From contig JAGWBK010000001.1 in assembly GCA_021295915.1 (NCBI GenBank), forward strand, positions 139,644 to 203,643: DNA of 64,000 bases, read 5' to 3'. Under the pieces are notes generated by a model, which made no database searches, was not told the DNA's origin, and worked only from the letters and a program-made list of their open reading frames with translations. Both the position numbers and the translations under genes were made by a program. The DNA is from Dehalococcoidia bacterium (GTDB lineage Bacteria > Chloroflexota > Dehalococcoidia > Lucifugimonadales > UBA1123). Of the stretch, positions 1 through 64,000 are shown in pieces (positions within the stretch are counted from its first letter, which is position 1; the number at the start of each line of letters is the position of its first letter).

Positions 1-50
1 CGTCCCAGGGAGGTCCGTATTCGCTGTAGAAACTCCGCCCGCTCGTTCAT
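1..50 (-). CDS. lutC: LutC-like lactate utilization protein C, N-terminal fragment running off the window edge
   Basis: The ATG at 48-50 (minus strand) overlaps the lutB stop as ATGA. It reads MNERAEFLQRIRTSLG, which resembles a typical LutC N-terminus. Only 16 codons are visible. Confidence 0.5.
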   Translation of the reverse strand, partial: MNERAEFLQRIRTSLG

Positions 51-1471
51 TCCTTCTGGAGCCTCTTCCATCGAGACCTGAACGACTCCTTTAGCTCAGG
101 CATGTCCCGGTGATCAGTCCATCCCGACAGCGGACCCGGCAGTCCGGGGCTTTCCGATTGTCGCGAAACCAGTGACTGACCGAGTCTTCCGACCCAGTTG
201 GCGAACTGCATGGTTCCAGCACTGGAAACCGACGCGCGCCAGCCTTTCATTGCCAGCTTCTCTGCGCTGTCAACAGACTTGTCCGATGGATAGTTATCCC
301 CCTGGGTGAGCTCCTTGCGCAAATACAAAAGCATTCTCGGGATGTCTATCTTGACTGGACACGCTTCCTTGCACGCCCCGCAAAGGGTTGACGCGTATGG
401 AAGGTCCTTGGCGTCTGACAGTCCAGTCAACATGGGGGACACAATCGAGCCAATGGGGCCGGGATACACCCAGCCGTATGCGTGGCCGCCTACCTTTCGA
501 TAGACCGGACAGGCGTTCAGACACGCCCCGCAGCGGAGGCAGAGAAGCCCTTCGCGGAGATGTTCATCGGCAAGCAGGCGAGAGCGTCCGTTATCGACAA
601 TTACCAGGTGAAACTCTTCCGGTCCATCTTCCTCTTCGGAGCGCCTCGGACCGGTCACGGTCGTGACATAGCTGGATAGCATCTGTCCCGTCGCCGACCT
701 GATCAGCAATCGCAGGAACAGGCCAAGGTCCTCAAGTGAGGGGACTACCTTCTCCATACCTGAGATCGCAATGTGCACCTTCGGCATGGATGTGACCATC
801 CGGCCGTTTCCTTCGTTCGTAACCAGGGTGACGGTGCCTGACTCGGCTACCAGGAAATTCGCCCCCGAAATGCCCATGCCTGCCGCCAGAAACTTCTCCC
901 TAAGCTGCCGACGGGCCTCACGGGTAAGCTCCTCGATATCCTCTATCCTGTCAGTGCCTAGTTTCTCAGCGAAGAGGTCCGAGACCTGCTCACGAGACTT
1001 GTGGATCGCGGGCGCGATTATGTGGAACGGCGTGTCGCCGGCGAGCTGTACGATGTACTCACCCAGGTCGGTCTCCACTGGCTCGATCCCCTCGGACTCA
1101 AGCCGCTCGTTTAGTCCCATCTCCTCGGAGAGCATGGATTTGCTCTTCACGACCATCTCGACACCGCGATTGTTCGCTACTGAGACAACGTAGTCCGAAG
1201 CTGCCTTGGCGTCTTTGGCGAAGTAGACCTTCCCTCCGGCCTTCTCAACATTTGTCGCGAGAAGATCGAGGTAGTGGTCCAGGTTCTCGATTACGTGCCA
1301 CTTGATCTGGCGCCCACGTTCACGCAGCTCTTCCCAATTCGTTGTCGCGCCAGAAGCAGAAATGCGGGCGCTGTGGAAGCCGGAATAGAGGCCATCTAAA
1401 TTGCGCTGGATCTGGTTGTCGGCTAGCGCGCTGGCCGAACCTTGTCTGAACTGGCTGGTGCGGGGCTCCAA
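47..1471 (-). CDS. lutB: LutB-like iron-sulfur lactate utilization protein (LUD domain plus 4Fe-4S ferredoxin motifs)
   Basis: 474-aa ORF with two Cys clusters, CLRCGACLNACP and CGACKEACP. It is 3 nt downstream of lutA and overlaps the lutC start. Confidence 0.85.
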   Translation of the reverse strand: MEPRTSQFRQGSASALADNQIQRNLDGLYSGFHSARISASGATTNWEELRERGRQIKWHVIENLDHYLDLLATNVEKAGGKVYFAKDAKAASDYVVSVANNRGVEMVVKSKSMLSEEMGLNERLESEGIEPVETDLGEYIVQLAGDTPFHIIAPAIHKSREQVSDLFAEKLGTDRIEDIEELTREARRQLREKFLAAGMGISGANFLVAESGTVTLVTNEGNGRMVTSMPKVHIAISGMEKVVPSLEDLGLFLRLLIRSATGQMLSSYVTTVTGPRRSEEEDGPEEFHLVIVDNGRSRLLADEHLREGLLCLRCGACLNACPVYRKVGGHAYGWVYPGPIGSIVSPMLTGLSDAKDLPYASTLCGACKEACPVKIDIPRMLLYLRKELTQGDNYPSDKSVDSAEKLAMKGWRASVSSAGTMQFANWVGRLGQSLVSRQSESPGLPGPLSGWTDHRDMPELKESFRSRWKRLQKE

Positions 1472-1474
1472 GCT

Positions 1475-2245
1475 CTAGTCCTCCTTGAGACCCTGCGAAA
1501 TAAGCTCTGCAAAGTGGGCAGGTCGAACCTGGCTACCGCGACGGCGCAGGCCACCACCGATGTGCATAAGGCAGCTTGTGTCGCACGCGGAAACGACGTC
1601 CGCGCCACTTCGCTCAATGCTGTCCAGCTTATCACTCAGCATTGCGCCAGAAATATCGGCGTACTTAACTGCGAATGTACCGCCGAATCCGCAACACACT
1701 TCGGCTTGGTCCAAATCCACTCGACGAAATCCGGGAACTGCATCGATCAAGGACTTTGGCTGAGCATCGATACCAAGCTCGCGCTTGGCGTGACAGGCCT
1801 CGTGGAAGGCTACTTCGACCTCATCTGCCGCGGACGTCTGGAACAGTTGCTCCAGTTCTGGCGGACCAACTTTGTCGACGAGGAATTCACTGAATTCATA
1901 GACATTTCCAGCCAGTGAACCCGCGCGAGCGAGATTGACCGGATCGTCGGCGAACAGTTCCTCGTAGTAGTTGCGGATCATCGCTGTGCATGATCCTGAA
2001 GGAATCACTACGGGAACAGAATGGTCCAGTTGGCCTAGGAGCCTTCTGGCGACAGGGCGAGCTTCGTTCCAGAATCCAGAGTTGAATGCTGGCTGTCCGC
2101 AGCAGGTCTGGGATGTGTCAAACTCGACCTCGATGTCGAGGGCCTCGAGTACGTCTACTACAGCCTCACCGACTTCAGGGAAGAACTGGTCAACAACACA
2201 TGTGACGAAAAGCTGTACGCGACGGCGGCCAGTTCGTTGAGTCAT
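1475..2245 (-). CDS. lutA: LutA-like (Fe-S) oxidoreductase, CCG-domain protein
   Basis: 256-aa ORF with the repeated cysteine-rich CCG pattern (TCCGQPAFNSG and VCCGFGGTF). It occupies the first position of a lutABC arrangement. Confidence 0.85.
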   Translation of the reverse strand: MTQRTGRRRVQLFVTCVVDQFFPEVGEAVVDVLEALDIEVEFDTSQTCCGQPAFNSGFWNEARPVARRLLGQLDHSVPVVIPSGSCTAMIRNYYEELFADDPVNLARAGSLAGNVYEFSEFLVDKVGPPELEQLFQTSAADEVEVAFHEACHAKRELGIDAQPKSLIDAVPGFRRVDLDQAEVCCGFGGTFAVKYADISGAMLSDKLDSIERSGADVVSACDTSCLMHIGGGLRRRGSQVRPAHFAELISQGLKED

Positions 2246-2300
2246 CCGAATATCTCACAAGTGACTCGAGGATCAGTCTTAACCGTCAAGGTACCTGGAG

Positions 2301-2597
2301 TCACAGTACAAGCCCGCGAACAACAAACCCGGCGATCCAGGTGATCATGAACACCCCGCCGCAGGCGAACAGCGCTCCTTCGGTCTCGCGCCGGGCCGGG
2401 CCATGCAACGCCAGATACGCAATAAACAGACCCAATCCAATTGCGATCAGCCAAACGGAAATTGAGTTCACGCCGAGTGCGAGGCCAATCGCGAAGCCTG
2501 TCACTCCCCACGTGATCCAGGAGTCCAGACGTCTGATAGTGGCCGCGAGCCAGGGTGGTCTAATGCGTTCAGTCAAGGAAACTATCCCGAAACTCAT
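2301..2597 (-). CDS. small integral membrane protein, unknown function
   Basis: I trimmed the ORF to the internal ATG at 2597 (MSFGIVSL...). This avoids overlap with the divergent VOC gene. It has two or three hydrophobic helices. Confidence 0.4.
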   Translation of the reverse strand: MSFGIVSLTERIRPPWLAATIRRLDSWITWGVTGFAIGLALGVNSISVWLIAIGLGLFIAYLALHGPARRETEGALFACGGVFMITWIAGFVVRGLVL

Positions 2598-2714
2598 GCT
2601 GATGCCTGCGTCCGTCAAGGAAGGATACACAGGCCGTCGGAGCGATGCAACGCAGATTGTCGCATGGTGGCCAGTGACGTAAACTCGGCACAGAACAGGC
2701 AAGGGAGGAGAGGC

Positions 2715-3158
2715 ATGGTAACCGGCTTCAATCACTCTGGATTCGTTGTCAAAGACATCAAGGCGATGGTGGAGTTCTACAGGGATACGCTCGGTCTAAA
2801 TGTCATGAGGGAGGTCGACAGTGTAGCCCCACCCGAAGGCGACCACACAGGCATTCCGGGAGCGCGTAGGACGTTAGTCTTCGTCGGGAAGCCTGAAGGT
2901 GAGCACGTCCTGGAACTTGTTCACTTCATCGATCCACCAAGTCCGGATGGGCACCTGCACAGGCATCAACTGGGCGCAGCCCACGTCTGCTTCAACGTCA
3001 GTGACCTCGCCGACCTTGCGTCCAAGCTCAAGGCACAGGGAATTAGGTTTATTACCGCCCCAATCTTCCACGAAATGCCGGACGGCAAGAGGCGAGGGAT
3101 ATGCTACATCCAGGATCCCGAGGGCAACTACGTTGAACTGATTCAACCGCCAACGTAG
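2715..3158 (+). CDS. VOC (glyoxalase/bleomycin resistance/dioxygenase) family protein
   Basis: The start at ATG 2715 is preceded by GGGAGGAGAGG. The N-terminus FNHSGFVVKDIKAMVEFYRDTLGL and the C-terminal YIQDPEGNYVELIQ are typical of VOC proteins. Confidence 0.8.
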   Translation: MVTGFNHSGFVVKDIKAMVEFYRDTLGLNVMREVDSVAPPEGDHTGIPGARRTLVFVGKPEGEHVLELVHFIDPPSPDGHLHRHQLGAAHVCFNVSDLADLASKLKAQGIRFITAPIFHEMPDGKRRGICYIQDPEGNYVELIQPPT

Positions 3159-3189
3159 CAGGGTCACACTGCCCTGTGGGTAGGTCTAA

Positions 3190-4272
3190 CTAGGAAGACT
3201 TCTGGTACACCTGGAAGCGGTGGCGGTTGGTCTCGACGACGTACATTTTGTCTTCTCTGTCGAGTCTGACTGCCACGGGACCCCAGAAGTACGGCTCGAC
3301 CTGAGAGGACGTGTGATAGGGGGTTTGGAGGTGTTCAGGCAGTTCGTCCGGGACGAGCTGCGATATCTGCCGGAGCTCCCATTCCTCGGGGTTGGACGAG
3401 TAGTAGTCAGCGGCCCACTTGGAAACTGTGGCCTGTCCTCTGAGCGTCGTCAAGAACGAGCCATCAGGATTGAAGACCTGTATCCGTTCGTTTCCCCAGT
3501 CGGCAACGGCCACAACTCCGTCCGATGCCACGGCGACACCGGATGGTCTACTAAGTTCCCCAGCACCCATACCGGACTTCCCATAGGTCTGTATGTAGTC
3601 ACCATCGGGTGAGAACTTCTGAACGCGGTCGTTACGCCAGTCGGCGACGTAAACTGCGTCATCCGGTCCAACCCCGACACCCCATGGCAGGTTGAACTGA
3701 CCGTTTCCTGACCCTGGCTCGCCCCAGGCGATGATCAATTCTCCGTCTGGCGACATCTTCTGAACGCGTCCGTTCTGTTGATCGGCTATGTAGAGATTGT
3801 CATGTGAATCGATTGCGATGCCCGCAGGTCCGCCAAACTGGCCGGGGTCCGAGCCCGCTTCACCCCACTGACTGACAAACTTGCCATCAGCATCATAGAT
3901 GCAAACGCGGTTGTTGTATTCGTCGGTAATGTACAGACGGTCTTCGCTGTCGAAAGCCATGGCCACGGGCCAGATAAGCTGACCGTCCCCCTGACCGTAA
4001 CCGTTTCCAAACTCGTACAGGTATTCTTCGTCGAGATTCAGCACGCCTACCCTGATGGCCACGGCACGAGCAGGGTCACAACGATTCAGTACAAAAATAC
4101 GACCGTCCGGACGAAAGGCGATGTCGTAGGGATTAGCGAACCCACGTCCGTTGTCGCCATTGTTTACGATGCCGATCGTCTTGAGGTAGTCGAAGCTGAG
4201 TGTGGTAGCGCTTTCCTGTGTGGTCAAGTTATAATCCCCATCTCCGTCAGCTTCTTGCCGGTCTGTCGCCAA
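3190..4272 (-). CDS. NHL-repeat beta-propeller protein
   Basis: 360 aa with about six repeats of the form GxFxxPxGIAxDxxGxxYVADxxNxRVQxF. Confidence 0.8.
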   Translation of the reverse strand: MATDRQEADGDGDYNLTTQESATTLSFDYLKTIGIVNNGDNGRGFANPYDIAFRPDGRIFVLNRCDPARAVAIRVGVLNLDEEYLYEFGNGYGQGDGQLIWPVAMAFDSEDRLYITDEYNNRVCIYDADGKFVSQWGEAGSDPGQFGGPAGIAIDSHDNLYIADQQNGRVQKMSPDGELIIAWGEPGSGNGQFNLPWGVGVGPDDAVYVADWRNDRVQKFSPDGDYIQTYGKSGMGAGELSRPSGVAVASDGVVAVADWGNERIQVFNPDGSFLTTLRGQATVSKWAADYYSSNPEEWELRQISQLVPDELPEHLQTPYHTSSQVEPYFWGPVAVRLDREDKMYVVETNRHRFQVYQKSS

Positions 4273-4333
4273 TGAGCCGGCGTTTACTTACACCGGCTCA
4301 TTCCTTCGGTCTTGCTGGCTCCTGAAGGCCTGT

Positions 4334-5755
4334 CTAAGCCAGTTGGTATTCCTTGGACGACGCGATCAGACGCATAACGTTAGCAACGGCCTCGACCGAC
4401 CCTTCGGCTTCAAGGTCCATGTCACCAAACTGCGATGCAAACTCGACGATCGCCTCTCGTGTGCTGTCCTCAACCTGCAGGGGCCCCATCAGGTCCAGGC
4501 AACCGTCCACGACGTCGGCAGCCGACTGGGCAGTACCGCCATCTCTGGCAAGCCTGTCCACGATTGCACGCACACCGGGGTTAGAGGGATTGCCAAGCTC
4601 TTTGGCGGCGAAGTTCACCCGCTCGACGAGTGAACCGCTGTCGATCCACTCTACGCCCTCGTGCCAGCCCTCCACCGTGGGGGGCTGGAGCAGCCCCTGC
4701 CCCATGTAGAAGGCCTGGCTGGCGAGCTGGTTCACGCCCAGGGTCGGCTGGCGGTAGGACCCCGCCATCCTGACCGCGCCAACAACTGTTTCCACAGGGG
4801 CCTTCACGCGCGCATAACGGGCCGCCTCACCCTTGAAGAACTCGGAGTTGAAGAGGGTCCTGAGTACCGACCTGATCTCGTAGTCGGATTCGAAGTAGGA
4901 AGCCATCATCTGCTCGATTGCAGCTTCCCCTCTCTCGTCGATCTCGTCAGCGCCGAAGAACTGGAACAGACGCGTGCAGATAAACCGTGCAGTCGCGTCC
5001 TGCCTGCAAATGATGTCGACAATTTCGCCGCCGCCGAAGGCTCCGCGCTCACCGAGGAATTCCTTGTCGCCTGTGTCATGGTCATCTTCGCGGTACTCGA
5101 AGTGCCACGCGATGCGGCCATACGGCCAGATCGAGTCCTTCATGGCTCGCATGGACATGTACTCGGCGTTCTTCAGAGTCCATCCTGTAAAGGCGCGAGA
5201 CGCCTCTTTGATGTCGTCCTCCGTGTAGTTGCCGATGCCCATCGAGAAGAGTTCCAGCAGCTCTCTGCCGTAGTTCTCGTTGATGGCGCCGTCATGGTTA
5301 TCGTTATTGTCCAGCCAGATAATCATGGCCGGGTCCTTGGACAGCTCGATGAGAATATCCCTGAAGCTGCCGAACCCTGTGCGCTTGAACATATCTACCT
5401 GGTTCAAGAGAGCCCTGGCCTGGTTCAGCTTCGCATAGCCCGTCGCAAACAGACCGTGCCAGAAGAGCGCGAGCTTCTCCTCTAGAGGATGATTCGTCGT
5501 AATCATCTGGTACATCCAGTACGCGCCAGCGCCGTCCAGCTGGCGAAGCTCAGACTGGTCGACATGGTAGCGACGAATCAGATCGTCGGGAAGGTTCTCC
5601 CGGCTGTCAGCCGAGGGATGCAGCAGGTCCTCGACTACGTTCTCGTAGCCTCTTGCTACCTGCTCCTCCAGCTCCTCGCGGCCGGCTCCGAAGCCGGCCC
5701 TGCGCATGAGATGGGCCATCAGTGCAACGTCTGCCGTAGTGGTGGTCATCTGCAC
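4334..5755 (-). CDS. DUF1800 domain-containing protein
   Basis: 473 aa. The N-terminal HLMRRAGFGA motif is characteristic of DUF1800. It lies directly downstream of a DUF1501 gene, which is the usual pairing. Confidence 0.8.
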   Translation of the reverse strand: MQMTTTTADVALMAHLMRRAGFGAGREELEEQVARGYENVVEDLLHPSADSRENLPDDLIRRYHVDQSELRQLDGAGAYWMYQMITTNHPLEEKLALFWHGLFATGYAKLNQARALLNQVDMFKRTGFGSFRDILIELSKDPAMIIWLDNNDNHDGAINENYGRELLELFSMGIGNYTEDDIKEASRAFTGWTLKNAEYMSMRAMKDSIWPYGRIAWHFEYREDDHDTGDKEFLGERGAFGGGEIVDIICRQDATARFICTRLFQFFGADEIDERGEAAIEQMMASYFESDYEIRSVLRTLFNSEFFKGEAARYARVKAPVETVVGAVRMAGSYRQPTLGVNQLASQAFYMGQGLLQPPTVEGWHEGVEWIDSGSLVERVNFAAKELGNPSNPGVRAIVDRLARDGGTAQSAADVVDGCLDLMGPLQVEDSTREAIVEFASQFGDMDLEAEGSVEAVANVMRLIASSKEYQLA

Positions 5756-5788
5756 AATCCTCCTGAGTGTGAAATCAATTGAGACGTC

Positions 5789-6928
5789 TTAGGCGGGAAG
5801 GAAGTCAAACTGCTCGAACCTGCCGTTAACGATCGGTTCGGAGTCGAGGTGGAACCAGCGTTCCAGCAGCGTCGAATAGGTCATCCTGAAATCGTTGTTG
5901 TAGTGAAGGTCGCCCTCAAGCTGCATGTCAGGCGCCAGTGAGGGATACTGTCCGTAGAGTCCGCCCTTAACCTCGCCTCCGATCACGAAGGCGGTGCCGC
6001 CGGAGCCGTGGTCCGTGCCGGAGCCATTGTCCTTGACGCGGCGACCGAACTCGGAGAATACGAGGATCACGGCGTCGTTCTCACGGCCATGCTCCCTGAG
6101 GTCGTCGTAGAAGTCGCCGATTCCACCAGCGACCTCATCCCAGAGCTTGGCGTGACTTACCAACTCACCTGAGTGGGTGTCGAAACTGCCGTGCTGGGTG
6201 TAGAAGACCCTGGTGCCAAGATCTGCCAGCATCACCTGGGCGACGCTCTTTAGGCTCTGAGCGATCGGATTGGCTGCGTACTCGATTGAGGACTGGTACT
6301 GAGCAGGAGCGGTCCTCAGAATATCAGCGCCCTTCAACGCGTCGGTTCCCGTCTGGCCAAGGAAGTCCATAACGGCGTCCCTGCCCTGCGCGCCTCCGTA
6401 CATCTTTGCGAATGCATCGAGTGCGTACTTTCGCAGGAACTCGTCCTGCACGTCAGGGAACAGTCCATACGTCTCAAGGTTTCCGACGGAAGCAACAGGT
6501 ACACCTCTTACGCCAAGCGCCCTGGGCATTCCCCTTCCGAAGTTGACCGCGGTCAGAACGTTGTCGCCGGTCGGGTCCAACTCGCGTGTTGCGCGGCCAA
6601 GCCAGCCCTCTCGGCCGATCTCGTCCGGCATGGCAGTGTGCCATATGTCCATCGAACGGAAGTGAGACCTGTTAGGGTTGGGGTAGCCGATCCCGTTGAT
6701 GACCGCGACCTTACCCTCGTCCCACAGGCGCTTGACCGGTCCCATGCTCGGGTTGAACGCGAGGTCGTCGCTGATGGGATGCACCGCGTCACCATCAACG
6801 TGGACCGTCTGTCTGTAGTCGTAATAGAGACCGTCGTTGTAGGGTACGACGGTGTTGAGGGTGTCGTTCCCTCCGGAAAGCTGAACGACTACTAGGGTCT
6901 TGTCGTGGTTGCCATTCTGCGTAACCAT
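5789..6928 (-). CDS. DUF1501 domain-containing protein (sulfatase/alkaline-phosphatase-like fold)
   Basis: 379 aa with LSGGNDTLNTVVPY near the N-terminus and GTDHGSGG near the C-terminus. No Tat or Sec signal is visible. Confidence 0.8.
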   Translation of the reverse strand: MVTQNGNHDKTLVVVQLSGGNDTLNTVVPYNDGLYYDYRQTVHVDGDAVHPISDDLAFNPSMGPVKRLWDEGKVAVINGIGYPNPNRSHFRSMDIWHTAMPDEIGREGWLGRATRELDPTGDNVLTAVNFGRGMPRALGVRGVPVASVGNLETYGLFPDVQDEFLRKYALDAFAKMYGGAQGRDAVMDFLGQTGTDALKGADILRTAPAQYQSSIEYAANPIAQSLKSVAQVMLADLGTRVFYTQHGSFDTHSGELVSHAKLWDEVAGGIGDFYDDLREHGRENDAVILVFSEFGRRVKDNGSGTDHGSGGTAFVIGGEVKGGLYGQYPSLAPDMQLEGDLHYNNDFRMTYSTLLERWFHLDSEPIVNGRFEQFDFLPA

Positions 6929-7121
6929 TGAAACGCTCCCTTTTTGAACGATTCCAGAATCTGCTGAATCTATGCAGAGAATCTACTACTTCCAGCCTCC
7001 TGACGCAAGACTTGGCACACCTCCAGCGTCTGATTAAATTGGATTCATGCCGTACCTGGTGACATAATCTCAGTACACGACGTTTTGAACTCGCATCTAA
7101 GGGAACAGGAAGACTCAAAAC

Positions 7122-7952
7122 ATGCAGAAGTCAGCAGCTGAATCATGGAGACTCCGAGTAGAGTCACATCACGAACAGTCGCTAAAAGTCATGGATGAAT
7201 CGTGGCGTCAGGGTGACTTCTGGAAGAACCTGGCCCCAATGTTCAGGGCAGACCCTCGTCGGAACGACGACGAGGCGCTGAACGCCATCTCAGAACTCAT
7301 CGGTTCCGTTTCAACCGTGCTCGACGTTGGAGGCGGTGCAGGCAGGTTCGCCATCGCTCTTTCGTTGAAGTGCGAGTCGGTGACAGTGGTTGACCCATCA
7401 GAGTCAATGCTGGAGCAGTTGCAGGAAGCAACCAACGAGGCTGGGCAGTCAAACGTCGCTTCCGTCCATTCAGAGTGGGAGACTGCAGAAATTGAACCAG
7501 AGGACGTTGTCCTCTGTTCACACGTCGTCTATGGCGTCGCCGACATAATACCATTCATCGAGAAGATCAACGCTCATGCACGGCGACGAGTAGTGCTGTT
7601 GTCTTTCGTTGATTCCCCGCAGTCGAACGTCGCAGCACTCTGGGAGCCTGTGCACGGTGAGCGCAGGATCAACCTACCAGCGATGCCTGAGCTAGTGAAT
7701 GTGCTATGGGAGATGGACGTCTATCCCAGCATCCGGATGTTGACCTCTACGAGAGCGCAGTCATTCGAGTCAGTAGACGCCGCTACCGAGGAGTTGTCCA
7801 ACAGGCTGTTCCTTGCCCAGGATTCCCCCGCCCGCCAGAGACTCGAGGCAGTGATCGAAGACTACCTCGAGTCCACGGACGAGGGTTGGCGAGTCATTGG
7901 TGCCAGACCTGTGAGGCAGGGTGTCATCTGGTGGGACACCGAGTCACGTTAG
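7122..7952 (+). CDS. class I SAM-dependent methyltransferase
   Basis: 276 aa with SAM-binding motif I, VLDVGGGAGRFA. Confidence 0.75.
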   Translation: MQKSAAESWRLRVESHHEQSLKVMDESWRQGDFWKNLAPMFRADPRRNDDEALNAISELIGSVSTVLDVGGGAGRFAIALSLKCESVTVVDPSESMLEQLQEATNEAGQSNVASVHSEWETAEIEPEDVVLCSHVVYGVADIIPFIEKINAHARRRVVLLSFVDSPQSNVAALWEPVHGERRINLPAMPELVNVLWEMDVYPSIRMLTSTRAQSFESVDAATEELSNRLFLAQDSPARQRLEAVIEDYLESTDEGWRVIGARPVRQGVIWWDTESR

Positions 7953-7961
7953 AGGCTGAAT

Positions 7962-9677
7962 CTAGAGTCCCTCAGCATACGCTGAATGGAACGTATCCAC
8001 GCCGGCTCGGAAGCCGCCATCACCGTCCCTGACGATGGCAACAGGGCTCGCGAAGCTGGCGAAGCCGCCCTGCACGTGATTGTCGCCAATGACGTATATG
8101 CGGTGACCTTTGCCCTCCAGTTCCGCTACCACGTCTGCCGAGAGCCTTGGATCCACGCTGGTGACAGGCAGGGAGCAGTCGACCCTCGGCGAGTCTATAG
8201 CCTCCTGGGGGCCAATGCCATAGTCAACGACCTTCGAGATCAGTTGCGTTACACAGTTGGTAATTCGGCGTCCTCCGGATGCACCTACGGCGAGCCGCAC
8301 ACCATCGTCGCCCATAACCAGGGCTGGAGTCATATTATTCAGTGGGTACTTGCCTGGCATGATCGAATTCACCCGCCCGGGAACCGGGTCGAACCACATC
8401 ATCCCATTGTTCATCACGACGCCCGTTCCCTTCGGAACGAATCCGGAACCGAATCCAGCCATCAGCGTGTTTGTTAGTGAAACTGCGTTACCGTCCCCAT
8501 CCATCGCGCACAGGTGAGTAGTTCCAGCGTCAAGTGCTGGAGCGCTCGCAGCGAGCTTCTTGCCAGGTGCGCCCTCATCAAATGCCCACGGGTCCCCGAC
8601 TTCGATATTTCCCAATCGCTCGGAGTCGATCTGTCCACGTCGTAGCTCGGTGTAGCCGTCTGAAACAAGCCCCTTCCAGGGGGCGTCGACGAATGCCGGA
8701 TCCGCCATGTAGGCGAACCTGTCTGCATAGGCCAGGCGGGCGCCGTATATGTAAGCGTGAAGCGCATCGGCTGAGTTGTGACCCATCGATGCAACGTCGA
8801 AACCGTCAAGCGACCGAAGCGTCATGGCGGACGTCGTCCCTGCACATGCGAACGGCGGCACTCTCACGGTATGTCCTCGATAGCCAAACTCAAGGCCGGA
8901 GTCCCACACGAATGGACGATACTCGGCAAGATCTTCCTCGGAAACAATTCCGCCCTTAGCCTGAATGTCGGAGGCAAGAGCCCGCGCAATCTCGCCAGCA
9001 TAGAACGCAGATGGGCCTTCTCTTCCGATTGCGTCGAGCACGTCGCCGAGGTCAGGCTGCTTAAGCAAAGCAGGGCTTGTGAGATCACCTGCGGGCAACC
9101 TTCCCCCAGGCATGAAGACGTTTCGCAGCTCGTCGAAGTCGAAAAGGCGTGACGCCATCAGCCCCAGCGCGTACATGTTGTGCCACCCCGGAGAGTGCCC
9201 GTCCCTCGCCAGAGAGACAGCCGGGGCGATCACCTCCTTGAGGGGGAGTTTGCCAAGCAACCTGTGAGCCTCACACAAGCCTGCAACCGCGCCAGGTACG
9301 GCGATTGATCGGGGACCATCGAGATTCTCATCGTTGACGACGCCCGCCCATCCAAAGTTTCCGACTGCGGCCTCGCCGGTGAGTTCATACATGTCCGGCT
9401 TGGCAGCCAGGGGACCCTTCATCGGAAATCCGACTACTCCTCCCCTGTCCCCCAATTGGTACACGAGATATCCGCCGCCACCGATACCACTCGACATCGG
9501 TTCGACGACCCCAATGGCAAAACAGGCTGCGACCGCCGCATCGACGGCATTGCCGCCCATTTCAAGCATCTGCACGCCTGCTCGCGTTGCGTGGATGTCT
9601 TTTGTGGCGACCATGCCTCGCTGGGCACGCGCTTCAGTCTTGTTGATAGTTGTAAGAGTCGGCGTTGCAGTGACCAT
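7962..9677 (-). CDS. ggt: gamma-glutamyltransferase
   Basis: 571 aa. The autoprocessing and nucleophile region is DAGTTHLCAMDGDGNAVS, and there is a C-terminal GASGG motif. Confidence 0.9.
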   Translation of the reverse strand: MVTATPTLTTINKTEARAQRGMVATKDIHATRAGVQMLEMGGNAVDAAVAACFAIGVVEPMSSGIGGGGYLVYQLGDRGGVVGFPMKGPLAAKPDMYELTGEAAVGNFGWAGVVNDENLDGPRSIAVPGAVAGLCEAHRLLGKLPLKEVIAPAVSLARDGHSPGWHNMYALGLMASRLFDFDELRNVFMPGGRLPAGDLTSPALLKQPDLGDVLDAIGREGPSAFYAGEIARALASDIQAKGGIVSEEDLAEYRPFVWDSGLEFGYRGHTVRVPPFACAGTTSAMTLRSLDGFDVASMGHNSADALHAYIYGARLAYADRFAYMADPAFVDAPWKGLVSDGYTELRRGQIDSERLGNIEVGDPWAFDEGAPGKKLAASAPALDAGTTHLCAMDGDGNAVSLTNTLMAGFGSGFVPKGTGVVMNNGMMWFDPVPGRVNSIMPGKYPLNNMTPALVMGDDGVRLAVGASGGRRITNCVTQLISKVVDYGIGPQEAIDSPRVDCSLPVTSVDPRLSADVVAELEGKGHRIYVIGDNHVQGGFASFASPVAIVRDGDGGFRAGVDTFHSAYAEGL

Positions 9678-11685
9678 TATTCTGTCCTCTCGGATGTCTC
9701 TTTAACCCGGGCATTTTGGCTAGATTTTCGGCGAGACCTGGTACTTCGGTCTCGCCGGTGACTACTGTAACAGATGATCCAACGAAGTCATTGTCGATAG
9801 GCTCATACCTGCCGCCAAGGCACTTCGCGAGGAATGCCTCGGCCATTGCCATGAAGGCAATGTTGTTCTCCTGCCTCCTGAAGCCATGTCCCTCATCCGG
9901 AAACAGCACATAAGTCACCGGTATGCCATGGCCAGTCATTGCCCCAACGATCTGGTCGGATTCAGCCTGCTTGACCCTGGGATCGTTAGCACCCTGTCCT
10001 ATGAGCAGTGGCCTCTCTATTCTGTCCGCGAAAGTTAGGGGAGACCTTTCAGCAAGGAATTGTCTCCCTTCCAGAGTCGAGTTGTCTCCCACACGGGTCC
10101 TGAACATGGCGATCTCCGGCTCCCAGTACGGAGGCACGGTATCAAGGAGCGTATTGAGGTTCGAGGGCCCCACCACATCGACTCCGCAGGCGAACACTTC
10201 AGGAGTAAAGGTCAACCCGACAAGGGTCGCGTATCCCCCATAGCTGACACCCATGATGGCGATCTTGTCTCTGTCGGCGATCCCTGTTTCAACGGCCCAG
10301 TTGACGACGTCGATCAGGTCGTCATGCATCTTGCCCGCCCACTCGCGGTTGCCAGCATTTACGAAGGGCTTTCCAAAACCCCACGAGCCACGGAAGTTCA
10401 CGGAGATTACCGAGTAGCCTCGGCTGGCCCATAGCTGATGGCCGGGCACGAATCCCCAGCTGTCTCTCCCCCAAGGTCCACCGTGTACCAGAAGAACAGC
10501 GGGAGGCGGTCCTTCTTCACAGGAGGTCCACGTAGGCTGCGTGTAGTAGACGGTGAGGTCCAGCCCGTCTCGTGACCTGACAGTTGCCGATTGCATTGGG
10601 GCCAGCTTGTACTTTTCCAGCTCAGGACGGTTCGAGAAGAGGAACTGGAGACTCTTGGCTTCTCGCTCGTACAGGTAGAAGTCCAGTGGGCCGACGTCCT
10701 GTTCATGCGCGACCACCCAACGTCCGTCGTCTAGCGACCGGCTCGTCAACCAGTAGTCGTTTCCGAACTCTCCATGCAGGACGTCGAGGTCGTCAATAAT
10801 GGAGTCATCTATTGACACCCAGTGGGCTCGTTCGTGTTCGATCGAGACCGCCTGTGGTCTACCTGTCGACGGATGAATCATGAATCCAGTTATATCTGCA
10901 TGTGAGTCAACCGCAAGTTCCCTCTCCTCATGAGAGTTCAAGTCCAGTTCGACCAACGCGGAGGTGTCCCGGTTCCTACTGTCGAGCATGAACAGCGTTC
11001 TGCCATTCGAGTCGAGTCCTAGAGGGTGAGTTGTTATTTCATCCTCGGGCCCAACGTCCATCAGCTTGCGCCACTCACCCAAGGGGTGTCTGTGAAGAAA
11101 CTGAGAACCGCCATCCGGTGTGGACAACTTTGCGAGCCTGACAGTTAAGTCCAAGTCTGCAACGAACAAAGTAGCGCCAATGTCGTTCTCGAACTCAATG
11201 GTCGACCCTCCCGACACCATGTTGACCCTATGGATGTCGTGGAAGCGTCCGTCCCTATTGTTGATTTCAACCAGCACCTCGTCAGGATGCCTTGAAGAGA
11301 GTGCCAGTACGCGGGCATGGATGTCCTCGTAGGGCGTTAGGTCCCTTGTTTCCAGTGTGATTAGGTGAGTCGCGTACAGATGCCAGTTCTCGTCCGCGGC
11401 CTCATCCTGCACGTGGAGGAGGTAGTCTGAGTTGTAAGGCCAGATGTAGAACGGGATTCCCCTCTCTTGATCATTGGTAACTGGCTTCGCCTCGTCAATT
11501 GAATCCAGTGGTGACACCCAGACGTTCATGACGCGGTTGACTGGTGCAAGGAATGCAAGACGTCTCCCATCCCTGCTGACTTTCGCGAAGTTTCGTTCGG
11601 AGTTACCGTACAGGATTCGCCGGGGAATCAGGTCCGTTTCGCGATCGCTTTTCAAACTGGGAACCTCCGGAATGAGATATGCCAA
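9634..11685 (-). CDS. S9 family serine peptidase (prolyl oligopeptidase / dipeptidyl aminopeptidase type)
   Basis: 683 aa with an N-terminal beta-propeller region and a C-terminal alpha/beta hydrolase domain carrying GVSYGGY (GxSxGG). The 3' end overlaps the ggt start by 44 nt. Confidence 0.85.
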   Translation of the reverse strand: MAYLIPEVPSLKSDRETDLIPRRILYGNSERNFAKVSRDGRRLAFLAPVNRVMNVWVSPLDSIDEAKPVTNDQERGIPFYIWPYNSDYLLHVQDEAADENWHLYATHLITLETRDLTPYEDIHARVLALSSRHPDEVLVEINNRDGRFHDIHRVNMVSGGSTIEFENDIGATLFVADLDLTVRLAKLSTPDGGSQFLHRHPLGEWRKLMDVGPEDEITTHPLGLDSNGRTLFMLDSRNRDTSALVELDLNSHEERELAVDSHADITGFMIHPSTGRPQAVSIEHERAHWVSIDDSIIDDLDVLHGEFGNDYWLTSRSLDDGRWVVAHEQDVGPLDFYLYEREAKSLQFLFSNRPELEKYKLAPMQSATVRSRDGLDLTVYYTQPTWTSCEEGPPPAVLLVHGGPWGRDSWGFVPGHQLWASRGYSVISVNFRGSWGFGKPFVNAGNREWAGKMHDDLIDVVNWAVETGIADRDKIAIMGVSYGGYATLVGLTFTPEVFACGVDVVGPSNLNTLLDTVPPYWEPEIAMFRTRVGDNSTLEGRQFLAERSPLTFADRIERPLLIGQGANDPRVKQAESDQIVGAMTGHGIPVTYVLFPDEGHGFRRQENNIAFMAMAEAFLAKCLGGRYEPIDNDFVGSSVTVVTGETEVPGLAENLAKMPGLKRHPRGQNNGHCNADSYNYQQD

Positions 11686-11792
11686 GCTCGTTCAAGGCGT
11701 TCTGTGGCCACGAGTCCTCTCCAAGCCTATGGGACAGACGCAAGCAGTACTTCATGGGTCCCTAAGGGATGAGAAATCATGAAAATTCGTGG

Positions 11793-11821
11793 TTGACAAG
11801 TATTTGGGTCGCTGATATATT
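11793..11821 (+). promoter_or_regulatory. sigma70-like promoter, TTGACA-N17-TATATT
   Basis: The -35 TTGACA is at 11793-11798 and the -10 TATATT at 11816-11821, in an AT-rich intergenic gap. No plus-strand protein gene lies downstream. Confidence 0.45.
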
Positions 11822-11827
11822 GTATTT

Positions 11828-11945
11828 AACGTCCCAATGGACCAAGTCGAATGCGCGAGGCTTTCAAGGCGACGGCGGCCCACCCGCCGGAGTCGGGAGA
11901 GTGGAGCACAGATAGACGAAGCCCGTTGGGGCGTTTTGCTTTTGC
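11828..11945 (+). ncRNA. candidate small RNA of about 115 nt, family unknown
   Basis: It is bounded by the promoter above and an intrinsic terminator at 11921-11945. Internal hairpins include GUCC/GGAC and CGGCGG-CCCAC-CCGCCG. The only ORF here (74 aa, Arg-rich) looks non-coding. Confidence 0.35.
11921..11945 (+). terminator. intrinsic terminator (GCCC-GUUG-GGGC followed by a U-rich tract)
   Basis: The hairpin gcccgttggggc at 11921-11932 is followed by gttttgcttttgc. The T-tract is better on the plus strand than on the minus strand. Confidence 0.5.
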
Positions 11946-12968
11946 TCAGTTCCCTACTGGTCTCAGGACGCCCACAAACGGCAGATTCCTATAGGACTCC
12001 ATGTAGTCGAGACCGTAGCCAACGAGGAACTCGTCCGGCGCTTCGAAACCCACGTACTTGACATCAACGTCCGCGATTCGCCTTGCCCGCTTGTCGAGTA
12101 GAGCGCAGACTTCGACGGTAGCCGGTTGGCGAGACTGCAAGTGAGCGATCAGCCAGTTCAACGTCATTCCAGTATCCACGATGTCCTCAACCAGGATGAC
12201 GTCCGAGCCGTCGATACCCAGATCCAGCCCTTTAGTAACTCTGATATCCGGCCCATGCTCCCCGGCATAGCGCGAAATGGACATGAAGTCCATACGAGTG
12301 GGCAGCGAGATCTGGCGCATAACGTCTGCCATGAAACAGACCATTCCTCTCTGTACGCCAATCAGTACGGGGCGCTTGCCTGCATAGTCTCGTGAAATCG
12401 TCCTCCCTAGCTCCTGCACCCTCTGCTGAATCTGACGCTCCGAGTATAAGACACGGGAAATGCCGGGCAGGTCGGACTCGACGAGGGGGCCAAACCCGAA
12501 CTTCGCCAGAAGACGGTGAAAGTCCCTCCGGTACAGGAGTTTTATGTTAACTTCGGGATACAGTTCCCGGATGCGCCTGAGCTTGCGATTCTTCTGAGTA
12601 ACCAGCGACTGCTTCATGGTCGTTAGTTCAAGGTAGAGATCGAGATCAGGCAGATAGAAGTCCGGGGTAAGCATTTCGGTGGCCCGGTCACCATCCCATC
12701 GGAGAGGGAATGAGAGAGGCTCATAGTCCCAGCGAAGACCGTAGAAGTCCAGAATTCTCGCGAACTCTAGCTCGCTAGGATGAGCAAAATTGGGTTCAGC
12801 CCCGCCTGCCACGTTGGGCACGGGAGTGAACCTGGACGTTTCGACATCGACCAACCGACACCTCCGCGTCAAACCGGCACGCTCCAGTGTTTGACCGCAA
12901 GGATAGCACATACGCGCTAGATGATAAATCCGCTGCCCTTGCACTATACATGACAGTGGATTGACCAT
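11946..12968 (-). CDS. hpt: hypoxanthine phosphoribosyltransferase with an N-terminal extension of about 160 aa (nuclease-like fold)
   Basis: The C-terminal 175 aa carries the PRPP-binding motif VILVEDIVDTGMTL and ends GYGLDY..YRNLPFVGVL. The N-terminal part has a PD-(D/E)xK-like pattern (TPDFYLPDLDLYLELTTMK). The start codon is uncertain. Confidence 0.85.
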   Translation of the reverse strand: MVNPLSCIVQGQRIYHLARMCYPCGQTLERAGLTRRCRLVDVETSRFTPVPNVAGGAEPNFAHPSELEFARILDFYGLRWDYEPLSFPLRWDGDRATEMLTPDFYLPDLDLYLELTTMKQSLVTQKNRKLRRIRELYPEVNIKLLYRRDFHRLLAKFGFGPLVESDLPGISRVLYSERQIQQRVQELGRTISRDYAGKRPVLIGVQRGMVCFMADVMRQISLPTRMDFMSISRYAGEHGPDIRVTKGLDLGIDGSDVILVEDIVDTGMTLNWLIAHLQSRQPATVEVCALLDKRARRIADVDVKYVGFEAPDEFLVGYGLDYMESYRNLPFVGVLRPVGN

Positions 12969-12989
12969 AGTTCCGGCGCTTCATATAAT
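12961..12989 (+). promoter_or_regulatory. sigma70-like promoter, TTGACC-N17-TATAAT, for the 343-aa/UGSC gene pair
   Basis: The -35 is at 12961-12966 and the -10 at 12984-12989, about 30 nt upstream of ATG 13019. The -35 overlaps the annotated hpt start on the other strand. Confidence 0.5.
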
Positions 12990-13018
12990 CGCCTGGAAGT
13001 CTCTGTGAAAGGCACGCT

Positions 13019-14050
13019 ATGACAAGTGGGCAACTGAGTTCGGCACGACTGGAGTTCGACTCATGGAATGAAGTCGTGGAAGGATTCATGGACCGTGGAT
13101 GGACGGACGGCCTTCCGATCATTCCCCCGACTCCAGACCTCGTCAACGCCTGCCTTGATGCAGGGGGACGCAATCCATCAGACATACTTGCGACTGAGCC
13201 CACCAAGGGTAGAGTGATCACCGCAGAGAAAGTGGCGGTGAACGCCGTCATGGCAGGCTGCAAGCCAGAGTATTTCAAGGTCGTCGCAGCTGCCGTCGAA
13301 GCGATGAGCGAACCTCAATTCAATCTGCACGCCATCACGGCCAGCACACAGGGTTCGGCCCTGCTTGCCCTCGTAAACGGTCCGGTTGCCAAAGAGATCG
13401 GCTTGAACTCCGGTGTCAGCGTATTTGGGCCAGGGCATAGGGCAAACGCCACTATTGGGAGGGCTATCCGCCTTGTAGTCATCAACGCCACCGGCTCCCG
13501 GTCGGGGGAGATCGATAAGGCTACGCTTGGCCATCCAGGCAAGTACACGTGGTGTATGGCTGAGGCCGAGGACGTCTCGCCCTGGGAGCCGTTCCAGGCT
13601 AACAGGGGGTTCTCCGAGGAGCAGAGTACGATCACTCTGTTTCCCGCACTCTCCCCTATCCAGGTCGACAACCACGCGTTCCAACGTCCTGAGGAGATCC
13701 TGGTCTCGTTCCGTGAAGCCATGTTTGCCGGCGGAGGCGGATGGAACCAGGGGGAGGTCGTAGTCGTCCTCTGCCCTGAGCACGTCGGGAATTTGGAACG
13801 CGCCGGCTGGAGCAAGGAGCAAGTGCGCGAGTTTCTTCATGACTCGGCGAGGCGTCCTATAGATGAGTGGCGCGCGGCGGGAAGATACATAAGGGACGAT
13901 GTGGGACAGCCTGGCGATGAACTACACTCACTCAATAGTTCGGAAGGTATTTCAATTGTTGTTGCAGGCGGTGGCGCTGGAGCGTTCTCCTGTGTAATAC
14001 CATTGTGGAGCGGTGGAATTGGAGCTAGATCGGTAACCCGGTTAATCTAG
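13019..14050 (+). CDS. conserved-looking protein of unknown function, upstream partner of the UGSC selenoprotein
   Basis: 343-aa ORF with coding-like composition and motifs GWTDGLPIIPPT, NAVMAGCKPEY and ANATIGRAIRL. I do not recognise the family. Its stop is 13 nt before the UGSC gene. Confidence 0.7.
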   Translation: MTSGQLSSARLEFDSWNEVVEGFMDRGWTDGLPIIPPTPDLVNACLDAGGRNPSDILATEPTKGRVITAEKVAVNAVMAGCKPEYFKVVAAAVEAMSEPQFNLHAITASTQGSALLALVNGPVAKEIGLNSGVSVFGPGHRANATIGRAIRLVVINATGSRSGEIDKATLGHPGKYTWCMAEAEDVSPWEPFQANRGFSEEQSTITLFPALSPIQVDNHAFQRPEEILVSFREAMFAGGGGWNQGEVVVVLCPEHVGNLERAGWSKEQVREFLHDSARRPIDEWRAAGRYIRDDVGQPGDELHSLNSSEGISIVVAGGGAGAFSCVIPLWSGGIGARSVTRLI

Positions 14051-14063
14051 GAACAAGAGGAGG

Positions 14064-14609
14064 ATGCTGATGACAACTGCAGAACTCGTAGTATTGGATC
14101 CCACGGTAGAACCCCTACCGTCGGAAGGGGTCGTCGCGGACCGACCGACCACGCTGGACGGGCTAACGTTGGGACTTCTTGCGAATGGGAAGTTGAACTC
14201 GGTTGAGATGCTCACGGCGATCCACGACGTGCTGGCCGACAGGTTTGAATTTGCTTCCGTAGTGGAGCGAAACAAGCACAATGCCTCTCGACCATGTCCC
14301 GAGGAGATCATCGACGAGCTTGTCGATAAGTGCGACGTGGTGGTCACGTCATCGGGCGATTGAGGGTCCTGCTCGTCGTGCAGTGTGCACGACGGAATTA
14401 CCCTTGAGAAACGCGGAGTCCCGACAGTAGTGATCTGCACAGAGCCCTTCATCACGAGCGCTGACGCCATGGCAGCGTTGGGCGGAGTTCCTGACTACCC
14501 ATATGTGGTGGTACCCCACCCGCTGGGAAGCAGGACGATGGAGCAGCTCAGGGAGCTTGCCGCAGCGGCAGCACCTGATGTGCTGTCCATACTTCTCGCT
14601 CAGAAGTAG
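14064..14609 (+). CDS. UGSC-family selenoprotein (GrdB C-terminal-like), with in-frame TGA = Sec at 14361-14363
   Basis: ORFs 14064-14363 and 14385-14609 share one frame. Reading through the TGA gives ...DVVVTSSGD-U-GSCSSCSVHDGITLEKRGVPTVVICTE...VPHPLGS. A GGAGG lies just upstream of the ATGs at 14064 and 14070. A SECIS-like hairpin follows the TGA. Confidence 0.8.
14374..14394 (+). promoter_or_regulatory. bacterial SECIS-like hairpin
   Basis: Perfect 9-bp stem cgtcgtgca/tgcacgacg with apical GUG. It starts 10 nt after the TGA at 14361-14363. Confidence 0.6.
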
Positions 14610-14662
14610 AAGTTAATAGTACCGGGCGAGAGCCACTTCTCGCCTAAGACCAGGAAAAGAGA

Positions 14663-14692
14663 GCGACCACACCCAAGCTTGGGTGTGGTCGC
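14663..14692. terminator. bidirectional intrinsic terminator (perfect 30-nt palindrome)
   Basis: The palindrome gcgaccacacccaagcttgggtgtggtcgc is flanked by an A-rich tract (aaaagaga) upstream and a T-rich tract (cttgcttt) downstream. It sits between the convergent UGSC gene and tRNA-Sec. Confidence 0.65.
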
Positions 14693-14714
14693 CTTGCTTT
14701 GTCCCTAGGAGAAC

Positions 14715-14823
14715 TGGCGGGAGCGAGAGGGAGTCGAACCCACCGCGCCAACCGCTGGGTTGCCGCCGGACGGTTTTGAAGACCGCGAGAGGGTGTAAAA
14801 GATGGTACCTCGAGAGGGCTTCC
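14715..14823 (-). tRNA. selC: tRNA-Sec-like gene (anticodon UCA); 5' boundary uncertain
   Basis: The minus strand reads GCGGU-CUUCAAA-ACCGU, with anticodon UCA at 14777-14779. It has a long extra arm containing CCAGCGG, a GGGUUCGACUCCC T-arm and a terminal GCCA. The D-arm and 5' acceptor strand could not be folded convincingly by hand. Confidence 0.6.
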
Positions 14824-14873
14824 TTGAAGCCCACCAGGGGCCGTGTGCAAGAGCCCACTGGCGTGGCCGTGAG

Positions 14874-15200
14874 TTAGGCTATTGCCTCGTCGACGCGCTT
14901 CTTCAGCATGGACTTCGGGACGGCGCCCACCACCTGGTCAACTGCCTTGCCCTCGTTGAAGATGAGCAGTGAAGGAATTCCACGAATACCGAACTGCATG
15001 GCGGTCTTGGGGTTGGAGTCTACGTCCAGCTTCGTGAACTTCACCTTGCCCGCATACTCGCCGGCCAGTTCTTCGACAATTGGGGCGATCATCTTACAGG
15101 GACCGCACCACTCGGCCCAGAAATCTACCACTACGGGAACGTCCGAGTTAACGACCTCGTCCTCAAAAGTGGCGTCTGTAATCTCAACTGCGTTTGCCAT
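14874..15200 (-). CDS. trxA: thioredoxin
   Basis: 108 aa with the active site WAEWCGPCKM. Confidence 0.95.
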   Translation of the reverse strand: MANAVEITDATFEDEVVNSDVPVVVDFWAEWCGPCKMIAPIVEELAGEYAGKVKFTKLDVDSNPKTAMQFGIRGIPSLLIFNEGKAVDQVVGAVPKSMLKKRVDEAIA

Positions 15201-15348
15201 TTGTTACTCCATTCAGTCTTAGTAATTGAACCCGCATACCTATCCATTATATTCGATGTTGAATCGTTTCGACAGGTTCATTTGAGACCGAATTAGAATA
15301 GTGGCGCGGTGTTGTATTAGCCTGCCGCGTTCCCCGGATGACAGAGGG

Positions 15349-15939
15349 CTAACGCCTGCGGTACTCCACGTAGTCAGCCACTACCTCGTCTACCTCATCC
15401 CACCACAGCGTACCGAGGGTCAGACCCTTGGGAACGTCGAATATCACCCAACCCTGCACCTGGAAGTTGCGGTCCAGCTGTATATCACCCCAGAGCAAGG
15501 GAGAATACTTGTCCTCGTCGACGTCGGCAACATCAATAGTACCGAACCGATCGAACGGGTCCATTGCTCGAATCCGCTCACCTCGCCGATCTCCCAACCT
15601 GGCGGCTTCAGTGTCGACAAGAAGTGGCATCACAGTACTTGTCCTGTTGACCACAGTGACAAGCACCGCGGCGAGTTGCCTGTTCGATGCACGTGGCCTG
15701 AGTACTCGGTGTTCTCCAGAATTAGTGGAGTACGACACCTTCTCCAGAATCACTGGCCGTTCGGCGTGGATCTCTATACTGCGACCACGGACTGCGACTA
15801 AGTCAGGTTCGCTGGAACAGGCTGCAGTCAATGGGACTGCCACCATGATCAGCATCAAGACCCAGAGCGGCCATGAGGCGAATCTTAAATTACTCTGGGA
15901 ATTCGAGAATTGGGAGTCAGGTTGTTTTCGGTTCAACAA
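15349..15939 (-). CDS. putative lipoprotein, DUF4352-like
   Basis: 196 aa with an N-terminal hydrophobic helix followed by the LTAACSS lipobox. The beta-rich C-terminal domain resembles DUF4352. Confidence 0.45.
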   Translation of the reverse strand: MLNRKQPDSQFSNSQSNLRFASWPLWVLMLIMVAVPLTAACSSEPDLVAVRGRSIEIHAERPVILEKVSYSTNSGEHRVLRPRASNRQLAAVLVTVVNRTSTVMPLLVDTEAARLGDRRGERIRAMDPFDRFGTIDVADVDEDKYSPLLWGDIQLDRNFQVQGWVIFDVPKGLTLGTLWWDEVDEVVADYVEYRRR

Positions 15940-15959
15940 TGCCCTTTACCGGAGTCTCA

Positions 15960-17216
15960 CTAGACGCTTGAAAGGGACGGCATTGATCTTAGCCTCCCCA
16001 CCAAGTCTGTCAGGGTTTCTATCATGTAGTCGACGTCTTCGTCAGTTGTTTCCCTTCCAATAGTGATACGCAGACTGCCCTGCGCCAGATCCGCCGGGAG
16101 GCCAATGGCAGTCAACACGTGGGACGGCTCAAGGCTCGCCGACGAGCAGGCAGAGCCGCTAGATGCGCAGATCCCAGCAAAGTCCAGTCCCAGAAGGATT
16201 GGCTCCCCCTCGACGTTTTCGAAAGAAACGTTCACATTATTGGGCAGCCTTGTAGTGGGATGACCATTCAACTTCGCATTCGGTATTCGCTCATGAATCC
16301 CGTGAATGATCATATCGCGGAGCTTTATCAGGCGCTCTGTTAGCGCAGTTCTCTCGCCTTCTGCGAGGCGGATTGCCTCAGCCAGTCCCACGATGGATGG
16401 CACATTCTCCGTGCCTGATCGCCTCTCGCGCTCCTGGCCGCCACCCAGTATCAACGGCTCAAATGGCGTTCCACGCTTAATGTACAGAGCCCCGATGCCT
16501 TTAGGCCCGTGCAACTTGTGCCCGGACAGACTCAGGAGATCGACGCTCAGGTCCCGAACATTTACGTCGATAGCGCCGACGGCTTGGACTGCATCGGTAT
16601 GGACGTAGATCTTCCTGTCAAATCTGAGGGCTTCCCTCTTGACCGCGGCTGCGATCTCCGCGACGGGCTGGATAGTACCTATCTCGTTATTGGCAAGCAT
16701 GACGCTTACCAGGACGGTACGCTCGGTTATCGCTCCAGCAACGTCCACCGGGTCGAGAAGCCCGTGCTCGTCGACAGGCAGATACGTAACGTCGAATCCG
16801 AACTGCTCCAACTGATGACAGGCGTGCAGGACCGCATGGTGCTCTATGCTAGTTGTAATGACATGATTGCCGATGTTTCTGAGGGCAGTGGCCACCCCTT
16901 TGATGGCGGCGTTGTCAGACTCGGTGCCACCCGACGTGAAGACCACTTCACTCGCCCTGCAGCCCAGGGCCTTGGCAATTGACCTGCGCGATTGATCGAC
17001 GGCCCCCCTGCTCTGCTGAGCCAACTCGTAGATGCTTGATGGGTTGCCGAATCCTTCCGAAAAGTAAGGCAGCATGGCCTGCACCACCTCCGGTCTAACC
17101 GGAGTGGTGGCAGCGTAGTCCATGTAGATCAGCCTGTCGGTCGCAACCACTGAACCAGTCTCTCTGTCACTATCTTTCAATGTGTCCGCGAATGCGGGAC
17201 TCCAATTGTAGCGCAC
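15960..17216 (-). CDS. cysteine desulfurase (NifS/IscS-like class V aminotransferase)
   Basis: 418 aa. The PLP lysine motif is [17 protein letters not shown] and the catalytic Cys loop is SSGSACSS. Confidence 0.9.
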
Positions 17217-17222
17217 AACCCG

Positions 17223-18107
17223 TCAAGGAGTCAGGACGTAACCCATGACTTTGTATGTGAGCCTTGCCGCCGTCGACGAACAGGCAACTGGACCCTCTTC
17301 GGGACTGAGTTCCAGCACGTCGAAACCAACGATTCGGGACTTTCGCGACACCTCACGTATTAACCGGATTGTATCCCACCAGGTCATCCCACCGGGCTCT
17401 GGCGTGCCAACTGCGGGCATAATTGACGGGTCCAGGACATCCAGATCAATAGAAAGATAGACATTCTGCGACAGTTGACCACAGACCGCGTCGTGGAGTT
17501 CCTGTTCGTTCCGATCCGTCGGCCAAAAGTGAATATCGACACCCGGTTCACTCTGGGCGAAACGGAACTCCTCATCGCTGATGGACCGTACGCCGACTTC
17601 CACGATGGGGCAAGTCTCTGAAATTCTCCGTGCCACCGTCGCGTGTCCCAACTCAGTCCCCATGTACGAGTCCCGGAGATCAGCGTGAGCATCGAGATAT
17701 AGTACAGACAGGTCTTCGTACTTCTCGGCACAAGCCCTGACAGCACCAAGGGCGAGAGAGTGCTCTCCACCAATGAGTACTGGCGTCTTGGCGCTCTTGA
17801 GGACATCCGTCACAGCCCTTCTCACCTGATCCACGACCTGGGCCGGGCCTGATGCATCCGGAGTCACTTCTGGCATGGTATAGATACCTGAAGCTGAGGG
17901 ATCGCACCTCAATTCCACATCGAAGTCTTCCAGGTGGCGCGAGGCATCTACTATCGCTGCTGGGCCGTATCTCGAACCGGTACGAAATGACGTTGTTCCA
18001 TCGTAGGGAACCGGTAATACGACAAAGTGGGCCGACTCATAATCATGCTCCTCAGGAGGAGTGTCGAGAAAGGTCTGCCAAGCATAGGACGGCTGCCTTG
18101 AACTCAA
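17223..18107 (-). CDS. speB: agmatinase (arginase/ureohydrolase family)
   Basis: 294 aa with the Mn-binding motifs GGEHS, DAHADL and SIDLDVLDP. The TTG start overlaps the upstream gene's stop. Confidence 0.9.
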   Translation of the reverse strand: MSSRQPSYAWQTFLDTPPEEHDYESAHFVVLPVPYDGTTSFRTGSRYGPAAIVDASRHLEDFDVELRCDPSASGIYTMPEVTPDASGPAQVVDQVRRAVTDVLKSAKTPVLIGGEHSLALGAVRACAEKYEDLSVLYLDAHADLRDSYMGTELGHATVARRISETCPIVEVGVRSISDEEFRFAQSEPGVDIHFWPTDRNEQELHDAVCGQLSQNVYLSIDLDVLDPSIMPAVGTPEPGGMTWWDTIRLIREVSRKSRIVGFDVLELSPEEGPVACSSTAARLTYKVMGYVLTP

Positions 18108-18673
18108 CTGCTCCCTTTCGAGGGTTGGAGGCCGAACCGCTCACGGACCATTCCCGTGTAGGCCTCGGTCGTGTCCAGGTACTGCAGACCCCTCTCGAGT
18201 ACACGACTCTCGGTCCGCTCCAGGCCAAACCAGCCCTTTACAATGTCCAGGGATTCGGCGGCGTCGAATTCACGACATGAGAAGATATCGACGTTCAGGT
18301 AAGATCGATCAGGAAATGTATGCACGGTAATGTGACTCTCAGCAATCAGCACAAATCCCGACACGCCCCAGTCCTCCTCCTTTCGGCTTCGGTAAGTGTA
18401 TACCTGAGGCGGAGCGATCCGGGTCATCCCGATCCGATCGGGGAACCAGTCGAGGAAATCGTGGACCAGGTCTACATCCTTGAGTGAGGAAGGTGCTGCT
18501 TCGTAACCGTCGATCACCAGATGCAACGAAATTGTCTCCAGATCAGTTGGTGCTTCAAGTGCGCTGGGCAAGGCGGAAACCGGGCCGCCGATTTGGGCAA
18601 TTAGCTTAGCACCCGCCCGAGCCTCGGACAACCTGCCTTGAAAGCACGGAAGTGCTTGAATTAGAATCCCCAT
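18104..18673 (-). CDS. pyruvoyl-dependent decarboxylase of the class 1b AdoMetDC (SpeD/SpeH) family; possibly an arginine decarboxylase
   Basis: It has the motif GVSGFVLIAESHITVHTFPDRSYLNVDIFSC, which includes the E-S self-cleavage site. The N-terminal roughly 60 aa may be upstream of the true start. Confidence 0.75.
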   Translation of the reverse strand: MGILIQALPCFQGRLSEARAGAKLIAQIGGPVSALPSALEAPTDLETISLHLVIDGYEAAPSSLKDVDLVHDFLDWFPDRIGMTRIAPPQVYTYRSRKEEDWGVSGFVLIAESHITVHTFPDRSYLNVDIFSCREFDAAESLDIVKGWFGLERTESRVLERGLQYLDTTEAYTGMVRERFGLQPSKGSS

Positions 18674-18798
18674 GGCTTTCGGGATGGGCCAGAGGCATTG
18701 GAATCCCTTGCCACTGAAGTTTCGTAAATTACTTAAGTAGATAACACACAGGCGACCACCGACGGTGGTGTGAAGTGCCCGTCAGAGCATAGCGTTGC

Positions 18799-19770
18799 AT
18801 GATCGAAGTAAATAACGTAACCAAATATTTCGGGAACTTCCCTGCCATCACTGACATTAGTTTCAGGGTGGAGCAAGGGGAGATTGTCGGTTTCCTAGGG
18901 CCGAACGGCGCGGGAAAGTCGACCACAATGAAGGTAATCACCGGCTTCCTCCCTCCGACAGAGGGAAGCGCCTCGGTGGCGGGCTACGATATCGTAACCG
19001 AATCGTTGGACGCTCGGCGTCACATTGGATACCTGCCTGAGACTGTCCCCCTCTACACAGAGATGAACGTGCGCGAGTACCTCGAATACATGGGGAAGAT
19101 CCGGGGTATGGACTCGGCACGAATCAGGACGCGTATCGACGACGTAGTCGAGATCTGTCACCTCGAAGACTACTACTCCTCGATTATCGGTAAGTTGTCC
19201 AAGGGGTTCCGACAGCGTGTCGGGATTGCCCAGTCGATAATTCACGAGCCAGACGTGCTAGTTCTGGACGAGCCAACCATTGGCATCGACCCCATACAGG
19301 TAGTAGAGACCCGACAGCTCATCAAGGACCTTGGCGGAGAGCACACACTCATTGTGAGTACGCACATACTGCCCGAAGTTAGCCAGATCTGCGAGCGTGT
19401 GATCGTAATTCACGAAGGGCAGATCGTGGCCATTGACGAGCCGGACAATCTTGCCCGCAGGCTGCTAGGCCGCGAGCGAGTAGACCTGCAGGTCAAGGGC
19501 CCACAGCAGGAAGTTCTCGCCCACCTGTCCGACGTACCCGGAGTGCAGACTGCCAATCGCGTGAACATACAACGCGGAGAACTGCCTCAGTACCGGGTAG
19601 AGTCGGAGTCAGGAGTAGAAATAAGGGCGGCGCTGGCTCAGAAGGTCGTTGAGTCCGGCTATGAACTTCACCGGCTCGAGGCAGTCACGATGTCGCTTGA
19701 AGAGATTTTCCTGAGGCTGACGACCGAGGAAGAAGACATAGTGGACGGAAGCGCGGAGAACGCCGCGTGA
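18799..19770 (+). CDS. ABC transporter ATP-binding protein (GldA-like, ABC-2 type)
   Basis: 323 aa with Walker A GPNGAGKST, signature LSKGFRQR and Walker B LVLDEPT. Confidence 0.9.
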   Translation: MIEVNNVTKYFGNFPAITDISFRVEQGEIVGFLGPNGAGKSTTMKVITGFLPPTEGSASVAGYDIVTESLDARRHIGYLPETVPLYTEMNVREYLEYMGKIRGMDSARIRTRIDDVVEICHLEDYYSSIIGKLSKGFRQRVGIAQSIIHEPDVLVLDEPTIGIDPIQVVETRQLIKDLGGEHTLIVSTHILPEVSQICERVIVIHEGQIVAIDEPDNLARRLLGRERVDLQVKGPQQEVLAHLSDVPGVQTANRVNIQRGELPQYRVESESGVEIRAALAQKVVESGYELHRLEAVTMSLEEIFLRLTTEEEDIVDGSAENAA

Positions 19771-20477
19771 ACACGTTCAACATCGCCTGGAAAGAAATTA
19801 AGTCCTACTTCGGGACCCCCGCCGCCTACATCGTGGGCGCAATGTTCCTTGGTCTTACCGGTGTCTTCTTCGTAGCCGAAGTGACGGCGCCTTTTGCTGA
19901 GGCCGGAGTGCGCGGGATCGTGGAGTGGGCGAGTTTCTTCATCATATTCCTTGCGCCGCTACTGACTATGAGACTGCTGGCCGAAGAGCAGAAGCTCGGC
20001 ACGCTTGAGCTGTTGCTGACGTCCCCCGTACGAGATTGGGAGGTCGTGCTGGGCAAGTACATCGCCAGCTTCCTCATCCTGGCAGCGATCGTTGCCGTGA
20101 CGCTCTATTACGTGGTGTTGCTCTACTCTTTTGGAGACCCGGATACCGGCCCCGCGCTGAGCGGTTATCTTGGGTTGCTGCTATATGGCGCCTCGGCGCT
20201 TGCAATTGGCCTCCTCGGCTCATCGCTATCAAGCAACCAGATCGTCGCAGCAGTGGTCGGAATAGCAATCCTCCTGATGCTCTCCTTTGTGAACCTGATC
20301 GCGGACATCGTCACCGGTATCGCCAGTGAGGTGTTCAACGGCATGTCTATGAACGAACACATCGTCGACTTCAGCCGCGGAGTAATCGACACTTCCAGCG
20401 TCGTGTTCTTCCTGTCACTGACTGCCGTATTCCTGTTCCTTTCGATTAGATCGCTCGAAACACGTAGGTGGAGATAG
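19767..20477 (+). CDS. ABC-2 type transporter permease (GldF-like)
   Basis: 236 aa with about six hydrophobic helices. There is a 4-nt overlap with the ATPase gene. Confidence 0.8.
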   Translation: MNTFNIAWKEIKSYFGTPAAYIVGAMFLGLTGVFFVAEVTAPFAEAGVRGIVEWASFFIIFLAPLLTMRLLAEEQKLGTLELLLTSPVRDWEVVLGKYIASFLILAAIVAVTLYYVVLLYSFGDPDTGPALSGYLGLLLYGASALAIGLLGSSLSSNQIVAAVVGIAILLMLSFVNLIADIVTGIASEVFNGMSMNEHIVDFSRGVIDTSSVVFFLSLTAVFLFLSIRSLETRRWR

Positions 20478-22130
20478 TTGGCAAGGCCTCAAGATCGCCG
20501 TCAGTCGATTAGCACGGATTTGTTGGACACAGTCAAGTCCACAGGTTTCTGGAGTGCGATCGGCGCAGTCGTAGGACTAGTTGCCACGATCGCGGGCGTC
20601 GTTCTCTTCCTGACGATCGACGAGCTAAGCAACTTCGCTATTTCCGTCCTCATAATCGGGCTCGTCCTTCTGTTCATCGCACTCGTTCTATCTCCTCGAG
20701 CGGTTGCCATCTTCATGGCCGGACGTCAGGGTCGATACGGCACCAACGTCGCGATCATGACCGTCGCATTCTTCATCATATTGATTCTGATTAACTTCCT
20801 GATGTTTAGGAGTCCGAGCAGACTGGACGTAACAGCCACACGGATCTTTAGCCCGGCACAACAGACCCTGCAGGTATTGGACTCGCTCGAGGGGCCAATC
20901 AGAGCCAACGCCTTCTTCTCCCCCACAGACGCCGATTCCACGCTGACTCGCCAACAGGCAGAAGACCTGTTGAACGAGTTTGCACGTCGTAGTAATAACT
21001 TCACATACCGGTTCATCGACCCCGAACTGAACCGGAGCATCGCCGTTAGCTATGACGTGACTGACTTTCCAGTAATCGTTTTCGAAGACATCGACACTGG
21101 GGTGCACCAGGGAGTCTTCAGCTTCACTCAGCAGGACTTTGTCACAGGTATTCTCGTAGTCTCAGGCACCCAGCAGAAGGTCGTGTACCACCTTACCGGT
21201 CACGGCGAGTCCTCCATTACGCGGACTATTACAAATGAGACCGACGACGAAGGATTCGACTTCGCAATTCAGGGTATGCAGCGAGACAACTACAGGGTCT
21301 TCCCGCTCAATCTCAAGCAGGATGGTTTCGTTCCTGAGGATGCTGCAGTACTGGTGATTCCAGGTCCCAAACAGAACCTGGATCAAGATGAACTTCAGAT
21401 AGTCGCCGACTACCTTGCAGGAGGCGGGAAGCTGATTGCCCTGCTTGACCCTGACGCCCCCAACTCTTACAGGGAGTTGCTGGCCGTCTGGGGACTGGCA
21501 GTCGGGAATCACCGAATAGCGGACGTAATAAGCAACGTGGCCGGCGAAACCACCTCTCCTATGGTCCAGCGTTCCAACGCCCAGTTCGGTACCAGCGGGC
21601 TAACAGGCATCAACATCGCCGATCAGTTGAACAACGTCTTCTTTACGGATGCAACAGCCGTGCTTCCTTCGATCCCACTGGAGGATCTGCCTGCATTCAT
21701 GTCCTACACAGGACTGGCCAGAACCACTCCTGCAAGCTGGATGGAGTCACACCCGGAAGCTACTGACTATAACCCAGGTGAAGACATTCAGGGCCCGCTG
21801 GACGTTGCTGCGGTCATGCAGGCAGGCGCGTCGCTCGCCGGTGACATTGTTCCAGGTGAAAACAACCTCGCCAAGGTCATCGTAATTGGCGATTCCGACT
21901 TCGCACGTAACAAGTTCTTCTTCCAGAGCGACAACGCCAATCTGCTTCTGAACTCTGTCAACTGGCTGGCAGAAGACTACGAACTTATTTCCATTCGCGA
22001 ACCGGCGATTCCCATTCGCGTCCTGGTTTTGAACCAGCGAGAGCGCGACTTCATCAAGTGGACAGGTTGGTTCCTACCGCCGATCCTGATGCTTGTTATT
22101 GCAGTAGTCGTCTGGTGGCGCAGGCGGTAA
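20478..22130 (+). CDS. GldG-like ABC transport auxiliary protein
   Basis: 550 aa with N- and C-terminal TM helices around a large extracytoplasmic domain. It starts immediately after the permease stop. Confidence 0.8.
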   Translation: MARPQDRRQSISTDLLDTVKSTGFWSAIGAVVGLVATIAGVVLFLTIDELSNFAISVLIIGLVLLFIALVLSPRAVAIFMAGRQGRYGTNVAIMTVAFFIILILINFLMFRSPSRLDVTATRIFSPAQQTLQVLDSLEGPIRANAFFSPTDADSTLTRQQAEDLLNEFARRSNNFTYRFIDPELNRSIAVSYDVTDFPVIVFEDIDTGVHQGVFSFTQQDFVTGILVVSGTQQKVVYHLTGHGESSITRTITNETDDEGFDFAIQGMQRDNYRVFPLNLKQDGFVPEDAAVLVIPGPKQNLDQDELQIVADYLAGGGKLIALLDPDAPNSYRELLAVWGLAVGNHRIADVISNVAGETTSPMVQRSNAQFGTSGLTGINIADQLNNVFFTDATAVLPSIPLEDLPAFMSYTGLARTTPASWMESHPEATDYNPGEDIQGPLDVAAVMQAGASLAGDIVPGENNLAKVIVIGDSDFARNKFFFQSDNANLLLNSVNWLAEDYELISIREPAIPIRVLVLNQRERDFIKWTGWFLPPILMLVIAVVVWWRRR

Positions 22131-22143
22131 GGCGAACGACACC

Positions 22144-23229
22144 ATGAATTGGAAGATGACTGTTGCTCTCGTTGTCGTCGCAGCCATTGTGGGCGTGGTC
22201 GCCTACATCAATCCGTTCGTTCAGGAAGAGGAACGCGAACCCAAGTCTCCGTGGTTCTACCAGGTCAGCTTCGATGACATCGTAAGCATCGAAGTATCCG
22301 CTGGTGGAAACACCGAGAAGTTCTTCAAGAACGACCAGGAAGCCTGGGTGTTCGAACGACTCGACGGCATTCCTCCCTCGCACACTCGTTGGGGCGGCAT
22401 TGTCCTGCTTGTAAGCGGACCCCAGACACGTCGGGATCTGACATCAGGACCGACAGGTTTCCAGGAGGACTTCTCCGTTGGGCGGCAGACCATCGACGAT
22501 CCCGCAGAGTACGGTCTGGATGAACCAAACCTGGTCGTGAAGCTGGGTCTGACTGCAGACCGTGAGCTTGAGTTCAGGTTGGGAGACAAGACAATCAATG
22601 GCCATCACCACTACGGTGAAGTCATTGGATTCGATGAGCTCTTCCTCATAGCAGACATCTGGGGCGAGGTGTTGGCGAGACTGGCAAACGAACCCCCGGT
22701 ACCCAAGTGGTGGGTATACAGAGACCCTGAGACAATAACTGAGGTGAATGTCTACACTGGCGTGGTCGGAGAGCCGGACGGTCCATTCCTTAGGCTTCAG
22801 CAGGAAGAAGGTGAATGGTTCGCCAGGCACTTTGATACCGACGAGGACAATCGGCCTCTCGATACGCAGAAGTGGGAAGAGTACCTGCCTCTTCTCGGCG
22901 GCCCGCAGGAGTTTGAAGTCGAAGAATACCGCGTTCGGAGCCGCGACTTCATAGACTGGGGAATCGAGCTCAAGGGCCCTGAAGAGCCGTATGAAGGCAA
23001 GACCATCGAAATCAGGTTCTCAGGTACCACCGAGCGGGGCACCCGGTTCATCGACGGCGTGCTGTTCGCATTCGGCAATCGCACAGAAGACGGCGAGCAC
23101 TACTATGCCACGCCCCTCGCAAGTCTGGCCGCCACACCTCTCATAAAGATAAAAGCCGACTGGGCGGATGCACTGTTCGATCTCGTAGAGAATGTCCCCT
23201 ACGCCGACGAGGCATCAAGCTCAGGCTAG
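22144..23229 (+). CDS. DUF4340-like protein
   Basis: 361 aa with a single N-terminal TM helix. It occupies the usual position downstream of gldG-like genes. Confidence 0.6.
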   Translation: MNWKMTVALVVVAAIVGVVAYINPFVQEEEREPKSPWFYQVSFDDIVSIEVSAGGNTEKFFKNDQEAWVFERLDGIPPSHTRWGGIVLLVSGPQTRRDLTSGPTGFQEDFSVGRQTIDDPAEYGLDEPNLVVKLGLTADRELEFRLGDKTINGHHHYGEVIGFDELFLIADIWGEVLARLANEPPVPKWWVYRDPETITEVNVYTGVVGEPDGPFLRLQQEEGEWFARHFDTDEDNRPLDTQKWEEYLPLLGGPQEFEVEEYRVRSRDFIDWGIELKGPEEPYEGKTIEIRFSGTTERGTRFIDGVLFAFGNRTEDGEHYYATPLASLAATPLIKIKADWADALFDLVENVPYADEASSSG

Positions 23230-23379
23230 ACTCCACTAGCTACTCTCCGGCACTGCCCCACTGTCGCAGCGCACTCAGCAGCATTGTTCCCTCCACTCAC
23301 TGGGGATATACTTGCGCCCAATTGCCTGAGCTGACTGTGGTCAGTCGCGGTAAGGGAATCTACTCGCGGAGTTCTAAAC

Positions 23380-24630
23380 ATGAATGCCGAGATCATATCC
23401 ATCGGGACCGAACTGCTGATGGGCGAGACCGTGGATACAAATTCAACGTACATCGGTGAGCAGTTGGCGAAGATCGGGATCAATCTCACCTGGGCCACCA
23501 AGGTAGGCGATCATCCGGAGAGGCTTCAGGAGGCCATCAGGCGGGCCTGGGAGCGCTCAGACGTCACCGTAACGACTGGAGGCCTGGGCCCAACGTCCGA
23601 TGACCTGACCCGGGAATCCATCGCTGCCGTTATGGGTGAGGAGATGGAGGTGCAGGACGACCTGCTCGCTCATCTCAAGTCTCAGTTCGCGAGCCGTGGA
23701 ATGCCGATGCCGGAGACAAACGTCAAGCAGGCCACGCTGATTCCATCGGCAAGAGTCATTCCGAACCCCATGGGAACAGCACCCGGATGGTGGGTCGAAA
23801 GCCATGGGCATGTAATTGCTGCCCTACCCGGACCTCCGAGGGAGATCACTGGCATGTGGGAGGCCGTGGTTGGGCCAGGGCTCCGGGAGCTCAACCCGGG
23901 CGTATTCATCGTAACTCGCACACTGAAGACCTTCGGCATCACCGAAGGCGGACTGGACGAGATGCTATCTCCGCTGTTTGAGAGCGAGAATCCGTCGCTC
24001 GGCATCTACTCCAAGCAGGACGGAATCCATCTCCGAGCTATTGCACGGGGAGCGTCCGAGGAAGAGGCCAGGCGACTCATTGAACCGCTGGAGGCTGAAA
24101 TCAGGCGCGTCGCCGGACACGCGATCTGGGGAGAAGATGAAGATACAGCGGTCACTGCCTCACTCGTCGCGCTCGCGAACAGGCATCTCACGCTCGCAAT
24201 AGTAGAAGGATTTACTGGGGGACTCCTGTCCAGCACCTTGCTGGAATCCACATTGTCCCTGGACACCATGGTTGGAGGAGTGGTTCTCTCGTCTAACGGC
24301 GCGGGAGCAAGGATGCTTGGAGGGGTGCGCGGCTCTGGAGGCAGTCCAACTCCACAAGAGGCCACTGCCCTGGCCCACGCAGTGAGGGACGAGTTCAGCG
24401 CAGACGTCGGGCTGGCAGTCACAAACCTGGTCTCTGAAGCCACTGAAGAGTCGGGACCGGCTGGGACCACTCACGTCGGGGTAGTAGTCGGAGAAGAGAG
24501 CTACGTCAGATCGGCCTCCTACCCTACCCGTCGCCTGCGAATACGTGGTCGTGCCGTTACGCACACACTTCTGGAACTGACGAAGATCCTGGAGACGGGC
24601 TCAGGGGGACAAGAGTCCAACTGGGGTTGA
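23380..24630 (+). CDS. cinA: CinA family protein (MoCF-biosynthesis-like domain plus nicotinamide-nucleotide amidohydrolase PncC domain)
   Basis: 416 aa. The N-terminus MNAEIISIGTELLMGETVDTNS is typical of CinA. Confidence 0.9.
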   Translation: MNAEIISIGTELLMGETVDTNSTYIGEQLAKIGINLTWATKVGDHPERLQEAIRRAWERSDVTVTTGGLGPTSDDLTRESIAAVMGEEMEVQDDLLAHLKSQFASRGMPMPETNVKQATLIPSARVIPNPMGTAPGWWVESHGHVIAALPGPPREITGMWEAVVGPGLRELNPGVFIVTRTLKTFGITEGGLDEMLSPLFESENPSLGIYSKQDGIHLRAIARGASEEEARRLIEPLEAEIRRVAGHAIWGEDEDTAVTASLVALANRHLTLAIVEGFTGGLLSSTLLESTLSLDTMVGGVVLSSNGAGARMLGGVRGSGGSPTPQEATALAHAVRDEFSADVGLAVTNLVSEATEESGPAGTTHVGVVVGEESYVRSASYPTRRLRIRGRAVTHTLLELTKILETGSGGQESNWG

Positions 24631-24664
24631 CCCCGCGTCCACATAACCCCTTTGTTAACGAAGA

Positions 24665-24702
24665 GGCCGCGACCCATGTGTTGGTCGCGGCCTTGTTTTC
24701 TT
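24665..24702. terminator. intrinsic terminator
   Basis: The 10-bp stem ggccgcgacc/ggtcgcggcc is followed by ttgttttctt. It sits between convergent cinA and the VWA gene. Confidence 0.6.
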
Positions 24703-24725
24703 AGTGAGCTGTCCGAGCCGGTAAG

Positions 24726-27700
24726 CTACATCGTCAGGCGCCTGTAGAGGAACAGCAGACGCTCAGGTAGGTCGTAGATATTGTCCAGCACCTCGTACCC
24801 CATGTCGGCGCACATGGTCTTGAGGTAGTCGTGGCCGTTCTTGTCGACGGTCAGGCAGAATGCGTTGATGTCCTTGCGCCGTGCCTCTTCCAGCGCCATG
24901 CGCGTGTCGTGAACGGCGTACTCCTTCTCGACACCCTCCCGGCTGTATCCCCTGTCCTGTGGACGGCCGTCGCTTACCAGGAACAGAATCTTGGTCCTTG
25001 CGTCGGCCTTCTCCAACTTGGAGATCGTGTGTCGGATCGCAGGTCCCATCCTGGTGGCATGAAGGGGCGCCACGCGATCTATCCGGCGTTTGACGCGGTC
25101 CGAGAACGCCTCATCAAGGTCTTTGATCGTGTAGTACTCGACATTCTCACGACCGTAGCCCGAGAAGCCGTAGATGCCGTAGATGTCCCCAATCGCCTCC
25201 AACGCGTTCACAATAAGGACGATGGCCTCTTTCTCGACATCGATAATCCTCTTGTAGGATCGGCGGGCGGCCTCGCCGCGGCGAGTACGCAGCCACACCA
25301 TGTACTCTACGGGATCGTCGGGTGCGTCCCAGTCGTCTGCGGTACGCTTCCCCTCGTCGATGGCTTCAGCAGTCGACGCGCTGGTGTCCAGAAGGAACGC
25401 AGCAGCGACCTCCCTCTGCACCTTGTTCCTGCGCCAGTAGAACTTGTCTGAAGGGCTGGCGCCGGTCTTCATGTCGACGATGGCCTCGATGAGGTCGTCG
25501 ATGTCGATCTCCTCACCGTCCTCGAGCTTGCGCACGCGGCGGAACATCTCGGGCACCATCATCTCGAACTGTCTGCGAATTCTGGTTACCAGTCCGCCAT
25601 AGCTGTGCAGGGTAGCCCCGTAGAAGTTGGGGTCTCCCTCGGCCATCATCTTCTGCCGGACGATGCACCACCTGGGCTTGTAGTCGGCGGCCCTGAAGTC
25701 CCATTCGTCGTATACAAACGTCTGGGGCTCGCTGGCCTCCAGCGAGTCGCCGTCCTCATCGATATGAACGAACGGTCCGTTGCTGAAGTCGGGATTGTCC
25801 GGTAGCTGCATTCCCGCCTCTTTCAGCAGGTTGTCAGCAAACATCCCCTGGGTTTCCTGGAGGTCGCCCTCAACAGCCTGGAGATCCAGCTCAGCGCTGT
25901 TCTGCAATAGCTCTTCAAGTTGCTCCTGGGTGATTGGCTCGCCGTTGGCCTCTGCTCCCGAATCCTGCTGCATCCGAAGCTGGGTCAGAAGCTGGGTCAG
26001 CTCGGGCTTGAAGTCGCCTCGGTAGTCCACCTCCTCGGAGGACTCATAGTCCTGCTCTTCATCGGGGCGCAGCTCCATGTCCATTCCCATGGCCATCTGC
26101 TGGAGCAACTGCTGCATGTCGTCAGGATCGGAGTACTCCTCCTCCTGCTCGTCTTCGACATCAACGTCGTCCCATTCGTCCGGCGGTACCTCTTCGTTAG
26201 GAATCGAGGAGATAATGGCGTAGATTCGAAGTGTAGCCTCTGCCGTGTCTTCGACATTAGCTTCGGCGTCCAGAATCTGCCTGGCGACGGAAGCGATCTG
26301 CAGGGCCTGGTCCACGTAATCAGTCGGCGCCGGAATTTCCCTGTATTGCTGCAGACTCAGCCGTACCAGGAACTCGACAAGCGCCTCTCTTGCCGGCATC
26401 TCGGTAATCTCAGGGCGGCCCTCAGATGAGTCCATCTGCACACGCGCGTAGGCTGCCTTAATGCCCGGGTACTCGTACTTCACCCTGAAGTCCAGCCGGC
26501 CATCCTCAACAACCGTGAAGATGTCCAGGGCAAGCTTGCGGTCCTCAAACAGGTTGAAGAACCTCTGCATGTCTGTAATCCAGGCCCGCTCAAGTCCCTC
26601 ACCTGCCAGGTCTGAGGCAGACTGATCCACTGACTCCGGGCTATCTGGCTGTTCCTGACGCTGCGTCTCTACCTCTTGTCTGCGGTCCTCGTATAGCGCC
26701 GACGGTCTGTCAAACTCGAAGAAGAAGCTGCCGAATTCGAGGTGTGCCACCTGGTGGGTCGAAACAACCTTGAACCAGGAGAAGTTTTCGTCCTTTGAGT
26801 GGTACCTGTCTACTACGTCCGGCAGAAAGACAGTAGACCCTTCCGTCGTCGGAGACTCAGCTGAGACCCAACCGATGTTGCGGTCTACCAGCTCTGGCGA
26901 AGATGAAAGCTTGACCTCTTCACCCGCCAGTCCCCGGCAGTACATCTCCATGATGGCCTTGATTCGGTCGAATTCAACGCCGGACGACAGAGCCTCGATC
27001 ATCGTTTCAGAGTGAGCGGACTCGATCTTGAAGTAAGCCAGCCCTCCGTCCGGGTTCTGGCGGAGCAGATTAACTCCCTCTTCGTACCATCTCTCGAATT
27101 GGGACATCGACAGCCGGTCCATCACCTGCGCCGACGCCTCAATGAAACTGGGGACGGCCTCAGGCGACTCCGATATCAACTGTTCCGACAAAGTAAGAAC
27201 TCTTGAATGGAGCTCCGGGTCAATTTCGGAGAAGGCCTGCGATGTCTCAAGCATCACACCGGGTATGTTGGAGCCACCCTTGTGAACGAGGTCTTCAGCA
27301 ATCTTCAGGAACCTGAAACGCTGCTCGGGGTCGATCTTCGGAAGCGCCTTCGCACCTGCGTCGAAGAAGCTCTTTACTTCGCGCCAGCCAGAGTCGACGA
27401 GGGCAGAGGCCAGGGTTATGAATGCCGTCTTGTCTTCTCCGATCAACGGGAAGATCTGCGTGCCTAGAGCCAGGCACTCGGAGGCAAGGTCGTAGGACCT
27501 GTGCGCAAGCGCGTCCAGGAAAGCGACGAAGCGCTCCAATTCCTGGAACGTAAGGCTTTCCATAAGGGCGGGGCTGTAAGTAAAGAACTTGCAGGCCAGG
27601 GTCGATGACTTCCATGTCCCCTTGTACAGGCTGCCGCCGAGCTCTGCCCAGCTCTCAATGTGGCGAGACCGGAGCTTGCTCATGGCTGCAGGGGAAGCCT

Positions 27701-28016
27701 CGAAGTAGGCCGCCGCCAGCGTGGGAGACTCTTTGCAGAGTTTTGCCCCACAGTCCGTCCAGTTCATGAAGTAGCTGAACGGCATGTACGCAACGACTTT
27801 CGGGCTAACCCGGAAGTACTGGGCCGTGGCCTCCCATGACCTGACCGTCTGGTCTGCGATGTTCAGGCCTGCCTGACCCCATAGCAGGATGTTGCCATCC
27901 TCCATAGTCTTGGGCATCTTTGAGCGGGCCTTGTCGAACTCCTCGATTACGGGAGCGGGGAACCTGCGGAACTCGGTCCTGAGTTGCGCCAATGTGGGCG
28001 TTTGTTCGTTACTCAC
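24726..28016 (-). CDS. very large NorD/CbbO-like protein with a C-terminal von Willebrand factor A domain
   Basis: 1096 aa. The C-terminal VWA has the MIDAS-like motif FLLDTSAST. A long helical N-terminal region and a strongly acidic segment of about 70 aa (EDEQEEEYSDPDD...) precede it. It is encoded downstream of a CbbQ/NorQ ATPase. Confidence 0.8.
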   Translation of the reverse strand: MSNEQTPTLAQLRTEFRRFPAPVIEEFDKARSKMPKTMEDGNILLWGQAGLNIADQTVRSWEATAQYFRVSPKVVAYMPFSYFMNWTDCGAKLCKESPTLAAAYFEASPAAMSKLRSRHIESWAELGGSLYKGTWKSSTLACKFFTYSPALMESLTFQELERFVAFLDALAHRSYDLASECLALGTQIFPLIGEDKTAFITLASALVDSGWREVKSFFDAGAKALPKIDPEQRFRFLKIAEDLVHKGGSNIPGVMLETSQAFSEIDPELHSRVLTLSEQLISESPEAVPSFIEASAQVMDRLSMSQFERWYEEGVNLLRQNPDGGLAYFKIESAHSETMIEALSSGVEFDRIKAIMEMYCRGLAGEEVKLSSSPELVDRNIGWVSAESPTTEGSTVFLPDVVDRYHSKDENFSWFKVVSTHQVAHLEFGSFFFEFDRPSALYEDRRQEVETQRQEQPDSPESVDQSASDLAGEGLERAWITDMQRFFNLFEDRKLALDIFTVVEDGRLDFRVKYEYPGIKAAYARVQMDSSEGRPEITEMPAREALVEFLVRLSLQQYREIPAPTDYVDQALQIASVARQILDAEANVEDTAEATLRIYAIISSIPNEEVPPDEWDDVDVEDEQEEEYSDPDDMQQLLQQMAMGMDMELRPDEEQDYESSEEVDYRGDFKPELTQLLTQLRMQQDSGAEANGEPITQEQLEELLQNSAELDLQAVEGDLQETQGMFADNLLKEAGMQLPDNPDFSNGPFVHIDEDGDSLEASEPQTFVYDEWDFRAADYKPRWCIVRQKMMAEGDPNFYGATLHSYGGLVTRIRRQFEMMVPEMFRRVRKLEDGEEIDIDDLIEAIVDMKTGASPSDKFYWRRNKVQREVAAAFLLDTSASTAEAIDEGKRTADDWDAPDDPVEYMVWLRTRRGEAARRSYKRIIDVEKEAIVLIVNALEAIGDIYGIYGFSGYGRENVEYYTIKDLDEAFSDRVKRRIDRVAPLHATRMGPAIRHTISKLEKADARTKILFLVSDGRPQDRGYSREGVEKEYAVHDTRMALEEARRKDINAFCLTVDKNGHDYLKTMCADMGYEVLDNIYDLPERLLFLYRRLTM

Positions 28017-28025
28017 GAATCCTCC

Positions 28026-28601
28026 TTACACAGGCAGATCTGCGGTCACTCTGAGAAACTGGTCCAGAATCCTTGCGGTAGCGCCAAATATAACATGCCC
28101 GTCGTGCACGAATACAGGCATCGTGCGAAAGGCGTCACCTTCAAGGTGAGTCTCTACCCTGAAGGCACCCGGCTTTCTCAGGTGCGACAGCGGCACGCTG
28201 AGTACTTCCGCGACCTCGATACTGGAAGGCACGAAGGGATATGGGTGCGGCACCACGCCCACATAGGTCGAGATCATAAACCCCGTAATCGTGGGTGAGT
28301 CGTCAAGGCGGCCGATGACATCCACATCATCCGGCTCTATGCCCATCTCTTCGTGGGCCTCGCGAAGCGCCGTGTGTAGGAGAGAATCGTCTCCGGGGTC
28401 TGCCATACCTCCGGGGAAGGATATCTCTCCTTTATGGTGCTCCACATGCTGGGAGCGCTTCTGAAGCACGACAAAGAAGTCGTCATCAGCGCTGTAGAGG
28501 GTAAGTAAGACAGCAGCGGGGGCCATTGAATGGCCCTCCGCGACGGTCACCGGGCGGCTCTCCAAGAGCCGCCCGGCACTGGCTATGAATTCAGAGCCCA
28601 A
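28026..28601 (-). CDS. NUDIX hydrolase, CoA pyrophosphatase-like
   Basis: 191 aa. The Nudix box is GGMADPGDDSLLHTALREAHEEMGI, preceded by the VVLQKRSQHVEHHKGEISFPGG pattern seen in CoA pyrophosphatases. Confidence 0.8.
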   Translation of the reverse strand: MGSEFIASAGRLLESRPVTVAEGHSMAPAAVLLTLYSADDDFFVVLQKRSQHVEHHKGEISFPGGMADPGDDSLLHTALREAHEEMGIEPDDVDVIGRLDDSPTITGFMISTYVGVVPHPYPFVPSSIEVAEVLSVPLSHLRKPGAFRVETHLEGDAFRTMPVFVHDGHVIFGATARILDQFLRVTADLPV

Positions 28602-28644
28602 GTCCGGGCCTCACCCCACGCCCGCCACCCGCGGACGGTCTCTG

Positions 28645-29559
28645 CTACTCGAAAATCGAAGTCGTCAGCTCTTCGATGCTGCGCTGTATGCTGAAGTCAT
28701 CAGTGACAGCCCAGTTGACCGCGACCTGGCAGGCTCGCCTGGGTGAGATACCCTGAGAAATCATCTGGCCAGCATAGATCAGCAGGCGGGTGCTGGCACC
28801 TTCGCCGAGACCGTGCTCCTTGAGATTCCTGATCTTCTCGCCGAGCTTGGCAAGCTGGAGCGCGGTATCTTCATCTGTGCCGGATTCGTGTGCGATGATC
28901 TCAGCCTCGATGTCACGTGGCGGGTAGTCGAACTCAATCGAGATGAATCGCTGCCTCGTGCTGTGCTTGAGGTCCTTCAGTGCGCTCTGATAGCCCGGGT
29001 TGTAGGAGAGGATCAGCAGGAAACCGTCAGCGGCTTCAAGCAGTTCGCCCCGCTTTTCAACCGGCAGTATTCGACGATGGTCGGTCAGCGGGTGAATCAG
29101 GACGGTGGTGTCTTTGCGAGCCTCGACGATTTCGTCCAGGTAGCAGATTCCTCCGGCCTTCACTGCACGTGTTAGTGGGCCGTCAATCCAGACGGTCTCA
29201 TCGCCCTCAAGCAGGTAGCGCCCTACCAGGTCGCTAGCTGTGAGGTCCTCGTGGCAGGCGATTGTCACCAGCGGCAGGTGGTCTCGATCATCGGCAGCCG
29301 TATTCCCGTTGCCGGACGCGCTGGCAGATGACTGCTGCGTGACCCTGGTCAGGGGCTGGCTAAGCCTGTATGACATGTATTCTACGAATCGTGTTTTGCC
29401 GCAGCCAGTCGGGCCCTTGAAGATTACAGGGATCTTCTGAGCGTATGCGGCCTCGAAAAGGTCGATCTCATCTCCAACGGGAACGTAGTACGGTTCCTCA
29501 GTGAGGTGATACTCCTCGATAATGTAGCTCCGAAACAGGGTCCGCGTTGGTGATGTCAT
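28645..29559 (-). CDS. CbbQ/NirQ/NorQ family AAA+ (MoxR-like) ATPase
   Basis: Walker A is GPTGCGKT and Walker B is CYLDEI. I trimmed the start to ATG 29559 (MTSPTR), 6 nt after the coaE stop. There is a low-complexity insert, [17 protein letters not shown]. Confidence 0.9.
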
Positions 29560-29564
29560 CTGGC

Positions 29565-30191
29565 TTACCGGTCTCCTTGTACTTTCGATGAGACCCGCTG
29601 GTCCCAATGTTCCTTGACTGCACTCTTCAACTCTGCCTCGCCGCCATCATTGGCGATAACAATGTCGGCGTGGGTTACTCGCTCTTCCTGTGGCATCTGC
29701 GATTCGACCCTGGCACGTGCCTGCTCCGGCGACATACCCCTACCCGTCAACCTCGAATACACCTGCTCAATTGGCGATGTCAGTACCCATATGTCGTCTA
29801 CGAGGGGAGTCCACCCTGCCTCGATCAGCAATGCGGCCTCAACGACAACGGCGGTAATACCCTCAGCCTTGAGACCCTCGATACGGTCGCTGATCATAGC
29901 ATAGATGCGAGGATGCACGATGGAGTTGAGCTGCTCCAACTTGGATGGATCACTGAAGACGATCGCTCCAAGCTTAGGTCGCACAATCTGACCTTCTTCG
30001 TCGAGTATGTCCGTCCCGAAGGCGTCAACCACCGCCTGCCAAGTCTCGGTGTGAGGGAGGTAGGCTTCGTGCCCCACAAGGTCAGCATTTATAATTGTTG
30101 CCCCGGACTCGCGGAGCGTTTCCGACACCAGCGTCTTGCCCGTGGCAATCCCGCCCGTGAGGCCGATAACGAACATACACCTGACCGTCAA
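29565..30191 (-). CDS. coaE: dephospho-CoA kinase
   Basis: 208 aa with the P-loop [11 protein letters not shown]. Confidence 0.9.
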
Positions 30192-30317
30192 TTGGGAAAG
30201 TCATCACATTCTACTAAAGCCACAGAAATAGGGTCAACTTTGGGCGCCGATGAGGCATGGCCCAGCCCGTCAACCATCGGTATATAATTTACACATATAC
30301 AGAGCTGCGGAGTTCCA

Positions 30318-31688
30318 ATGGTCTCAAAATTTCGAGCGTTGCCGTCCGTTAATGACGTGCTAAGTGATCCCCGAATTGCCGAGCTTGTCGAGAAGTACTC
30401 GCACGAGGCAATAGTGGACATCGTGCGGGAGGAGCTGGACGGAGCAAGAAGTTCGATCAGCTCCGGCGGTGAGCCCCCTGATGCGGACGCACTGACCAAG
30501 TCCGTGGCAGCCGAGGCAGAGTCCAGGTGGCGGCCATGGCCACAGGGCGTGATAAACGCCACTGGTGTTGTACTGCACACAAACCTCGGCAGGGCGCCGT
30601 TAAGCAGCAGCAGTTTCGAGGCCATGAGAGTCGCCGCTGCCGGATACAGTGACCTCGAATTCGACCTTGCGGCAGGAAGGCGCGGTTCTAGGCAGCAGCA
30701 CGTCTCGAACCTGATATGCCAGACGACCGGTGCCGAGGCCGCGTTGGCGGTCAACAACAATGCGTCGGCCGTGATGCTCGGACTTGCAGCAATTGCAACC
30801 GGTAAAGAGGTGATCGTTTCGAGGGGTGAGGCCGTCGAGATCGGCGGCGGATTCAGGATTCCTGACGTACTGAGCCAGAGTGGGGCGACTCTTGTTGAAG
30901 TTGGTACCACCAACCGTACGTACGCCTCTGACTTCGCCTCTGCCATCAACGAACGAACAGGAGCAATCCTGTCAGTTCACGCCTCTAACTTCAGGGTCAT
31001 GGGATTTACGCATGCGCCTACTACAGCGGAACTCGTGAACGTTGGAGAGAGTTCGGGTGTGCCGGTGCTTCACGATCTGGGCAGTGGTTGTCTGCTGGAT
31101 TCGAGTAAGTATGGACTTGCCCACGAACCGATGCCGCAGGAGAGCATCTCAGCGGGCGTCGCACTCAGCTTCTTCTCGGGAGACAAACTGCTGGGTGGTC
31201 CACAGGCCGGGATAATTGCCGGCCAGAGCGAGTACGTTGCCACTGTGTCGCGGCACCCACTGGCCAGGGCAGTCAGGATCGACAAGTTGAGCATGGCAGC
31301 CCTGTCAGCAACTCTTCTCCACTACATCAACGGAGACCCCGAATCCGAGGTCCCGGTCTGGCGGATGATCTCGGCCACGATAGCCGAACTGACAGCACGC
31401 GCCGACTCCTGGAAGTCGGCAGCCGGTCCGGGGGCAAGTGTCGTCAGTGCAAGATCGGCCATAGGCGGCGGCAGCCTGCCGGGCGAGACACTGGAATCCG
31501 TCGCGCTCCGCATCGACTGCAACGAGTTGGGTACTACCCCCGACGTCGCTCTCAGCGAGCTAAGGAAGGGAACGCCGCCGGTCATTGGCAGGATCGAGGA
31601 TGACAGTGTCATGCTCGATCCCAGGACTGTACTACCCGAACAGGACGAGGCAGTTGCTGGCACAATACAGCGCCTCATGAGTGTGTGA
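30318..31688 (+). CDS. selA: L-seryl-tRNA(Sec) selenium transferase
   Basis: 456 aa. The N-terminus is FRALPSVNDVL and the PLP lysine region is FSGDKLLGGPQAGII. Confidence 0.9.
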   Translation: MVSKFRALPSVNDVLSDPRIAELVEKYSHEAIVDIVREELDGARSSISSGGEPPDADALTKSVAAEAESRWRPWPQGVINATGVVLHTNLGRAPLSSSSFEAMRVAAAGYSDLEFDLAAGRRGSRQQHVSNLICQTTGAEAALAVNNNASAVMLGLAAIATGKEVIVSRGEAVEIGGGFRIPDVLSQSGATLVEVGTTNRTYASDFASAINERTGAILSVHASNFRVMGFTHAPTTAELVNVGESSGVPVLHDLGSGCLLDSSKYGLAHEPMPQESISAGVALSFFSGDKLLGGPQAGIIAGQSEYVATVSRHPLARAVRIDKLSMAALSATLLHYINGDPESEVPVWRMISATIAELTARADSWKSAAGPGASVVSARSAIGGGSLPGETLESVALRIDCNELGTTPDVALSELRKGTPPVIGRIEDDSVMLDPRTVLPEQDEAVAGTIQRLMSV

Positions 31689-31697
31689 CGCGCCCAT

Positions 31698-33029
31698 ATG
31701 ACCCTCTTCGATCACAGGCGGCGAGAACAGCTGCAAAACGTTGCACCGCTCGCAGAGCGTATGCGCCCCCGCAGCCTGGAAGAATTCGTCGGGCAGGAGC
31801 ACATTGTTGGCAGGGATAGCGTCCTCGCGAGGTCCATTGCCTCAGGCCATGTGCCCTCGATGGTGCTGTGGGGTCCGCCAGGATCCGGCAAGACCACACT
31901 TGCTCAACTGATTGCGTCGCAGATCGACGGGCACTTCGACCGTGTTAGCGCGGTGACCTCCGGGGTAGCCGACCTGCGAAAGATCGTTTCTGAGTCTCGT
32001 CATCGGCTGGGGATGAACGGAACGAGAAGCATCCTGTTCATTGATGAAATACACAGGTTCAGCAAGTCGCAGCAGGACGTCATCCTCCCACACGTCGAAG
32101 ACGGCTCGGTAATCCTGATCGGCGCTACTACTGAAAACCCATCGTTCGAGGTAATCTCTCCCCTCCTCTCCAGGGCCAGGGTTTACGTGCTCAAGCAACT
32201 GAATGGAGAGCAGGTCTCCGACATTCTCGACAGCGCAATGGGAGACTCTGAAAGGGGTATCGGTGAACTCAGGCCTTGCCTCGATTTAGATGCCCGCAAC
32301 GCGCTCATATCACTCAGCAATGGCGACGCCCGCTCCGCACTCAACACACTTGAGCTGGCTGTGCATGCAACGATCCCAGATGAGAATGGCGGCCGTACCG
32401 TTTCGCTGGAGACCGTGGAAGAAGCAATCCAGCGTCGAGCATCCATCTACGATCGTTCAGGAGACCAGCACTACGACACCATCTCCGCATTCATAAAGTC
32501 AGTCCGGGCGTCAGATCCAGATGCGGCAATCTACTGGCTGGCACGAATGGTGGTTTCTGGTGAAGACCCGGTGTTCATCGCCAGACGACTGGTCATCCTG
32601 GCGGCAGAGGACATAGGTCTGGCCGATCCAGGAGCACTGTCCATAGCCGTGGCAGCCCAGCAGGCCGTGAGCCTGGTTGGAATGCCGGAAGGGAGAATCC
32701 CGCTGGCTGAGGCGACTGTCTACCTGGCAACGGCTCCTAAGAGCAACAGGGCCTACGCTGCGATCGGAGAGGCGATTAAGGACGCTGAGCGAACGACTAA
32801 TGAACCCGTACCCCTACATCTGCGCAACGCTGTCACCGGGCTAATGCGAGACTTGGACTACGGAAAGGGCTACGAGTACGCCCACGACCACGAGGGCGGC
32901 TTCACCCCCACCCAGAACCTGCCGCACAATCTTAAGGGACGCCGTTACTACAAACCTTCAGACTTGGGGTACGAGTCCGAGGTTGGCGACAGGATGAAAC
33001 TCTGGTGGGGAGACAGGGCCAGTGAATGA
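31698..33029 (+). CDS. rarA: replication-associated recombination protein A (AAA+ ATPase)
   Basis: 443 aa with Walker A GPPGSGKTT, Walker B FIDEIHRF, and a MgsA-type C-terminal domain. Confidence 0.9.
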   Translation: MTLFDHRRREQLQNVAPLAERMRPRSLEEFVGQEHIVGRDSVLARSIASGHVPSMVLWGPPGSGKTTLAQLIASQIDGHFDRVSAVTSGVADLRKIVSESRHRLGMNGTRSILFIDEIHRFSKSQQDVILPHVEDGSVILIGATTENPSFEVISPLLSRARVYVLKQLNGEQVSDILDSAMGDSERGIGELRPCLDLDARNALISLSNGDARSALNTLELAVHATIPDENGGRTVSLETVEEAIQRRASIYDRSGDQHYDTISAFIKSVRASDPDAAIYWLARMVVSGEDPVFIARRLVILAAEDIGLADPGALSIAVAAQQAVSLVGMPEGRIPLAEATVYLATAPKSNRAYAAIGEAIKDAERTTNEPVPLHLRNAVTGLMRDLDYGKGYEYAHDHEGGFTPTQNLPHNLKGRRYYKPSDLGYESEVGDRMKLWWGDRASE

Positions 33030-33062
33030 GAGAGTGCTGAGGAACGCAAAGCTCCGGACTCA

Positions 33063-34295
33063 CTAGCTACCCTCCGCTGGCGCGTGTGTCGACCGGTATT
33101 CCACGGGGCGGTCGAGACTCGTGGCGAACTTGGCAAGGACCAGGCCTGCAACCATCACTACCACCGCTCCGATTCCTATGGAGAGCGGCGCCCCGAACCG
33201 GCTCGCAAGCGCGCCAGAATGGAAACCGGACATACCGGATACACCCCACAGCATCGCCTGGAAGCTCAACACCCTTCCCCTCATTCGTCTGTCGACCCCG
33301 GACTGCATTATGGTGTCGCCAGCGGTCTCGTACAGCGTCGTCGATGCCCCGGCGAAGCCAAACAGTACGAGTGACAGCGGCAGTGACCTGGAGAGTGAGA
33401 AGCAGAGCAGAAAGCAGCCAAACCCAAATATTCCCCCAACCATGAGCCAGCCTTTGTGCCGGACGTTCCCTACCGAAGACAGCGTGAATGCCGTAACCGC
33501 AGCCCCTGCACTGGCCGCAGCAAACAGTAATCCAAGTCCTGTTGCACCTCCCCCCAGCACATCCCGCACTACTACCGGCAGCATCGGCTCAGCCGACCAA
33601 CCGAATAGCTCAGTAACCAGGATAACGCCCAGGATGGTTCGGACCAGTGGATGGCGCAGCGAATAGCTAATCCCGGACTTCAGTTCGGCCAGGGGTGATC
33701 GACGTTCAGGTGACTCGGCCGGCTCCGGAAGACGGACCATGCTCATCACTGCGACGCTGGTAAAGTCTCCGAGGGCAATGACCACGTACGCCCATTCGAT
33801 GCCAATAACGTCCACGGCTGGCCCGATCAACAGGGGTACCACCACACCCACGACTGTCATCGACGCCATGCGAGCCGCCATTGCCGCGAGAAGGTGCTCC
33901 CCACCCGCAATGTCCATGGCAAGGGTCTTCATACCCGGCATGCGTGTTGCCCCTGTAGCAGCGGTCGCAACCGCGAAGGCAAGCACGTGCCAGAGTTCCA
34001 CCGAGTCGGTGATCGCCAACACAGCTAGAGCTGTCGCTGACACACCCCTTATCAGGGACGCAATCCGGATTACGTCGATCTTGCGGAATCGGTCGATCAA
34101 CACGCCACCCCAGGGAGCGAAGACAGTCATGCCGATCCCACCCACTCCTGCGGTTGCACCTACCCAGAAGGGAGAGTCTGTCACAAGCAGTGCAAGCCAG
34201 CCGTGCACCGTGAAGTACGTGATGAGGCTTACGTCGCCAAAGAGTCCTGCTGTCCAGAAGAGACGAAAGCGCGGGTTGCGGAAGATCAGATGCAT
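33063..34295 (-). CDS. MFS transporter
   Basis: 410 aa with about 12 predicted hydrophobic helices. Confidence 0.8.
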   Translation of the reverse strand: MHLIFRNPRFRLFWTAGLFGDVSLITYFTVHGWLALLVTDSPFWVGATAGVGGIGMTVFAPWGGVLIDRFRKIDVIRIASLIRGVSATALAVLAITDSVELWHVLAFAVATAATGATRMPGMKTLAMDIAGGEHLLAAMAARMASMTVVGVVVPLLIGPAVDVIGIEWAYVVIALGDFTSVAVMSMVRLPEPAESPERRSPLAELKSGISYSLRHPLVRTILGVILVTELFGWSAEPMLPVVVRDVLGGGATGLGLLFAAASAGAAVTAFTLSSVGNVRHKGWLMVGGIFGFGCFLLCFSLSRSLPLSLVLFGFAGASTTLYETAGDTIMQSGVDRRMRGRVLSFQAMLWGVSGMSGFHSGALASRFGAPLSIGIGAVVVMVAGLVLAKFATSLDRPVEYRSTHAPAEGS

Positions 34296-34389
34296 AGGAC
34301 AACCATGCGATAGCCCATCAAATGAAAAGGGGCGGGTCGTTCAATCGGCGACCCGCCCTGTGTAACTGTAACTCGGATTCAGGTCCGAC

Positions 34390-35421
34390 TCAGTCGCCGG
34401 CGAACACGTCTCTGACGGTCTCCAGAGTGTAATCTATGTCTTCCTCGGTGATGCCATAGTGGGTGACATACCGCCAGCGTTTGCCGCCACCGCCGCCCTT
34501 GACTCCCCGCTCGACCAGTTTTCTGTGAAGGTCAGGCCAGTCTGCACGCTCGATTTCGAAGAAGACGAGGTTTGTAGGCAGCGCATCAGGGTCGATGTCG
34601 ATGCCATCTATCTCGGCAAGGCCTTCGGAAAGTTTCCTGGCGTTAGCGTGGTCCTCGGCAAGCCTGTCGACCATCGAGTCGAGCGCTACGACTCCGGCAG
34701 CAGCCAGCACACCGGCCTGCCTCATGCTGCCACCCACCATCTTGCGCCATCGGCGCGCCTCCTGGATGTAGTCCTCTGAACCAACGATCACAGAACCCAC
34801 AGGGCAGCTCAGACCTTTTGAGAGACAGAACGTGACCGAGTCTGCTTCACGGGTCAGTTCAGATACCGGCGCCTCAAGGGCTACGGCCGAATTGAAGATA
34901 CGGGCACCATCTACGTGTACATTAAGGCCATGCTCGTGAGCAACGGAGGCTACTGAGTGCATGTCGTCCTGTGTCAGGGTCGCCCCACCACAGGCGTTCT
35001 GGGTGTTCTCGAGGCACACCAATGCGGTGCGTGGCATGTGAGGGTCATTTGGTCGAATGGCTGCGCGCACGTCATCTGGGTCCAGCATCCCGCGCTCATC
35101 ATTGGGGATCGTGTGGAACGAGATGCCACCCAAAACCGACGAACCTCCCGCCTCGCTGCGGAAGATATGGGCCTGGTTGCCGAGAATGATCTCATCGCCC
35201 CGTTGAGCGTGGGCCAGCACGGAAACAAGGTTGCCCATGGTGCCGCTGGCTACGAAAACTGCGGCCTCTTTGCCGAACCTTTCAGCCGCCATGGCCTCCA
35301 GCCGGTTCAAGGTAGGGTCCTCTCCGTAGACATCGTCACCCAGCTCAGCTTCGTACATAGCCTGTCTCATTTCGGGCGACGGCATGGTGACCGTATCACT
35401 CCGCAGGTCGACAACACGCAT
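34390..35421 (-). CDS. ltaE: low-specificity L-threonine aldolase (beta-eliminating lyase family)
   Basis: I trimmed the start to ATG 35421, preceded by GGAGGA. The N-terminus MRVVDLRSDTVTMP and the motif FCLSKGL are typical. Confidence 0.85.
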   Translation of the reverse strand: MRVVDLRSDTVTMPSPEMRQAMYEAELGDDVYGEDPTLNRLEAMAAERFGKEAAVFVASGTMGNLVSVLAHAQRGDEIILGNQAHIFRSEAGGSSVLGGISFHTIPNDERGMLDPDDVRAAIRPNDPHMPRTALVCLENTQNACGGATLTQDDMHSVASVAHEHGLNVHVDGARIFNSAVALEAPVSELTREADSVTFCLSKGLSCPVGSVIVGSEDYIQEARRWRKMVGGSMRQAGVLAAAGVVALDSMVDRLAEDHANARKLSEGLAEIDGIDIDPDALPTNLVFFEIERADWPDLHRKLVERGVKGGGGGKRWRYVTHYGITEEDIDYTLETVRDVFAGD

Positions 35422-35531
35422 TCTCAAATTCCTCCGGCTGAAAGGTGACGTACGGTAGCCCCGAGACGCTCGGCCCATTCTAGCAACCTGCCTTGTCAAA
35501 CGCTACATCGTGACCTTAACATGATCCTGCT

Positions 35532-36182
35532 TTGACGACGATTGCAGAACCACTGACCATATCCAGCGGCGACCTTCAACTGGAAGCCCTGCTCGAACGT
35601 CCCAGCGGTCACTCAGACCCGGTCCCCGGCGTGGTGATCTGCCACCCCCATCCGCGGCAGAGTGGCAACATGTACTCTAACGTGGTCATCGGAGTTGCAG
35701 ACCGCCTGACAGCCAATGGTTTCGCGGTGCTCAGGTTCAACTTCCGTGGTGTCGGAGAGAGCGAGGGCGCATTCGACTGGGGTTCGGGTGAAACCGACGA
35801 CGCCGAAGCCGCTCTGGAAGAGCTGTCACTAGCCGAAGGTGTCGACGCTAGCCGAATTGGCCTGGCCGGTTACAGTTTTGGAGCCGCGGTCGCCCTACAG
35901 GCCGCCATGAGTTCTCCAACCATCCAGGCAGTCGCGACGATAGCCTGTCCAGCAGCGCAGGTGCGGGCCTTCAGCGGCCTCGAGATCCTTCAGCCCAAGC
36001 TCTTCGTCCTGGGGGACCACGACCACAACTTCCCGATCGACCAGTTCAGGTTTCTTACCAGGCGCTACGCCGACCCGTGCGAAGCCGAGGTCATCAAGGG
36101 CGCGGACCACTTCTTCAGGGGGTCAGAATCCGAGGTGGGAGACATTGCGTCACGCTTCTTCACAACCTGGCTGAAACGGTAG
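35532..36182 (+). CDS. alpha/beta hydrolase (COG2945-like)
   Basis: 216 aa with a TTG start and the nucleophile elbow GYSFGA. Confidence 0.7.
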   Translation: MTTIAEPLTISSGDLQLEALLERPSGHSDPVPGVVICHPHPRQSGNMYSNVVIGVADRLTANGFAVLRFNFRGVGESEGAFDWGSGETDDAEAALEELSLAEGVDASRIGLAGYSFGAAVALQAAMSSPTIQAVATIACPAAQVRAFSGLEILQPKLFVLGDHDHNFPIDQFRFLTRRYADPCEAEVIKGADHFFRGSESEVGDIASRFFTTWLKR

Positions 36183-36184
36183 CC

Positions 36185-36826
36185 ATGAGACAGTCTGCCA
36201 TAGGTTTCTACAGCAAGAAGCTCGAACTCGAGGGGATAATCGGAACACCGCAGGACCCCGGAGCGAAAGGGATTCCCGCTGTAGTTGCGTGCCACTCTCA
36301 CCCGATGCTGGGAGGAAACATGAACGATCCCGTAGTGGCAGCGGTGTGCCAATCGGCGGTCCGCGAAGGGATGGCTGCCCTCAGGTTCAACTTTCGGGGC
36401 GTTGGGGACAGCGAGGGCGAGTTCACCAGTGGCAAAGAGGAACACAACGACATCAAGTCGGCCCTTAACGTGATACGGCATTGGCCCGCCGTCCACGGAG
36501 GCCGAGTCGCGCTGGTGGGCTACTCGACCGGTGCAACGATAATCCTGGATGGGCTCCGTCACCTGAAGCGTGCCTCCGCAATTGTGCTAATCGCGCCGAC
36601 GCTTGGCGCCCTCCGGAACAGGAGATTCAACCGGGACAAACGGCCTCGCCTGGTGGTGGCGGGTTCCGACGATCGCGTCGCTCCATCGCTTGAGATTCAG
36701 CGCATCCTCGACGAGTGCAGAGGTCCCGTTCAATTCCATGAAGTTGTGGGAGCCGACCACTCAATGCGAGGTTTCCACGCTGAGGCCGCAGAGGTGTCGG
36801 CCGACTTCCTCAAGCGTTATCTGTGA
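36185..36826 (+). CDS. alpha/beta hydrolase (COG2945-like), tandem paralogue
   Basis: The ATG at 36185 is 2 nt after the previous stop. The nucleophile elbow is GYSTGA and the architecture matches the upstream gene. Confidence 0.7.
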   Translation: MRQSAIGFYSKKLELEGIIGTPQDPGAKGIPAVVACHSHPMLGGNMNDPVVAAVCQSAVREGMAALRFNFRGVGDSEGEFTSGKEEHNDIKSALNVIRHWPAVHGGRVALVGYSTGATIILDGLRHLKRASAIVLIAPTLGALRNRRFNRDKRPRLVVAGSDDRVAPSLEIQRILDECRGPVQFHEVVGADHSMRGFHAEAAEVSADFLKRYL

Positions 36827-36887
36827 CTTTGACCAGCAAAACGAAACGAAAACAACAACGATAAGCCAAACAGTTGAGGAGTTGACA

Positions 36888-38309
36888 GTGTCAGAATCGC
36901 AGCAGTTCAGATCGGAGAGAGACTCGATGGGAGAGTTCAGTGTTCCCGTCGATGCCTATTACGGCGCCAATACGATGCGGGCCGTATTGAACTTTCCCAT
37001 CAGCGATCTTCGGTTCAACCGGTCCTTCATTGAGGCCATTGCCTCTATCAAGCTGGCTGCCAGTCAAGTCAACCACGAACTCGACTTGCTGGATGCCAAC
37101 ACAGCAGATGCCATCGCAACAGCGGCACAGGAAGTCGCCCAGGGCGGGTTCGACGACCAGTTCGTCGTCGACATCTTCCAGACCGGATCGGGGACTTCCA
37201 CTAACATGAACGCCAACGAGGTCATCTCGAACCGCGCGATAGAAAACCTTGGCGGCGTGAAGGGGGCCCGGGACCCAGTGCACCCGAATGACCACGTGAA
37301 CATGGGACAATCGTCAAATGACGTAATCCCAACTGCTATTCACATAGCTGCACTTAAAGCCATCCACAACGAACTGATCCCTGCCCTTCAGGAACTACAG
37401 GCTGAACTTGAAAAGAAGGGCGAGGAGTTCATGCCGATTCTGAAGACCGGCAGGACGCACCTCCAGGACGCCACACCTGTCCGGCTTGGACAGGAGTTCG
37501 TTGGCCATGCTGGCCAAGTAGAACGCGGAATATCCCGGCTTCGGGGAGCTGAGGACGAGCTCTCCGAGGTGGCGCTCGGTGGGACGGCTGTCGGCACTGG
37601 CGTGAACGTGCATCCTGAGTTCGCTGCTAGGGTCTGCGAGCGGCTGACAGACATGCTGGGAATCCCAGTTCGTGAGACGTCCAACCACTTCCAGGCGCAG
37701 AGCACGCTCGACAACATCGTCGCTGCCAGCGGGGCGCTGAAGACCGTTGCCGTTAGCTTGATGAAGATCAGCAATGACATCAGGTGGCTGGGATCAGGCC
37801 CACGCGCCGGCCTGGGTGAGATCATGTTGCCGGAGGTCCAGCCGGGTAGCTCGATAATGCCCGGCAAGGTCAATCCAGTGATCCCCGAGTCCGTATGCCA
37901 GGTCGCGGCTCACGTGATTGGGAACGACGCTGCTGTCGCAGTAGCCGGCCAGTCGGGCAACTTCGAGATCAACGTCATGATGCCTGTTGCGGCGTACAAC
38001 CTGCTCCAGTCGATAGACCTGCTGGCGGCGTCATCACGCAACCTTGCTCGGCAGTGCGTCAGCGGACTCGAGGCGACCTCCGCTGGCCCTGACATGGTGG
38101 ATCGCGGACTGGCTATTGTCACCACACTCGTGCCTCACATCGGGTACGACACCGCTGCTGACATCGCCAAGGAGGCTCAGGCGAGCGGGCAGACCGTCAA
38201 GGAGGTCGCGCTGGTCAGGACCGACTTCTCCTCGGAGGAGTTGGACGAGATCCTGGACCCGTCCAGTATGACGGAACCTGGGCTGGGCTCCGGAGTCGCG
38301 CTCGGTTAA
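36888..38309 (+). CDS. fumC: class II fumarate hydratase
   Basis: I trimmed the start to GTG 36888, after GAGGAG. Supporting motifs are SERDSMGEFSVPVDAYYGANT, QSSNDVIPTA and the signature GSSIMPGKVNP. Confidence 0.9.
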   Translation: MSESQQFRSERDSMGEFSVPVDAYYGANTMRAVLNFPISDLRFNRSFIEAIASIKLAASQVNHELDLLDANTADAIATAAQEVAQGGFDDQFVVDIFQTGSGTSTNMNANEVISNRAIENLGGVKGARDPVHPNDHVNMGQSSNDVIPTAIHIAALKAIHNELIPALQELQAELEKKGEEFMPILKTGRTHLQDATPVRLGQEFVGHAGQVERGISRLRGAEDELSEVALGGTAVGTGVNVHPEFAARVCERLTDMLGIPVRETSNHFQAQSTLDNIVAASGALKTVAVSLMKISNDIRWLGSGPRAGLGEIMLPEVQPGSSIMPGKVNPVIPESVCQVAAHVIGNDAAVAVAGQSGNFEINVMMPVAAYNLLQSIDLLAASSRNLARQCVSGLEATSAGPDMVDRGLAIVTTLVPHIGYDTAADIAKEAQASGQTVKEVALVRTDFSSEELDEILDPSSMTEPGLGSGVALG

Positions 38310-39571
38310 CTTTCGGCGACTTCGACTGCCAGCTCTTTAGCAAGGGCCCACTCCTCACTGGCGGTTGAGATCTCGCCGTCCAGCCATGCGTTTCTCAATC
38401 GCTTGAGGATGCTGCCGACACTCGGTCCTCTTGGCACACCCATTTCTATGAGGGAATCACCAGTCAGGTAAGGCCTGAGGCCCCTGTGTGAGCGCACGTA
38501 CTGGGAGATCCTGCAACCGAGTTTGCCGCCCTTGGCCATACCAACGCCCAATACGGCTGACTCAGCCAGGGGATCGAGAACTCTGGCAAGACTGCTGTTA
38601 GAGAAGCTCACGAGTTCAGTGGCCGACATGCGGCCAAGCGTGGCCGAGTCCTCGATCGACCTGCGCTCGGAAGCTCGCGGAATTAGCCTGGCGATTAACC
38701 CGTTGACGTCTGCCTCGGTAATGCCGCAGGCGAGGATCGCATATCCAAGCGAGGTCCGGGCTTGAGGCGGTAGCGCTCCCGCCTCGGTGGCGAATCCATC
38801 CCAGGGATCGGCATGGAATTCTAGGCAGGGATGTATGCTCCACAGCACGTTCCAGTCCGACAGGAGATTCATTGCTCCTGAAGGGTCTCGTTCCAGGAAG
38901 ACGCGGTCCAGTTCGTTTCGTATTCTGGCTGGCGAAACACTGTCTAGGAAACCGACAGACTGCAAGAGAGATTCTAGCGTGCCTGCCGTCGGAGATAGGT
39001 CGAGCCTGGAAGCATATCGGGCTGCCCTCACGATACGGGTGGGATCATCGCGAAAGCTATTTTCCTGCAGGACCCTGAGACGTCCTTGCTTCAGGTCGGC
39101 GAGTCCCTCGTGCAGGTCTACGAGGTCTCCCCAAGTTTCTGAGCACAGCGACACGGCCATCGCATTCACCGAAAAATCGCGCCTGGAAAGATCTTCCTCA
39201 AGAGTTCCAGAGCGGACGACAGGCAGACTGCCCGGCTTGGGATAGTCCTCTGCCCTCGCCATCGCGAGATCGATTTCGAGCGAATCAAGCTGAAGCTTGG
39301 CTGTTCCGAACTGGGAACGCCTGGAGAGCCGCCCTCCGGTCAGCTCAGCGATACGAGCGAAAGTCGCATCGTCGGCGCCGACGAGTGCGATGTCGAGGTC
39401 GAAGGTGCCCTGGTCGTCCACCAGGGCACCGCGCACCGATCCCCCGACCAGGAAAGGCGCGACACTGGCGGCTTCGGCCGCTGTGCCGACGGCGCGCAAG
39501 GCACGAACCAACTCCTCCGTCAGCCGCGACGCTAGCAGGTCGGCCACGTTGTCCACCACCCTACCTCCCAC
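38306..39571 (-). CDS. CCA-adding tRNA nucleotidyltransferase / poly(A) polymerase family protein
   Basis: 421 aa with the LVGGSVRGALVD and DLDIALVG nucleotidyltransferase motifs. Confidence 0.75.
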   Translation of the reverse strand: MGGRVVDNVADLLASRLTEELVRALRAVGTAAEAASVAPFLVGGSVRGALVDDQGTFDLDIALVGADDATFARIAELTGGRLSRRSQFGTAKLQLDSLEIDLAMARAEDYPKPGSLPVVRSGTLEEDLSRRDFSVNAMAVSLCSETWGDLVDLHEGLADLKQGRLRVLQENSFRDDPTRIVRAARYASRLDLSPTAGTLESLLQSVGFLDSVSPARIRNELDRVFLERDPSGAMNLLSDWNVLWSIHPCLEFHADPWDGFATEAGALPPQARTSLGYAILACGITEADVNGLIARLIPRASERRSIEDSATLGRMSATELVSFSNSSLARVLDPLAESAVLGVGMAKGGKLGCRISQYVRSHRGLRPYLTGDSLIEMGVPRGPSVGSILKRLRNAWLDGEISTASEEWALAKELAVEVAES

Positions 39572-39584
39572 AGGTGCCGGTCGA

Positions 39585-40385
39585 CTACGAAAGCGCGTTG
39601 GCCACCTTGGCCTGGAATGCCCGTCCGCCTGAGGCGACCCATGGCTGCCAGCCAGTCATCATGAACTTGACACCCATTTCGACGTAGGCCTCGACATTGT
39701 CGTCCGAAGCCAGCGAGCCAGGATTGCGTCCTGCCGAGGCGATCTTCTCGATTGCCCCTGCAATGGTGCCTGTTACTTCAGGGTGGCTGAGCTGGCCTAT
39801 CAGACCCATGGACTGCGCAAGGTCGCTCGGGGCGACGAAGAATACGTCGATGTTATCGACCGTAAGGATCTCGTCCAGGTTGTTCACGGCCACTATGTCC
39901 TCGATCAGGACAACCAGCAGACTTTGATCGTTGGCCTCGGCAAAGTAGTTGTCAACGCCGTAGCTCTGACGACTTCCGAACATGCCTCGCTCGCCGATCG
40001 GGGCGAACTTACCCGCACTTACGACCGCCTCAGCCTCGGACTTGGTGTTCACGTGCGGGACTACGATGCCCTGGGCCCCAACGTCGAGGGTCCGGTAGAT
40101 CACGCCCGGGACGTTCTGGTTTACTCTTACCACCGAAGTCATTCCCCAGAGGTCCGCCGCCCTGGTGAGGTCCGGGATGTCCTTGTAGTCGACTGGCCCG
40201 TGCTCAGTCTCTATCCAGACACCGTCGAAACCAAGCGGTCCGAGAGAGTCCACAATATCCGGCGTCATGTGCCCAGACAGTACGACGGACACTTCACCAC
40301 TGTTCAACTTTGCCTTGACTCTGTTCTCACGCATGGACGCCAATTGGACACCCCTTTTCGAAACTAACTTGGAACCTTCGGCCAC
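39585..40385 (-). CDS. HpcH/HpaI family aldolase
   Basis: 266 aa. The overall pattern includes DGVWIETEHG, characteristic of this family. Confidence 0.8.
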   Translation of the reverse strand: MAEGSKLVSKRGVQLASMRENRVKAKLNSGEVSVVLSGHMTPDIVDSLGPLGFDGVWIETEHGPVDYKDIPDLTRAADLWGMTSVVRVNQNVPGVIYRTLDVGAQGIVVPHVNTKSEAEAVVSAGKFAPIGERGMFGSRQSYGVDNYFAEANDQSLLVVLIEDIVAVNNLDEILTVDNIDVFFVAPSDLAQSMGLIGQLSHPEVTGTIAGAIEKIASAGRNPGSLASDDNVEAYVEMGVKFMMTGWQPWVASGGRAFQAKVANALS

Positions 40386-40485
40386 ACCGAGGCAGCGCCA
40401 TTATAGGTTTGGGCTATTTCATGGTCAAACGATGTGTCTGGGGTATAATTCAGTCCGATAGAGGTGTCACAGGTCGAACTCTCAT

Positions 40486-40977
40486 ATGCCGTCAGACAAC
40501 ACATACTGCCACCGCTGCGGTGAGATTCTAGGCGAGGAGCGCGTCGCAGGAGCGCTCAGGCCAAAGTGCGGTTCGTGCGGAGCGGTCGTATTTCTCGACC
40601 CCAAGCTTGCTGTGGTCGTGGTCGCGTCCCAGGAATCACGGATACTGATGGTGAAACGGGACATCGAGCCGATGATGGGTCGCTGGAGTTTCCCCTCTGG
40701 ATACGTCGACCGTGGTGAGGTGGTTGAAGATGCGGCGGTGCGTGAGGTCCGTGAGGAGACAAACGTAGAAGTCTCCCTCGATGGACTTCTCGGCGTCTAC
40801 TCTCGTGAGGGAGCTTCGGTAGTACTGGTAGCATTCGCAGCCAGCATAGTTGGCGGCAGTCCAAGCGCCGGTGACGAGGCCCAGGCAGTCCAGATGTTTG
40901 CTGCCGACGACCTACCGCCTCTGCCATTCCCGAATGATCCCGAAATCATGGCCGACTGGCGTCGGCGTATCACCTAG
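40486..40977 (+). CDS. NUDIX hydrolase with an N-terminal zinc ribbon
   Basis: 163 aa with a CHRCG...CGSCG ribbon and the Nudix box GYVDRGEVVEDAAVREVREETN. Confidence 0.8.
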   Translation: MPSDNTYCHRCGEILGEERVAGALRPKCGSCGAVVFLDPKLAVVVVASQESRILMVKRDIEPMMGRWSFPSGYVDRGEVVEDAAVREVREETNVEVSLDGLLGVYSREGASVVLVAFAASIVGGSPSAGDEAQAVQMFAADDLPPLPFPNDPEIMADWRRRIT

Positions 40978-41657
40978 ATCCCAAGTAACGGCCGGACGTC
41001 CCACACGTCATCCACAACGTGGTCCGGGCTGTATGAGTCGATGACCCATGATCGTCCATGGCTCATCCATGCAGTCCGCATCCCTATCCCACTGGCGCCG
41101 CCGATGTCCGCCACTGTGTTGTCTCCAACAAACAGGGTCTCCGCAGGGCTGGCTCCGATGAGGCTCAAGGCGTGATGGAATATTGCTGGGTCCGGTTTGT
41201 TCGCGCCAAACTCCTCCGATACGACCACTGCTCTAACCAGGTCTGCCACACCTGCGTTCCGGACCTTAGCCCACTGCATTTCGGTGGGCCCATTTGTGAC
41301 AACGCCCACTGGAACTCCAGCGACCTTCAGGTCGCGCAGCATGACTTCAGTTCCCCTGTCGACAGAGACGCAGTCTGGCACCGCAACACTATGGGCTTCG
41401 AGTGCTGCCTCTACACTCGGGAAACATCCCGGCCAGATCTCCAGCATCCTGACGTAGAAGTCTCGCAGGCTCAACTGCTCGGAGTTAGTTACCTGAAGTC
41501 CGGCTATGAACTCCTCTTCTGTTGGAGGTCGGTTCTCCCGGGGCCGGGTAGCGTACCAGTGCTCGCTCACCCTGGTGAGTGCTTCCCTTGTATCGATGAG
41601 CGTGTCATCGAAATCGAACAGGACTGCCCTATACGGCCGGATATTCCCTGGTTTCAC
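40974..41657 (-). CDS. HAD family hydrolase
   Basis: I trimmed the start to GTG 41657, after GAGAGGA. Motif I is LFDFDDTL and motif IV is VGDNTVADIGGA. Confidence 0.8.
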   Translation of the reverse strand: MKPGNIRPYRAVLFDFDDTLIDTREALTRVSEHWYATRPRENRPPTEEEFIAGLQVTNSEQLSLRDFYVRMLEIWPGCFPSVEAALEAHSVAVPDCVSVDRGTEVMLRDLKVAGVPVGVVTNGPTEMQWAKVRNAGVADLVRAVVVSEEFGANKPDPAIFHHALSLIGASPAETLFVGDNTVADIGGASGIGMRTAWMSHGRSWVIDSYSPDHVVDDVWDVRPLLGI

Positions 41658-41667
41658 AGATATCCTC

Positions 41668-42921
41668 TCATGATGAAACGGCCCTAGTCTGGTGACGCAC
41701 TCCGTACAGCGTAACCACGGCCGGAATCGAGAGTAAAGCAACAGCAGTAAACCCGACCTGCCACTGCATATCGTCAGGCACGAGGTCAAGAACGGCCCCT
41801 ATGAATATGGGGCCAACAACGCCCCCCATAAACCCCAGAAACGCCTGTACCGCCATGGTCGAGCCGAGCAGGCCGGCAGGGGCTGACTCCGTTATGGCCG
41901 TTGTGTAAATTGACGAGTCCGCCGAGATTGCCCATCCCAGAAAACACGAAACCGCAACAACCAGGGGCCAGGGGGCAGCGTACATCCACCCTATGGCAAG
42001 GCAGAGCAGGCCGCTCAAAGCGAAGATCCCCGCGGCACTCTTGACTCGGCCCAGCCTGTCTGAGATGGCGCCTCCTGCTACAGGACCAAGTCCCCCAGCG
42101 GCGAGGGCGATGCCACCGATCGTCGCGGCTGTAATGGCAGCCGTGGATACGTCGCCTCCCCTTCCAACCAGGATCGCTGCAAGCAGTGCGGGAAGCCACA
42201 CGCGCACTGCATACAGTTCCATCGCGTGGAGCGAGTAGCCGATTATGTATGCAGTTGTGATGCGGTTTCGGAGCACGTCGAGTCGCAGCCTCCCGGAGCT
42301 CTGTGACGACTGTGGAGCGGTCCTGTCACGAACTAGGGCCAGTGCCAGCGGCACACTGAGCGCAGCTAGCGCTGACAGCACCAGATAGGCGTCGCGCCAG
42401 TCCATGCTGTTCATCAGGACTCCTGTCAGAGCGAGCGAAACTGCGTTGGCGCTGTAGAATGCCGTAACGTACAGCCCCATTGCGGCTCCCCTGTTCTCGG
42501 CAGAAAACGTGGCCGAGATTATCCGGAGCCCGGGCATGTAGATCCCCACCAGCCCCACTCCTGCGGCCAACCTCAATACGCAGGCCATAACCACGTCGTA
42601 GGCGACCAGGGGGAAGAGCATGTTTCCCACCACGGAAACGAAAGCCGAGGTAAGAAATACCCACCGTGTGGGAAGCCTGTCCGTCAGAGGAAGTACCAGT
42701 AGCGCGGCAATCGCATAGCCAGCCAGGTAGCAGGAGAAGACAAGGCCTGCAGTCGTGTTGCTAATCCCCCATTCAGACTTGATAAAGGGAAGCGCGGCTA
42801 CGTAGCTCGAAAACGTGGACAGTGCCAGGAGTAAAGTCAGGCACATCGCCAGGAGCCAGGCCACCCTCCGTAGCGGCGACCCAGCTTCCGATGTGGAACT
42901 TCCTTGACTTGGCGACAGCAT
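41668..42921 (-). CDS. MFS transporter
   Basis: 417 aa with about 12 hydrophobic helices. Confidence 0.8.
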   Translation of the reverse strand: MLSPSQGSSTSEAGSPLRRVAWLLAMCLTLLLALSTFSSYVAALPFIKSEWGISNTTAGLVFSCYLAGYAIAALLVLPLTDRLPTRWVFLTSAFVSVVGNMLFPLVAYDVVMACVLRLAAGVGLVGIYMPGLRIISATFSAENRGAAMGLYVTAFYSANAVSLALTGVLMNSMDWRDAYLVLSALAALSVPLALALVRDRTAPQSSQSSGRLRLDVLRNRITTAYIIGYSLHAMELYAVRVWLPALLAAILVGRGGDVSTAAITAATIGGIALAAGGLGPVAGGAISDRLGRVKSAAGIFALSGLLCLAIGWMYAAPWPLVVAVSCFLGWAISADSSIYTTAITESAPAGLLGSTMAVQAFLGFMGGVVGPIFIGAVLDLVPDDMQWQVGFTAVALLSIPAVVTLYGVRHQTRAVSS

Positions 42922-42999
42922 ATTTCGGGAGTCAGGATACAGTGATTACGGACAGTGCGTATCCCGTCTGTTACCTGACTCAAGACCCGGGCTGGGCGC

Positions 43000-43689
43000 T
43001 CAGGGCAACGCGGCCAGTATCTGCCTCGCAGTCGATATCAACCCCGGCTCGTCAGTAAGCTCAATCACCTGGAGCAGGTCTGATTCCGCCCGTCCAAGAT
43101 CTCCCGTCATCAGATACACCTGACCTCGAACGAGGAACAGCTCTGCATTCTCCGGCTCCAGCCTTCCCGCCGCACTGAGGTCATCCAGCGCGGACTCCGC
43201 GTCCCCGATCTCCAGGTACACGCTGGCACGGCTGATGTGGGCGTCTGACAAGGTCGGCTCGAGTTCGATGGCACGTGTGTATTCGAGAATCGCCTCATCG
43301 TGATTATCGATCTCGTCGTAGATCATCCCTCGATGCAGCGATGTCAGCGGGAGGTCTGGTTCGAGTTTTTCCGCTAGGCGTAGGTCTGCCGCAGCGCTTG
43401 TAAGGTCGTCCATCACGATGTAGACGTAAGCGCGCCTGGCGTACGCCTCGGCATTCCTGGGATCGGCTTCGATCGCCGCATTGTACGCTCCATACGCCTG
43501 CTCTATGTGACCGTCCTCCTGCAGTTCAACGCCGCGCCTCAGGTCGGTGTTTTCGGGGATACCACCTTCAGAGCCCCCACAGGCGAGACCGGCTGCAATG
43601 GTCGACATGAAGACACAGAGCAATACGAGCTTCTGGAAGGCGGCCAGTTTGTGCGAGCGCCGTTCCATCATGTGGCGTTCGAGTTTCAA
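43000..43689 (-). CDS. tetratricopeptide-repeat lipoprotein
   Basis: 229 aa with a signal peptide ending in the LACGG lipobox, followed by five or six TPR units. Confidence 0.75.
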   Translation of the reverse strand: MKLERHMMERRSHKLAAFQKLVLLCVFMSTIAAGLACGGSEGGIPENTDLRRGVELQEDGHIEQAYGAYNAAIEADPRNAEAYARRAYVYIVMDDLTSAAADLRLAEKLEPDLPLTSLHRGMIYDEIDNHDEAILEYTRAIELEPTLSDAHISRASVYLEIGDAESALDDLSAAGRLEPENAELFLVRGQVYLMTGDLGRAESDLLQVIELTDEPGLISTARQILAALP

Positions 43690-44180
43690 CGATCGGATCC
43701 TGGCTGAACCAGTCCGGCAATGTCCGAGTCACCAACCTTCTTCCAAGGAGTCATATCACCCCAGGATGTGACTCGTATGGGTCTGAGCCTGATTACAGAG
43801 GCCTCATCAGATAGCAGAGTGCGGTACTGATCATACTTGCGCCTCAAGGCATCAATTGCGTTCGCCCTCTCGTGACAGTCATTGACCAGGCTGGCATCCG
43901 CACTAATGAGGACGTAGCCCAGTCGGCTCCAGTTATCCGAATATCGGTCGACGATGAATGCCGCCCGCGGGTTGCAGACGATGTTCCGAACTCGTCGAAG
44001 CTTCAGAACGTCCACGGTCTTGGGTTTGCCGTCCAGACCTATGTATATGGAATCGCCCAGCAACTCGAAGCAGACTGGAATTACGTGTGGCAGGCCTTCA
44101 GGAGATGAGGTCGCCAGCCGTCCTACCCTCGCGCTGGCGACGAACCGTCGAGCGTCATCCGCAAGCACCTGACAACTCAC
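43686..44180 (-). CDS. pyridoxamine 5'-phosphate oxidase family protein (possibly F420-dependent)
   Basis: 164 aa with the motif ARVGRLATSSPEGLPHVIPVCF, typical of the PPOX split-barrel fold. Confidence 0.75.
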   Translation of the reverse strand: MSCQVLADDARRFVASARVGRLATSSPEGLPHVIPVCFELLGDSIYIGLDGKPKTVDVLKLRRVRNIVCNPRAAFIVDRYSDNWSRLGYVLISADASLVNDCHERANAIDALRRKYDQYRTLLSDEASVIRLRPIRVTSWGDMTPWKKVGDSDIAGLVQPGSDR

Positions 44181-44186
44181 GTCAGA

Positions 44187-44990
44187 TCACACCGGCTGCC
44201 AGACGCGCCTGTCTCCAGATCTGACAAATCTCCCGTATCCAGGCTCCGGGAAGTGTCCCGAGGCGACCAGCGTGCCGTCGCTCTCAAGCCTGTCCAGGAC
44301 GGAGTGCCGAGTCTCCCGGGCGAGGTCGGGGTCGGTATCGAATCCAGGACTCCAGTCCGTGTACTGCGCCTGGGCAGGACTGTGCGCCACGTCCCCGAGT
44401 ATGAACGCGCTCTCACCAGCGGACGTGATTACGAGTGATATGTGACCAGGTGTGTGGCCGGGCGTCGGCAGTGTCTTGACCTCGTCTGTCACGTTGTACT
44501 CGCCGTAGATCAGGTCGAGAACATTCAGGCCTTCCAGTGGAATCATCTGCGCATCCACGTGCGGCGCCTGCTCACGCATTTCAGGCTGCGTCCAGTGGTC
44601 CCAGTCGACGCGTGTGACCAGGTACCTGGCATTGGGGAACGTAGGACTGCCGTCCGACATATTCCATCCCACATGATCAGGATGTATGTGGGTCAGGACA
44701 ACGAGGTCGACCACATCCCTGTCCACACCGCTCTCGCTGAGCTGGGTTAGCAGTGTGCCGTCCGGGCCTCCGAGGCCCGTGTCAACCAGCATCAGCTTGC
44801 CGCCCGAGTTGAATGCGAACGACCCGAACCTTGGATGAGTCAGGCCCGCATCGTCCAGGAGGTCACTGTACTCGGACCTCCAGATTTCCATCTCGCTCGC
44901 CGGGAAGACGTCCGTGGGCACCATGTCGCCCTGCCCGTCTGATACCGACACAATCTCGATATTGCCTACTGTGACCTTCGCACCTACCAC
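44187..44990 (-). CDS. MBL-fold metallo-hydrolase
   Basis: 267 aa with the THIHPDHVGW (HxHxDH) motif. Confidence 0.85.
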   Translation of the reverse strand: MVGAKVTVGNIEIVSVSDGQGDMVPTDVFPASEMEIWRSEYSDLLDDAGLTHPRFGSFAFNSGGKLMLVDTGLGGPDGTLLTQLSESGVDRDVVDLVVLTHIHPDHVGWNMSDGSPTFPNARYLVTRVDWDHWTQPEMREQAPHVDAQMIPLEGLNVLDLIYGEYNVTDEVKTLPTPGHTPGHISLVITSAGESAFILGDVAHSPAQAQYTDWSPGFDTDPDLARETRHSVLDRLESDGTLVASGHFPEPGYGRFVRSGDRRVWQPV

Positions 44991-45083
44991 GATTCTCCTC
45001 CCTAACGCGGAATGTGGATGAAGTCAGAACTTTCGCAGCGCGTATTCTATATGTCGTCATAAAGAGGGGCAAACGCAGCCGGC

Positions 45084-45111
45084 TTGACACCCCAATCTGC
45101 GCAGATATGAT
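45084..45111 (+). promoter_or_regulatory. sigma70-like promoter, TTGACA-N16-TATGAT
   Basis: The -35 is at 45084-45089 and the -10 at 45106-45111, about 30 nt upstream of the hydantoinase start. Confidence 0.45.
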
Positions 45112-45143
45112 AGCGAGCGAGACCAATAGGGAGGATGTGACCC

Positions 45144-46574
45144 ATGGCAGGCAGAGGAGCTGACTACATGATCCGGGGCGGCCTCGTCGTCCGTGGAAGT
45201 GGCATCACGCGCGAGGACATTGTCGTCGCCGACGGCAAAGTCGTCGAAAACGACGGAAGCTATTCCGATCCCGATATAGGGAGAATCATCGACGCCTCGG
45301 GGCAATTCGTACTCCCCGGGATTGTCGACGCGCACAACCACCCGGTGAACGCCGATCGCATCGAGACATTCTCCCTGAGCGCAGCGCACGGGGGCGTGAC
45401 GACGGTCGTTCCATTCATTCAGAACATGCGTCGACAGGGCATCGAGGGCACCGTCGTCGACATGATTGACGAGTTCATGGACGAGGCAGCGGCCGATTCC
45501 TACCTCGACTACGCCATCCACGCGATCCTGCTTGGAGACGACGACGTTGAAGACCAGGTGCCGCAGCTCATGGATATGGGCGTCATCTCGTTCAAGATGT
45601 ACATGACCTACCCCAGGCGCGGCATGATGATGCCCGATGACCGGATGCTCAGTGCGATGGAGATGGCCGCAGCAGACGGCGGGATCGCCATGGTCCACGC
45701 GGAGAACGGCTACTGCATCGACCACCTCGTTGAACGGTCGATCGATGCCGGGCACGTTGGTCGGGAACACTACGCGCCTTCACAGCCCAGGATACTTGAG
45801 ATCGAGGCCGCAAACCGCGCGGCGACCTACGCCAAGGTAACCGGCTGTCCCCTGTACATCGTCCACCTGTCAGCCCGCGAGATCCTGAGCGTCCTGGAAG
45901 AGTTCCGAGGAGAGGAGATGCACCTCTTCGGTGAGACGTGTCCCCAGTATCTCGACCTCACGAACCAGGCCATGCTCGACCACGGATCACTTGCCAAGAT
46001 TGGCCCTCCCCTCAGGGAACGGGAAGACAACGAGGCAATGTGGCGTGGGTTGGACTCACACCTCATCGACACCATAGCGAGCGACTTTTGCGGCTTCATG
46101 AAGTCGCAGAAGGGTTCGTACGACACGGAGGCCGACCCTGACGCAGAGGGTTCCATCTTCGACGCCACCTTCGGCGGGAACTGGGTCGAGCAGATGCTGT
46201 GTGTCGTCTACCAGGAGGGAGTAAACGCGGGCAGGATTACCCTCCCGCGTCTGGTGCAGGTCATGTGCGAGAATCCGGCCAAGATCTTCGGACTGTACCC
46301 GCAGAAAGGGTCCCTTGATCCGGGCGCAGACGCCGACATCGTGCTATTCGACCCGACCGTGGAACACACTCTCAGCGCTGAGTCCCAGCACTGCAACGCC
46401 GACTTCACGATGTTCGAAGGCAAGCAGATAACGGGCAAGCCGGTGCTGACGATGCAGCGCGGTGAGATACTTGTCGAGAACGGTGTAATGCAGCGTCCCA
46501 AGGGCCGCGCGAGGTATCTACCCGGAAACAGGGAGCTGACCGCCTACGCTGAGGCCGGCTACGGCGTTTCATAA
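45144..46574 (+). CDS. dihydropyrimidinase / D-hydantoinase family cyclic amidohydrolase
   Basis: 476 aa with the metal-binding motif GIVDAHNHP and the carbamylated-Lys context ISFKMYMTY. The start may instead be the ATG at 45168. Confidence 0.85.
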   Translation: MAGRGADYMIRGGLVVRGSGITREDIVVADGKVVENDGSYSDPDIGRIIDASGQFVLPGIVDAHNHPVNADRIETFSLSAAHGGVTTVVPFIQNMRRQGIEGTVVDMIDEFMDEAAADSYLDYAIHAILLGDDDVEDQVPQLMDMGVISFKMYMTYPRRGMMMPDDRMLSAMEMAAADGGIAMVHAENGYCIDHLVERSIDAGHVGREHYAPSQPRILEIEAANRAATYAKVTGCPLYIVHLSAREILSVLEEFRGEEMHLFGETCPQYLDLTNQAMLDHGSLAKIGPPLREREDNEAMWRGLDSHLIDTIASDFCGFMKSQKGSYDTEADPDAEGSIFDATFGGNWVEQMLCVVYQEGVNAGRITLPRLVQVMCENPAKIFGLYPQKGSLDPGADADIVLFDPTVEHTLSAESQHCNADFTMFEGKQITGKPVLTMQRGEILVENGVMQRPKGRARYLPGNRELTAYAEAGYGVS

Positions 46575-46656
46575 GACCTTTCGCAGCCGGGCATAAACAG
46601 AGGCTATGCTATACTTACGTGGCTTCTCCAGCACGTTTAATTCGGGAGGAATTCAC

Positions 46657-47718
46657 GTGGTCGACACCAGCGAACAGATCAGATTGACGAGCCTTGCCAG
46701 CTGTGCGGGTTGAGCCTCTAAATTCAGCCCAGAGGATCTGGGCCAAATCCTGAGTCAGCTCCCACCCGTCTCGGACGAGAACCTGCTCGTCGGAGTGAAC
46801 ACCGGCGACGATGCCGCTGTGTATCGGATGAGCGACGACACCGCCCTCATCCAGACAGTGGACTTCTTCCCGCCGATAGTGGACGACCCGTACGCATTCG
46901 GCCAGATTGCAGTCGCCAATGCGCTCAGTGACGTCTACGCTATGGGCGGCGAGCCCCTCATCGCATTGAACATAGTTGGATTCCCTGTTGCCCTGCCCAA
47001 GGACATACTTGGGTCGATTCTCATCGGCGGCGCGCACAAGGCACAGGAGGCCGGCGTGCTGATAGTCGGCGGGCACACCGTCGACGATGAAGAGCCCAAA
47101 TACGGCCTATCCGTAACTGGAGTTGTGAAGCCTGGTGACGAGGTCACGAACGCAGGGGCTCGGCCCGGCGACAAGCTTGTTCTCACCAAGCCGATCGGCA
47201 CCGGAATCATAACCACGGCAGGCAAGCAGGGTGTGGCTGGAGAGGACGTGATAGCGTCCGCAGTCGAGATTATGAGCACCCTCAACCGGGATGCTGCCCA
47301 CGCCATGACTTCGGTCGGAGTAAACGGCTGCGTCGACGTGACTGGGTTCGGTCTGCTGGGTCACCTGCGCGGAATGACGCGTGCCAGTGGCGTTTCTGCT
47401 ACTGTCGAGCTCGGCGCAATCTCCTTCATCCCCGGAGCCCAGGCTCTGGCGGAAGAGGGCGTTGCCCCGGGTGGAACTCACCGGAACCTCCAATCGCTCG
47501 AGCCTGACGTAACATGGGACGAATCAGTTACTGATATTCAGAAGCTGCTTCTGGCCGATGCACAGACATCCGGCGGGCTGCTCATCTCAGTCCCTGTCTC
47601 TTCCACGGTCGCGCTCATCGACGCCCTGGAACACCACGGTGTTCAGACGCACGCGGTGATCGGATCGATTGGTGAATCAGGCCAGAACGGTGGTCCTTCG
47701 ATTCACGTGTCTGCCTGA
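46657..47718 (+). CDS. selD: selenide, water dikinase (selenophosphate synthetase), with in-frame TGA = Sec at 46711-46713
   Basis: The GTG at 46657 follows GGGAGGA. Read-through gives MVDTSEQIRLTSLASCAG-U-ASKFSPEDL..., joined in frame to the 46795 ORF (NTGDDAAVY...). The Sec/Cys-Lys N-terminal loop is the known SelD active site. Confidence 0.9.
46727..46743 (+). promoter_or_regulatory. bacterial SECIS-like hairpin
   Basis: Perfect 7-bp stem gcccaga/tctgggc with a GGA loop. It starts 13 nt after the TGA at 46711-46713. Confidence 0.55.
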
Positions 47719-47759
47719 CGAACTGCTCAACAACACTGAATCAGATTGGCTTCTAATTC

Positions 47760-49436
47760 ATGACTACTTCTCTACGCTCAGAGGTGGCGCAGCTTATCAG
47801 TAGCGCACTCGACGCTGCCATCAGCTCAGGGACACTCCCTGAAGTAGACGTTCAGGACCTGTCTATAGAGCGACCGCAAAAGGCGGAGAACGGCGATTTC
47901 TCCTGCAGTCTGGCCATGAAGCTCGCTCGCCCGATGAGGATGAACCCGCGGGCGATTGGGCAGGCAATCGTCGACTCCCTGCCCAACTCCCCCCTCGTGG
48001 GGAGCGCATGGCTTGCAGGCCCTGGATTCGTGAATTTCAGCTTCAACGAAGAATGGCTGAGGTCGCAGGTAGACGTCGTAATCGAGTCCGGCTCCAGTTA
48101 TGGCGACTCTGCCAGCACAAGGGACGTCAAGGTCCAGGTCGAGTTCGTTAGCGTTAATCCAACTGGCCCGGTCCACGTCGGACACGCAAGGGGCGCCGTG
48201 CTGGGCAGCGCACTCGCGAACGTGCTGGCTGCCGCTGGCTACGACGTGCAGCGCGAATACTACGTCAACGATGCAGGCCGCCAGATGGAGCTGTTCTACG
48301 AGACGGCATACGTTCGCTACCTCCAGGCGTGGGACAGAGATGCCGTGATGCCGGAAGAGGGCTACCAGGGCGAGTACATGGTGGACCTTGCGCAGCAGAT
48401 CAGGTCAGACCACGACGACGAATACCTGGGTATGAGCAGGGATGGCGCCATAGCGGCAATAGGAGAGGTTGGTCTGGAAGCGATGGTCGCCTCGATACGA
48501 GAGTCCCTTCAAAGAATCGGCGTGTCATACGACAACTGGTTCAGGGAGCGGGACCTGTACACGCGGGGCGACTACGAACGGGTCATGGACCTGATCGGGC
48601 AGCGCGGATACAGGACCTCGGCAGACGGCGCCGAATGGTTCGCCGCAACCAAGCTGGGCCAGGAGAAGGATGCTGTCCTGATACGGTCGAACGGAGACCC
48701 CACGTACTTCGCTTCAGACGTCGCGTACCACTACGACAAGTTCGTCGGGCGCAAGTTCGACCGGGTCATCAATATCTGGGGGGCAGACCACCAGGGACAC
48801 GTCACCAGGATGAAGGCTGCCGTTTCGGCGATGGACGTCGACCCCGACCGCCTCACCCTGATGATCTACCAGATGGTCACCTTCAAGCAGGGCGAAGAGC
48901 TGGTCCGGCTGTCCAAGCGATCCGGGGACATCATCACGGTCGACGACCTCGTGGACCAGGTCGGCGCCGATGCGTGCAGGTTCTTCTTCCTGTCGAGGGC
49001 CGCCGAGACGCAGATGGAGTTCGACCTCGAGCTGGCTACCCGACAGTCGTCGGACAACCCGGTCTACTACGTCCAGTATGCTCACGCCCGCATCGCTGGG
49101 ATCATCGCCAACGCTCAGGAACGGGGCATAGACCTCGACGGCGGCGATCTGTCGCTTCTGACCGACGACGCAGAGCTCGACCTCATCCGTAAGATCGTGC
49201 AGCTCCCGGAGCTGGTCGAGTTGATGGCTAACAGCCTTGCCGTCCACCACCTGCCCCACTTCGCACAGGAACTGGCCACGGTGTTCCACTGGTTCTACCA
49301 GCAGTGCCGGGTCATCTCGACCGTAGAGGGAGAAGAGGAGCTCACACGGGCCCGTCTCCGTCTATGCCAGGCTGCCAGGGTGGCCCTAGCGAAGTGCCTC
49401 GACCTCATGGGTGTGACCGCGCCAGATAAGATGTGA
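47760..49436 (+). CDS. argS: arginine--tRNA ligase
   Basis: 558 aa with the HIGH-type motif NPTGPVHVGHARG and a typical C-terminal anticodon-binding domain ending in M. Confidence 0.95.
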   Translation: MTTSLRSEVAQLISSALDAAISSGTLPEVDVQDLSIERPQKAENGDFSCSLAMKLARPMRMNPRAIGQAIVDSLPNSPLVGSAWLAGPGFVNFSFNEEWLRSQVDVVIESGSSYGDSASTRDVKVQVEFVSVNPTGPVHVGHARGAVLGSALANVLAAAGYDVQREYYVNDAGRQMELFYETAYVRYLQAWDRDAVMPEEGYQGEYMVDLAQQIRSDHDDEYLGMSRDGAIAAIGEVGLEAMVASIRESLQRIGVSYDNWFRERDLYTRGDYERVMDLIGQRGYRTSADGAEWFAATKLGQEKDAVLIRSNGDPTYFASDVAYHYDKFVGRKFDRVINIWGADHQGHVTRMKAAVSAMDVDPDRLTLMIYQMVTFKQGEELVRLSKRSGDIITVDDLVDQVGADACRFFFLSRAAETQMEFDLELATRQSSDNPVYYVQYAHARIAGIIANAQERGIDLDGGDLSLLTDDAELDLIRKIVQLPELVELMANSLAVHHLPHFAQELATVFHWFYQQCRVISTVEGEEELTRARLRLCQAARVALAKCLDLMGVTAPDKM

Positions 49437-49460
49437 GACGTTTCAGGTCGCAGCGCCTAA

Positions 49461-49976
49461 TCAGGAGCCGAGGCCGCCGTTTCTAAGGTATCGCTGCGTC
49501 TTCAGGACGTAAACGCCGCTGAAGTAGTCTCCAAGCTCCAGGTGTCTGTCCTGCACTTCTCCCCTGACTCGTCCGGGGACTCCCACGACAATTGACCTCT
49601 CCGGCACCTGCATATCGTCAAGAACCACAGCACCCGAAGCAATGACGCACTCGTCTCCGATCGAAACGCCATCGTTAACGACTGACCCGTTGCCCAGGAG
49701 CGTTCGTGAACCAACGTTCCTGGCATGGCAAACTACCCTGTGACCGATCACAACGTAGTCGCCAATGGTCGCATCGGTGTCGCAGTGGACTACAGAGTTG
49801 TCCTGGACACAGGTGTACTTTCCGATGGTGATGCGTCCCATGTCGCCGCGAACAACGGAACCGGGCCAAACACTGGAGCCCTCACCTATGACAACGTTGC
49901 CAATTACATAGGCCGCCTCGCTCACGAAGGCAGTCGGGTGAATTTTAGGGGATATCCCGTCAAGAGACCTGATCAC
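49461..49976 (-). CDS. gamma-carbonic anhydrase family / hexapeptide-repeat protein
   Basis: 171 aa with a left-handed beta-helix hexapeptide pattern and a PaaY/YrdA-like N-terminus. Confidence 0.85.
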   Translation of the reverse strand: MIRSLDGISPKIHPTAFVSEAAYVIGNVVIGEGSSVWPGSVVRGDMGRITIGKYTCVQDNSVVHCDTDATIGDYVVIGHRVVCHARNVGSRTLLGNGSVVNDGVSIGDECVIASGAVVLDDMQVPERSIVVGVPGRVRGEVQDRHLELGDYFSGVYVLKTQRYLRNGGLGS

Positions 49977-50163
49977 ATTACCTCCTTTTGCCGGCCGGTT
50001 GCCGGGCCCGATTACTGTATTTCATCGCCCTCTCGATTGGAACTCCCAACCCTGGCGCCTGTGGAGCGTTCTACAGAATAAGCGGCCCGACGGATGTCGG
50101 GCCTCAGACACGGGCTATGCTATTCTGTTATCGCAATATCGCAAATTTCTACAGGCTGGATTC

Positions 50164-50730
50164 ATGCTAAAACTCGGGTTAACCGTCTTTCTCCTGGTGG
50201 CGTTCATCTTCGCGATCAGCTGCAGTTCTCCACCCCTTGAGCCGACTCCCACTCCAGAACCAACACCCACACCCCAACCGACGCCCACCCCGGAGCCGAC
50301 TGCGACCCCAGAGCCGACGCCCACGCCGACTCCGGAGGTAGACCCCACAGCCACTCCCCAGATTGCGGCGCTGTTCGAGTACATGCGTGCGGTAAGGCTA
50401 CTTCAGGTGCAGGAGTTCGACGACGCGGTCACGGCGTTCGACCTGGTCATCAGGAAGCTGCCCGACTTTGGTCGCGCATACTATGGCAGGGGCAAGGCCT
50501 TCTACGGGGATGAGCGCCCTGAGCTGGCACTGGAGGACTTCGAGACCTCGATTAGATTGGAGCCAGACCATCCAGGAGCGTATATAGAAAGAGCGAGGCT
50601 CTACCTCGACAGGGAACAGCGCGAAGACGCCATCGAAGACCTGAGGAAGGCGCTCGAAGTGGCCAATCCGATCAGGGACTGGCAGCATATTACAGAGGCG
50701 GAGCAGATCATCGCCGACCTAGGCGGCTGA
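50164..50730 (+). CDS. TPR lipoprotein with a Pro/Thr-rich linker
   Basis: I trimmed the start to ATG 50164 (MLKLGLTVFLLVAFIFAISCSS lipobox). A 35-aa (E/Q)PTPTP linker is followed by three TPR units. Confidence 0.7.
   Translation: MLKLGLTVFLLVAFIFAISCSSPPLEPTPTPEPTPTPQPTPTPEPTATPEPTPTPTPEVDPTATPQIAALFEYMRAVRLLQVQEFDDAVTAFDLVIRKLPDFGRAYYGRGKAFYGDERPELALEDFETSIRLEPDHPGAYIERARLYLDREQREDAIEDLRKALEVANPIRDWQHITEAEQIIADLGG
50239..50337 (+). repeat. imperfect tandem repeat encoding the (E/Q)PTPTP linker
   Basis: Reiterated gagccgac / cccac / ccgac units lie inside the lipoprotein gene. This is a coding low-complexity repeat. Confidence 0.5.
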
Positions 50731-51960
50731 CACTCCTGAGCCAGGCCACGACTTCGATCTGGCCAGCGCATGTAGCCCAAAGTGCTGGCTAGCCGTCTTT
50801 AGGCGGACGTCCAGCCCCAGGACGGAGCTCACGCCCCTGGTTACGGCGTCTTGAGGGGGAGAAGGCATCTCGCTGAACGCCTTTTCCATCCTCTGCTGCT
50901 CACCTGCGTTGTGGGGAGGAGAGAAAGCGTGGAGAGCAGGCACCACTACGTTTGCCACCACGGTGACCGCAAAACCTCGGCCAATGTACGGCCGGTTCTC
51001 CACCTCAAGAATCAGGCCACGCACCCCCTCACGTTCGAACACGGCCTTGAGAGCGCTGACGAGCCCTGCCCCGGTGCTTCGCGCTATCAGGGGCGCAATT
51101 CCCCTCAATCGGGAGGAAGGAGCGTTAGTCGGCCTCACCCGGAACCGGTTCCAGGAACTGGGACTTAAGCAGCTCCTGACACCCATTTGGCGAGCTAACC
51201 TGCGCACCTGAACCTGTTTAAGCTGGTCCAAGTCCGTTACCAGGCCTCCGCCCACTGCTAACCCCGAAAAGACGGCGAACTCCGCGGTAGAGACCGGCTC
51301 TGCAGACAGGCTCGAGAACGTAGCATACGGGACACCTCTGGCAAGAGCTCGAAACGGCTTCCGGTTGCGCGCGTAGCCCATAGCGTCCATGAGAGCCTCG
51401 TACAATACCTGGTCTGAGTTCGACTCCGATTCCAGCTCAAGCCTGAACCCCGCGCTCTTGGCCAGGAACCGTCTGAGTCCAAGCTCCTCGAGGTCTGGCG
51501 ACTCTCCTGCAGGCATCGGGGCCACACGGGTGTCGCTGTCCAGCTCAAATCTCGCCTCTGCCGTCGGCGGGGCTGGAGCGCCGCCACGGACGGGTCGAGC
51601 CTTCAGGACTACCTGTAGGACAACTCCCCTATACCTGGAGTCCCTATGGTGCCCATGACCCCTCCAGCCGCTGGAGTCGAGGTGGAGTTCAACATCGCCG
51701 CCGATGGTACTTCCCTCGCGCCTCAATACCGCGCCTTTGAAGTCGGGGCCCGCTCCCTGGTTCCGTACACCTGGAAAGAGGACCTCGTAGGTCTCCCCAT
51801 CGCGCCCTGTGAGCTGCGGCCTGAGCTCCAGCGAGCGCTCCCACAGGTCGGAGAACGCCTTTTCTGAGGTGATTGATGGTTCGCAGTCGGCTGCGTAGGG
51901 ACGTTTGCGCTCGGCGACGCACTTGCCGCGCAGTAGGACGCCTGAGACCACTGGAGTCAC
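50719..51960 (-). CDS. DUF2851 family protein
   Basis: 413 aa. The motif GAGPDFKGAVLRREGSTIGGDVELHLDSSGWRGHGHHRDSRYRGVVLQVV matches my memory of the DUF2851 core. The start codon is uncertain. Confidence 0.65.
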   Translation of the reverse strand: MTPVVSGVLLRGKCVAERKRPYAADCEPSITSEKAFSDLWERSLELRPQLTGRDGETYEVLFPGVRNQGAGPDFKGAVLRREGSTIGGDVELHLDSSGWRGHGHHRDSRYRGVVLQVVLKARPVRGGAPAPPTAEARFELDSDTRVAPMPAGESPDLEELGLRRFLAKSAGFRLELESESNSDQVLYEALMDAMGYARNRKPFRALARGVPYATFSSLSAEPVSTAEFAVFSGLAVGGGLVTDLDQLKQVQVRRLARQMGVRSCLSPSSWNRFRVRPTNAPSSRLRGIAPLIARSTGAGLVSALKAVFEREGVRGLILEVENRPYIGRGFAVTVVANVVVPALHAFSPPHNAGEQQRMEKAFSEMPSPPQDAVTRGVSSVLGLDVRLKTASQHFGLHALARSKSWPGSGVSAA

Positions 51961-53414
51961 ACCACCGGCCAGCGAGGGCCGAAATCGACCCCTGCCCGCT
52001 TCATCATGTCAGCGCCGAAGCCCTGGACTTCCTGGATCAGTTCCCATTCGTCAACGAAGGTAGGCACATGGTCGCGGACGACGAGTCGGCCGTCCACTAT
52101 CACCGTGTGGACACTACGACCATCGGCCGAATAGACGAGATTGTTGATGGGATTGAACAGCGTGCGCCATTCAGGCCGCCTCGTATCGAACAGGACGAGG
52201 TCTGCCCTCTTCCCCGCCTCGATCGACCCGATCATGTCGTCCATACCCAGCGCTTTTGCTCCCGTAATCGTGGCCAGTTCAACTGCAGTCTCGGCGGGAA
52301 TGACGGTCACGTCCTCCCTGCCGTCCTTGTAGAGGATCGCGGCCAGGTACATCGACCTCATCGTTTCAACCAGGTTCGAGTTGTTGGCAGCATCAGTTCC
52401 AAGGCCGACGGCCACTCCTGCGTCCACCAGTTCCGGGAGCAGAGCCGTCCTTGTCATCCCGGAGCCGCCCTTGGCCGCTGCCGTCGGACACATCGCTACT
52501 GTAGCGCCCGACCTTGCGATGATGCCCACGTCGTCCCTGGTTATGCCGAGTGCGTGAGCCAGGAGCATGTCTTCATCCAGGATACCGATCTGGTCAAGGA
52601 ACGCTGTCGGCGTTCTGCCGGTCCGGTCGAGCCAGCCGCTGCGTGAAGAGGTCGTATAGCTGTGGTGCAGCGTCGATCGCGTACCCAGGTCACGGGCGAT
52701 CTGCGCCGTACCTGCGAGAAGTTCAGCCGAGGCGAAGTCCGGCGAGAACGGCATTGCCCACGCGCTAACCATCCCATCGAGTTCGCCGTCGAACCTGCCA
52801 ATCGTCTCCCGGGTGATCTCCAGGGCCTCTGCAGTCTCGTAGACCGGCACGTTGAGCGGGTTTTCCCTGTCCGTGACCTGGGTGCCAGTCACGATTCGGC
52901 ATCCTGACTGCTTGTACGCGTCGAGGCATGACTCAATGTACTTAGTAGACCCTGGATCGACGAAGGTGGTAGTACCATACTTCAGCAGTTCAGTGATTCC
53001 GAGAAGCGAAGTCAGTCGCTCTTCGTCAGGTGTCATCACCCCCTGGAGGGCGAACACGTTCGGCAGATAGGCAGGCCCCAGGTCATCGGGAAAGATTCCC
53101 CGGGTGGCGTGAGCGTAGCTTATGTGCATGTGCCCGCTGATAAAACCAGGGGTCACTACGAAGTGGCGTCCATCGATGGTCTCGTCTGCCTGAATAACGT
53201 GAAGTTCACTGGTCTTTCCGACCGCGGTTATCGTGTTCCCGGTGATGACTATCGTAGCGCCGGTCATGATGCGCCGATCGTCGTCCATGGTCAGGACGAA
53301 GTCGCAGTTGTCGATCTTCAGGGTCGCTGTTTCAGTACCTGACGTTACCAAGAGTGTTATCTCCAATGAGCCGGGACTATTGGCCCGTCGAAGCCCAGTT
53401 TCGACGCTATCCAC
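51957..53414 (-). CDS. amidohydrolase (chlorohydrolase / nucleoside or aminotriazine deaminase-like subgroup)
   Basis: 485 aa with the metal-binding motif PGFISGHMHIS. The annotated start overlaps the upstream gene by 58 nt, so the true start may be later. Confidence 0.85.
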   Translation of the reverse strand: MDSVETGLRRANSPGSLEITLLVTSGTETATLKIDNCDFVLTMDDDRRIMTGATIVITGNTITAVGKTSELHVIQADETIDGRHFVVTPGFISGHMHISYAHATRGIFPDDLGPAYLPNVFALQGVMTPDEERLTSLLGITELLKYGTTTFVDPGSTKYIESCLDAYKQSGCRIVTGTQVTDRENPLNVPVYETAEALEITRETIGRFDGELDGMVSAWAMPFSPDFASAELLAGTAQIARDLGTRSTLHHSYTTSSRSGWLDRTGRTPTAFLDQIGILDEDMLLAHALGITRDDVGIIARSGATVAMCPTAAAKGGSGMTRTALLPELVDAGVAVGLGTDAANNSNLVETMRSMYLAAILYKDGREDVTVIPAETAVELATITGAKALGMDDMIGSIEAGKRADLVLFDTRRPEWRTLFNPINNLVYSADGRSVHTVIVDGRLVVRDHVPTFVDEWELIQEVQGFGADMMKRAGVDFGPRWPVV

Positions 53415-54271
53415 TGTTCCTGGTGCAGGCCGTCCTTGTAGCTGGACTGCTGGGAGGCATAGATATCCGCGCCGCCGGGGATCGACGAGGCGAGATCTCC
53501 CAGCGCCTCCGGTCCAAGCGAGGAGCCTGCCGGTCCGGCCATGAACAGCGCGTTGGCATTCACCAGTGGCGCAAAACTCCGCAGGTCGAAGTACGACAGC
53601 GTCTGGGCCACCTGTTCATTGCGGGATGGATGAAGGCGCAGGTAGTCGTTGATCTCCTCCAGGGGGTACGACTCGGTTCGCGTCGCCGATGCCAGAGTCT
53701 CGAAGAACAGCGCCGGTGCACTGACCACGTGGGATGCTTTTCCGACTAGAGCAACTGCCTGCAAGGCGACATCGTTACCGATGACGACGATCGGCGATGA
53801 GTCTACCTCGGGAACAGTGCTAACGAATTCCAGACCACGTATCGAGTCGGCAACAATCCCCCTGAAGACGTAGCTGTCCTTCGAGTCAATGTTCACTGTG
53901 AGAAGGCCAGGAAACATGGCAGCGAATGGCTGGTCGGAGTTCCGCTGCCCACGCCCTGCGAGCGAGAAAGTCACGAACCTGCTCCTAACGTCGTTTTCCG
54001 TGCCCTGAGGGATGACCTCCAGCACGCTGCCGTACTTCGGAGTCCAGTATAATGCGGGAAAAGGCCCCCGACCCTTGGGAATGCTGAGATAGCCGTACAG
54101 CCTGTAGGGGCCTATGCTGCTCAGTCGCACCCCGTACAGAGTGGCAAAGTCCGTCTTCCTGATGGGAATCGCTTCGATCTCCGGACTCGCTGGAGTCGAG
54201 GCCAACTCCTCAGAAACAGCCGCCCAGTAGTCATTGAAGTCTACTGGCCTGGAAACGGTCAGTTTAGTCAT
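53357..54271 (-). CDS. CE7 acetyl xylan esterase-like protein lacking the GxSxG nucleophile
   Basis: I trimmed the start to ATG 54271, giving an 8-nt overlap with the upstream paralogue. It is colinear with the upstream CE7 gene, but VIGNDVALQAV replaces GSSQGG. Confidence 0.7.
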   Translation of the reverse strand: MTKLTVSRPVDFNDYWAAVSEELASTPASPEIEAIPIRKTDFATLYGVRLSSIGPYRLYGYLSIPKGRGPFPALYWTPKYGSVLEVIPQGTENDVRSRFVTFSLAGRGQRNSDQPFAAMFPGLLTVNIDSKDSYVFRGIVADSIRGLEFVSTVPEVDSSPIVVIGNDVALQAVALVGKASHVVSAPALFFETLASATRTESYPLEEINDYLRLHPSRNEQVAQTLSYFDLRSFAPLVNANALFMAGPAGSSLGPEALGDLASSIPGGADIYASQQSSYKDGLHQEQWIASKLGFDGPIVPAHWR

Positions 54272-55259
54272 GTGACGCCTCCCCTTTGAGGTGGCGGTCA
54301 AAGAACGACGCGATGATTGGGTCGTGCTCGTACCTTCCGGCACTGTGACCTTGCCCGTCGTATGCGTACAGGCGCTTATCCTCACTCGCTATTCGGTGGT
54401 AGAGAGCGTATCCGGTCTCAGGCGGGCAAACGTTGTCCTGGAGACCGATGTTCACGATGATTGGGCAGTCTATCCGGTCGGCAAAGTTTATGCAGTCGAA
54501 GTAGCTTACCGTCTCTTCTACCAGCTCTCTGCTCTCGGGGTGCAGCCTCAGGTAGTCGTTGATCTCCTCGTAGGGGTAGGTGTGTGTAAGCTCGATCGAG
54601 TCCATGAACCCCGTGAGGTATGGACACCCGGCAGCCGCGGCGACTACCTCCTTGCGCATAGCCGCAGTGCACAGGGTCAGGCCGCCGCCCTGGCTGCTGC
54701 CTGTGACACCAATGCTGGCGCTATCCACCTCGTCCCTCGACAGCAGGACGTCCACCGCCCTCCAGGCATCCACGTAGAATCCCCTGTAGGAGTAGATGTT
54801 GCGGTCCGTGATGCCGTAGGTCAACAGTCCCGGATAGCCTGGATTGAACTGGGAATTGGACCGCAGCTTTCCCCTGGGCGCCACCGCCAGGGCCGCGTAG
54901 CCCCTCCTCGCCCACTCCTTAGGTATCCCGGGGTCGCTCTGGTAGCCGGGTACTACAAGCACCGCGGGCAGTGGCCTTTCGCGATCCCTCGGCAGGCAGT
55001 ACCATCCTGCGATGCGAACGCCATCGATACTTGTGTGATAGGTCTGGAAGACCTCTATCTCGTCCGAAGTCCGCAGGGGGTCCAGCACGACTTCAGGTTC
55101 AAGGTCCAGCCTTTCAACCTGAGAGACCACGTCAGCCCAGAATTCGTCGAAGTCGTCGGGCTTGCGGGCCTTGGTCTGGTAGTTGGGGTCGACGAAATAC
55201 GCCACTGTTCCCTCCTCGACAGTCGGAGCGATTGTATGAACGGCTCCCCAGTGTGTCAA
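54264..55259 (-). CDS. acetyl xylan esterase / cephalosporin-C deacetylase (CE7 family)
   Basis: 331 aa with the nucleophile motif GVTGSSQGG and the typical DxFW N-terminal region (DDFDEFWADV). Confidence 0.85.
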   Translation of the reverse strand: MTHWGAVHTIAPTVEEGTVAYFVDPNYQTKARKPDDFDEFWADVVSQVERLDLEPEVVLDPLRTSDEIEVFQTYHTSIDGVRIAGWYCLPRDRERPLPAVLVVPGYQSDPGIPKEWARRGYAALAVAPRGKLRSNSQFNPGYPGLLTYGITDRNIYSYRGFYVDAWRAVDVLLSRDEVDSASIGVTGSSQGGGLTLCTAAMRKEVVAAAAGCPYLTGFMDSIELTHTYPYEEINDYLRLHPESRELVEETVSYFDCINFADRIDCPIIVNIGLQDNVCPPETGYALYHRIASEDKRLYAYDGQGHSAGRYEHDPIIASFFDRHLKGEASHD

Positions 55260-55282
55260 TCTGATGGTCGAGTCAGGAACTA

Positions 55283-58200
55283 TCAGACGTAGCCGTTCTT
55301 CGCGTCCCAGGCTGCGGTCTCGGAAGACCGCTGGGCGGGGTCACCATATCCCCCACCGCCGGATGACAGGGCGACGATGCGGTCGCCAGGCCTCACAACC
55401 ACGCCCGTCTGCTTGGTCGGTAGAACAGTTTCCGTCCCATTAGAGACGATGGAGTACCTGTGAGGAAGCCCTGGTTCGCCGCCAAGAACACCGAACGGAG
55501 GCACAACAGCGCCGTCCCCTGCGGTGTTCAGCGAAGCGTCCCCTTCACCCTCGTAGACGATTTCGCAGACGGCCCCCAGGCCACCTCTCCACTCGCCCTC
55601 ACCTGCGGAGCCGGGCCTGAGCTCGTGGTTCACTACGAACAGGGGGAAGCGCTCCTCGGTAACCTCAACGCTGTTGGCGCGAATGCCGCCGGCAACGTTC
55701 ACCTCACCTACGCAGCTCCAGCCGTCGTGTCCCTGCGACGCTCCACCTCCGCCCCTCGCCATGAAGAAGTGCCACAGGAACGACTCGCCGGTCCTCGGAT
55801 CGATCCCAGTGATTGCGTACCTCAGACGACGGGAGAAGCCGGCGTTCACTGCCTCTGGGACCGCCTGAGAGAGGGCCTTGAAGATCGCTTCGACAATCTC
55901 CTCGGCACAGTGGTTGGTGCTCATGCAAACAGGGGCGGGAGCGTTGGCATTGACTATCAGACCCTTGGGCGCGATGACCTCGAGGGGGCCCATGGAACCC
56001 TCGTTCTTGGGCACGTCATACGGGGCCACGTACATGATGGCGGCGTGAGCTAGGGACCTGGTATTCGCGTATGCGCTGTTGATGAATCCAGTAACCTGGG
56101 ACGCGGACTCGCTCAGATCAATGGTCATCGTGTCGCCAGCGATGGTGATCGCGGCCCTAATCGGGATGAGTTCCGAGTCGAATCCATCGTCATCAACGAG
56201 CGATTCGCCGTAGTAGACGCCGTCAGGCCACTCGGAGATGAAGCTCCTCACTTGCGCCTCCGTCGCCTCCAAAATCCCGTCCACTATGCGAGTGAGGTTG
56301 TCGACACCGTAGTGATCGACAAGTTCTCGTATCCGGCGCTCGGCGGTCAGTACCGATCCAATCTGGGCATTGAGGTCGCCAAGAAAGTTCTTCGGGGTCC
56401 TGACATTTGCCGCCATCATCTGCAGCAGGTCGTCACGAGGGACGTCACGGTCATATATCCTGAGCGGCGGAATGCGCAGACCTTCGTGGAAGATCTCGCT
56501 CGCGGACGGATTGTAGCCCCCGTGGGTGCCTCCACCGACATCTGTGTGGTGCGCCCTGTTGACGGTCATGAACACAAGGTCGCCGTCGACGAACACTGGC
56601 CTGATCACGGTCAGGTCCGGCAGATGTGAGCCTCCGAAGTACGGATCGTTCAGGAGGAACACGTCACCGGGGGCAATGTCGTCTCCGAAGTAGTCCAACA
56701 CGGCACGCCCGGCAACCGGGAGCGCGCTCATGTGTACGGGGATGCCCTCCCCCTGCGCGACCATTCTGCTTTGACTGTCGAGGATGGCCGTCGAAAAGTC
56801 CCTGCTCGCGTTCAGGATCTGCGAGAGAGCCGTGCGGAGCATCACGTCCATCATCTCGATCGCGATGGACTCCAGCCGGTTTCCAACCACGGACAGGGTG
56901 ACGGAGTCTGCCGCCGTATCTTCAGGAGCCTGTGTGTCAATCTGGACGTCGATGTGCATGACGCCGCGCGAGTCGAGTCTCGCAGAGCACCCCTCACCAA
57001 CTACCACTGTGTTGTAGTCGGTGTTGATCACTGATGGGCCTTGAGTCGCCGGGTGGGAAGAACTCGGCTCGTTTGCCGTGGCTTCTGTTGAGTCTGAGTC
57101 CAAACCTGAGCCCGCCGGAAGTCTCCCGACCGCGCTTGCCCGCAGGGTAACGATCCTGATGTCCTGTTCCTGCTGACGATACGCGTAGAGACGCTCGAAC
57201 CGGATGTGCATGTTCTCCGCCCAGCGAAGCCGCAACTCCTCATCGGGTAAGTTCAAGTCTGGAACCTCGACCGTCACCTCGTAAATCTGGTCGAGGTAGC
57301 GCATGTCAGCCGAAAAGGTCACGGTAATGTCGGAATCAGTGGCACCGGCTGAAAGAAGCCGATTACGGCCGGCCTGGTCCAGGTCGTTGAATGCAGATCG
57401 CAGGCTATCGAGATCCACAGTACTGAGGCTCGATGGATGGGAGAAAGCAAGATCGTACTTCAGGTCTGACGCCATCATTCCGAACGCGGAGAGCACCGGG
57501 CCGGCAGGCGGAATCAGGGCGCGGCTGATGCCGATCTCCCTCGCTACCCTTGTAGTCACAAGCCCTGCGGCGCCACCAAATCCCATCAGGGCAAACTCGC
57601 GGGGATCGAGGCCACGACTCACAGAAGCCAGGCGGATTCCCTCCGCGATCGAGCTGGACACGACCCTGAGTATGCCCTCCGCGGCAGACTCGACGTCCAG
57701 TCCAAGGGGTTCAGCGACCTGGCTGCATATCGCCTCGATCGCCAGCTCTTCGTCAAGCTGAACGGCTCCTCCAAGGAACTTGTCGGTGTTGAGCAACCCA
57801 AGAACAAGGGCAGCGTCCGTTACCGTGGGTTGAGTTCCGCCCTTCCCATAGCAAGCGGGACCCGGGTCTGCGCCTGCGCTGGTAGGACCGACACGCAGCA
57901 CTCCGCCTTCATCGACGCGGGCAATACTCCCGCCGCCTGCACCGAGGGTGTGTATGTCGACTGTGGGAACGGCAATCTTCCAGCCCGCTTCGAATTTCTC
58001 GCCCGTCACATGTGGCGTGCCATCCTCTATCAGAGTAATGTCAGTGCTCGTGCCGCCCATGTCGAGGGCAATAACGCGCTCTTCTCCCAACTGCCGGGCC
58101 ACGTGTGCTGCTCCGGCTGCCCCTCCCGCAGGGCCGGAGAGTATCGACCTCACGGCCTGCTCAGAGCTGTCCGATACCGGCGCGATTCCACCGTTGGACT

Positions 58201-59062
58201 GGATAACGAAGACGGGCACAGTCCCGCCGGCTTCAGTTATTCGACCCTCGAGCCGCCGGAGGTAACTGGCCAGTGACGGGCCGACATACGCGTTCAGCGT
58301 TGTCGTCGAAAGACGGTCGAACTCCTTGATCTGGGGAAGGATGACGTGAGACGAGGATACGTAGGCGTCGGGCATCATCTCTCTGACTATTCGCTCTGCC
58401 TCTCTTTCGTGGTCGGGGTTCAGGAACGAGAAGAGGAAGCAGATCGCGACCGAGTCTACGCCCTCCGACTGGAGATATTCGACCTGGCGTTTCAGCTCCT
58501 CTACGTCAAGCTCACGCCTTACCATCCCGCTGGAATCCACACGCTCGGGCACTCCTACCCTCAGGTACCTCGGAGCGAGCGGTTCGACCTGGTCCATTCG
58601 CAGGTTGTACCTGTCCTCCTTCAGCCCTTCGCGTATCTCAAGCAGGTCGCGAAACCCTTCCGTCGTGATCAGGCCTACCCTGGCTCCCTTTCTCTCGACC
58701 AACGTATTCGTTGCCACAGTAGTCCCGTGAATCAGCACCTCCGCGCCGCCAAGCAGGTCTTCCGACGTAACCTCCATTGCCGCTGCAAGTCCCTCAATAC
58801 CGTTGACGACGCCAAGTGATGGGTCGTCAGGCGTCGTTGGGGTCTTGAACACGGCTGGAGCCGAGTCCCCCACACGCATCGCGACCAGGTCTGTGAAGGT
58901 TCCGCCGACGTCAACACCAATTCTCAACAATCTGTCCTTTCGATCAAGAGCGATGACCACTGGCCATTCAGTTCGAGGCGGTGCGTAGAATACTACAACT
59001 GACTGCGATTCAGCAGATGGACAACTGGTCAGGACTGCCAAGAGGCGGCCAGAGGGCCACAT
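55283..59062 (-). CDS. fused hydantoinase A / hydantoinase B: 5-oxoprolinase (ATP-hydrolysing)-like protein
   Basis: 1259 aa. The N-terminal HyuA-type region has IGVDVGGTFTD and the C-terminal half is HyuB-type. The true start is probably nearer LLRIGVDVGG than the first ATG. Confidence 0.9.
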   Translation of the reverse strand: MWPSGRLLAVLTSCPSAESQSVVVFYAPPRTEWPVVIALDRKDRLLRIGVDVGGTFTDLVAMRVGDSAPAVFKTPTTPDDPSLGVVNGIEGLAAAMEVTSEDLLGGAEVLIHGTTVATNTLVERKGARVGLITTEGFRDLLEIREGLKEDRYNLRMDQVEPLAPRYLRVGVPERVDSSGMVRRELDVEELKRQVEYLQSEGVDSVAICFLFSFLNPDHEREAERIVREMMPDAYVSSSHVILPQIKEFDRLSTTTLNAYVGPSLASYLRRLEGRITEAGGTVPVFVIQSNGGIAPVSDSSEQAVRSILSGPAGGAAGAAHVARQLGEERVIALDMGGTSTDITLIEDGTPHVTGEKFEAGWKIAVPTVDIHTLGAGGGSIARVDEGGVLRVGPTSAGADPGPACYGKGGTQPTVTDAALVLGLLNTDKFLGGAVQLDEELAIEAICSQVAEPLGLDVESAAEGILRVVSSSIAEGIRLASVSRGLDPREFALMGFGGAAGLVTTRVAREIGISRALIPPAGPVLSAFGMMASDLKYDLAFSHPSSLSTVDLDSLRSAFNDLDQAGRNRLLSAGATDSDITVTFSADMRYLDQIYEVTVEVPDLNLPDEELRLRWAENMHIRFERLYAYRQQEQDIRIVTLRASAVGRLPAGSGLDSDSTEATANEPSSSHPATQGPSVINTDYNTVVVGEGCSARLDSRGVMHIDVQIDTQAPEDTAADSVTLSVVGNRLESIAIEMMDVMLRTALSQILNASRDFSTAILDSQSRMVAQGEGIPVHMSALPVAGRAVLDYFGDDIAPGDVFLLNDPYFGGSHLPDLTVIRPVFVDGDLVFMTVNRAHHTDVGGGTHGGYNPSASEIFHEGLRIPPLRIYDRDVPRDDLLQMMAANVRTPKNFLGDLNAQIGSVLTAERRIRELVDHYGVDNLTRIVDGILEATEAQVRSFISEWPDGVYYGESLVDDDGFDSELIPIRAAITIAGDTMTIDLSESASQVTGFINSAYANTRSLAHAAIMYVAPYDVPKNEGSMGPLEVIAPKGLIVNANAPAPVCMSTNHCAEEIVEAIFKALSQAVPEAVNAGFSRRLRYAITGIDPRTGESFLWHFFMARGGGGASQGHDGWSCVGEVNVAGGIRANSVEVTEERFPLFVVNHELRPGSAGEGEWRGGLGAVCEIVYEGEGDASLNTAGDGAVVPPFGVLGGEPGLPHRYSIVSNGTETVLPTKQTGVVVRPGDRIVALSSGGGGYGDPAQRSSETAAWDAKNGYV

Positions 59063-59191
59063 GCTGAGAGACCAGGTCTGGACTGAATCTCATCCGGGGC
59101 CAGACTGGGACGTAGTGTAGCGGCCTCATCAGCCTCATGGGGCGTTCAATTCTACCTGGCACGTGGCCTGCCGTTCGCGGAATACTCTAAG

Positions 59192-61054
59192 ATGATGGCT
59201 GAGGTAGTGAATTTGAACGACTATTGGAACAACGACATCCGCAACTTGGCCATCGTAGCCCACGTTGACCACGGTAAGACCACCCTGGTGGACGAACTGT
59301 TGAAACAGGGCCAGGTATTCGCTGCTCACCAACAGGTGGGAGCCCTGATCATGGACACCAACCCCCTCGAGCGGGAGCGCGGCATCACCATCCTGGCCAA
59401 GAACGCCTCCGTCTCCTACCGGGGAACAAGGATCAACATCATCGATACGCCGGGCCACGCCGATTTTGGTGGCGAGGTGGAGCGCGTCATGAACATGGCA
59501 GACGGCTGTTTGTTACTTGTAGACGCCGTCGACGGCCCCATGCCGCAGACCACTTACGTACTGCGCCAGGCACTACAGCAGAACGTAAACCCAATGGTGG
59601 TTGTAAATAAGATTGACCGACCCGATGCCAGGGTGGCTGAGGTAGTAGAGATGGTCCAGGACCTGTTCCTGGACGTGGCCACGGATGCAGCGCAGCTTGA
59701 TTTTCCTGTTGTATACGCATCTGCCCGCGACGGTTACGCCACATTGGATTTGGGTGAACCCGCATCGAATATGGGACCACTCTTTGAGGCCATTCTGGAT
59801 TCCGTGCCGCCACCAAAGGGAAACCCTGACGCCCCTCTGCAAATGCTTGTTGCGGCACTTGACTACGACAACTACCTGGGACAGATTGCCATCGGCCGCG
59901 TCACCAACGGCACACTCAGACAGCGGGACGAAGTGGCCCTGCTCAGCAGTAGCGCCGAGCCCACGCACCACCTCATCGAGCGCATCTTTGTATTCCAGGG
60001 GATGGAACGCGTCGAGGTCGAAGAGGCTCATGCCGGAAACATTGTGGCAATCTCCGGTCCTGAGGGAATGTCTATTGGTGACACCATTGCTTCTCTCGAA
60101 GACCCGATGGCTCTACCCGCAATTGACATTAACGAGCCGACAGTGCGAATGACGTTCGGTGTCAATACCTCCCCCTTCATGGGCAAGGAGGGGGACTACT
60201 GCACTTCCCGCAATCTCCACGAACGGTTGACAAGGGAGCTGCGCACGAATGTCAGCCTGAGAGTAGAGACGACGGACAGCCCGGACGTTTTCGTGGTTGC
60301 GGGGCGCGGCGAGCTGCACCTGTCCATCCTGGTTGAGACCATGCGCCGTGAACAGTTCGAATTCCAGGTTTCCCGCCCTGTGCCTATCACCAAGGTGATC
60401 GAAGGCAAGGTGCACGAACCCTATGAAGTCCTGAACGTCACTACCCGCGAAGAGTATGTGGGCACGCTGACGGAATACCTGTCGGCGCACCTGGGCCAGC
60501 TTCGGGATATGCGGTACGGTGAGGACGGTTACGTGTACCTGGAGTACAAGGTTCCCACCCGGGGGCTCATCGGATTCAACGCCTTCTTTCTACGCACCAC
60601 CCGTGGCGATGGTGTCAAGAGCAGTGTCTTCTCGTCGTATGAACCGATGGAGGGTGAAATCCAGTCCCGGCGCGGTGGCGCACTCGTGGCGTCCGAGGGC
60701 GGAGTAGCTGTCACCTATGGGCTGCTCAACGCCCAAGGTAGGGGCGATACGTTCATCGACCCCGGCACCAGGGTCTACTCCGGCATGATTGTAGGCTCCC
60801 AGCGCCGCGAGGGAGACATCGACATCAACGTCTGCAAGGAAAAGAAGCTGACCAACATCCGCTCGTCGACGGCCGACGTTGCAAAGCGCCTGAAGGCCAC
60901 TACGACCATGAGCCTCGAGGAAGCGCTGGCGTTCATCTCCGATGACGAACTCGTGGAGGTCACTCCGCAGAACCTGCGGCTACGCAAGATGTCTCTTTCC
61001 GCAGTTGACCGCAAACGGCAGCGCCGCGTGGTCGCCCGTGCGCGGACAGAGTAG
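59192..61054 (+). CDS. typA: translational GTPase TypA/BipA
   Basis: 620 aa with G motifs [14 protein letters not shown] and NKID. Confidence 0.95.
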
Positions 61055-61088
61055 AAGTCCTCGGGGAATCGGCGCGTAATAAGTGAAG

Positions 61089-61173
61089 TGGTGGGGAAGG
61101 GGAGACTCGAACTCCCACGCCTTTCGGCACATGATCCTAAATCATGCTCGTCTACCAATTCCGACACTCCGGA
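61089..61173 (-). tRNA. tRNA-Leu (anticodon UAG) with three mismatched terminal acceptor pairs
   Basis: The minus strand reads UCCGGAG-UG-UCGGAAUUGGUAGACGA-G-CAUGA-UUUAGGA-UCAUG-(extra arm GCC-GAAA-GGC)-GGGAG-UUCGAGU-CUCCC-CUUCCCC-A-CCA. The D, anticodon, extra and T arms are all canonical. The anticodon is at 61137-61139. Confidence 0.75.
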
Positions 61174-61203
61174 ATTATAGTTGCCGCGTCGCTCGCGTGT
61201 CGA
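61174..61203 (-). promoter_or_regulatory. sigma70-like promoter, TCGACA-N18-TATAAT, abutting the tRNA-Leu 5' end
   Basis: On the minus strand the -35 TCGACA is at 61198-61203 and the -10 TATAAT at 61174-61179. The -10 directly touches tRNA position 1. Confidence 0.4.
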
Positions 61204-61341
61204 ACGATTACCGTGTATTCGACACCTCGAAAATGCTAAAATACTATCGGCGGAAACGCATGGCGTTGAGGTTGCTCTCGAGCGCAGCGAGTGTCCTGAA
61301 GTGACCGCCACATGAGTAAATCAAATAGAGGTGAGGGATAG

Positions 61342-62943
<1,602 letters not shown>

Positions 62944-62992
62944 AAGATGGTAATAAGTGACCGTCTAATCTTGTGCACTCTGTGAGAATCGG

Positions 62993-63031
62993 CTGGCGAT
63001 GGCGGTCCTGTAAAGGCCCAGCCATCGCCAG
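62993..63031. terminator. long stem-loop downstream of groEL (possible terminator, no clear U-tract)
   Basis: 11-bp stem ctggcgatggc/gccatcgccag with a 17-nt loop. Confidence 0.35.
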
Positions 63032-63076
63032 ACTCTAGACAGCGGACCAGTCTGCATCGCTACAGGGCAACATCGA

Positions 63077-64000
63077 ATGACTGACCAGATAGAAGAGGTC
63101 TCAACCGCCGAGCAGCCTTCGGATCCAGACGCCACGATACAGGTGAAGGGTGTTACGAAGAGGTTTGGCTCCCATGTTGCAGTCGACAACCTCTCGTTCG
63201 ATGTAAAGCGCGGCGAGATCGTTGGATTCCTTGGCCCAAACGGCTCAGGCAAAACGACGACCATGCGAATGCTGACGTCGTTCTACACGCCTGACCTGGG
63301 GTCCATATCCATCAATGGTACAGACACTCAGGAGAGCGATCTCGTCACACGAGGGTCCATCGGGTACCTGCCAGAGAACAATCCTCTCTATGAAGACATG
63401 CTGGTGGCAGAGTACCTCGCCTTCGTTGCCGAGCTACGCGGCCTGAACGGCGCCGAACGCAAGTCCAACATGGACCTGACCGTCGAAGAGACTGGCATCC
63501 AGGAAGTCTTCTACCGGCCAATCCATGAGCTTTCAAAGGGTTACCACCAGAGGGTGGGCCTCGCCCAGGCCATTCTTCACAGGCCATCGATTCTGGTCCT
63601 CGACGAACCGACCGAGGGCCTCGATCCCAACCAGCGAATTACCATTCGGGACCTGATTAGACATCTCGGCGGCGAGCGAACCGTCTTGCTGAGTACGCAT
63701 GTCATGCAGGAGGTCGAGAACACCTGCGAGCGCGTCCTAGTGATCAGGAGAGGCAAGCTGGTGGCCAACAGCCCGGTCCAGGACCTTCTGCACCAGACAC
63801 TCGAGCTTAGGACCGTTCATCTCGAGGTGGACGGCAACAACGTCGAGGCCGGACTCGCAGAGATTGACGGAATCACGTCTGTCGAGAGCATGGGCATCGA
63901 AGCCGGTCGGAAGCGCTACAGGCTCTCTGTGTCGGCAGAGGGGGACCCCAGGGGCGACATATTCACGCTTGCCAAGTCAAGAGACTGGACCTTGTGGGAA
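63077..64000 (+). CDS. ABC transporter ATP-binding protein (GldA-like), 3' end beyond the window
   Basis: The ATG at 63077 opens MTDQIEEV..., with Walker A GPNGSGKTT, signature LSKGYHQR and Walker B LVLDEPT. The frame stays open to position 64000. It is not in the ORF track because no stop codon is reached. Confidence 0.85.
   Translation, partial: MTDQIEEVSTAEQPSDPDATIQVKGVTKRFGSHVAVDNLSFDVKRGEIVGFLGPNGSGKTTTMRMLTSFYTPDLGSISINGTDTQESDLVTRGSIGYLPENNPLYEDMLVAEYLAFVAELRGLNGAERKSNMDLTVEETGIQEVFYRPIHELSKGYHQRVGLAQAILHRPSILVLDEPTEGLDPNQRITIRDLIRHLGGERTVLLSTHVMQEVENTCERVLVIRRGKLVANSPVQDLLHQTLELRTVHLEVDGNNVEAGLAEIDGITSVESMGIEAGRKRYRLSVSAEGDPRGDIFTLAKSRDWTLWE

Follow-up and report, generated by a model that had tools for sequence, protein, structure and literature searches.

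The UGSC-containing proteins form a selenoprotein family described by Zhang & Gladyshev (2007/2008). The family was represented by 255 sequences in GOS and accounted for 8.2% of marine selenoprotein genes in a later worldwide survey of marine metagenomes. It belongs to the four or five selenoprotein families with the highest abundance in ocean and freshwater metagenomes, and Hyphomonas neptunium is one reported carrier. According to reviews up to 2026, its function is still uncharacterised.

Two groups of described systems invite comparison. GrdB, GrdF, GrdH and PrdB share with UGSC an alignable region around selenocysteine (Sec), with U-x-x-C(-x-x-C) spacing and, further downstream, an HP(L/I) motif; the full U-x-x-C-x-x-C spacing is typical of GrdB. 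The thioredoxin (Trx)-fold selenoproteins with UxxC or CxxU motifs (Trx-, Prx- and DsbA-like) have in common with UGSC a U-x-x-C motif at a strand-helix junction, and the Trx-fused thiol reductases (Trx-MsrA/MsrB) are like the UGSC module in that a redox carrier is fused or operon-linked to a catalytic domain. UGSC differs from the Trx-fold selenoproteins in that its Sec domain is predicted to be flavodoxin-like and the predicted structure of its putative catalytic partner matches no known fold.

Here we describe a UGSC locus in which the selenoprotein gene follows the gene for a 343-aa protein. The two genes probably form an operon for two subunits of a widespread candidate Sec-dependent thiol/selenol oxidoreductase, a reading drawn from sequence comparison and predicted structures. 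The curated UGSC records, and those portions of the UGSC literature that are accessible, do not describe the 343-aa partner; a 'UGSC/Unknown_1' fusion of 2008 appears there as a figure only.

Organisation of the locus

The window, by which we mean the whole 64-kb stretch of DNA that was analysed, contains the following features at and around the two genes.

12961 to 12989, plus strand: sigma-70-like promoter, TTGACC-N17-TATAAT, agreeing with the consensus at 11 of 12 positions
13019 to 14050, plus strand: open reading frame of the 343-aa protein (ORF list of the window), start of the putative two-gene operon
14059 to 14063, plus strand: Shine-Dalgarno sequence GGAGG for the UGSC gene, read from the sequence, abutting ATG 14064 and lying 6 nt 5' of ATG 14070
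14070 to 14609, plus strand: gene of the UGSC-family selenoprotein (179 aa; 181 aa if read from ATG 14064), an ORF with an in-frame TGA
14361 to 14363, plus strand: in-frame TGA for selenocysteine, the U of UGSC; the same column is TGA in relatives
14374 to 14394, plus strand: SECIS-like hairpin from fold prediction, with a 9-bp stem, CGUCGUGCA / UGCACGACG, and a GUG loop
14663 to 14692, both strands: terminator-like hairpin between the UGSC gene and the selC remnant, with a 13-14 bp stem and a T-rich tail on either strand
14715 to 14790, minus strand: remnant of selC (tRNA-Sec), the 3' 76 nt, with an Rfam score of 30.3 bits and a gap against relatives
14874 to 15200, minus strand: trxA, an ORF for a thioredoxin of about 108 aa with the WCGPC motif in WAEWCGPCK, whose orthologue on the syntenic contig L082 matches PF00085

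The 343-aa reading frame is as the first-pass annotation gave it, and so is the promoter, both hexamers of which are kept in seven of eight related loci amid diverged intergenic DNA. The selenoprotein had been read as 181 aa starting 13 nt beyond the 343-aa stop. The ORF and its in-frame TGA stand, but ATG 14070 is the likelier start, giving 179 aa and a spacing of 19 nt, because the GGAGG directly touches the first ATG; ATG 14070 was also chosen by an independent gene call on L081. The adjoining trxA was correctly recognised, its 97%-identical orthologue on L082 carrying the Pfam Thioredoxin domain. By Pfam annotation of L082, the neighbours within ~6 kb encode a PRTase, a peptidase S9, a gamma-glutamyltranspeptidase, Trx, a class V aminotransferase, an arginase-family enzyme and AdoMetDC. 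Intact selA and Sec-type selD genes lie within the same 64 kb.

The UGSC selenoprotein

By profile comparison the small protein is clearly a member of the UGSC family, scoring 199.8 bits against Pfam PF24696 (cut-off 25; E 4.9e-59) and 149.5 bits against NCBIfam NF041046 (cut-off 125). It is not a new selenoprotein: the family is named, has curated HMMs and has been in the literature since 2007-2008. The window member shares with its family a length of ~170-180 aa, the D-U-G-S-C motif (here within VVVTSSGD-U-GSCSSCSVHD), the in-frame TGA and a SECIS-like hairpin. Its host is likewise of the aquatic Chloroflexota/SAR202 type, and the protein itself shows no difference from the family.

The Sec column is TGA in 65 of 69, 82 of 82 and 80 of 80 homologous loci in three locus sets. 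Three Mycobacterium loci and one paralogue have TGC there, which makes a total of 227 TGA against four Cys, and in relatives the reading frame is kept on both sides of the TGA. The hairpin gives moderate support, with z = -3.2 in the window and a mean z of only -1.4 over 66 loci; a GUGCA-GUG-UGCAC hairpin core recurs in other phyla at equal distance from the TGA. Together with the hairpin and with the selA and Sec-type selD genes of the window, the comparison shows that the TGA at 14361-14363 is recoded as Sec.

The UGSC domain is predicted to adopt a flavodoxin-like alpha/beta fold, the best matches being lumazine synthase and CheY (TM ~0.5 on target). A homologous fusion of the Cys form was modelled, and its C-G-S-C motif lies where a beta-strand ends and a helix starts. 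The flavodoxin-like prediction contradicts a suggestion of 2008 that the fold is Trx-like. A profile search of the PDB with the UGSC profile gave chance Rossmann-like matches only and no GrdB or PrdB structure.

The 343-aa partner family

The partner belongs to a family of more than 7900 homologues, which form 5048 clusters at 50% identity. The first-pass annotation could place the protein in no family, and this is borne out by Pfam and NCBIfam searches with the window protein and 74 relatives, which returned no family match at E<=0.1; SinI-type matches in these searches were dismissed as noise. A sequence-profile search of the PDB with the family likewise found nothing at E<=10. The AlphaFold model of the 343-aa protein has a pLDDT of 95.3, and when Foldseek compared this model with the PDB, no TM-score exceeded 0.27 and no solved structure emerged as a relative. 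Class I fumarate hydratase, the 'Toblerone' cyclic amide hydrolases, IRG1 and SelD/ThiL fell at TM 0.15-0.27, which is not meaningful. That the protein is a substrate-binding partner in the manner of GrdE or PrdA, as had been proposed, is conceivable, but homology to GrdE/PrdA was not detected: the Pfam Gly_reductase model (GrdE/PrdA) had no match among the 75 members.

Eight residues do not vary across 81 sequences of the family: D30, P33, C81, G121, N143, R148, E182 and G317. Judged by conservation, C81 and the other seven are candidate catalytic residues. The protein would supply a conserved polar pocket made up of the invariant C81 with D30, N143, R148, E182, K175 and, usually, C179, the last being replaced by Val in a Methylomirabilota group. 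The invariant G80-C81 step sits between two predicted helices.

Linkage and fusion of the pair

Linkage was counted in three independent searches as adjacency of the two genes on one strand. Starting from the 343-aa homologue, UGSC is the next gene downstream in 70 of 80 loci, which represent Chloroflexota, Pseudomonadota, Methylomirabilota, Binatia, Actinomycetota and others. Searching in reverse, the partner is found upstream of UGSC in 78 of 79 testable Dehalococcoidia loci and in 68 of 75 testable loci of other phyla (Alpha- and Gammaproteobacteria, Myxococcota, Actinomycetota and Acidobacteriota), four more of which have it elsewhere within the locus. Natural fusions exist in both orders, UGSC-343 and 343-UGSC. 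The UGSC-343 fusions occur in the Cys form, 530-590 aa long, and in a Sec form that gene callers split, and one protein joins UGSC and the 343 domain to the catalytic domain of ferredoxin:thioredoxin reductase. The AlphaFold model of the natural fusion P0184 (pLDDT 94.3) reaches a pTM of 0.94 even though its linker is predicted with low confidence, a sign that the two domains pack in a fixed arrangement. The counts and the fusions rule out chance adjacency of the two ORFs and show that the two proteins are linked physically and functionally; conservation of the pair across genomes, which the first-pass annotation had singled out as a check, is very clear.

Some members of the 343 family, in Poribacteria, some Anaerolineae and some Tepidiformales, have no UGSC gene within 6 kb, and at least two paralogous pairs per genome are present in some SAR202/Dehalococcoidia. 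Pfam profiling of 289 flanking ORFs revealed no universally conserved flanking gene. Neighbours are lineage-specific and include SelA/SelB/Ndh-SelD, rhaM-like, CBS, CoA-transferase III, SDR and LysR genes. No metabolic gene was found to be conserved beside the pair across phyla, and genomic context therefore gives no clue to the substrate.

The thioredoxin connection

About 30 of 80 homologues of the 343-aa protein have a redoxin/AhpC-TSA-like domain at the N-terminus, which contains a CxxC motif and comes with a conserved PGCGSK linker. The pair is thus associated with a Trx-fold domain, and this fusion in many lineages is a point of likeness to Trx-like systems. The proposal of a thioredoxin-type electron donor, made in the first-pass annotation, is plausible because of this fused domain. 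A stand-alone homologue of the domain was found neither in the window nor in the Dehalococcoidia loci.

The gene next door is another matter. The adjacency of trxA had been taken as evidence for a partner, and this did not hold: trxA adjoins the pair in 25 of 242 loci, all of them belonging to one syntenic block in one Dehalococcoidia lineage and always with selC. Being confined to one block, the adjacency is no independent evidence, and trxA is rejected as a general conserved partner. The trxA of the window is a syntenic neighbour that is possibly tied to the pair in function.

Relation to GrdB and PrdB

Profile comparison suggests a remote homology between UGSC and the C-terminal part of GrdB and PrdB that bears Sec, the similarity being weak but reproducible. 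The window protein matches TIGR01917 with E 2.2e-6 and 26.9 bits (cut-off 602), residues 74-163 aligning with positions 320-404 of the 431 in the profile, and scores 23.2 bits against TIGR01918 (cut-off 65) and 16.3 bits against PrdB (cut-off 300). GrdB-type models (GrdB/GrdF/GrdH/PrdB) reach E<0.01 for 7 of 18 diverse UGSC members; the aligned region, known for the window protein, is the Sec region of ~85 residues. The Pfam GRDB model gave no match to the window protein at E<=1. With scores far under the cut-offs and only ~85 residues round Sec aligning, UGSC is rejected as a true GrdB. The resemblance to GrdB noted earlier survives as a significant remote match at the Sec region and does not extend to the full length.

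A near-obligatory Sec and a second, larger subunit are further features that UGSC shares with GrdB and PrdB, and Trx-type re-reduction is plausible for it. In other respects the systems differ. UGSC is less than half the size of GrdB, of which it lacks the N-terminal ~320 residues (the family models are about 430 aa long for the GrdB type and 238 aa for PrdB), and is predicted to fold as a single flavodoxin-like domain. Its partner is unrelated by sequence to GrdE/PrdA, and its hosts are mostly aerobes. GrdA and GrdC/D are lacking, no grdA, grdC/D or grdE having been found within ~6 kb on either side in the Pfam annotation of L082.

A truncated selC

The first-pass annotation placed a tRNA-Sec gene opposite the pair. 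Only a remnant is present, which scores 30.3 bits against Rfam RF01852 (gathering score 47), and ARAGORN finds zero tRNAs in the whole window. The standard used for a complete tRNA-Sec was an 8-bp acceptor stem, a 6-bp D stem and a long variable arm. When aligned with L083, the closest relative, selC of the window proves to lack precisely nucleotides 1 to 23 of the 99-nt tRNA. The gap also appears against L084 and L082, and the flanks are collinear with L083 and L084. Lost in this gap are the acceptor strand on the 5' side and one half of the D arm; what remains is the UCA anticodon (14777-14779), the anticodon arm, the variable arm, the T arm and CCA. Five of eight acceptor pairs are found, apparently by chance, and the acceptor stem cannot form.

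Relatives hold intact tRNA-Sec genes of 98-99 nt at the same position. The remaining 76 nt match these intact genes, and a 78-nt BLAST match to L001 is 100% identical. Neither the deletion junction nor an intact junction with window-type flanks had a match in genome or metagenome contigs. Translation of the UGSC mRNA would end at the UGA unless a second selC exists in the genome.

A candidate Sec-dependent oxidoreductase and its alternatives

In the enzyme that we propose, the small UGSC subunit would provide the Sec centre on a flavodoxin-like fold and the large 343-aa subunit a conserved polar pocket containing C81. The large subunit would hold the substrate, or an intermediate between substrate and enzyme, for attack by the selenolate, and the Cys three residues downstream of Sec would resolve the adduct to give a selenenylsulfide. 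A thioredoxin-fold dithiol, which in many lineages is fused to the large subunit, would then re-reduce the selenenylsulfide. In the lineage of the window, which has no fused domain, the donor might be a free thioredoxin, possibly the TrxA encoded next door. We infer that the large subunit binds the substrate, and likewise the sequence of the redox steps and what serves as reductant; the conserved Arg, Lys, Asp and Glu residues suggest that the substrate is a small charged metabolite. It is quite possible, and we put this forward tentatively, that the 343 family is the catalytic, substrate-binding subunit of an unrecognised class of Sec-dependent reductases, always accompanied by UGSC and often by a Trx-fold domain. 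The pair would then be a 'cargo' of the Sec machinery in many aerobic aquatic bacteria, and the SAR202 paralogues would act on different substrates.

The likeness to GrdB raises the question of whether the pair is instead a minimal Grd/Prd-type reductase, cleaving the C-N (or C-S/C-X) bond of an amino-acid-like substrate with Sec as the nucleophile and the 343-aa protein in the place of GrdE/PrdA. The window protein and other UGSC members do align at Sec with the GrdB/GrdF/GrdH/PrdB models, and the window protein keeps the U-x-x-C-x-x-C spacing (UGSCSSC), although the third Cys is lost in several clades and the match to GrdB scores 27 bits where the cut-off is 602. Cys hardly ever takes the place of Sec (227 Sec versus 4 Cys), as in Grd/Prd, which suggests a demanding chemistry rather than plain disulfide exchange, and the Cys-form loci of Mycobacterium, which adjoin genes for CoA-transferase III and acyl-CoA dehydrogenase, would fit catabolism of a short acid product. 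None of 75 members of the partner family matches Gly_reductase or any other family, and there is no sign of a pyruvoyl-forming self-cleavage site, G80-C81 lying between predicted helices. As grdA, grdC and grdD are also absent nearby (~6 kb, L082 annotation) and most hosts live as aerobic heterotrophs rather than as Stickland fermenters, we regard such a reductase as rather unlikely. A role in selenium metabolism itself, for example in reducing selenium species or delivering them to SelD, appears highly improbable. It would account for the at least 10 alphaproteobacterial loci in which the pair lies inside a selA - selB - tRNA-Sec - (redoxin-343) - UGSC - Ndh-SelD cluster, for further such Sec-machinery clusters in the second locus set (Alpha-/Gammaproteobacteria, Myxococcota, Actinomycetota and Acidobacteriota) and for the pair abutting selC in one Dehalococcoidia lineage. 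Sec clusters often adjoin the selenoprotein that they serve, however, so this adjacency is expected of a 'cargo', and most loci have no sel gene nearby. The paralogous pairs of SAR202/Dehalococcoidia suggest diversification of substrates, and in Mycobacterium the Cys forms stand beside acyl-CoA genes.

The state of selC bears on whether the locus works in this particular genome. It could be decaying or silent, a recent pseudo-operon whose UGSC gene yields a fragment of 97-99 aa, or the 23-nt gap could be an artefact of assembly or sequencing. The precision of the gap, the absence of any other tRNA in the 64 kb and a second, independent contig, which specifies the same 343-aa protein and breaks off within the tRNA, all agree with this. 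Nevertheless, the window has an intact UGSC gene, selA and Sec-type selD, the 343-aa and UGSC proteins are both 98% identical to those of L083, whose selC is intact, a second selC may lie elsewhere in the genome, and the deletion junction occurs in no other public contig. Decay or artefact at this locus is in our view distinctly unlikely.

Perspectives

Under the preferred reading of the pair as a two-subunit thiol/selenol oxidoreductase, UGSC is one half of a module whose other half is a very large family with neither a curated model nor a structural relative, and which merits a database model of its own. The module recruits a Trx-fold domain and, in Alphaproteobacteria, sits in the operon of the Sec machinery. 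An orphan selenoprotein thereby becomes a defined and testable enzyme candidate some twenty years after its discovery, and the Cys-form fusions, such as P0184 and P0271, and the Mycobacterium pairs, among them those of M. gordonae and M. szulgai, could be expressed without Sec machinery. If the 343 family is indeed the catalytic subunit, many aerobic aquatic bacteria would be keeping the whole of their Sec machinery for the UGSC enzyme.

The 343-aa and UGSC gene pair

The gene of the 343-aa protein is followed by that of a UGSC protein, a small selenoprotein with a U-G-S-C motif.

Features of the operon, its surroundings and the Sec machinery in the window
12961-12989, upstream of the 343-aa ORF: promoter-like TTGACC-N17-TATAAT, 11 of 12 consensus positions
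13019-14050, + strand: called ORF of the 343-aa protein
14064 or 14070 (ATG) to 14609, + strand: UGSC gene, single in-frame TGA at 14361-14363
14663-14692: hairpin of 13-14 bp with T-rich tails on either strand, end of the operon
14715-14823, - strand (opposite to the operon, as trxA): region of the tRNA-Sec-like sequence
14874-15200, strand opposite to the operon: trxA (thioredoxin), WCGPC motif
30318-31688, + strand: selA, L-seryl-tRNA(Sec) selenium transferase (Pfam SelA, 8.5e-129)
46657-47718, + strand: selD, itself a selenoprotein gene (GTG at 46657, TGA at 46711-46713, AIRS and AIRS_C)

The decisive result for a putative partnership of the two products, as proposed in the first-pass annotation, is the linkage of their genes. 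With the 343-aa protein as query, the UGSC gene lies directly downstream on the same strand in 70 of 80 loci (Dehalococcoidia, Methylomirabilota, Binatia, Burkholderiales, Rhodobacterales, Hyphomonadaceae, Mycobacterium, Myxococcota and others). With the UGSC protein of the window as query, the partner lies upstream in 78 of 80 Dehalococcoidia loci; in one of the remaining two, the upstream DNA is too short for the test. An alphaproteobacterial-type UGSC query gives 75 testable loci, in Chloroflexota, Alpha- and Gammaproteobacteria, Myxococcota, Actinomycetota and Acidobacteriota: the partner is adjacent in 68 and elsewhere in the locus in four more. The linkage that the annotation had named as its test is thus conserved.

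Natural fusions join the same two proteins. UGSC-343 fusions include complete Cys forms, 530-590 aa long, one of them named ‘UGSC family (seleno)protein’ by NCBI; gene callers begin the Sec forms past the TGA, and called proteins of the reverse order, 343-UGSC, end at it. The AlphaFold model of one natural fusion, P0184, has a pLDDT of 94.3 and a pTM of 0.94, and such a pTM despite a poorly defined linker predicts with confidence that the two domains pack against each other. A ‘UGSC/Unknown_1’ fusion was noted in 2008 by Zhang and Gladyshev, and its Unknown_1 may be the 343-aa family.

Two distinct 343-UGSC loci are present in each of OZ242283.1 (L024, L141), OZ241992.1 (L032, L111) and SAR202 bin90 MPND01 (L034, L142). 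Paired loci in single Dehalococcoidia/SAR202 genomes have ~42-44% and 60-63% identity to the 343-aa protein of the window, so the module has diversified into paralogues. Poribacteria (L056, L063, L066, L069 and L076, at ~6000-6950) have stand-alone homologues of 315-332 aa that keep all invariant residues, with no UGSC gene within 6 kb. Short ORFs follow the homologue in at least L063, L066 and L076, one of those in L063 encoding a CBS-domain protein.

ATG 14070 is more probably the UGSC start than ATG 14064. GGAGG precedes the reading frame, ATG 14070 is placed 6 nt beyond this Shine-Dalgarno sequence, and the independent gene call of the homologous locus L081 also starts there. Both promoter hexamers are kept in seven of eight related loci amid otherwise divergent intergenic sequence, a phylogenetic footprint favouring a real promoter.

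Recoding and affinities of the UGSC protein

With Sec read as Cys, the UGSC protein matches Pfam UGSC (PF24696, 4.9e-59) and NCBIfam NF041046, ‘UGSC family (seleno)protein’ (149.5 bits against a cut-off of 125). As judged by comparison of homologous genes, its in-frame TGA is a real recoding site. The TGA occupies the same alignment column in 65 of 69 homologous loci retrieved via the partner protein, the exceptions being Cys codons in three Mycobacterium loci and in one paralogue; it is kept in 82/82 Dehalococcoidia loci and in 80/80 loci retrieved with the alphaproteobacterial UGSC query, and the peptide is conserved both before and after it. A SECIS-like hairpin (14374-14394; 9-bp stem, GUG loop) begins 10 nt past the UGA. 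Its core, GUGCA-GUG-UGCAC, recurs in distant phyla and is spelled out by C-S-V-H codons (UGC AGU GUG CAC), in the window and at the corresponding positions of L001-L080, so that peptide motif and RNA structure constrain one another; the three Cys-form mycobacterial genes have another peptide at this position.

The likeness to GrdB, selenoprotein B of glycine reductase, seen in the first-pass annotation holds only as remote homology: UGSC residues 74-163 align to positions 320-404 of the 431 in the GrdB model (E 2.2e-6), matches to the GrdF, GrdH and PrdB models are weaker, and seven of 18 diverse UGSC proteins match the GrdB model at E<0.01. The protein is nevertheless not a GrdB, since the scores are far under family cut-offs (27 versus 602 bits) and Pfam GRDB gives no match to it. 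A search of PDB sequences found no GrdB or PrdB structure. The UGSC domain of a homologous fusion is predicted to be a single flavodoxin-like alpha/beta domain, with lumazine synthase and CheY-like proteins as best PDB matches of the model, rather than the thioredoxin-like fold proposed in 2008.

The 343-aa family

That the 343-aa protein could be placed in no family is borne out: neither it nor 74 diverse relatives match any Pfam or NCBIfam model. A word-indexed search gives it >7900 homologues, and an exhaustive one gives 5048 clusters at 50% identity; those with a name are all ‘hypothetical protein’, and a Pfam domain is found in none. Six (P0124, P0126, P0127, P0128, P0144 and P0162; ~710-740 aa, no Pfam match) carry two tandem 343-aa domains. 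The family profile found nothing among PDB sequences at E<=10, and the AlphaFold model, although of very high confidence (pLDDT 95.3, pTM 0.93), reached a best TM-score of only 0.27 against the PDB in Foldseek; on present evidence, the predicted fold is without a solved relative. Across 81 sequences of many phyla, D30, P33, C81, G121, N143, R148, E182 and G317 do not vary; K175, R141 and W189 are nearly invariant, and the Methylomirabilota group has Val in place of C179.

The tRNA-Sec remnant and the Sec machinery

A tRNA-Sec gene (selC) had been reported beside the operon, but the sequence there scores 30.3 bits against an Rfam gathering score of 47, and ARAGORN finds no tRNA anywhere in the 64-kb window. 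In relatives, ARAGORN finds a tRNA-Sec of 98-99 nt at the corresponding position. Against L083 (OY762210.1, 98% aa identity), L084 and L082, the flanks are collinear and the window has a clean gap: it lacks exactly the first 23 nt (GGGAGCGGATAGGGCCTGGTGGC; the 5' strand of the acceptor stem and the D arm's first half) of the 99-nt tRNA-Sec of 91-98% identical relatives; the other 76 nt (14715-14790) are intact. The gap may be an artefact, a recent lesion, or a loss compensated by another selC. No other public contig was found to contain its junction, and an independent contig with an identical 343-aa protein stops inside the tRNA. Were the gap real and no second selC present, neither UGSC nor SelD could be produced in this strain.

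SelD has the N-terminal motif SCAGUASK, its U coming from the in-frame TGA; the ORF finder begins the gene only at 46795. selB was not found in the window, and a 620-aa GTPase (59192-61054) is BipA/TypA.

Redox domains, context and proposed function

About 30 of 80 homologues of the 343-aa protein bear an N-terminal extension of ~180 aa. The extensions tested match Redoxin or AhpC-TSA, have a CxxC motif (e.g. VKEDCPTC) and connect to the 343 domain through a conserved PGCGSK segment. The UGSC gene is still downstream of most of these. P0169 (549 aa), a triple fusion, combines in this order a Sec-form UGSC C-terminal part, a 343 domain and a ferredoxin:thioredoxin reductase catalytic domain (FeThRed_B), which hints at a ferredoxin-fed variant. 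Both kinds of fusion are Rosetta-stone evidence for a thioredoxin-type dithiol working with the module. The adjacency of trxA, from which a thioredoxin-fed reductase had been proposed, is compatible with this idea but is no evidence for it, being confined to 25 loci, all with selC and all within a single syntenic block that belongs to one Dehalococcoidia lineage, and absent from the other 217.

No other neighbouring gene is conserved across phyla, Alphaproteobacteria excepted. There the order is selA - selB - tRNA-Sec - (redoxin-343) - UGSC - Ndh-SelD fusion (L035, L036, L039, L040, L059, L062, L070, L073, L078 and L080, ~1900-9900; also L209-L231), in Hyphomonadaceae, the Roseobacter group and Caulobacterales, the Ndh-SelD fusion coming after UGSC in at least five loci. 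The sole context that suggests a metabolic pathway is that of Mycobacterium szulgai, M. gordonae and M. simulans (L043, L046 and L049; ~4900-10000), where the flanking genes of a Cys-form CGSC pair are those of a divergent LysR regulator, of a family III CoA-transferase and of an acyl-CoA dehydrogenase.

The best-supported reading is that the pair would form a two-subunit Sec/thiol-dependent oxidoreductase. UGSC would supply the U-x-x-C centre, and the 343-aa protein a conserved pocket that holds charged residues and an invariant Cys. The selenol would be restored by a thioredoxin-fold dithiol, which many lineages carry as a fused domain and which here would presumably be free thioredoxin. That Sec is used almost to the exclusion of Cys argues that selenium is nucleophile or leaving group and not a mere electron carrier. 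Grd/Prd-like reductive bond cleavage, the narrower version in the first-pass annotation, is inferential, as are the choice of substrate-binding subunit and the nature of the substrate. The sel-operon context also raises, as a less likely alternative, a role of the pair in selenium metabolism itself.

Under the oxidoreductase reading, the module falls within the known theme of Sec-dependent reductases and is not a categorically new system, and the UGSC protein by itself is unremarkable within its family, a known one with no function assigned. New with respect to the curated resources and literature searched are its partner, near-obligatory and of unknown fold, and the modular arrangement of redox domains about the UGSC-343 pair.

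Follow-up and report, generated by a model that had tools for sequence, protein, structure and literature searches.

Introduction

The UGSC family of selenoproteins has been known since 2005 and, since 2005–2008, has counted among the most abundant marine selenoproteins on record. The UGSC-containing protein was first described from the Sargasso Sea and GOS metagenomes (PMC2398784), and the family, represented in the GOS data by 255 Sec and 21 Cys forms, has been listed among the UxxC selenoproteins. In addition, a fusion of UGSC with a domain termed 'Unknown_1' was recorded in 2008 (PMC2398784). For the bacterial SECIS, the RNA element that accompanies such genes, the consensus model quoted in PMC13188914 gives an apical loop of 3–9 nt on an upper stem of 4–16 bp, a G within the first two loop positions that is usually followed by G or U, and a minimum free energy of ≤ −7.5 kcal/mol. 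A further point of reference is offered by GrdB and PrdB, for which a UxxC or UxxCxxC Sec motif has been reported.

Herein we describe a UGSC gene from a SAR202-type Dehalococcoidia bacterium, located in a 64-kb window, by which we mean the whole stretch of DNA that was analysed. A sequence-only reading of this DNA had proposed that an in-frame UGA, followed by a SECIS-like hairpin, splits one gene into two apparent ORFs. That reading was right: the TGA is a real Sec codon in an ordinary UGSC member of the marine SAR202/Dehalococcoidia, and the feature is not new.

Results

Gene structure and family identity

The UGSC gene occupies positions 14064–14609 of the forward strand and is read as a single CDS through the UGA to a TAG stop codon (14607–14609). 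Inspection of the sequence confirmed that ORFs 14064–14363 and 14385–14609 share a frame and are parted by the TGA at 14361–14363 alone, which corresponds to residue 100 in the 181-aa reading. The local peptide is ...SSGD-U-GSCSSCSVHDG..., and the longer peptide spanning the Sec reads ...VVVTSSGD-U-GSCSSCSVHDGITLEK. A Shine–Dalgarno sequence, AAGAGGAGG (14055–14063, forward strand), is conserved in the related loci L007, L008 and L012. The start codon seems more likely to be ATG 14070, giving 179 aa, than ATG 14064, giving 181 aa, because AAGAGGAGG directly abuts the latter (0 nt) and sits 6 nt from the former. The 181-aa product originally put forward thus holds as a single read-through protein, but not necessarily in its exact length. 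It had also been anticipated that standard gene callers would split the gene, and public calls do indeed give fragments of 99 aa and 46–83 aa.

With regard to family membership, the product scores 149.5 bits against NF041046, 'UGSC family (seleno)protein' (cut-off 125; residues 33–177, profile positions 2–146 of 147), and 199.8 bits against PF24696 (cut-off 25; residues 10–178), and NCBI names its homologues 'UGSC family (seleno)protein'. It carries the U/C-G-S-C motif of the family, reading GD-U-GSC. The longer U-G-S-C-S-S-C motif highlighted by the earlier reading is present in this protein, but only U/C-G-S-C is family-wide, the third Cys being lineage-specific. When the window was screened for other in-frame TGA codons flanked by coding potential on both sides, UGSC was the only convincing case.

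The selenocysteine machinery and two clipped tRNA genes

A full-length selA gene, encoding L-seryl-tRNA(Sec) selenium transferase, is present at 30318–31688 on the forward strand (TIGR00474, 531.9 bits; cut-off 267.9). Neither selB nor selD turned up in a scan of 20 large window ORFs; these genes could lie elsewhere in the ∼3.5 Mb genome. A 620-aa GTPase considered as SelB was rejected, as it is TypA/BipA.

Convergent to the UGSC gene lies the 3′ three-quarters of selC, the tRNA-Sec gene (14715–14791, reverse strand), with its UCA anticodon at ∼14777–14779 and an encoded CCA end; nucleotides 1–23 of the tRNA are missing. Between the two genes there is a bidirectional hairpin resembling an intrinsic terminator (14663–14692), whose stem of 13–14 bp is accompanied by a T-rich tail on either strand; in L012, paired changes (CCCA/TGGG to CCTG/CAGG) preserve the stem. 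Over its 76 nt (14716–14791) the selC remnant matches the intact 98-nt tRNA-Sec of L001 and L007–L031 at 100 % identity, and it differs, on comparison with L007, L008 and L012, by a clean 23-bp deletion. It cannot fold into a cloverleaf, and its score with RF01852 is 30.3 bits (gathering score 47) compared with 66.2 bits for the intact tRNA-Sec of L001. ARAGORN reported no tRNA in the window, and Rfam at gathering thresholds returned nothing near the UGSC gene. Among 80 related loci, an intact tRNA-Sec convergent to UGSC was observed in 29, and a neighbourhood of selC, trx and a cysteine desulfurase gene is conserved in 27.

A second tRNA gene in the window, tRNA-Leu(UAG), is also clipped, with its first 3 nt missing exactly at the 5′ boundary. 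As to position, the selC clip junction falls at 14791|14792, where an intact selC would read GCCACCAGGCCCTATCCGCTCCC, and the tRNA-Leu(UAG) clip falls at 61170, where an intact gene would have GGG before GGAGTGTCGG. Neither the selC deletion junction nor an intact allele preceded by the same leader was found in a metagenome collection that does not include this lineage.

Sec insertion in this genome depends on a functional selC, and the window as assembled has none. It could be argued that Sec decoding was recently lost through the 23-bp deletion, such that the UGA now acts as a stop, the product is a 99-aa fragment and the gene is a fresh, as yet undecayed pseudogene. The deletion removes the 5′ acceptor strand and part of the D arm of a tRNA that is intact in every close relative, and neither its missing 5′ part, a second UCA anticodon arm nor a second tRNA-Sec was found within the 64-kb window. 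This absence was, however, seen in one part of the genome, and the UGSC gene, its SECIS and selA are all intact: the window differs from L007 by 17 synonymous as opposed to 3 non-synonymous codon differences, distributed across both halves of the gene, and its hairpin is stronger than that of L007, which folds at −11.7 kcal/mol. Moreover, a second tRNA gene is clipped at its exact 5′ boundary, a pattern better explained by assembly failing systematically where co-occurring species have sequence in common than by two lethal deletions that arose independently. As such, we regard a recent loss of decoding as improbable.

The 5′ clipping of selC and tRNA-Leu is instead probably an assembly artefact. 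That the truncations (nt 1–23 of selC and nt 1–3 of tRNA-Leu(UAG)) are real, and not assembly errors, is in our view very improbable. Were they real, this lineage would either mature 5′-defective tRNAs in an unusual manner, or would have just lost Sec decoding whilst keeping an intact selenoprotein gene, SECIS and selA. For tRNA-Leu, the former route would be a Thg1-like, template-dependent 3′-to-5′ repair, an activity on tRNAs for which we know of no in vivo documentation in bacteria.

Conservation of the selenocysteine codon

We compared the window with 86 fetched related loci, giving a set of 87 sequences with 57–98 % amino-acid identity. TGA occupies the Sec column in all 87, and the frame is open downstream in each. 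When full-length distant homologues were aligned, as the earlier reading had suggested, Cys fell at the TGA column (GD-C-GSC) and these proteins read straight through it; in a 33-sequence alignment the GD-C-GSC column is ≥ 90 % conserved.

These alignments bear on whether the TGA might be an ordinary stop or a nonsense mutation, leaving 14064–14363 and 14385–14609 as two genes or as one dead gene. Such a reading would agree with the two fragments annotated by public gene callers, and a GTG codon is available at 14385 to start the second. It is difficult to reconcile, however, with the retention of TGA throughout the set, nor do homologues end at this position, the Cys forms being contiguous proteins that continue through it. 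Likewise, the downstream part does not behave as an independent gene, as the stretch from the TGA to the putative GTG start encodes the conserved residues GSCSSCS; the seven codons in this interval are conserved in the protein and include the family-invariant G-S-C. Furthermore, position 14385 has no preceding Shine–Dalgarno sequence, and the pattern of codon differences indicates that purifying selection acts on the UGSC frame on both sides of the TGA, the downstream half included. We accordingly attach next to no likelihood to two genes or a dead one.

Reassignment of TGA to Trp or Gly (genetic code 4 or 25), without involvement of Sec, is hardly credible despite one database entry (P0001) in which the homologous TGA is rendered as W, because 16 of the 38 long window ORFs end in TGA, among them selA and argS, which match their families over the full length, whilst homologues carry Cys, neither Trp nor Gly, at this column, selA is present and selC is present in relatives. 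On these comparative grounds, the UGA at 14361–14363 is a conserved selenocysteine codon rather than a stop, a mutation or a case of codon reassignment.

The SECIS hairpin

Within the CDS, positions 14374–14394 (forward strand) form the perfect 9-bp hairpin that had been described, from C14374–G14394 to A14382–U14386, starting 10 nt past the TGA; an extra U14373–G14395 wobble pair is possible. Its invariant core (14376–14392) is UCGUGCA-GUG-UGCACGA, with GUG (14383–14385) as the apical loop. The SECIS-like geometry attributed to it was borne out, as the hairpin satisfies each of the four constraints published for bacterial SECIS elements. A loop of 3 nt (GUG), or 5 nt if counted as AGUGU, tops a 9-bp stem (14374–14382/14386–14394); the apex reads A-[G-U-G]-U, with G-U kept in all 84 distinct genes (loops GUG, GUA and GUU) and in the distant Sec form L212 (AGUUU); the spacing from UGA to loop is 19 nt (14364–14382), within the range of PMC13188914; and the hairpin folds at −15.3 kcal/mol. 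This folding energy is by itself only modestly unusual (z = −2.07; 5 of 200 shuffles were as stable). Rfam returned no family at the hairpin, with just chance-level matches to snoRNAs and miRNAs. A lower helix proposed by RNAfold (GGGU 14364–14367 with ACCC 14400–14403) was dropped from the element because its bases vary among relatives.

The strong evidence that the hairpin exceeds chance is comparative, residing in the TGA found in 87 of 87 sequences and in codons 105–110, which form the lowest-entropy six-codon window of the UGSC gene, with the least synonymous variation. In the 84 distinct genes, codons 105–109 are invariant at the nucleotide level, whilst Ser, Cys and Val codons elsewhere vary freely; normalised codon entropy is 0.08 in the hairpin core versus 0.68 in the rest of the gene, and codon entropy reaches 1.64 bits at Ser75 but is 0 at both Ser105 and Ser107.

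Codon preference or protein constraint, with no RNA element, might in principle freeze the nucleotides after the TGA, and none of the stem pairs varies across the SAR202 set, so that covariation support comes from one distant sequence, L212. Nevertheless, the same amino acids use two to six codons elsewhere in the gene, and AGT is the only Ser codon at position 107. The Cys-form genes L087, L089 and L091 encode CSSCSV through other codons and have no hairpin, whereas L212, a distant Sec form, retains the hairpin despite a different peptide (UGSCVARSLRD), keeping GC-AGUUU-GC through a compensatory U-A to C-G double change. An origin in codon usage or protein sequence alone is thus extremely improbable, and the comparison indicates that the hairpin core is under selection at the RNA level and fits the bacterial SECIS model. 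By extension from established bacterial Sec insertion, SelB carrying Sec-tRNA(Sec) would bind the apical G-U loop whilst the ribosome is on the UGA, inserting Sec.

The partner gene

Directly upstream, at 13019–14050 on the forward strand, lies a conserved gene of 343 aa that belongs to an uncharacterised family and is probably co-transcribed with UGSC. A sigma-70-like promoter candidate (TTGACC-17-TATAAT; 12961–12989, forward strand) precedes the pair, identified solely as a consensus match at 11 of 12 positions. More than 7,900 homologues of the partner exist, all of them named hypothetical. Of 80 related loci, 77 carry it, in most cases immediately ahead of UGSC, and homologues with 44–50 % identity adjoin Cys-form UGSC genes too. 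Fusions of partner and UGSC were found in P0313, P0329, P0353, P0355, P0364, P0387 and P0331, and in P0301 UGSC is fused to a pyridine-nucleotide disulfide oxidoreductase.

Searches with the partner against Pfam and NCBIfam, at lax thresholds up to an E-value of 5, gave only chance matches and no match to a GrdE or PrdA family; single-sequence and profile searches against PDB chains gave nothing significant. Fold matches of a partner model (pLDDT 77.5) to class I fumarase and cyanuric acid hydrolase were set aside as noise (best E-value 0.046, TM-score 0.23). Beyond selC, on the reverse strand, is a thioredoxin gene (14874–15200; PF00085 at 119.8 bits).

Predicted fold and proposed function

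An AlphaFold2 model of the Cys-form homologue P0002 (pLDDT 91.9) shows a five-stranded parallel beta/alpha domain with the motif Cys placed at a strand-to-helix turn. Its best PDB fold matches were the flavodoxin-like 3fni and WrbA 2rg1 (TM-scores of 0.4–0.5), and thioredoxin was absent among the best 50 matches listed. The fold of UGSC is hence predicted to be flavodoxin-like, not thioredoxin-like. Single-sequence and profile searches of UGSC against PDB chains gave nothing significant. Residues ∼74–163 weakly but consistently match the Sec-containing C-terminal region of the GrdB, GrdF, GrdH and PrdB models (E-values of 2 × 10−6 to 5 × 10−3), at scores far below the family cut-offs (TIGR01917, 26.9 versus 602 bits; TIGR01918, 23.2 versus 65; TIGR04483, 16.3 versus 300). 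Judged by these scores, UGSC is at most a remote relative of the GrdB/PrdB family, and not a member.

With Sec inserted, the product would be a ∼19 kDa protein presenting Sec100-x-x-Cys103(-x-x-Cys106) at a helix N-terminus in a flavodoxin-like alpha/beta domain. As to function, we propose that the Sec/Cys pair would cycle between selenol/thiol and selenenylsulfide. UGSC would act together with the co-transcribed 343-aa partner in a two-component enzyme, as its small, redox-active subunit, in a role analogous to that of the part of GrdB/PrdB that bears Sec in the glycine and D-proline reductases. The thioredoxin system would re-reduce the Sec/Cys centre, and the neighbouring thioredoxin is possibly the reductant of this UxxC centre. 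In favour of this function we counted the weak GrdB/PrdB matches, the UxxCxxC motif, the linkage and fusions with the partner, the P0301 fusion, the thioredoxin neighbour and the AlphaFold2 model; counted against it were the sub-threshold GrdB/PrdB scores and a partner that resembles neither GrdE, PrdA nor any family or solved structure. Argued by analogy in this way, the proposed function is tentative, with a likelihood that we place close to, but not above, even. That UGSC and its family-less partner constitute a widespread, uncharacterised two-subunit seleno-reductase is nonetheless more likely, in our estimation, than that the tRNA truncations are real.

Discussion

The best explanation of the locus as a whole, and one that we consider very probable, is that 14064/14070–14609 is a single UGSC-family selenoprotein gene. 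The recoding is a textbook case and introduces no new kind of biology, although it illustrates that a sequence-only reader can detect a genuine selenoprotein gene. There is value here for annotation, as UGSC calls in SAR202 and other metagenomes are mostly fragmented or mistranslated. A useful lead is that UGSC is almost always paired, and sometimes fused, with a large family that neither Pfam nor NCBIfam covers. Both the predicted fold and the UxxCxxC motif suggest a reductase of the GrdB/PrdB type rather than a thioredoxin, and together with the partner linkage they provide a testable hypothesis for an abundant selenoenzyme.

Compared with GrdB, GrdF, GrdH and PrdB, the gene shares a UxxC(xxC) motif, here U-G-S-C-S-S-C, the comparison being made at the level of the motif. 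It would also share the pairing of a small selenoprotein with a larger subunit, as well as the reductant to be expected, a dithiol or thioredoxin. Unlike GrdB, however, UGSC does not have the N-terminal part of roughly 300 aa; its 343-aa partner has no sequence relationship with the pyruvoyl proenzymes GrdE and PrdA; and grdA, grdC and grdD were not seen near UGSC. Classical GrdB/PrdB systems come from amino-acid-fermenting clostridia, whereas the host here is a SAR202-type Dehalococcoidia bacterium.

The hairpin resembles the bacterial SECIS (E. coli fdhF type; bSECISearch consensus) in lying within the CDS directly 3′ of the UGA. It also resembles it in having a small G-U apical loop flanked by an A-U pair, which fits N1-G-[G|U]-N-N2, and in a spacing and stability inside the model limits. 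It differs in that the loop is a minimal triloop or pentaloop, and its stem sequence is one that we take to be unrelated to that of the fdhF SECIS.

Finally, when set against the published UGSC family, the gene agrees in its HMM scores above the cut-offs, in U-G-S-C at the same column, in having Cys homologues and in its marine habitat. The 'Unknown_1' fusion domain would correspond to the adjacent 343-aa gene, assuming that they are the same domain. A point of difference is that the predicted fold is flavodoxin-like, whereas a thioredoxin-like fold was suggested for the family (PMC2398784). To this description we add that the gene and selC are arranged tail-to-tail in this SAR202 clade; the window gene is otherwise an orthologue of the published family, with no essential difference from it.

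Identity and reading frame of the UGSC gene

As the sequence-only reading had claimed, the ORFs at 14064-14363 and 14385-14609 lie in the same frame and are parted solely by TGA 14361-14363, and read-through translation from ATG 14064 gives a protein of 181 aa (MLMTTAELVV...VVVTSSGD-U-GSCSSCSVHDGITLEK...LLAQK). The Shine-Dalgarno sequence AAGAGGAGG (14055-14063) abuts this ATG and stands 6 nt before ATG 14070; because of this spacing the latter is probably the true start, so that a single read-through protein is upheld but its length is more likely 179 aa than the 181 aa first proposed. With U entered as C, the joined protein matched end to end both NCBIfam NF041046, 'UGSC family (seleno)protein' (149.5 bits against a cut-off of 125), and Pfam PF24696, 'UGSC family' (199.8 bits). 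NCBI homologues already carry the name 'UGSC family (seleno)protein', and 3,757 relatives were recovered at E ≤ 0.001 when 1.84 billion representative proteins were searched with a profile. According to PMC2398784, PMC9312934 and PMC13188914, the UGSC-containing protein is a UxxC selenoprotein family from the Sargasso Sea and GOS metagenomes, ranks among the most abundant marine selenoprotein families, was counted in GOS as 255 Sec forms versus 21 Cys forms, and has a function given as unknown. The feature in the window is an ordinary member of this known, curated family and hence of low novelty.

Many homologues in the protein search were 99-100 aa long and ended exactly at ...SSGD, and full-length homologues carried GD-C-GSC at the TGA position; aligned to these Cys forms, a check that had been suggested at the outset, the TGA does fall on Cys. 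One full-length database entry has W at the Sec site, yet its underlying DNA reads TGA. Scanning one genome per species yielded 80 loci, almost all of them in Dehalococcoidia/SAR202 MAGs. The closest, OY762210.1 (L007), shares 98% amino-acid identity in UGSC and, across 10.5 kb, 94.7% nucleotide identity. TGA occupied the Sec column in the window and in all of the loci examined (86/86), and in every one of them the frame stayed open for ~81 further codons. Between the window and L007, 17 codons of UGSC differ synonymously and 3 non-synonymously, with differences in both halves of the gene; both halves are therefore, by this codon comparison, under purifying selection. In a 33-sequence alignment that included distant Cys forms, the G-D-C/U-G-S-C-S columns were at least 90% conserved; of the proposed redox-type UGSCSSC motif, U/C-G-S-C is conserved whereas the third Cys is not. 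Reassignment of TGA was rejected, because this codon terminates 16 of the 38 long ORFs of the window; selA and argS, both matched to their families over the full length, are among them. The expectation of split gene calls also proved right: in public annotation, Sec-form UGSC genes are systematically called as two fragments (split or mistranslated at the related loci L001 6001-6546, L004 2572-3117 and L005 128-658, and at the distant Sec form L212, 3001-3576), with the TGA rendered as Trp in one NCBI/ENA entry, and the protein databases consequently hold many truncated UGSC entries of 99-105 aa.

A conserved SECIS hairpin

The hairpin starts 10 nt past the TGA and is exactly as first described: 14374-14382 pairs perfectly with 14386-14394 (nine pairs) around a GUG loop. 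Its folding energy is -15.3 kcal/mol (z = -2.07 versus shuffles). The published bacterial SECIS consensus model, quoted in PMC13188914, specifies an apical loop of 3-9 nt on a stem of 4-16 bp, a G at loop position 1 or 2, as a rule with G or U after it, a UGA-to-loop spacing of 16-37 nt and a minimum free energy not above -7.5 kcal/mol. With its 3-nt GUG loop flanked by an A-U pair, 9-bp stem and 19-nt UGA-loop spacing, the window hairpin agrees with all four constraints (loop/stem, G-U, spacing and energy), in line with its proposed role as a bacterial SECIS.

The comparative evidence is stronger than this fit. The 84 distinct Sec-form genes compared span pairwise nucleotide identities of 52-99.6% (median 71%). 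Across them, codons 105-109 read TCG TGC AGT GTG CAC with one CAT as the sole synonymous change, and Ser, Cys and Val positions elsewhere in the gene are encoded by 2-6 codons (entropies 0.6-1.6 bits). Codons 105-110 form the lowest-entropy six-codon window of the gene (normalised codon entropy 0.084, as against 0.68 over the 81 remaining conserved degenerate columns), and no degenerate column elsewhere is invariant. Changes in the loop codon are limited to GTG to ATG or TTG, so that G-U is retained. Cys-form genes encode the same peptide with different codons and without such a hairpin; in one of them, L089, TGC AGC TCC TGC TCG GTC GTC (CSSCSVV) has a fold z-score of +0.27. In the distant Sec form L212, whose peptide here is UGSCVARSLRD, a hairpin occupies the equivalent position and shares the apex GC-AGUUU-GC, and both bases of its third stem pair are exchanged (U-A to C-G); as the stem is invariant throughout the SAR202 set, this locus provides the sole covariation evidence for it. 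The Sec-recoding interpretation is supported, and at the level of sequence these comparisons show the UGSC gene to be built for read-through of UGA with a SECIS. From what is established for bacteria, SelB loaded with Sec-tRNA(Sec) would bind the G-U apex while the ribosome stands at the UGA.

Partner gene, probable operon and fusions

By its layout, UGSC forms a probable two-gene operon with the preceding ORF, which encodes a 343-aa partner (13019-14050, + strand) and is itself preceded by a promoter-like sequence (12961-12989; 11 of 12 consensus bases matched). Pfam and NCBIfam scans of the partner gave no match even at lax thresholds, a sequence search found no relative among solved structures, and a structure model (pLDDT 77.5) gave no significant fold match. 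Its homologues, more than 7,900 and all unnamed, share the invariant motifs GWTDGLP..PPT, NAVMAGC.PE and FGPG.RANA.IGRA. The partner is encoded in 77 of the 80 related loci, usually immediately upstream of UGSC, and also adjoins Cys-form and distant Sec-form UGSC genes. It lies behind a Cys-form UGSC domain in fusion proteins of 541-657 aa (P0313, P0329, P0353, P0355, P0364, P0387 and P0331; P0313 is 36% identical to the partner over 320 aa, E = 4e-67), probably the 'UGSC/Unknown_1' fusion of 2008, as far as that account (PMC2398784) describes it. In the homologue P0301, UGSC is fused to a thioredoxin-reductase-like pyridine-nucleotide disulfide oxidoreductase, and 277-aa, actinobacterial-type UGSC proteins (P0006, P0008 and P0009) carry a weak NifU-like C-terminal domain with CxxC; both kinds of fusion suggest a redox role.

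UGSC and selC converge on a hairpin of 13-14 bp (14663-14692) that has a T-rich tail on either strand and resembles a bidirectional terminator; in the related locus L012 its stem is kept via paired substitutions.

Selenium-related neighbours and clipped tRNA genes

A thioredoxin gene (14874-15200, - strand) and an ORF for a putative NifS-type cysteine desulfurase (15960-17216, - strand; its L001 homologue has Pfam Aminotran_5) lie further downstream. The order UGSC, selC, thioredoxin, 196-212-aa protein and NifS-type cysteine desulfurase is kept in 27 of the 80 loci; this neighbourhood (window 14874-17216, - strand) is listed for L007-L031, L043, L047, L059 and L072. The NifS-like enzyme beside selC could be a selenium supplier, as a putative selenocysteine lyase. 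Full-length selA (L-seryl-tRNA(Sec) selenium transferase; 30318-31688, + strand) lies 16 kb from UGSC, with a RarA-type AAA ATPase gene next in the same frame; neither selB nor selD was seen among the 20 large window ORFs tested.

An intact tRNA-Sec gene (anticodon UCA, encoded CCA) is present in 29 of the 80 related loci, and in 23 of these, the closest relatives, it lies on the opposite strand and starts ~100-700 nt past the UGSC stop codon. The window holds only a remnant, the 3' 76 nt (14715/14716-14791, - strand), which matches the intact genes of relatives at 100% identity. Compared with L007, L008 and L012, window selC has a clean 23-bp deletion, GCCACCAGGCCCTATCCGCTCCC, which leaves the acceptor stem without its 5' strand and eliminates most of the D arm. 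The remnant scores 30.3 bits in Rfam against a gathering threshold of 47, receives no tRNA-Sec call from ARAGORN and gives no cloverleaf on folding, and the absent 5' piece was found nowhere else within the window. The sole other tRNA gene there, tRNA-Leu(UAG) (61089-61170, - strand), is likewise 5'-clipped, immediately behind a TATAAT box: 109 orthologues start GGGG[A/G]AG|TGTCGG and the window reads ...TATAATTCC|GGAG|TGTCGG, so that the first three acceptor nucleotides (GGG) are missing or replaced by TCC. Its 3' strand, CTTCCCC-A-CCA, is intact; ARAGORN makes no tRNA call here, and the Rfam alignment is limited to model positions 4-67.

Both tRNA genes of the window are thus 5'-defective, with breakpoints exactly on the tRNA 5' boundary. 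It is possible that both deletions are real, which would represent unusual biology; the selC junction had no match in a metagenome scan, in a collection that lacks the window lineage. We favour a misjoin at an inter-genome repeat in metagenome assembly, because of the exact-boundary breakpoints, because both tRNAs are identical across many co-occurring species (the full-length tRNA-Sec is 100% identical in L001 and in 20 of the 80 genome loci), and because the remaining alignment of window and L007 contains only five 1-nt indels, all intergenic. The two clipped genes are worth passing on.

Fold, proposed function and comparison with selenoprotein B

An AlphaFold2 model built from the Cys-form homologue P0002 (pLDDT 91.9) has a five-stranded parallel beta/alpha domain, with the Cys/Sec position in the turn that leads from strand 3 into helix 3. 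Its top PDB fold matches are flavodoxin-like proteins and no thioredoxin is among the 50 matches listed; the model therefore does not support the thioredoxin-like fold guessed earlier, a model-based correction worth passing on.

We propose a working model in which UGSC and its partner carry out thioredoxin-recycled seleno-reductase chemistry, and as a whole rate it at slightly less than an even chance. UGSC would be a free-standing relative of the catalytic segment of selenoprotein B, and its Sec would attack a substrate held by the partner; the adjacent Cys would resolve the adduct to a selenenylsulfide, which the thioredoxin system would re-reduce. The module is worth passing on as a candidate seleno-reductase.

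UGSC residues ~74-163 match the Sec-bearing C-terminal region of GrdB, GrdF, GrdH and PrdB in NCBIfam, weakly and mutually consistently (E-values 2e-6 to 5e-3), and the UxxCxxC pattern reported for GrdB is that of UGSCSSC. However, UGSC scores far below the GrdB/PrdB family cut-offs and its partner is unrelated to their GrdE/PrdA; membership of that family is therefore rejected, and it is in mode of action that UGSC may be similar to GrdB/PrdB.
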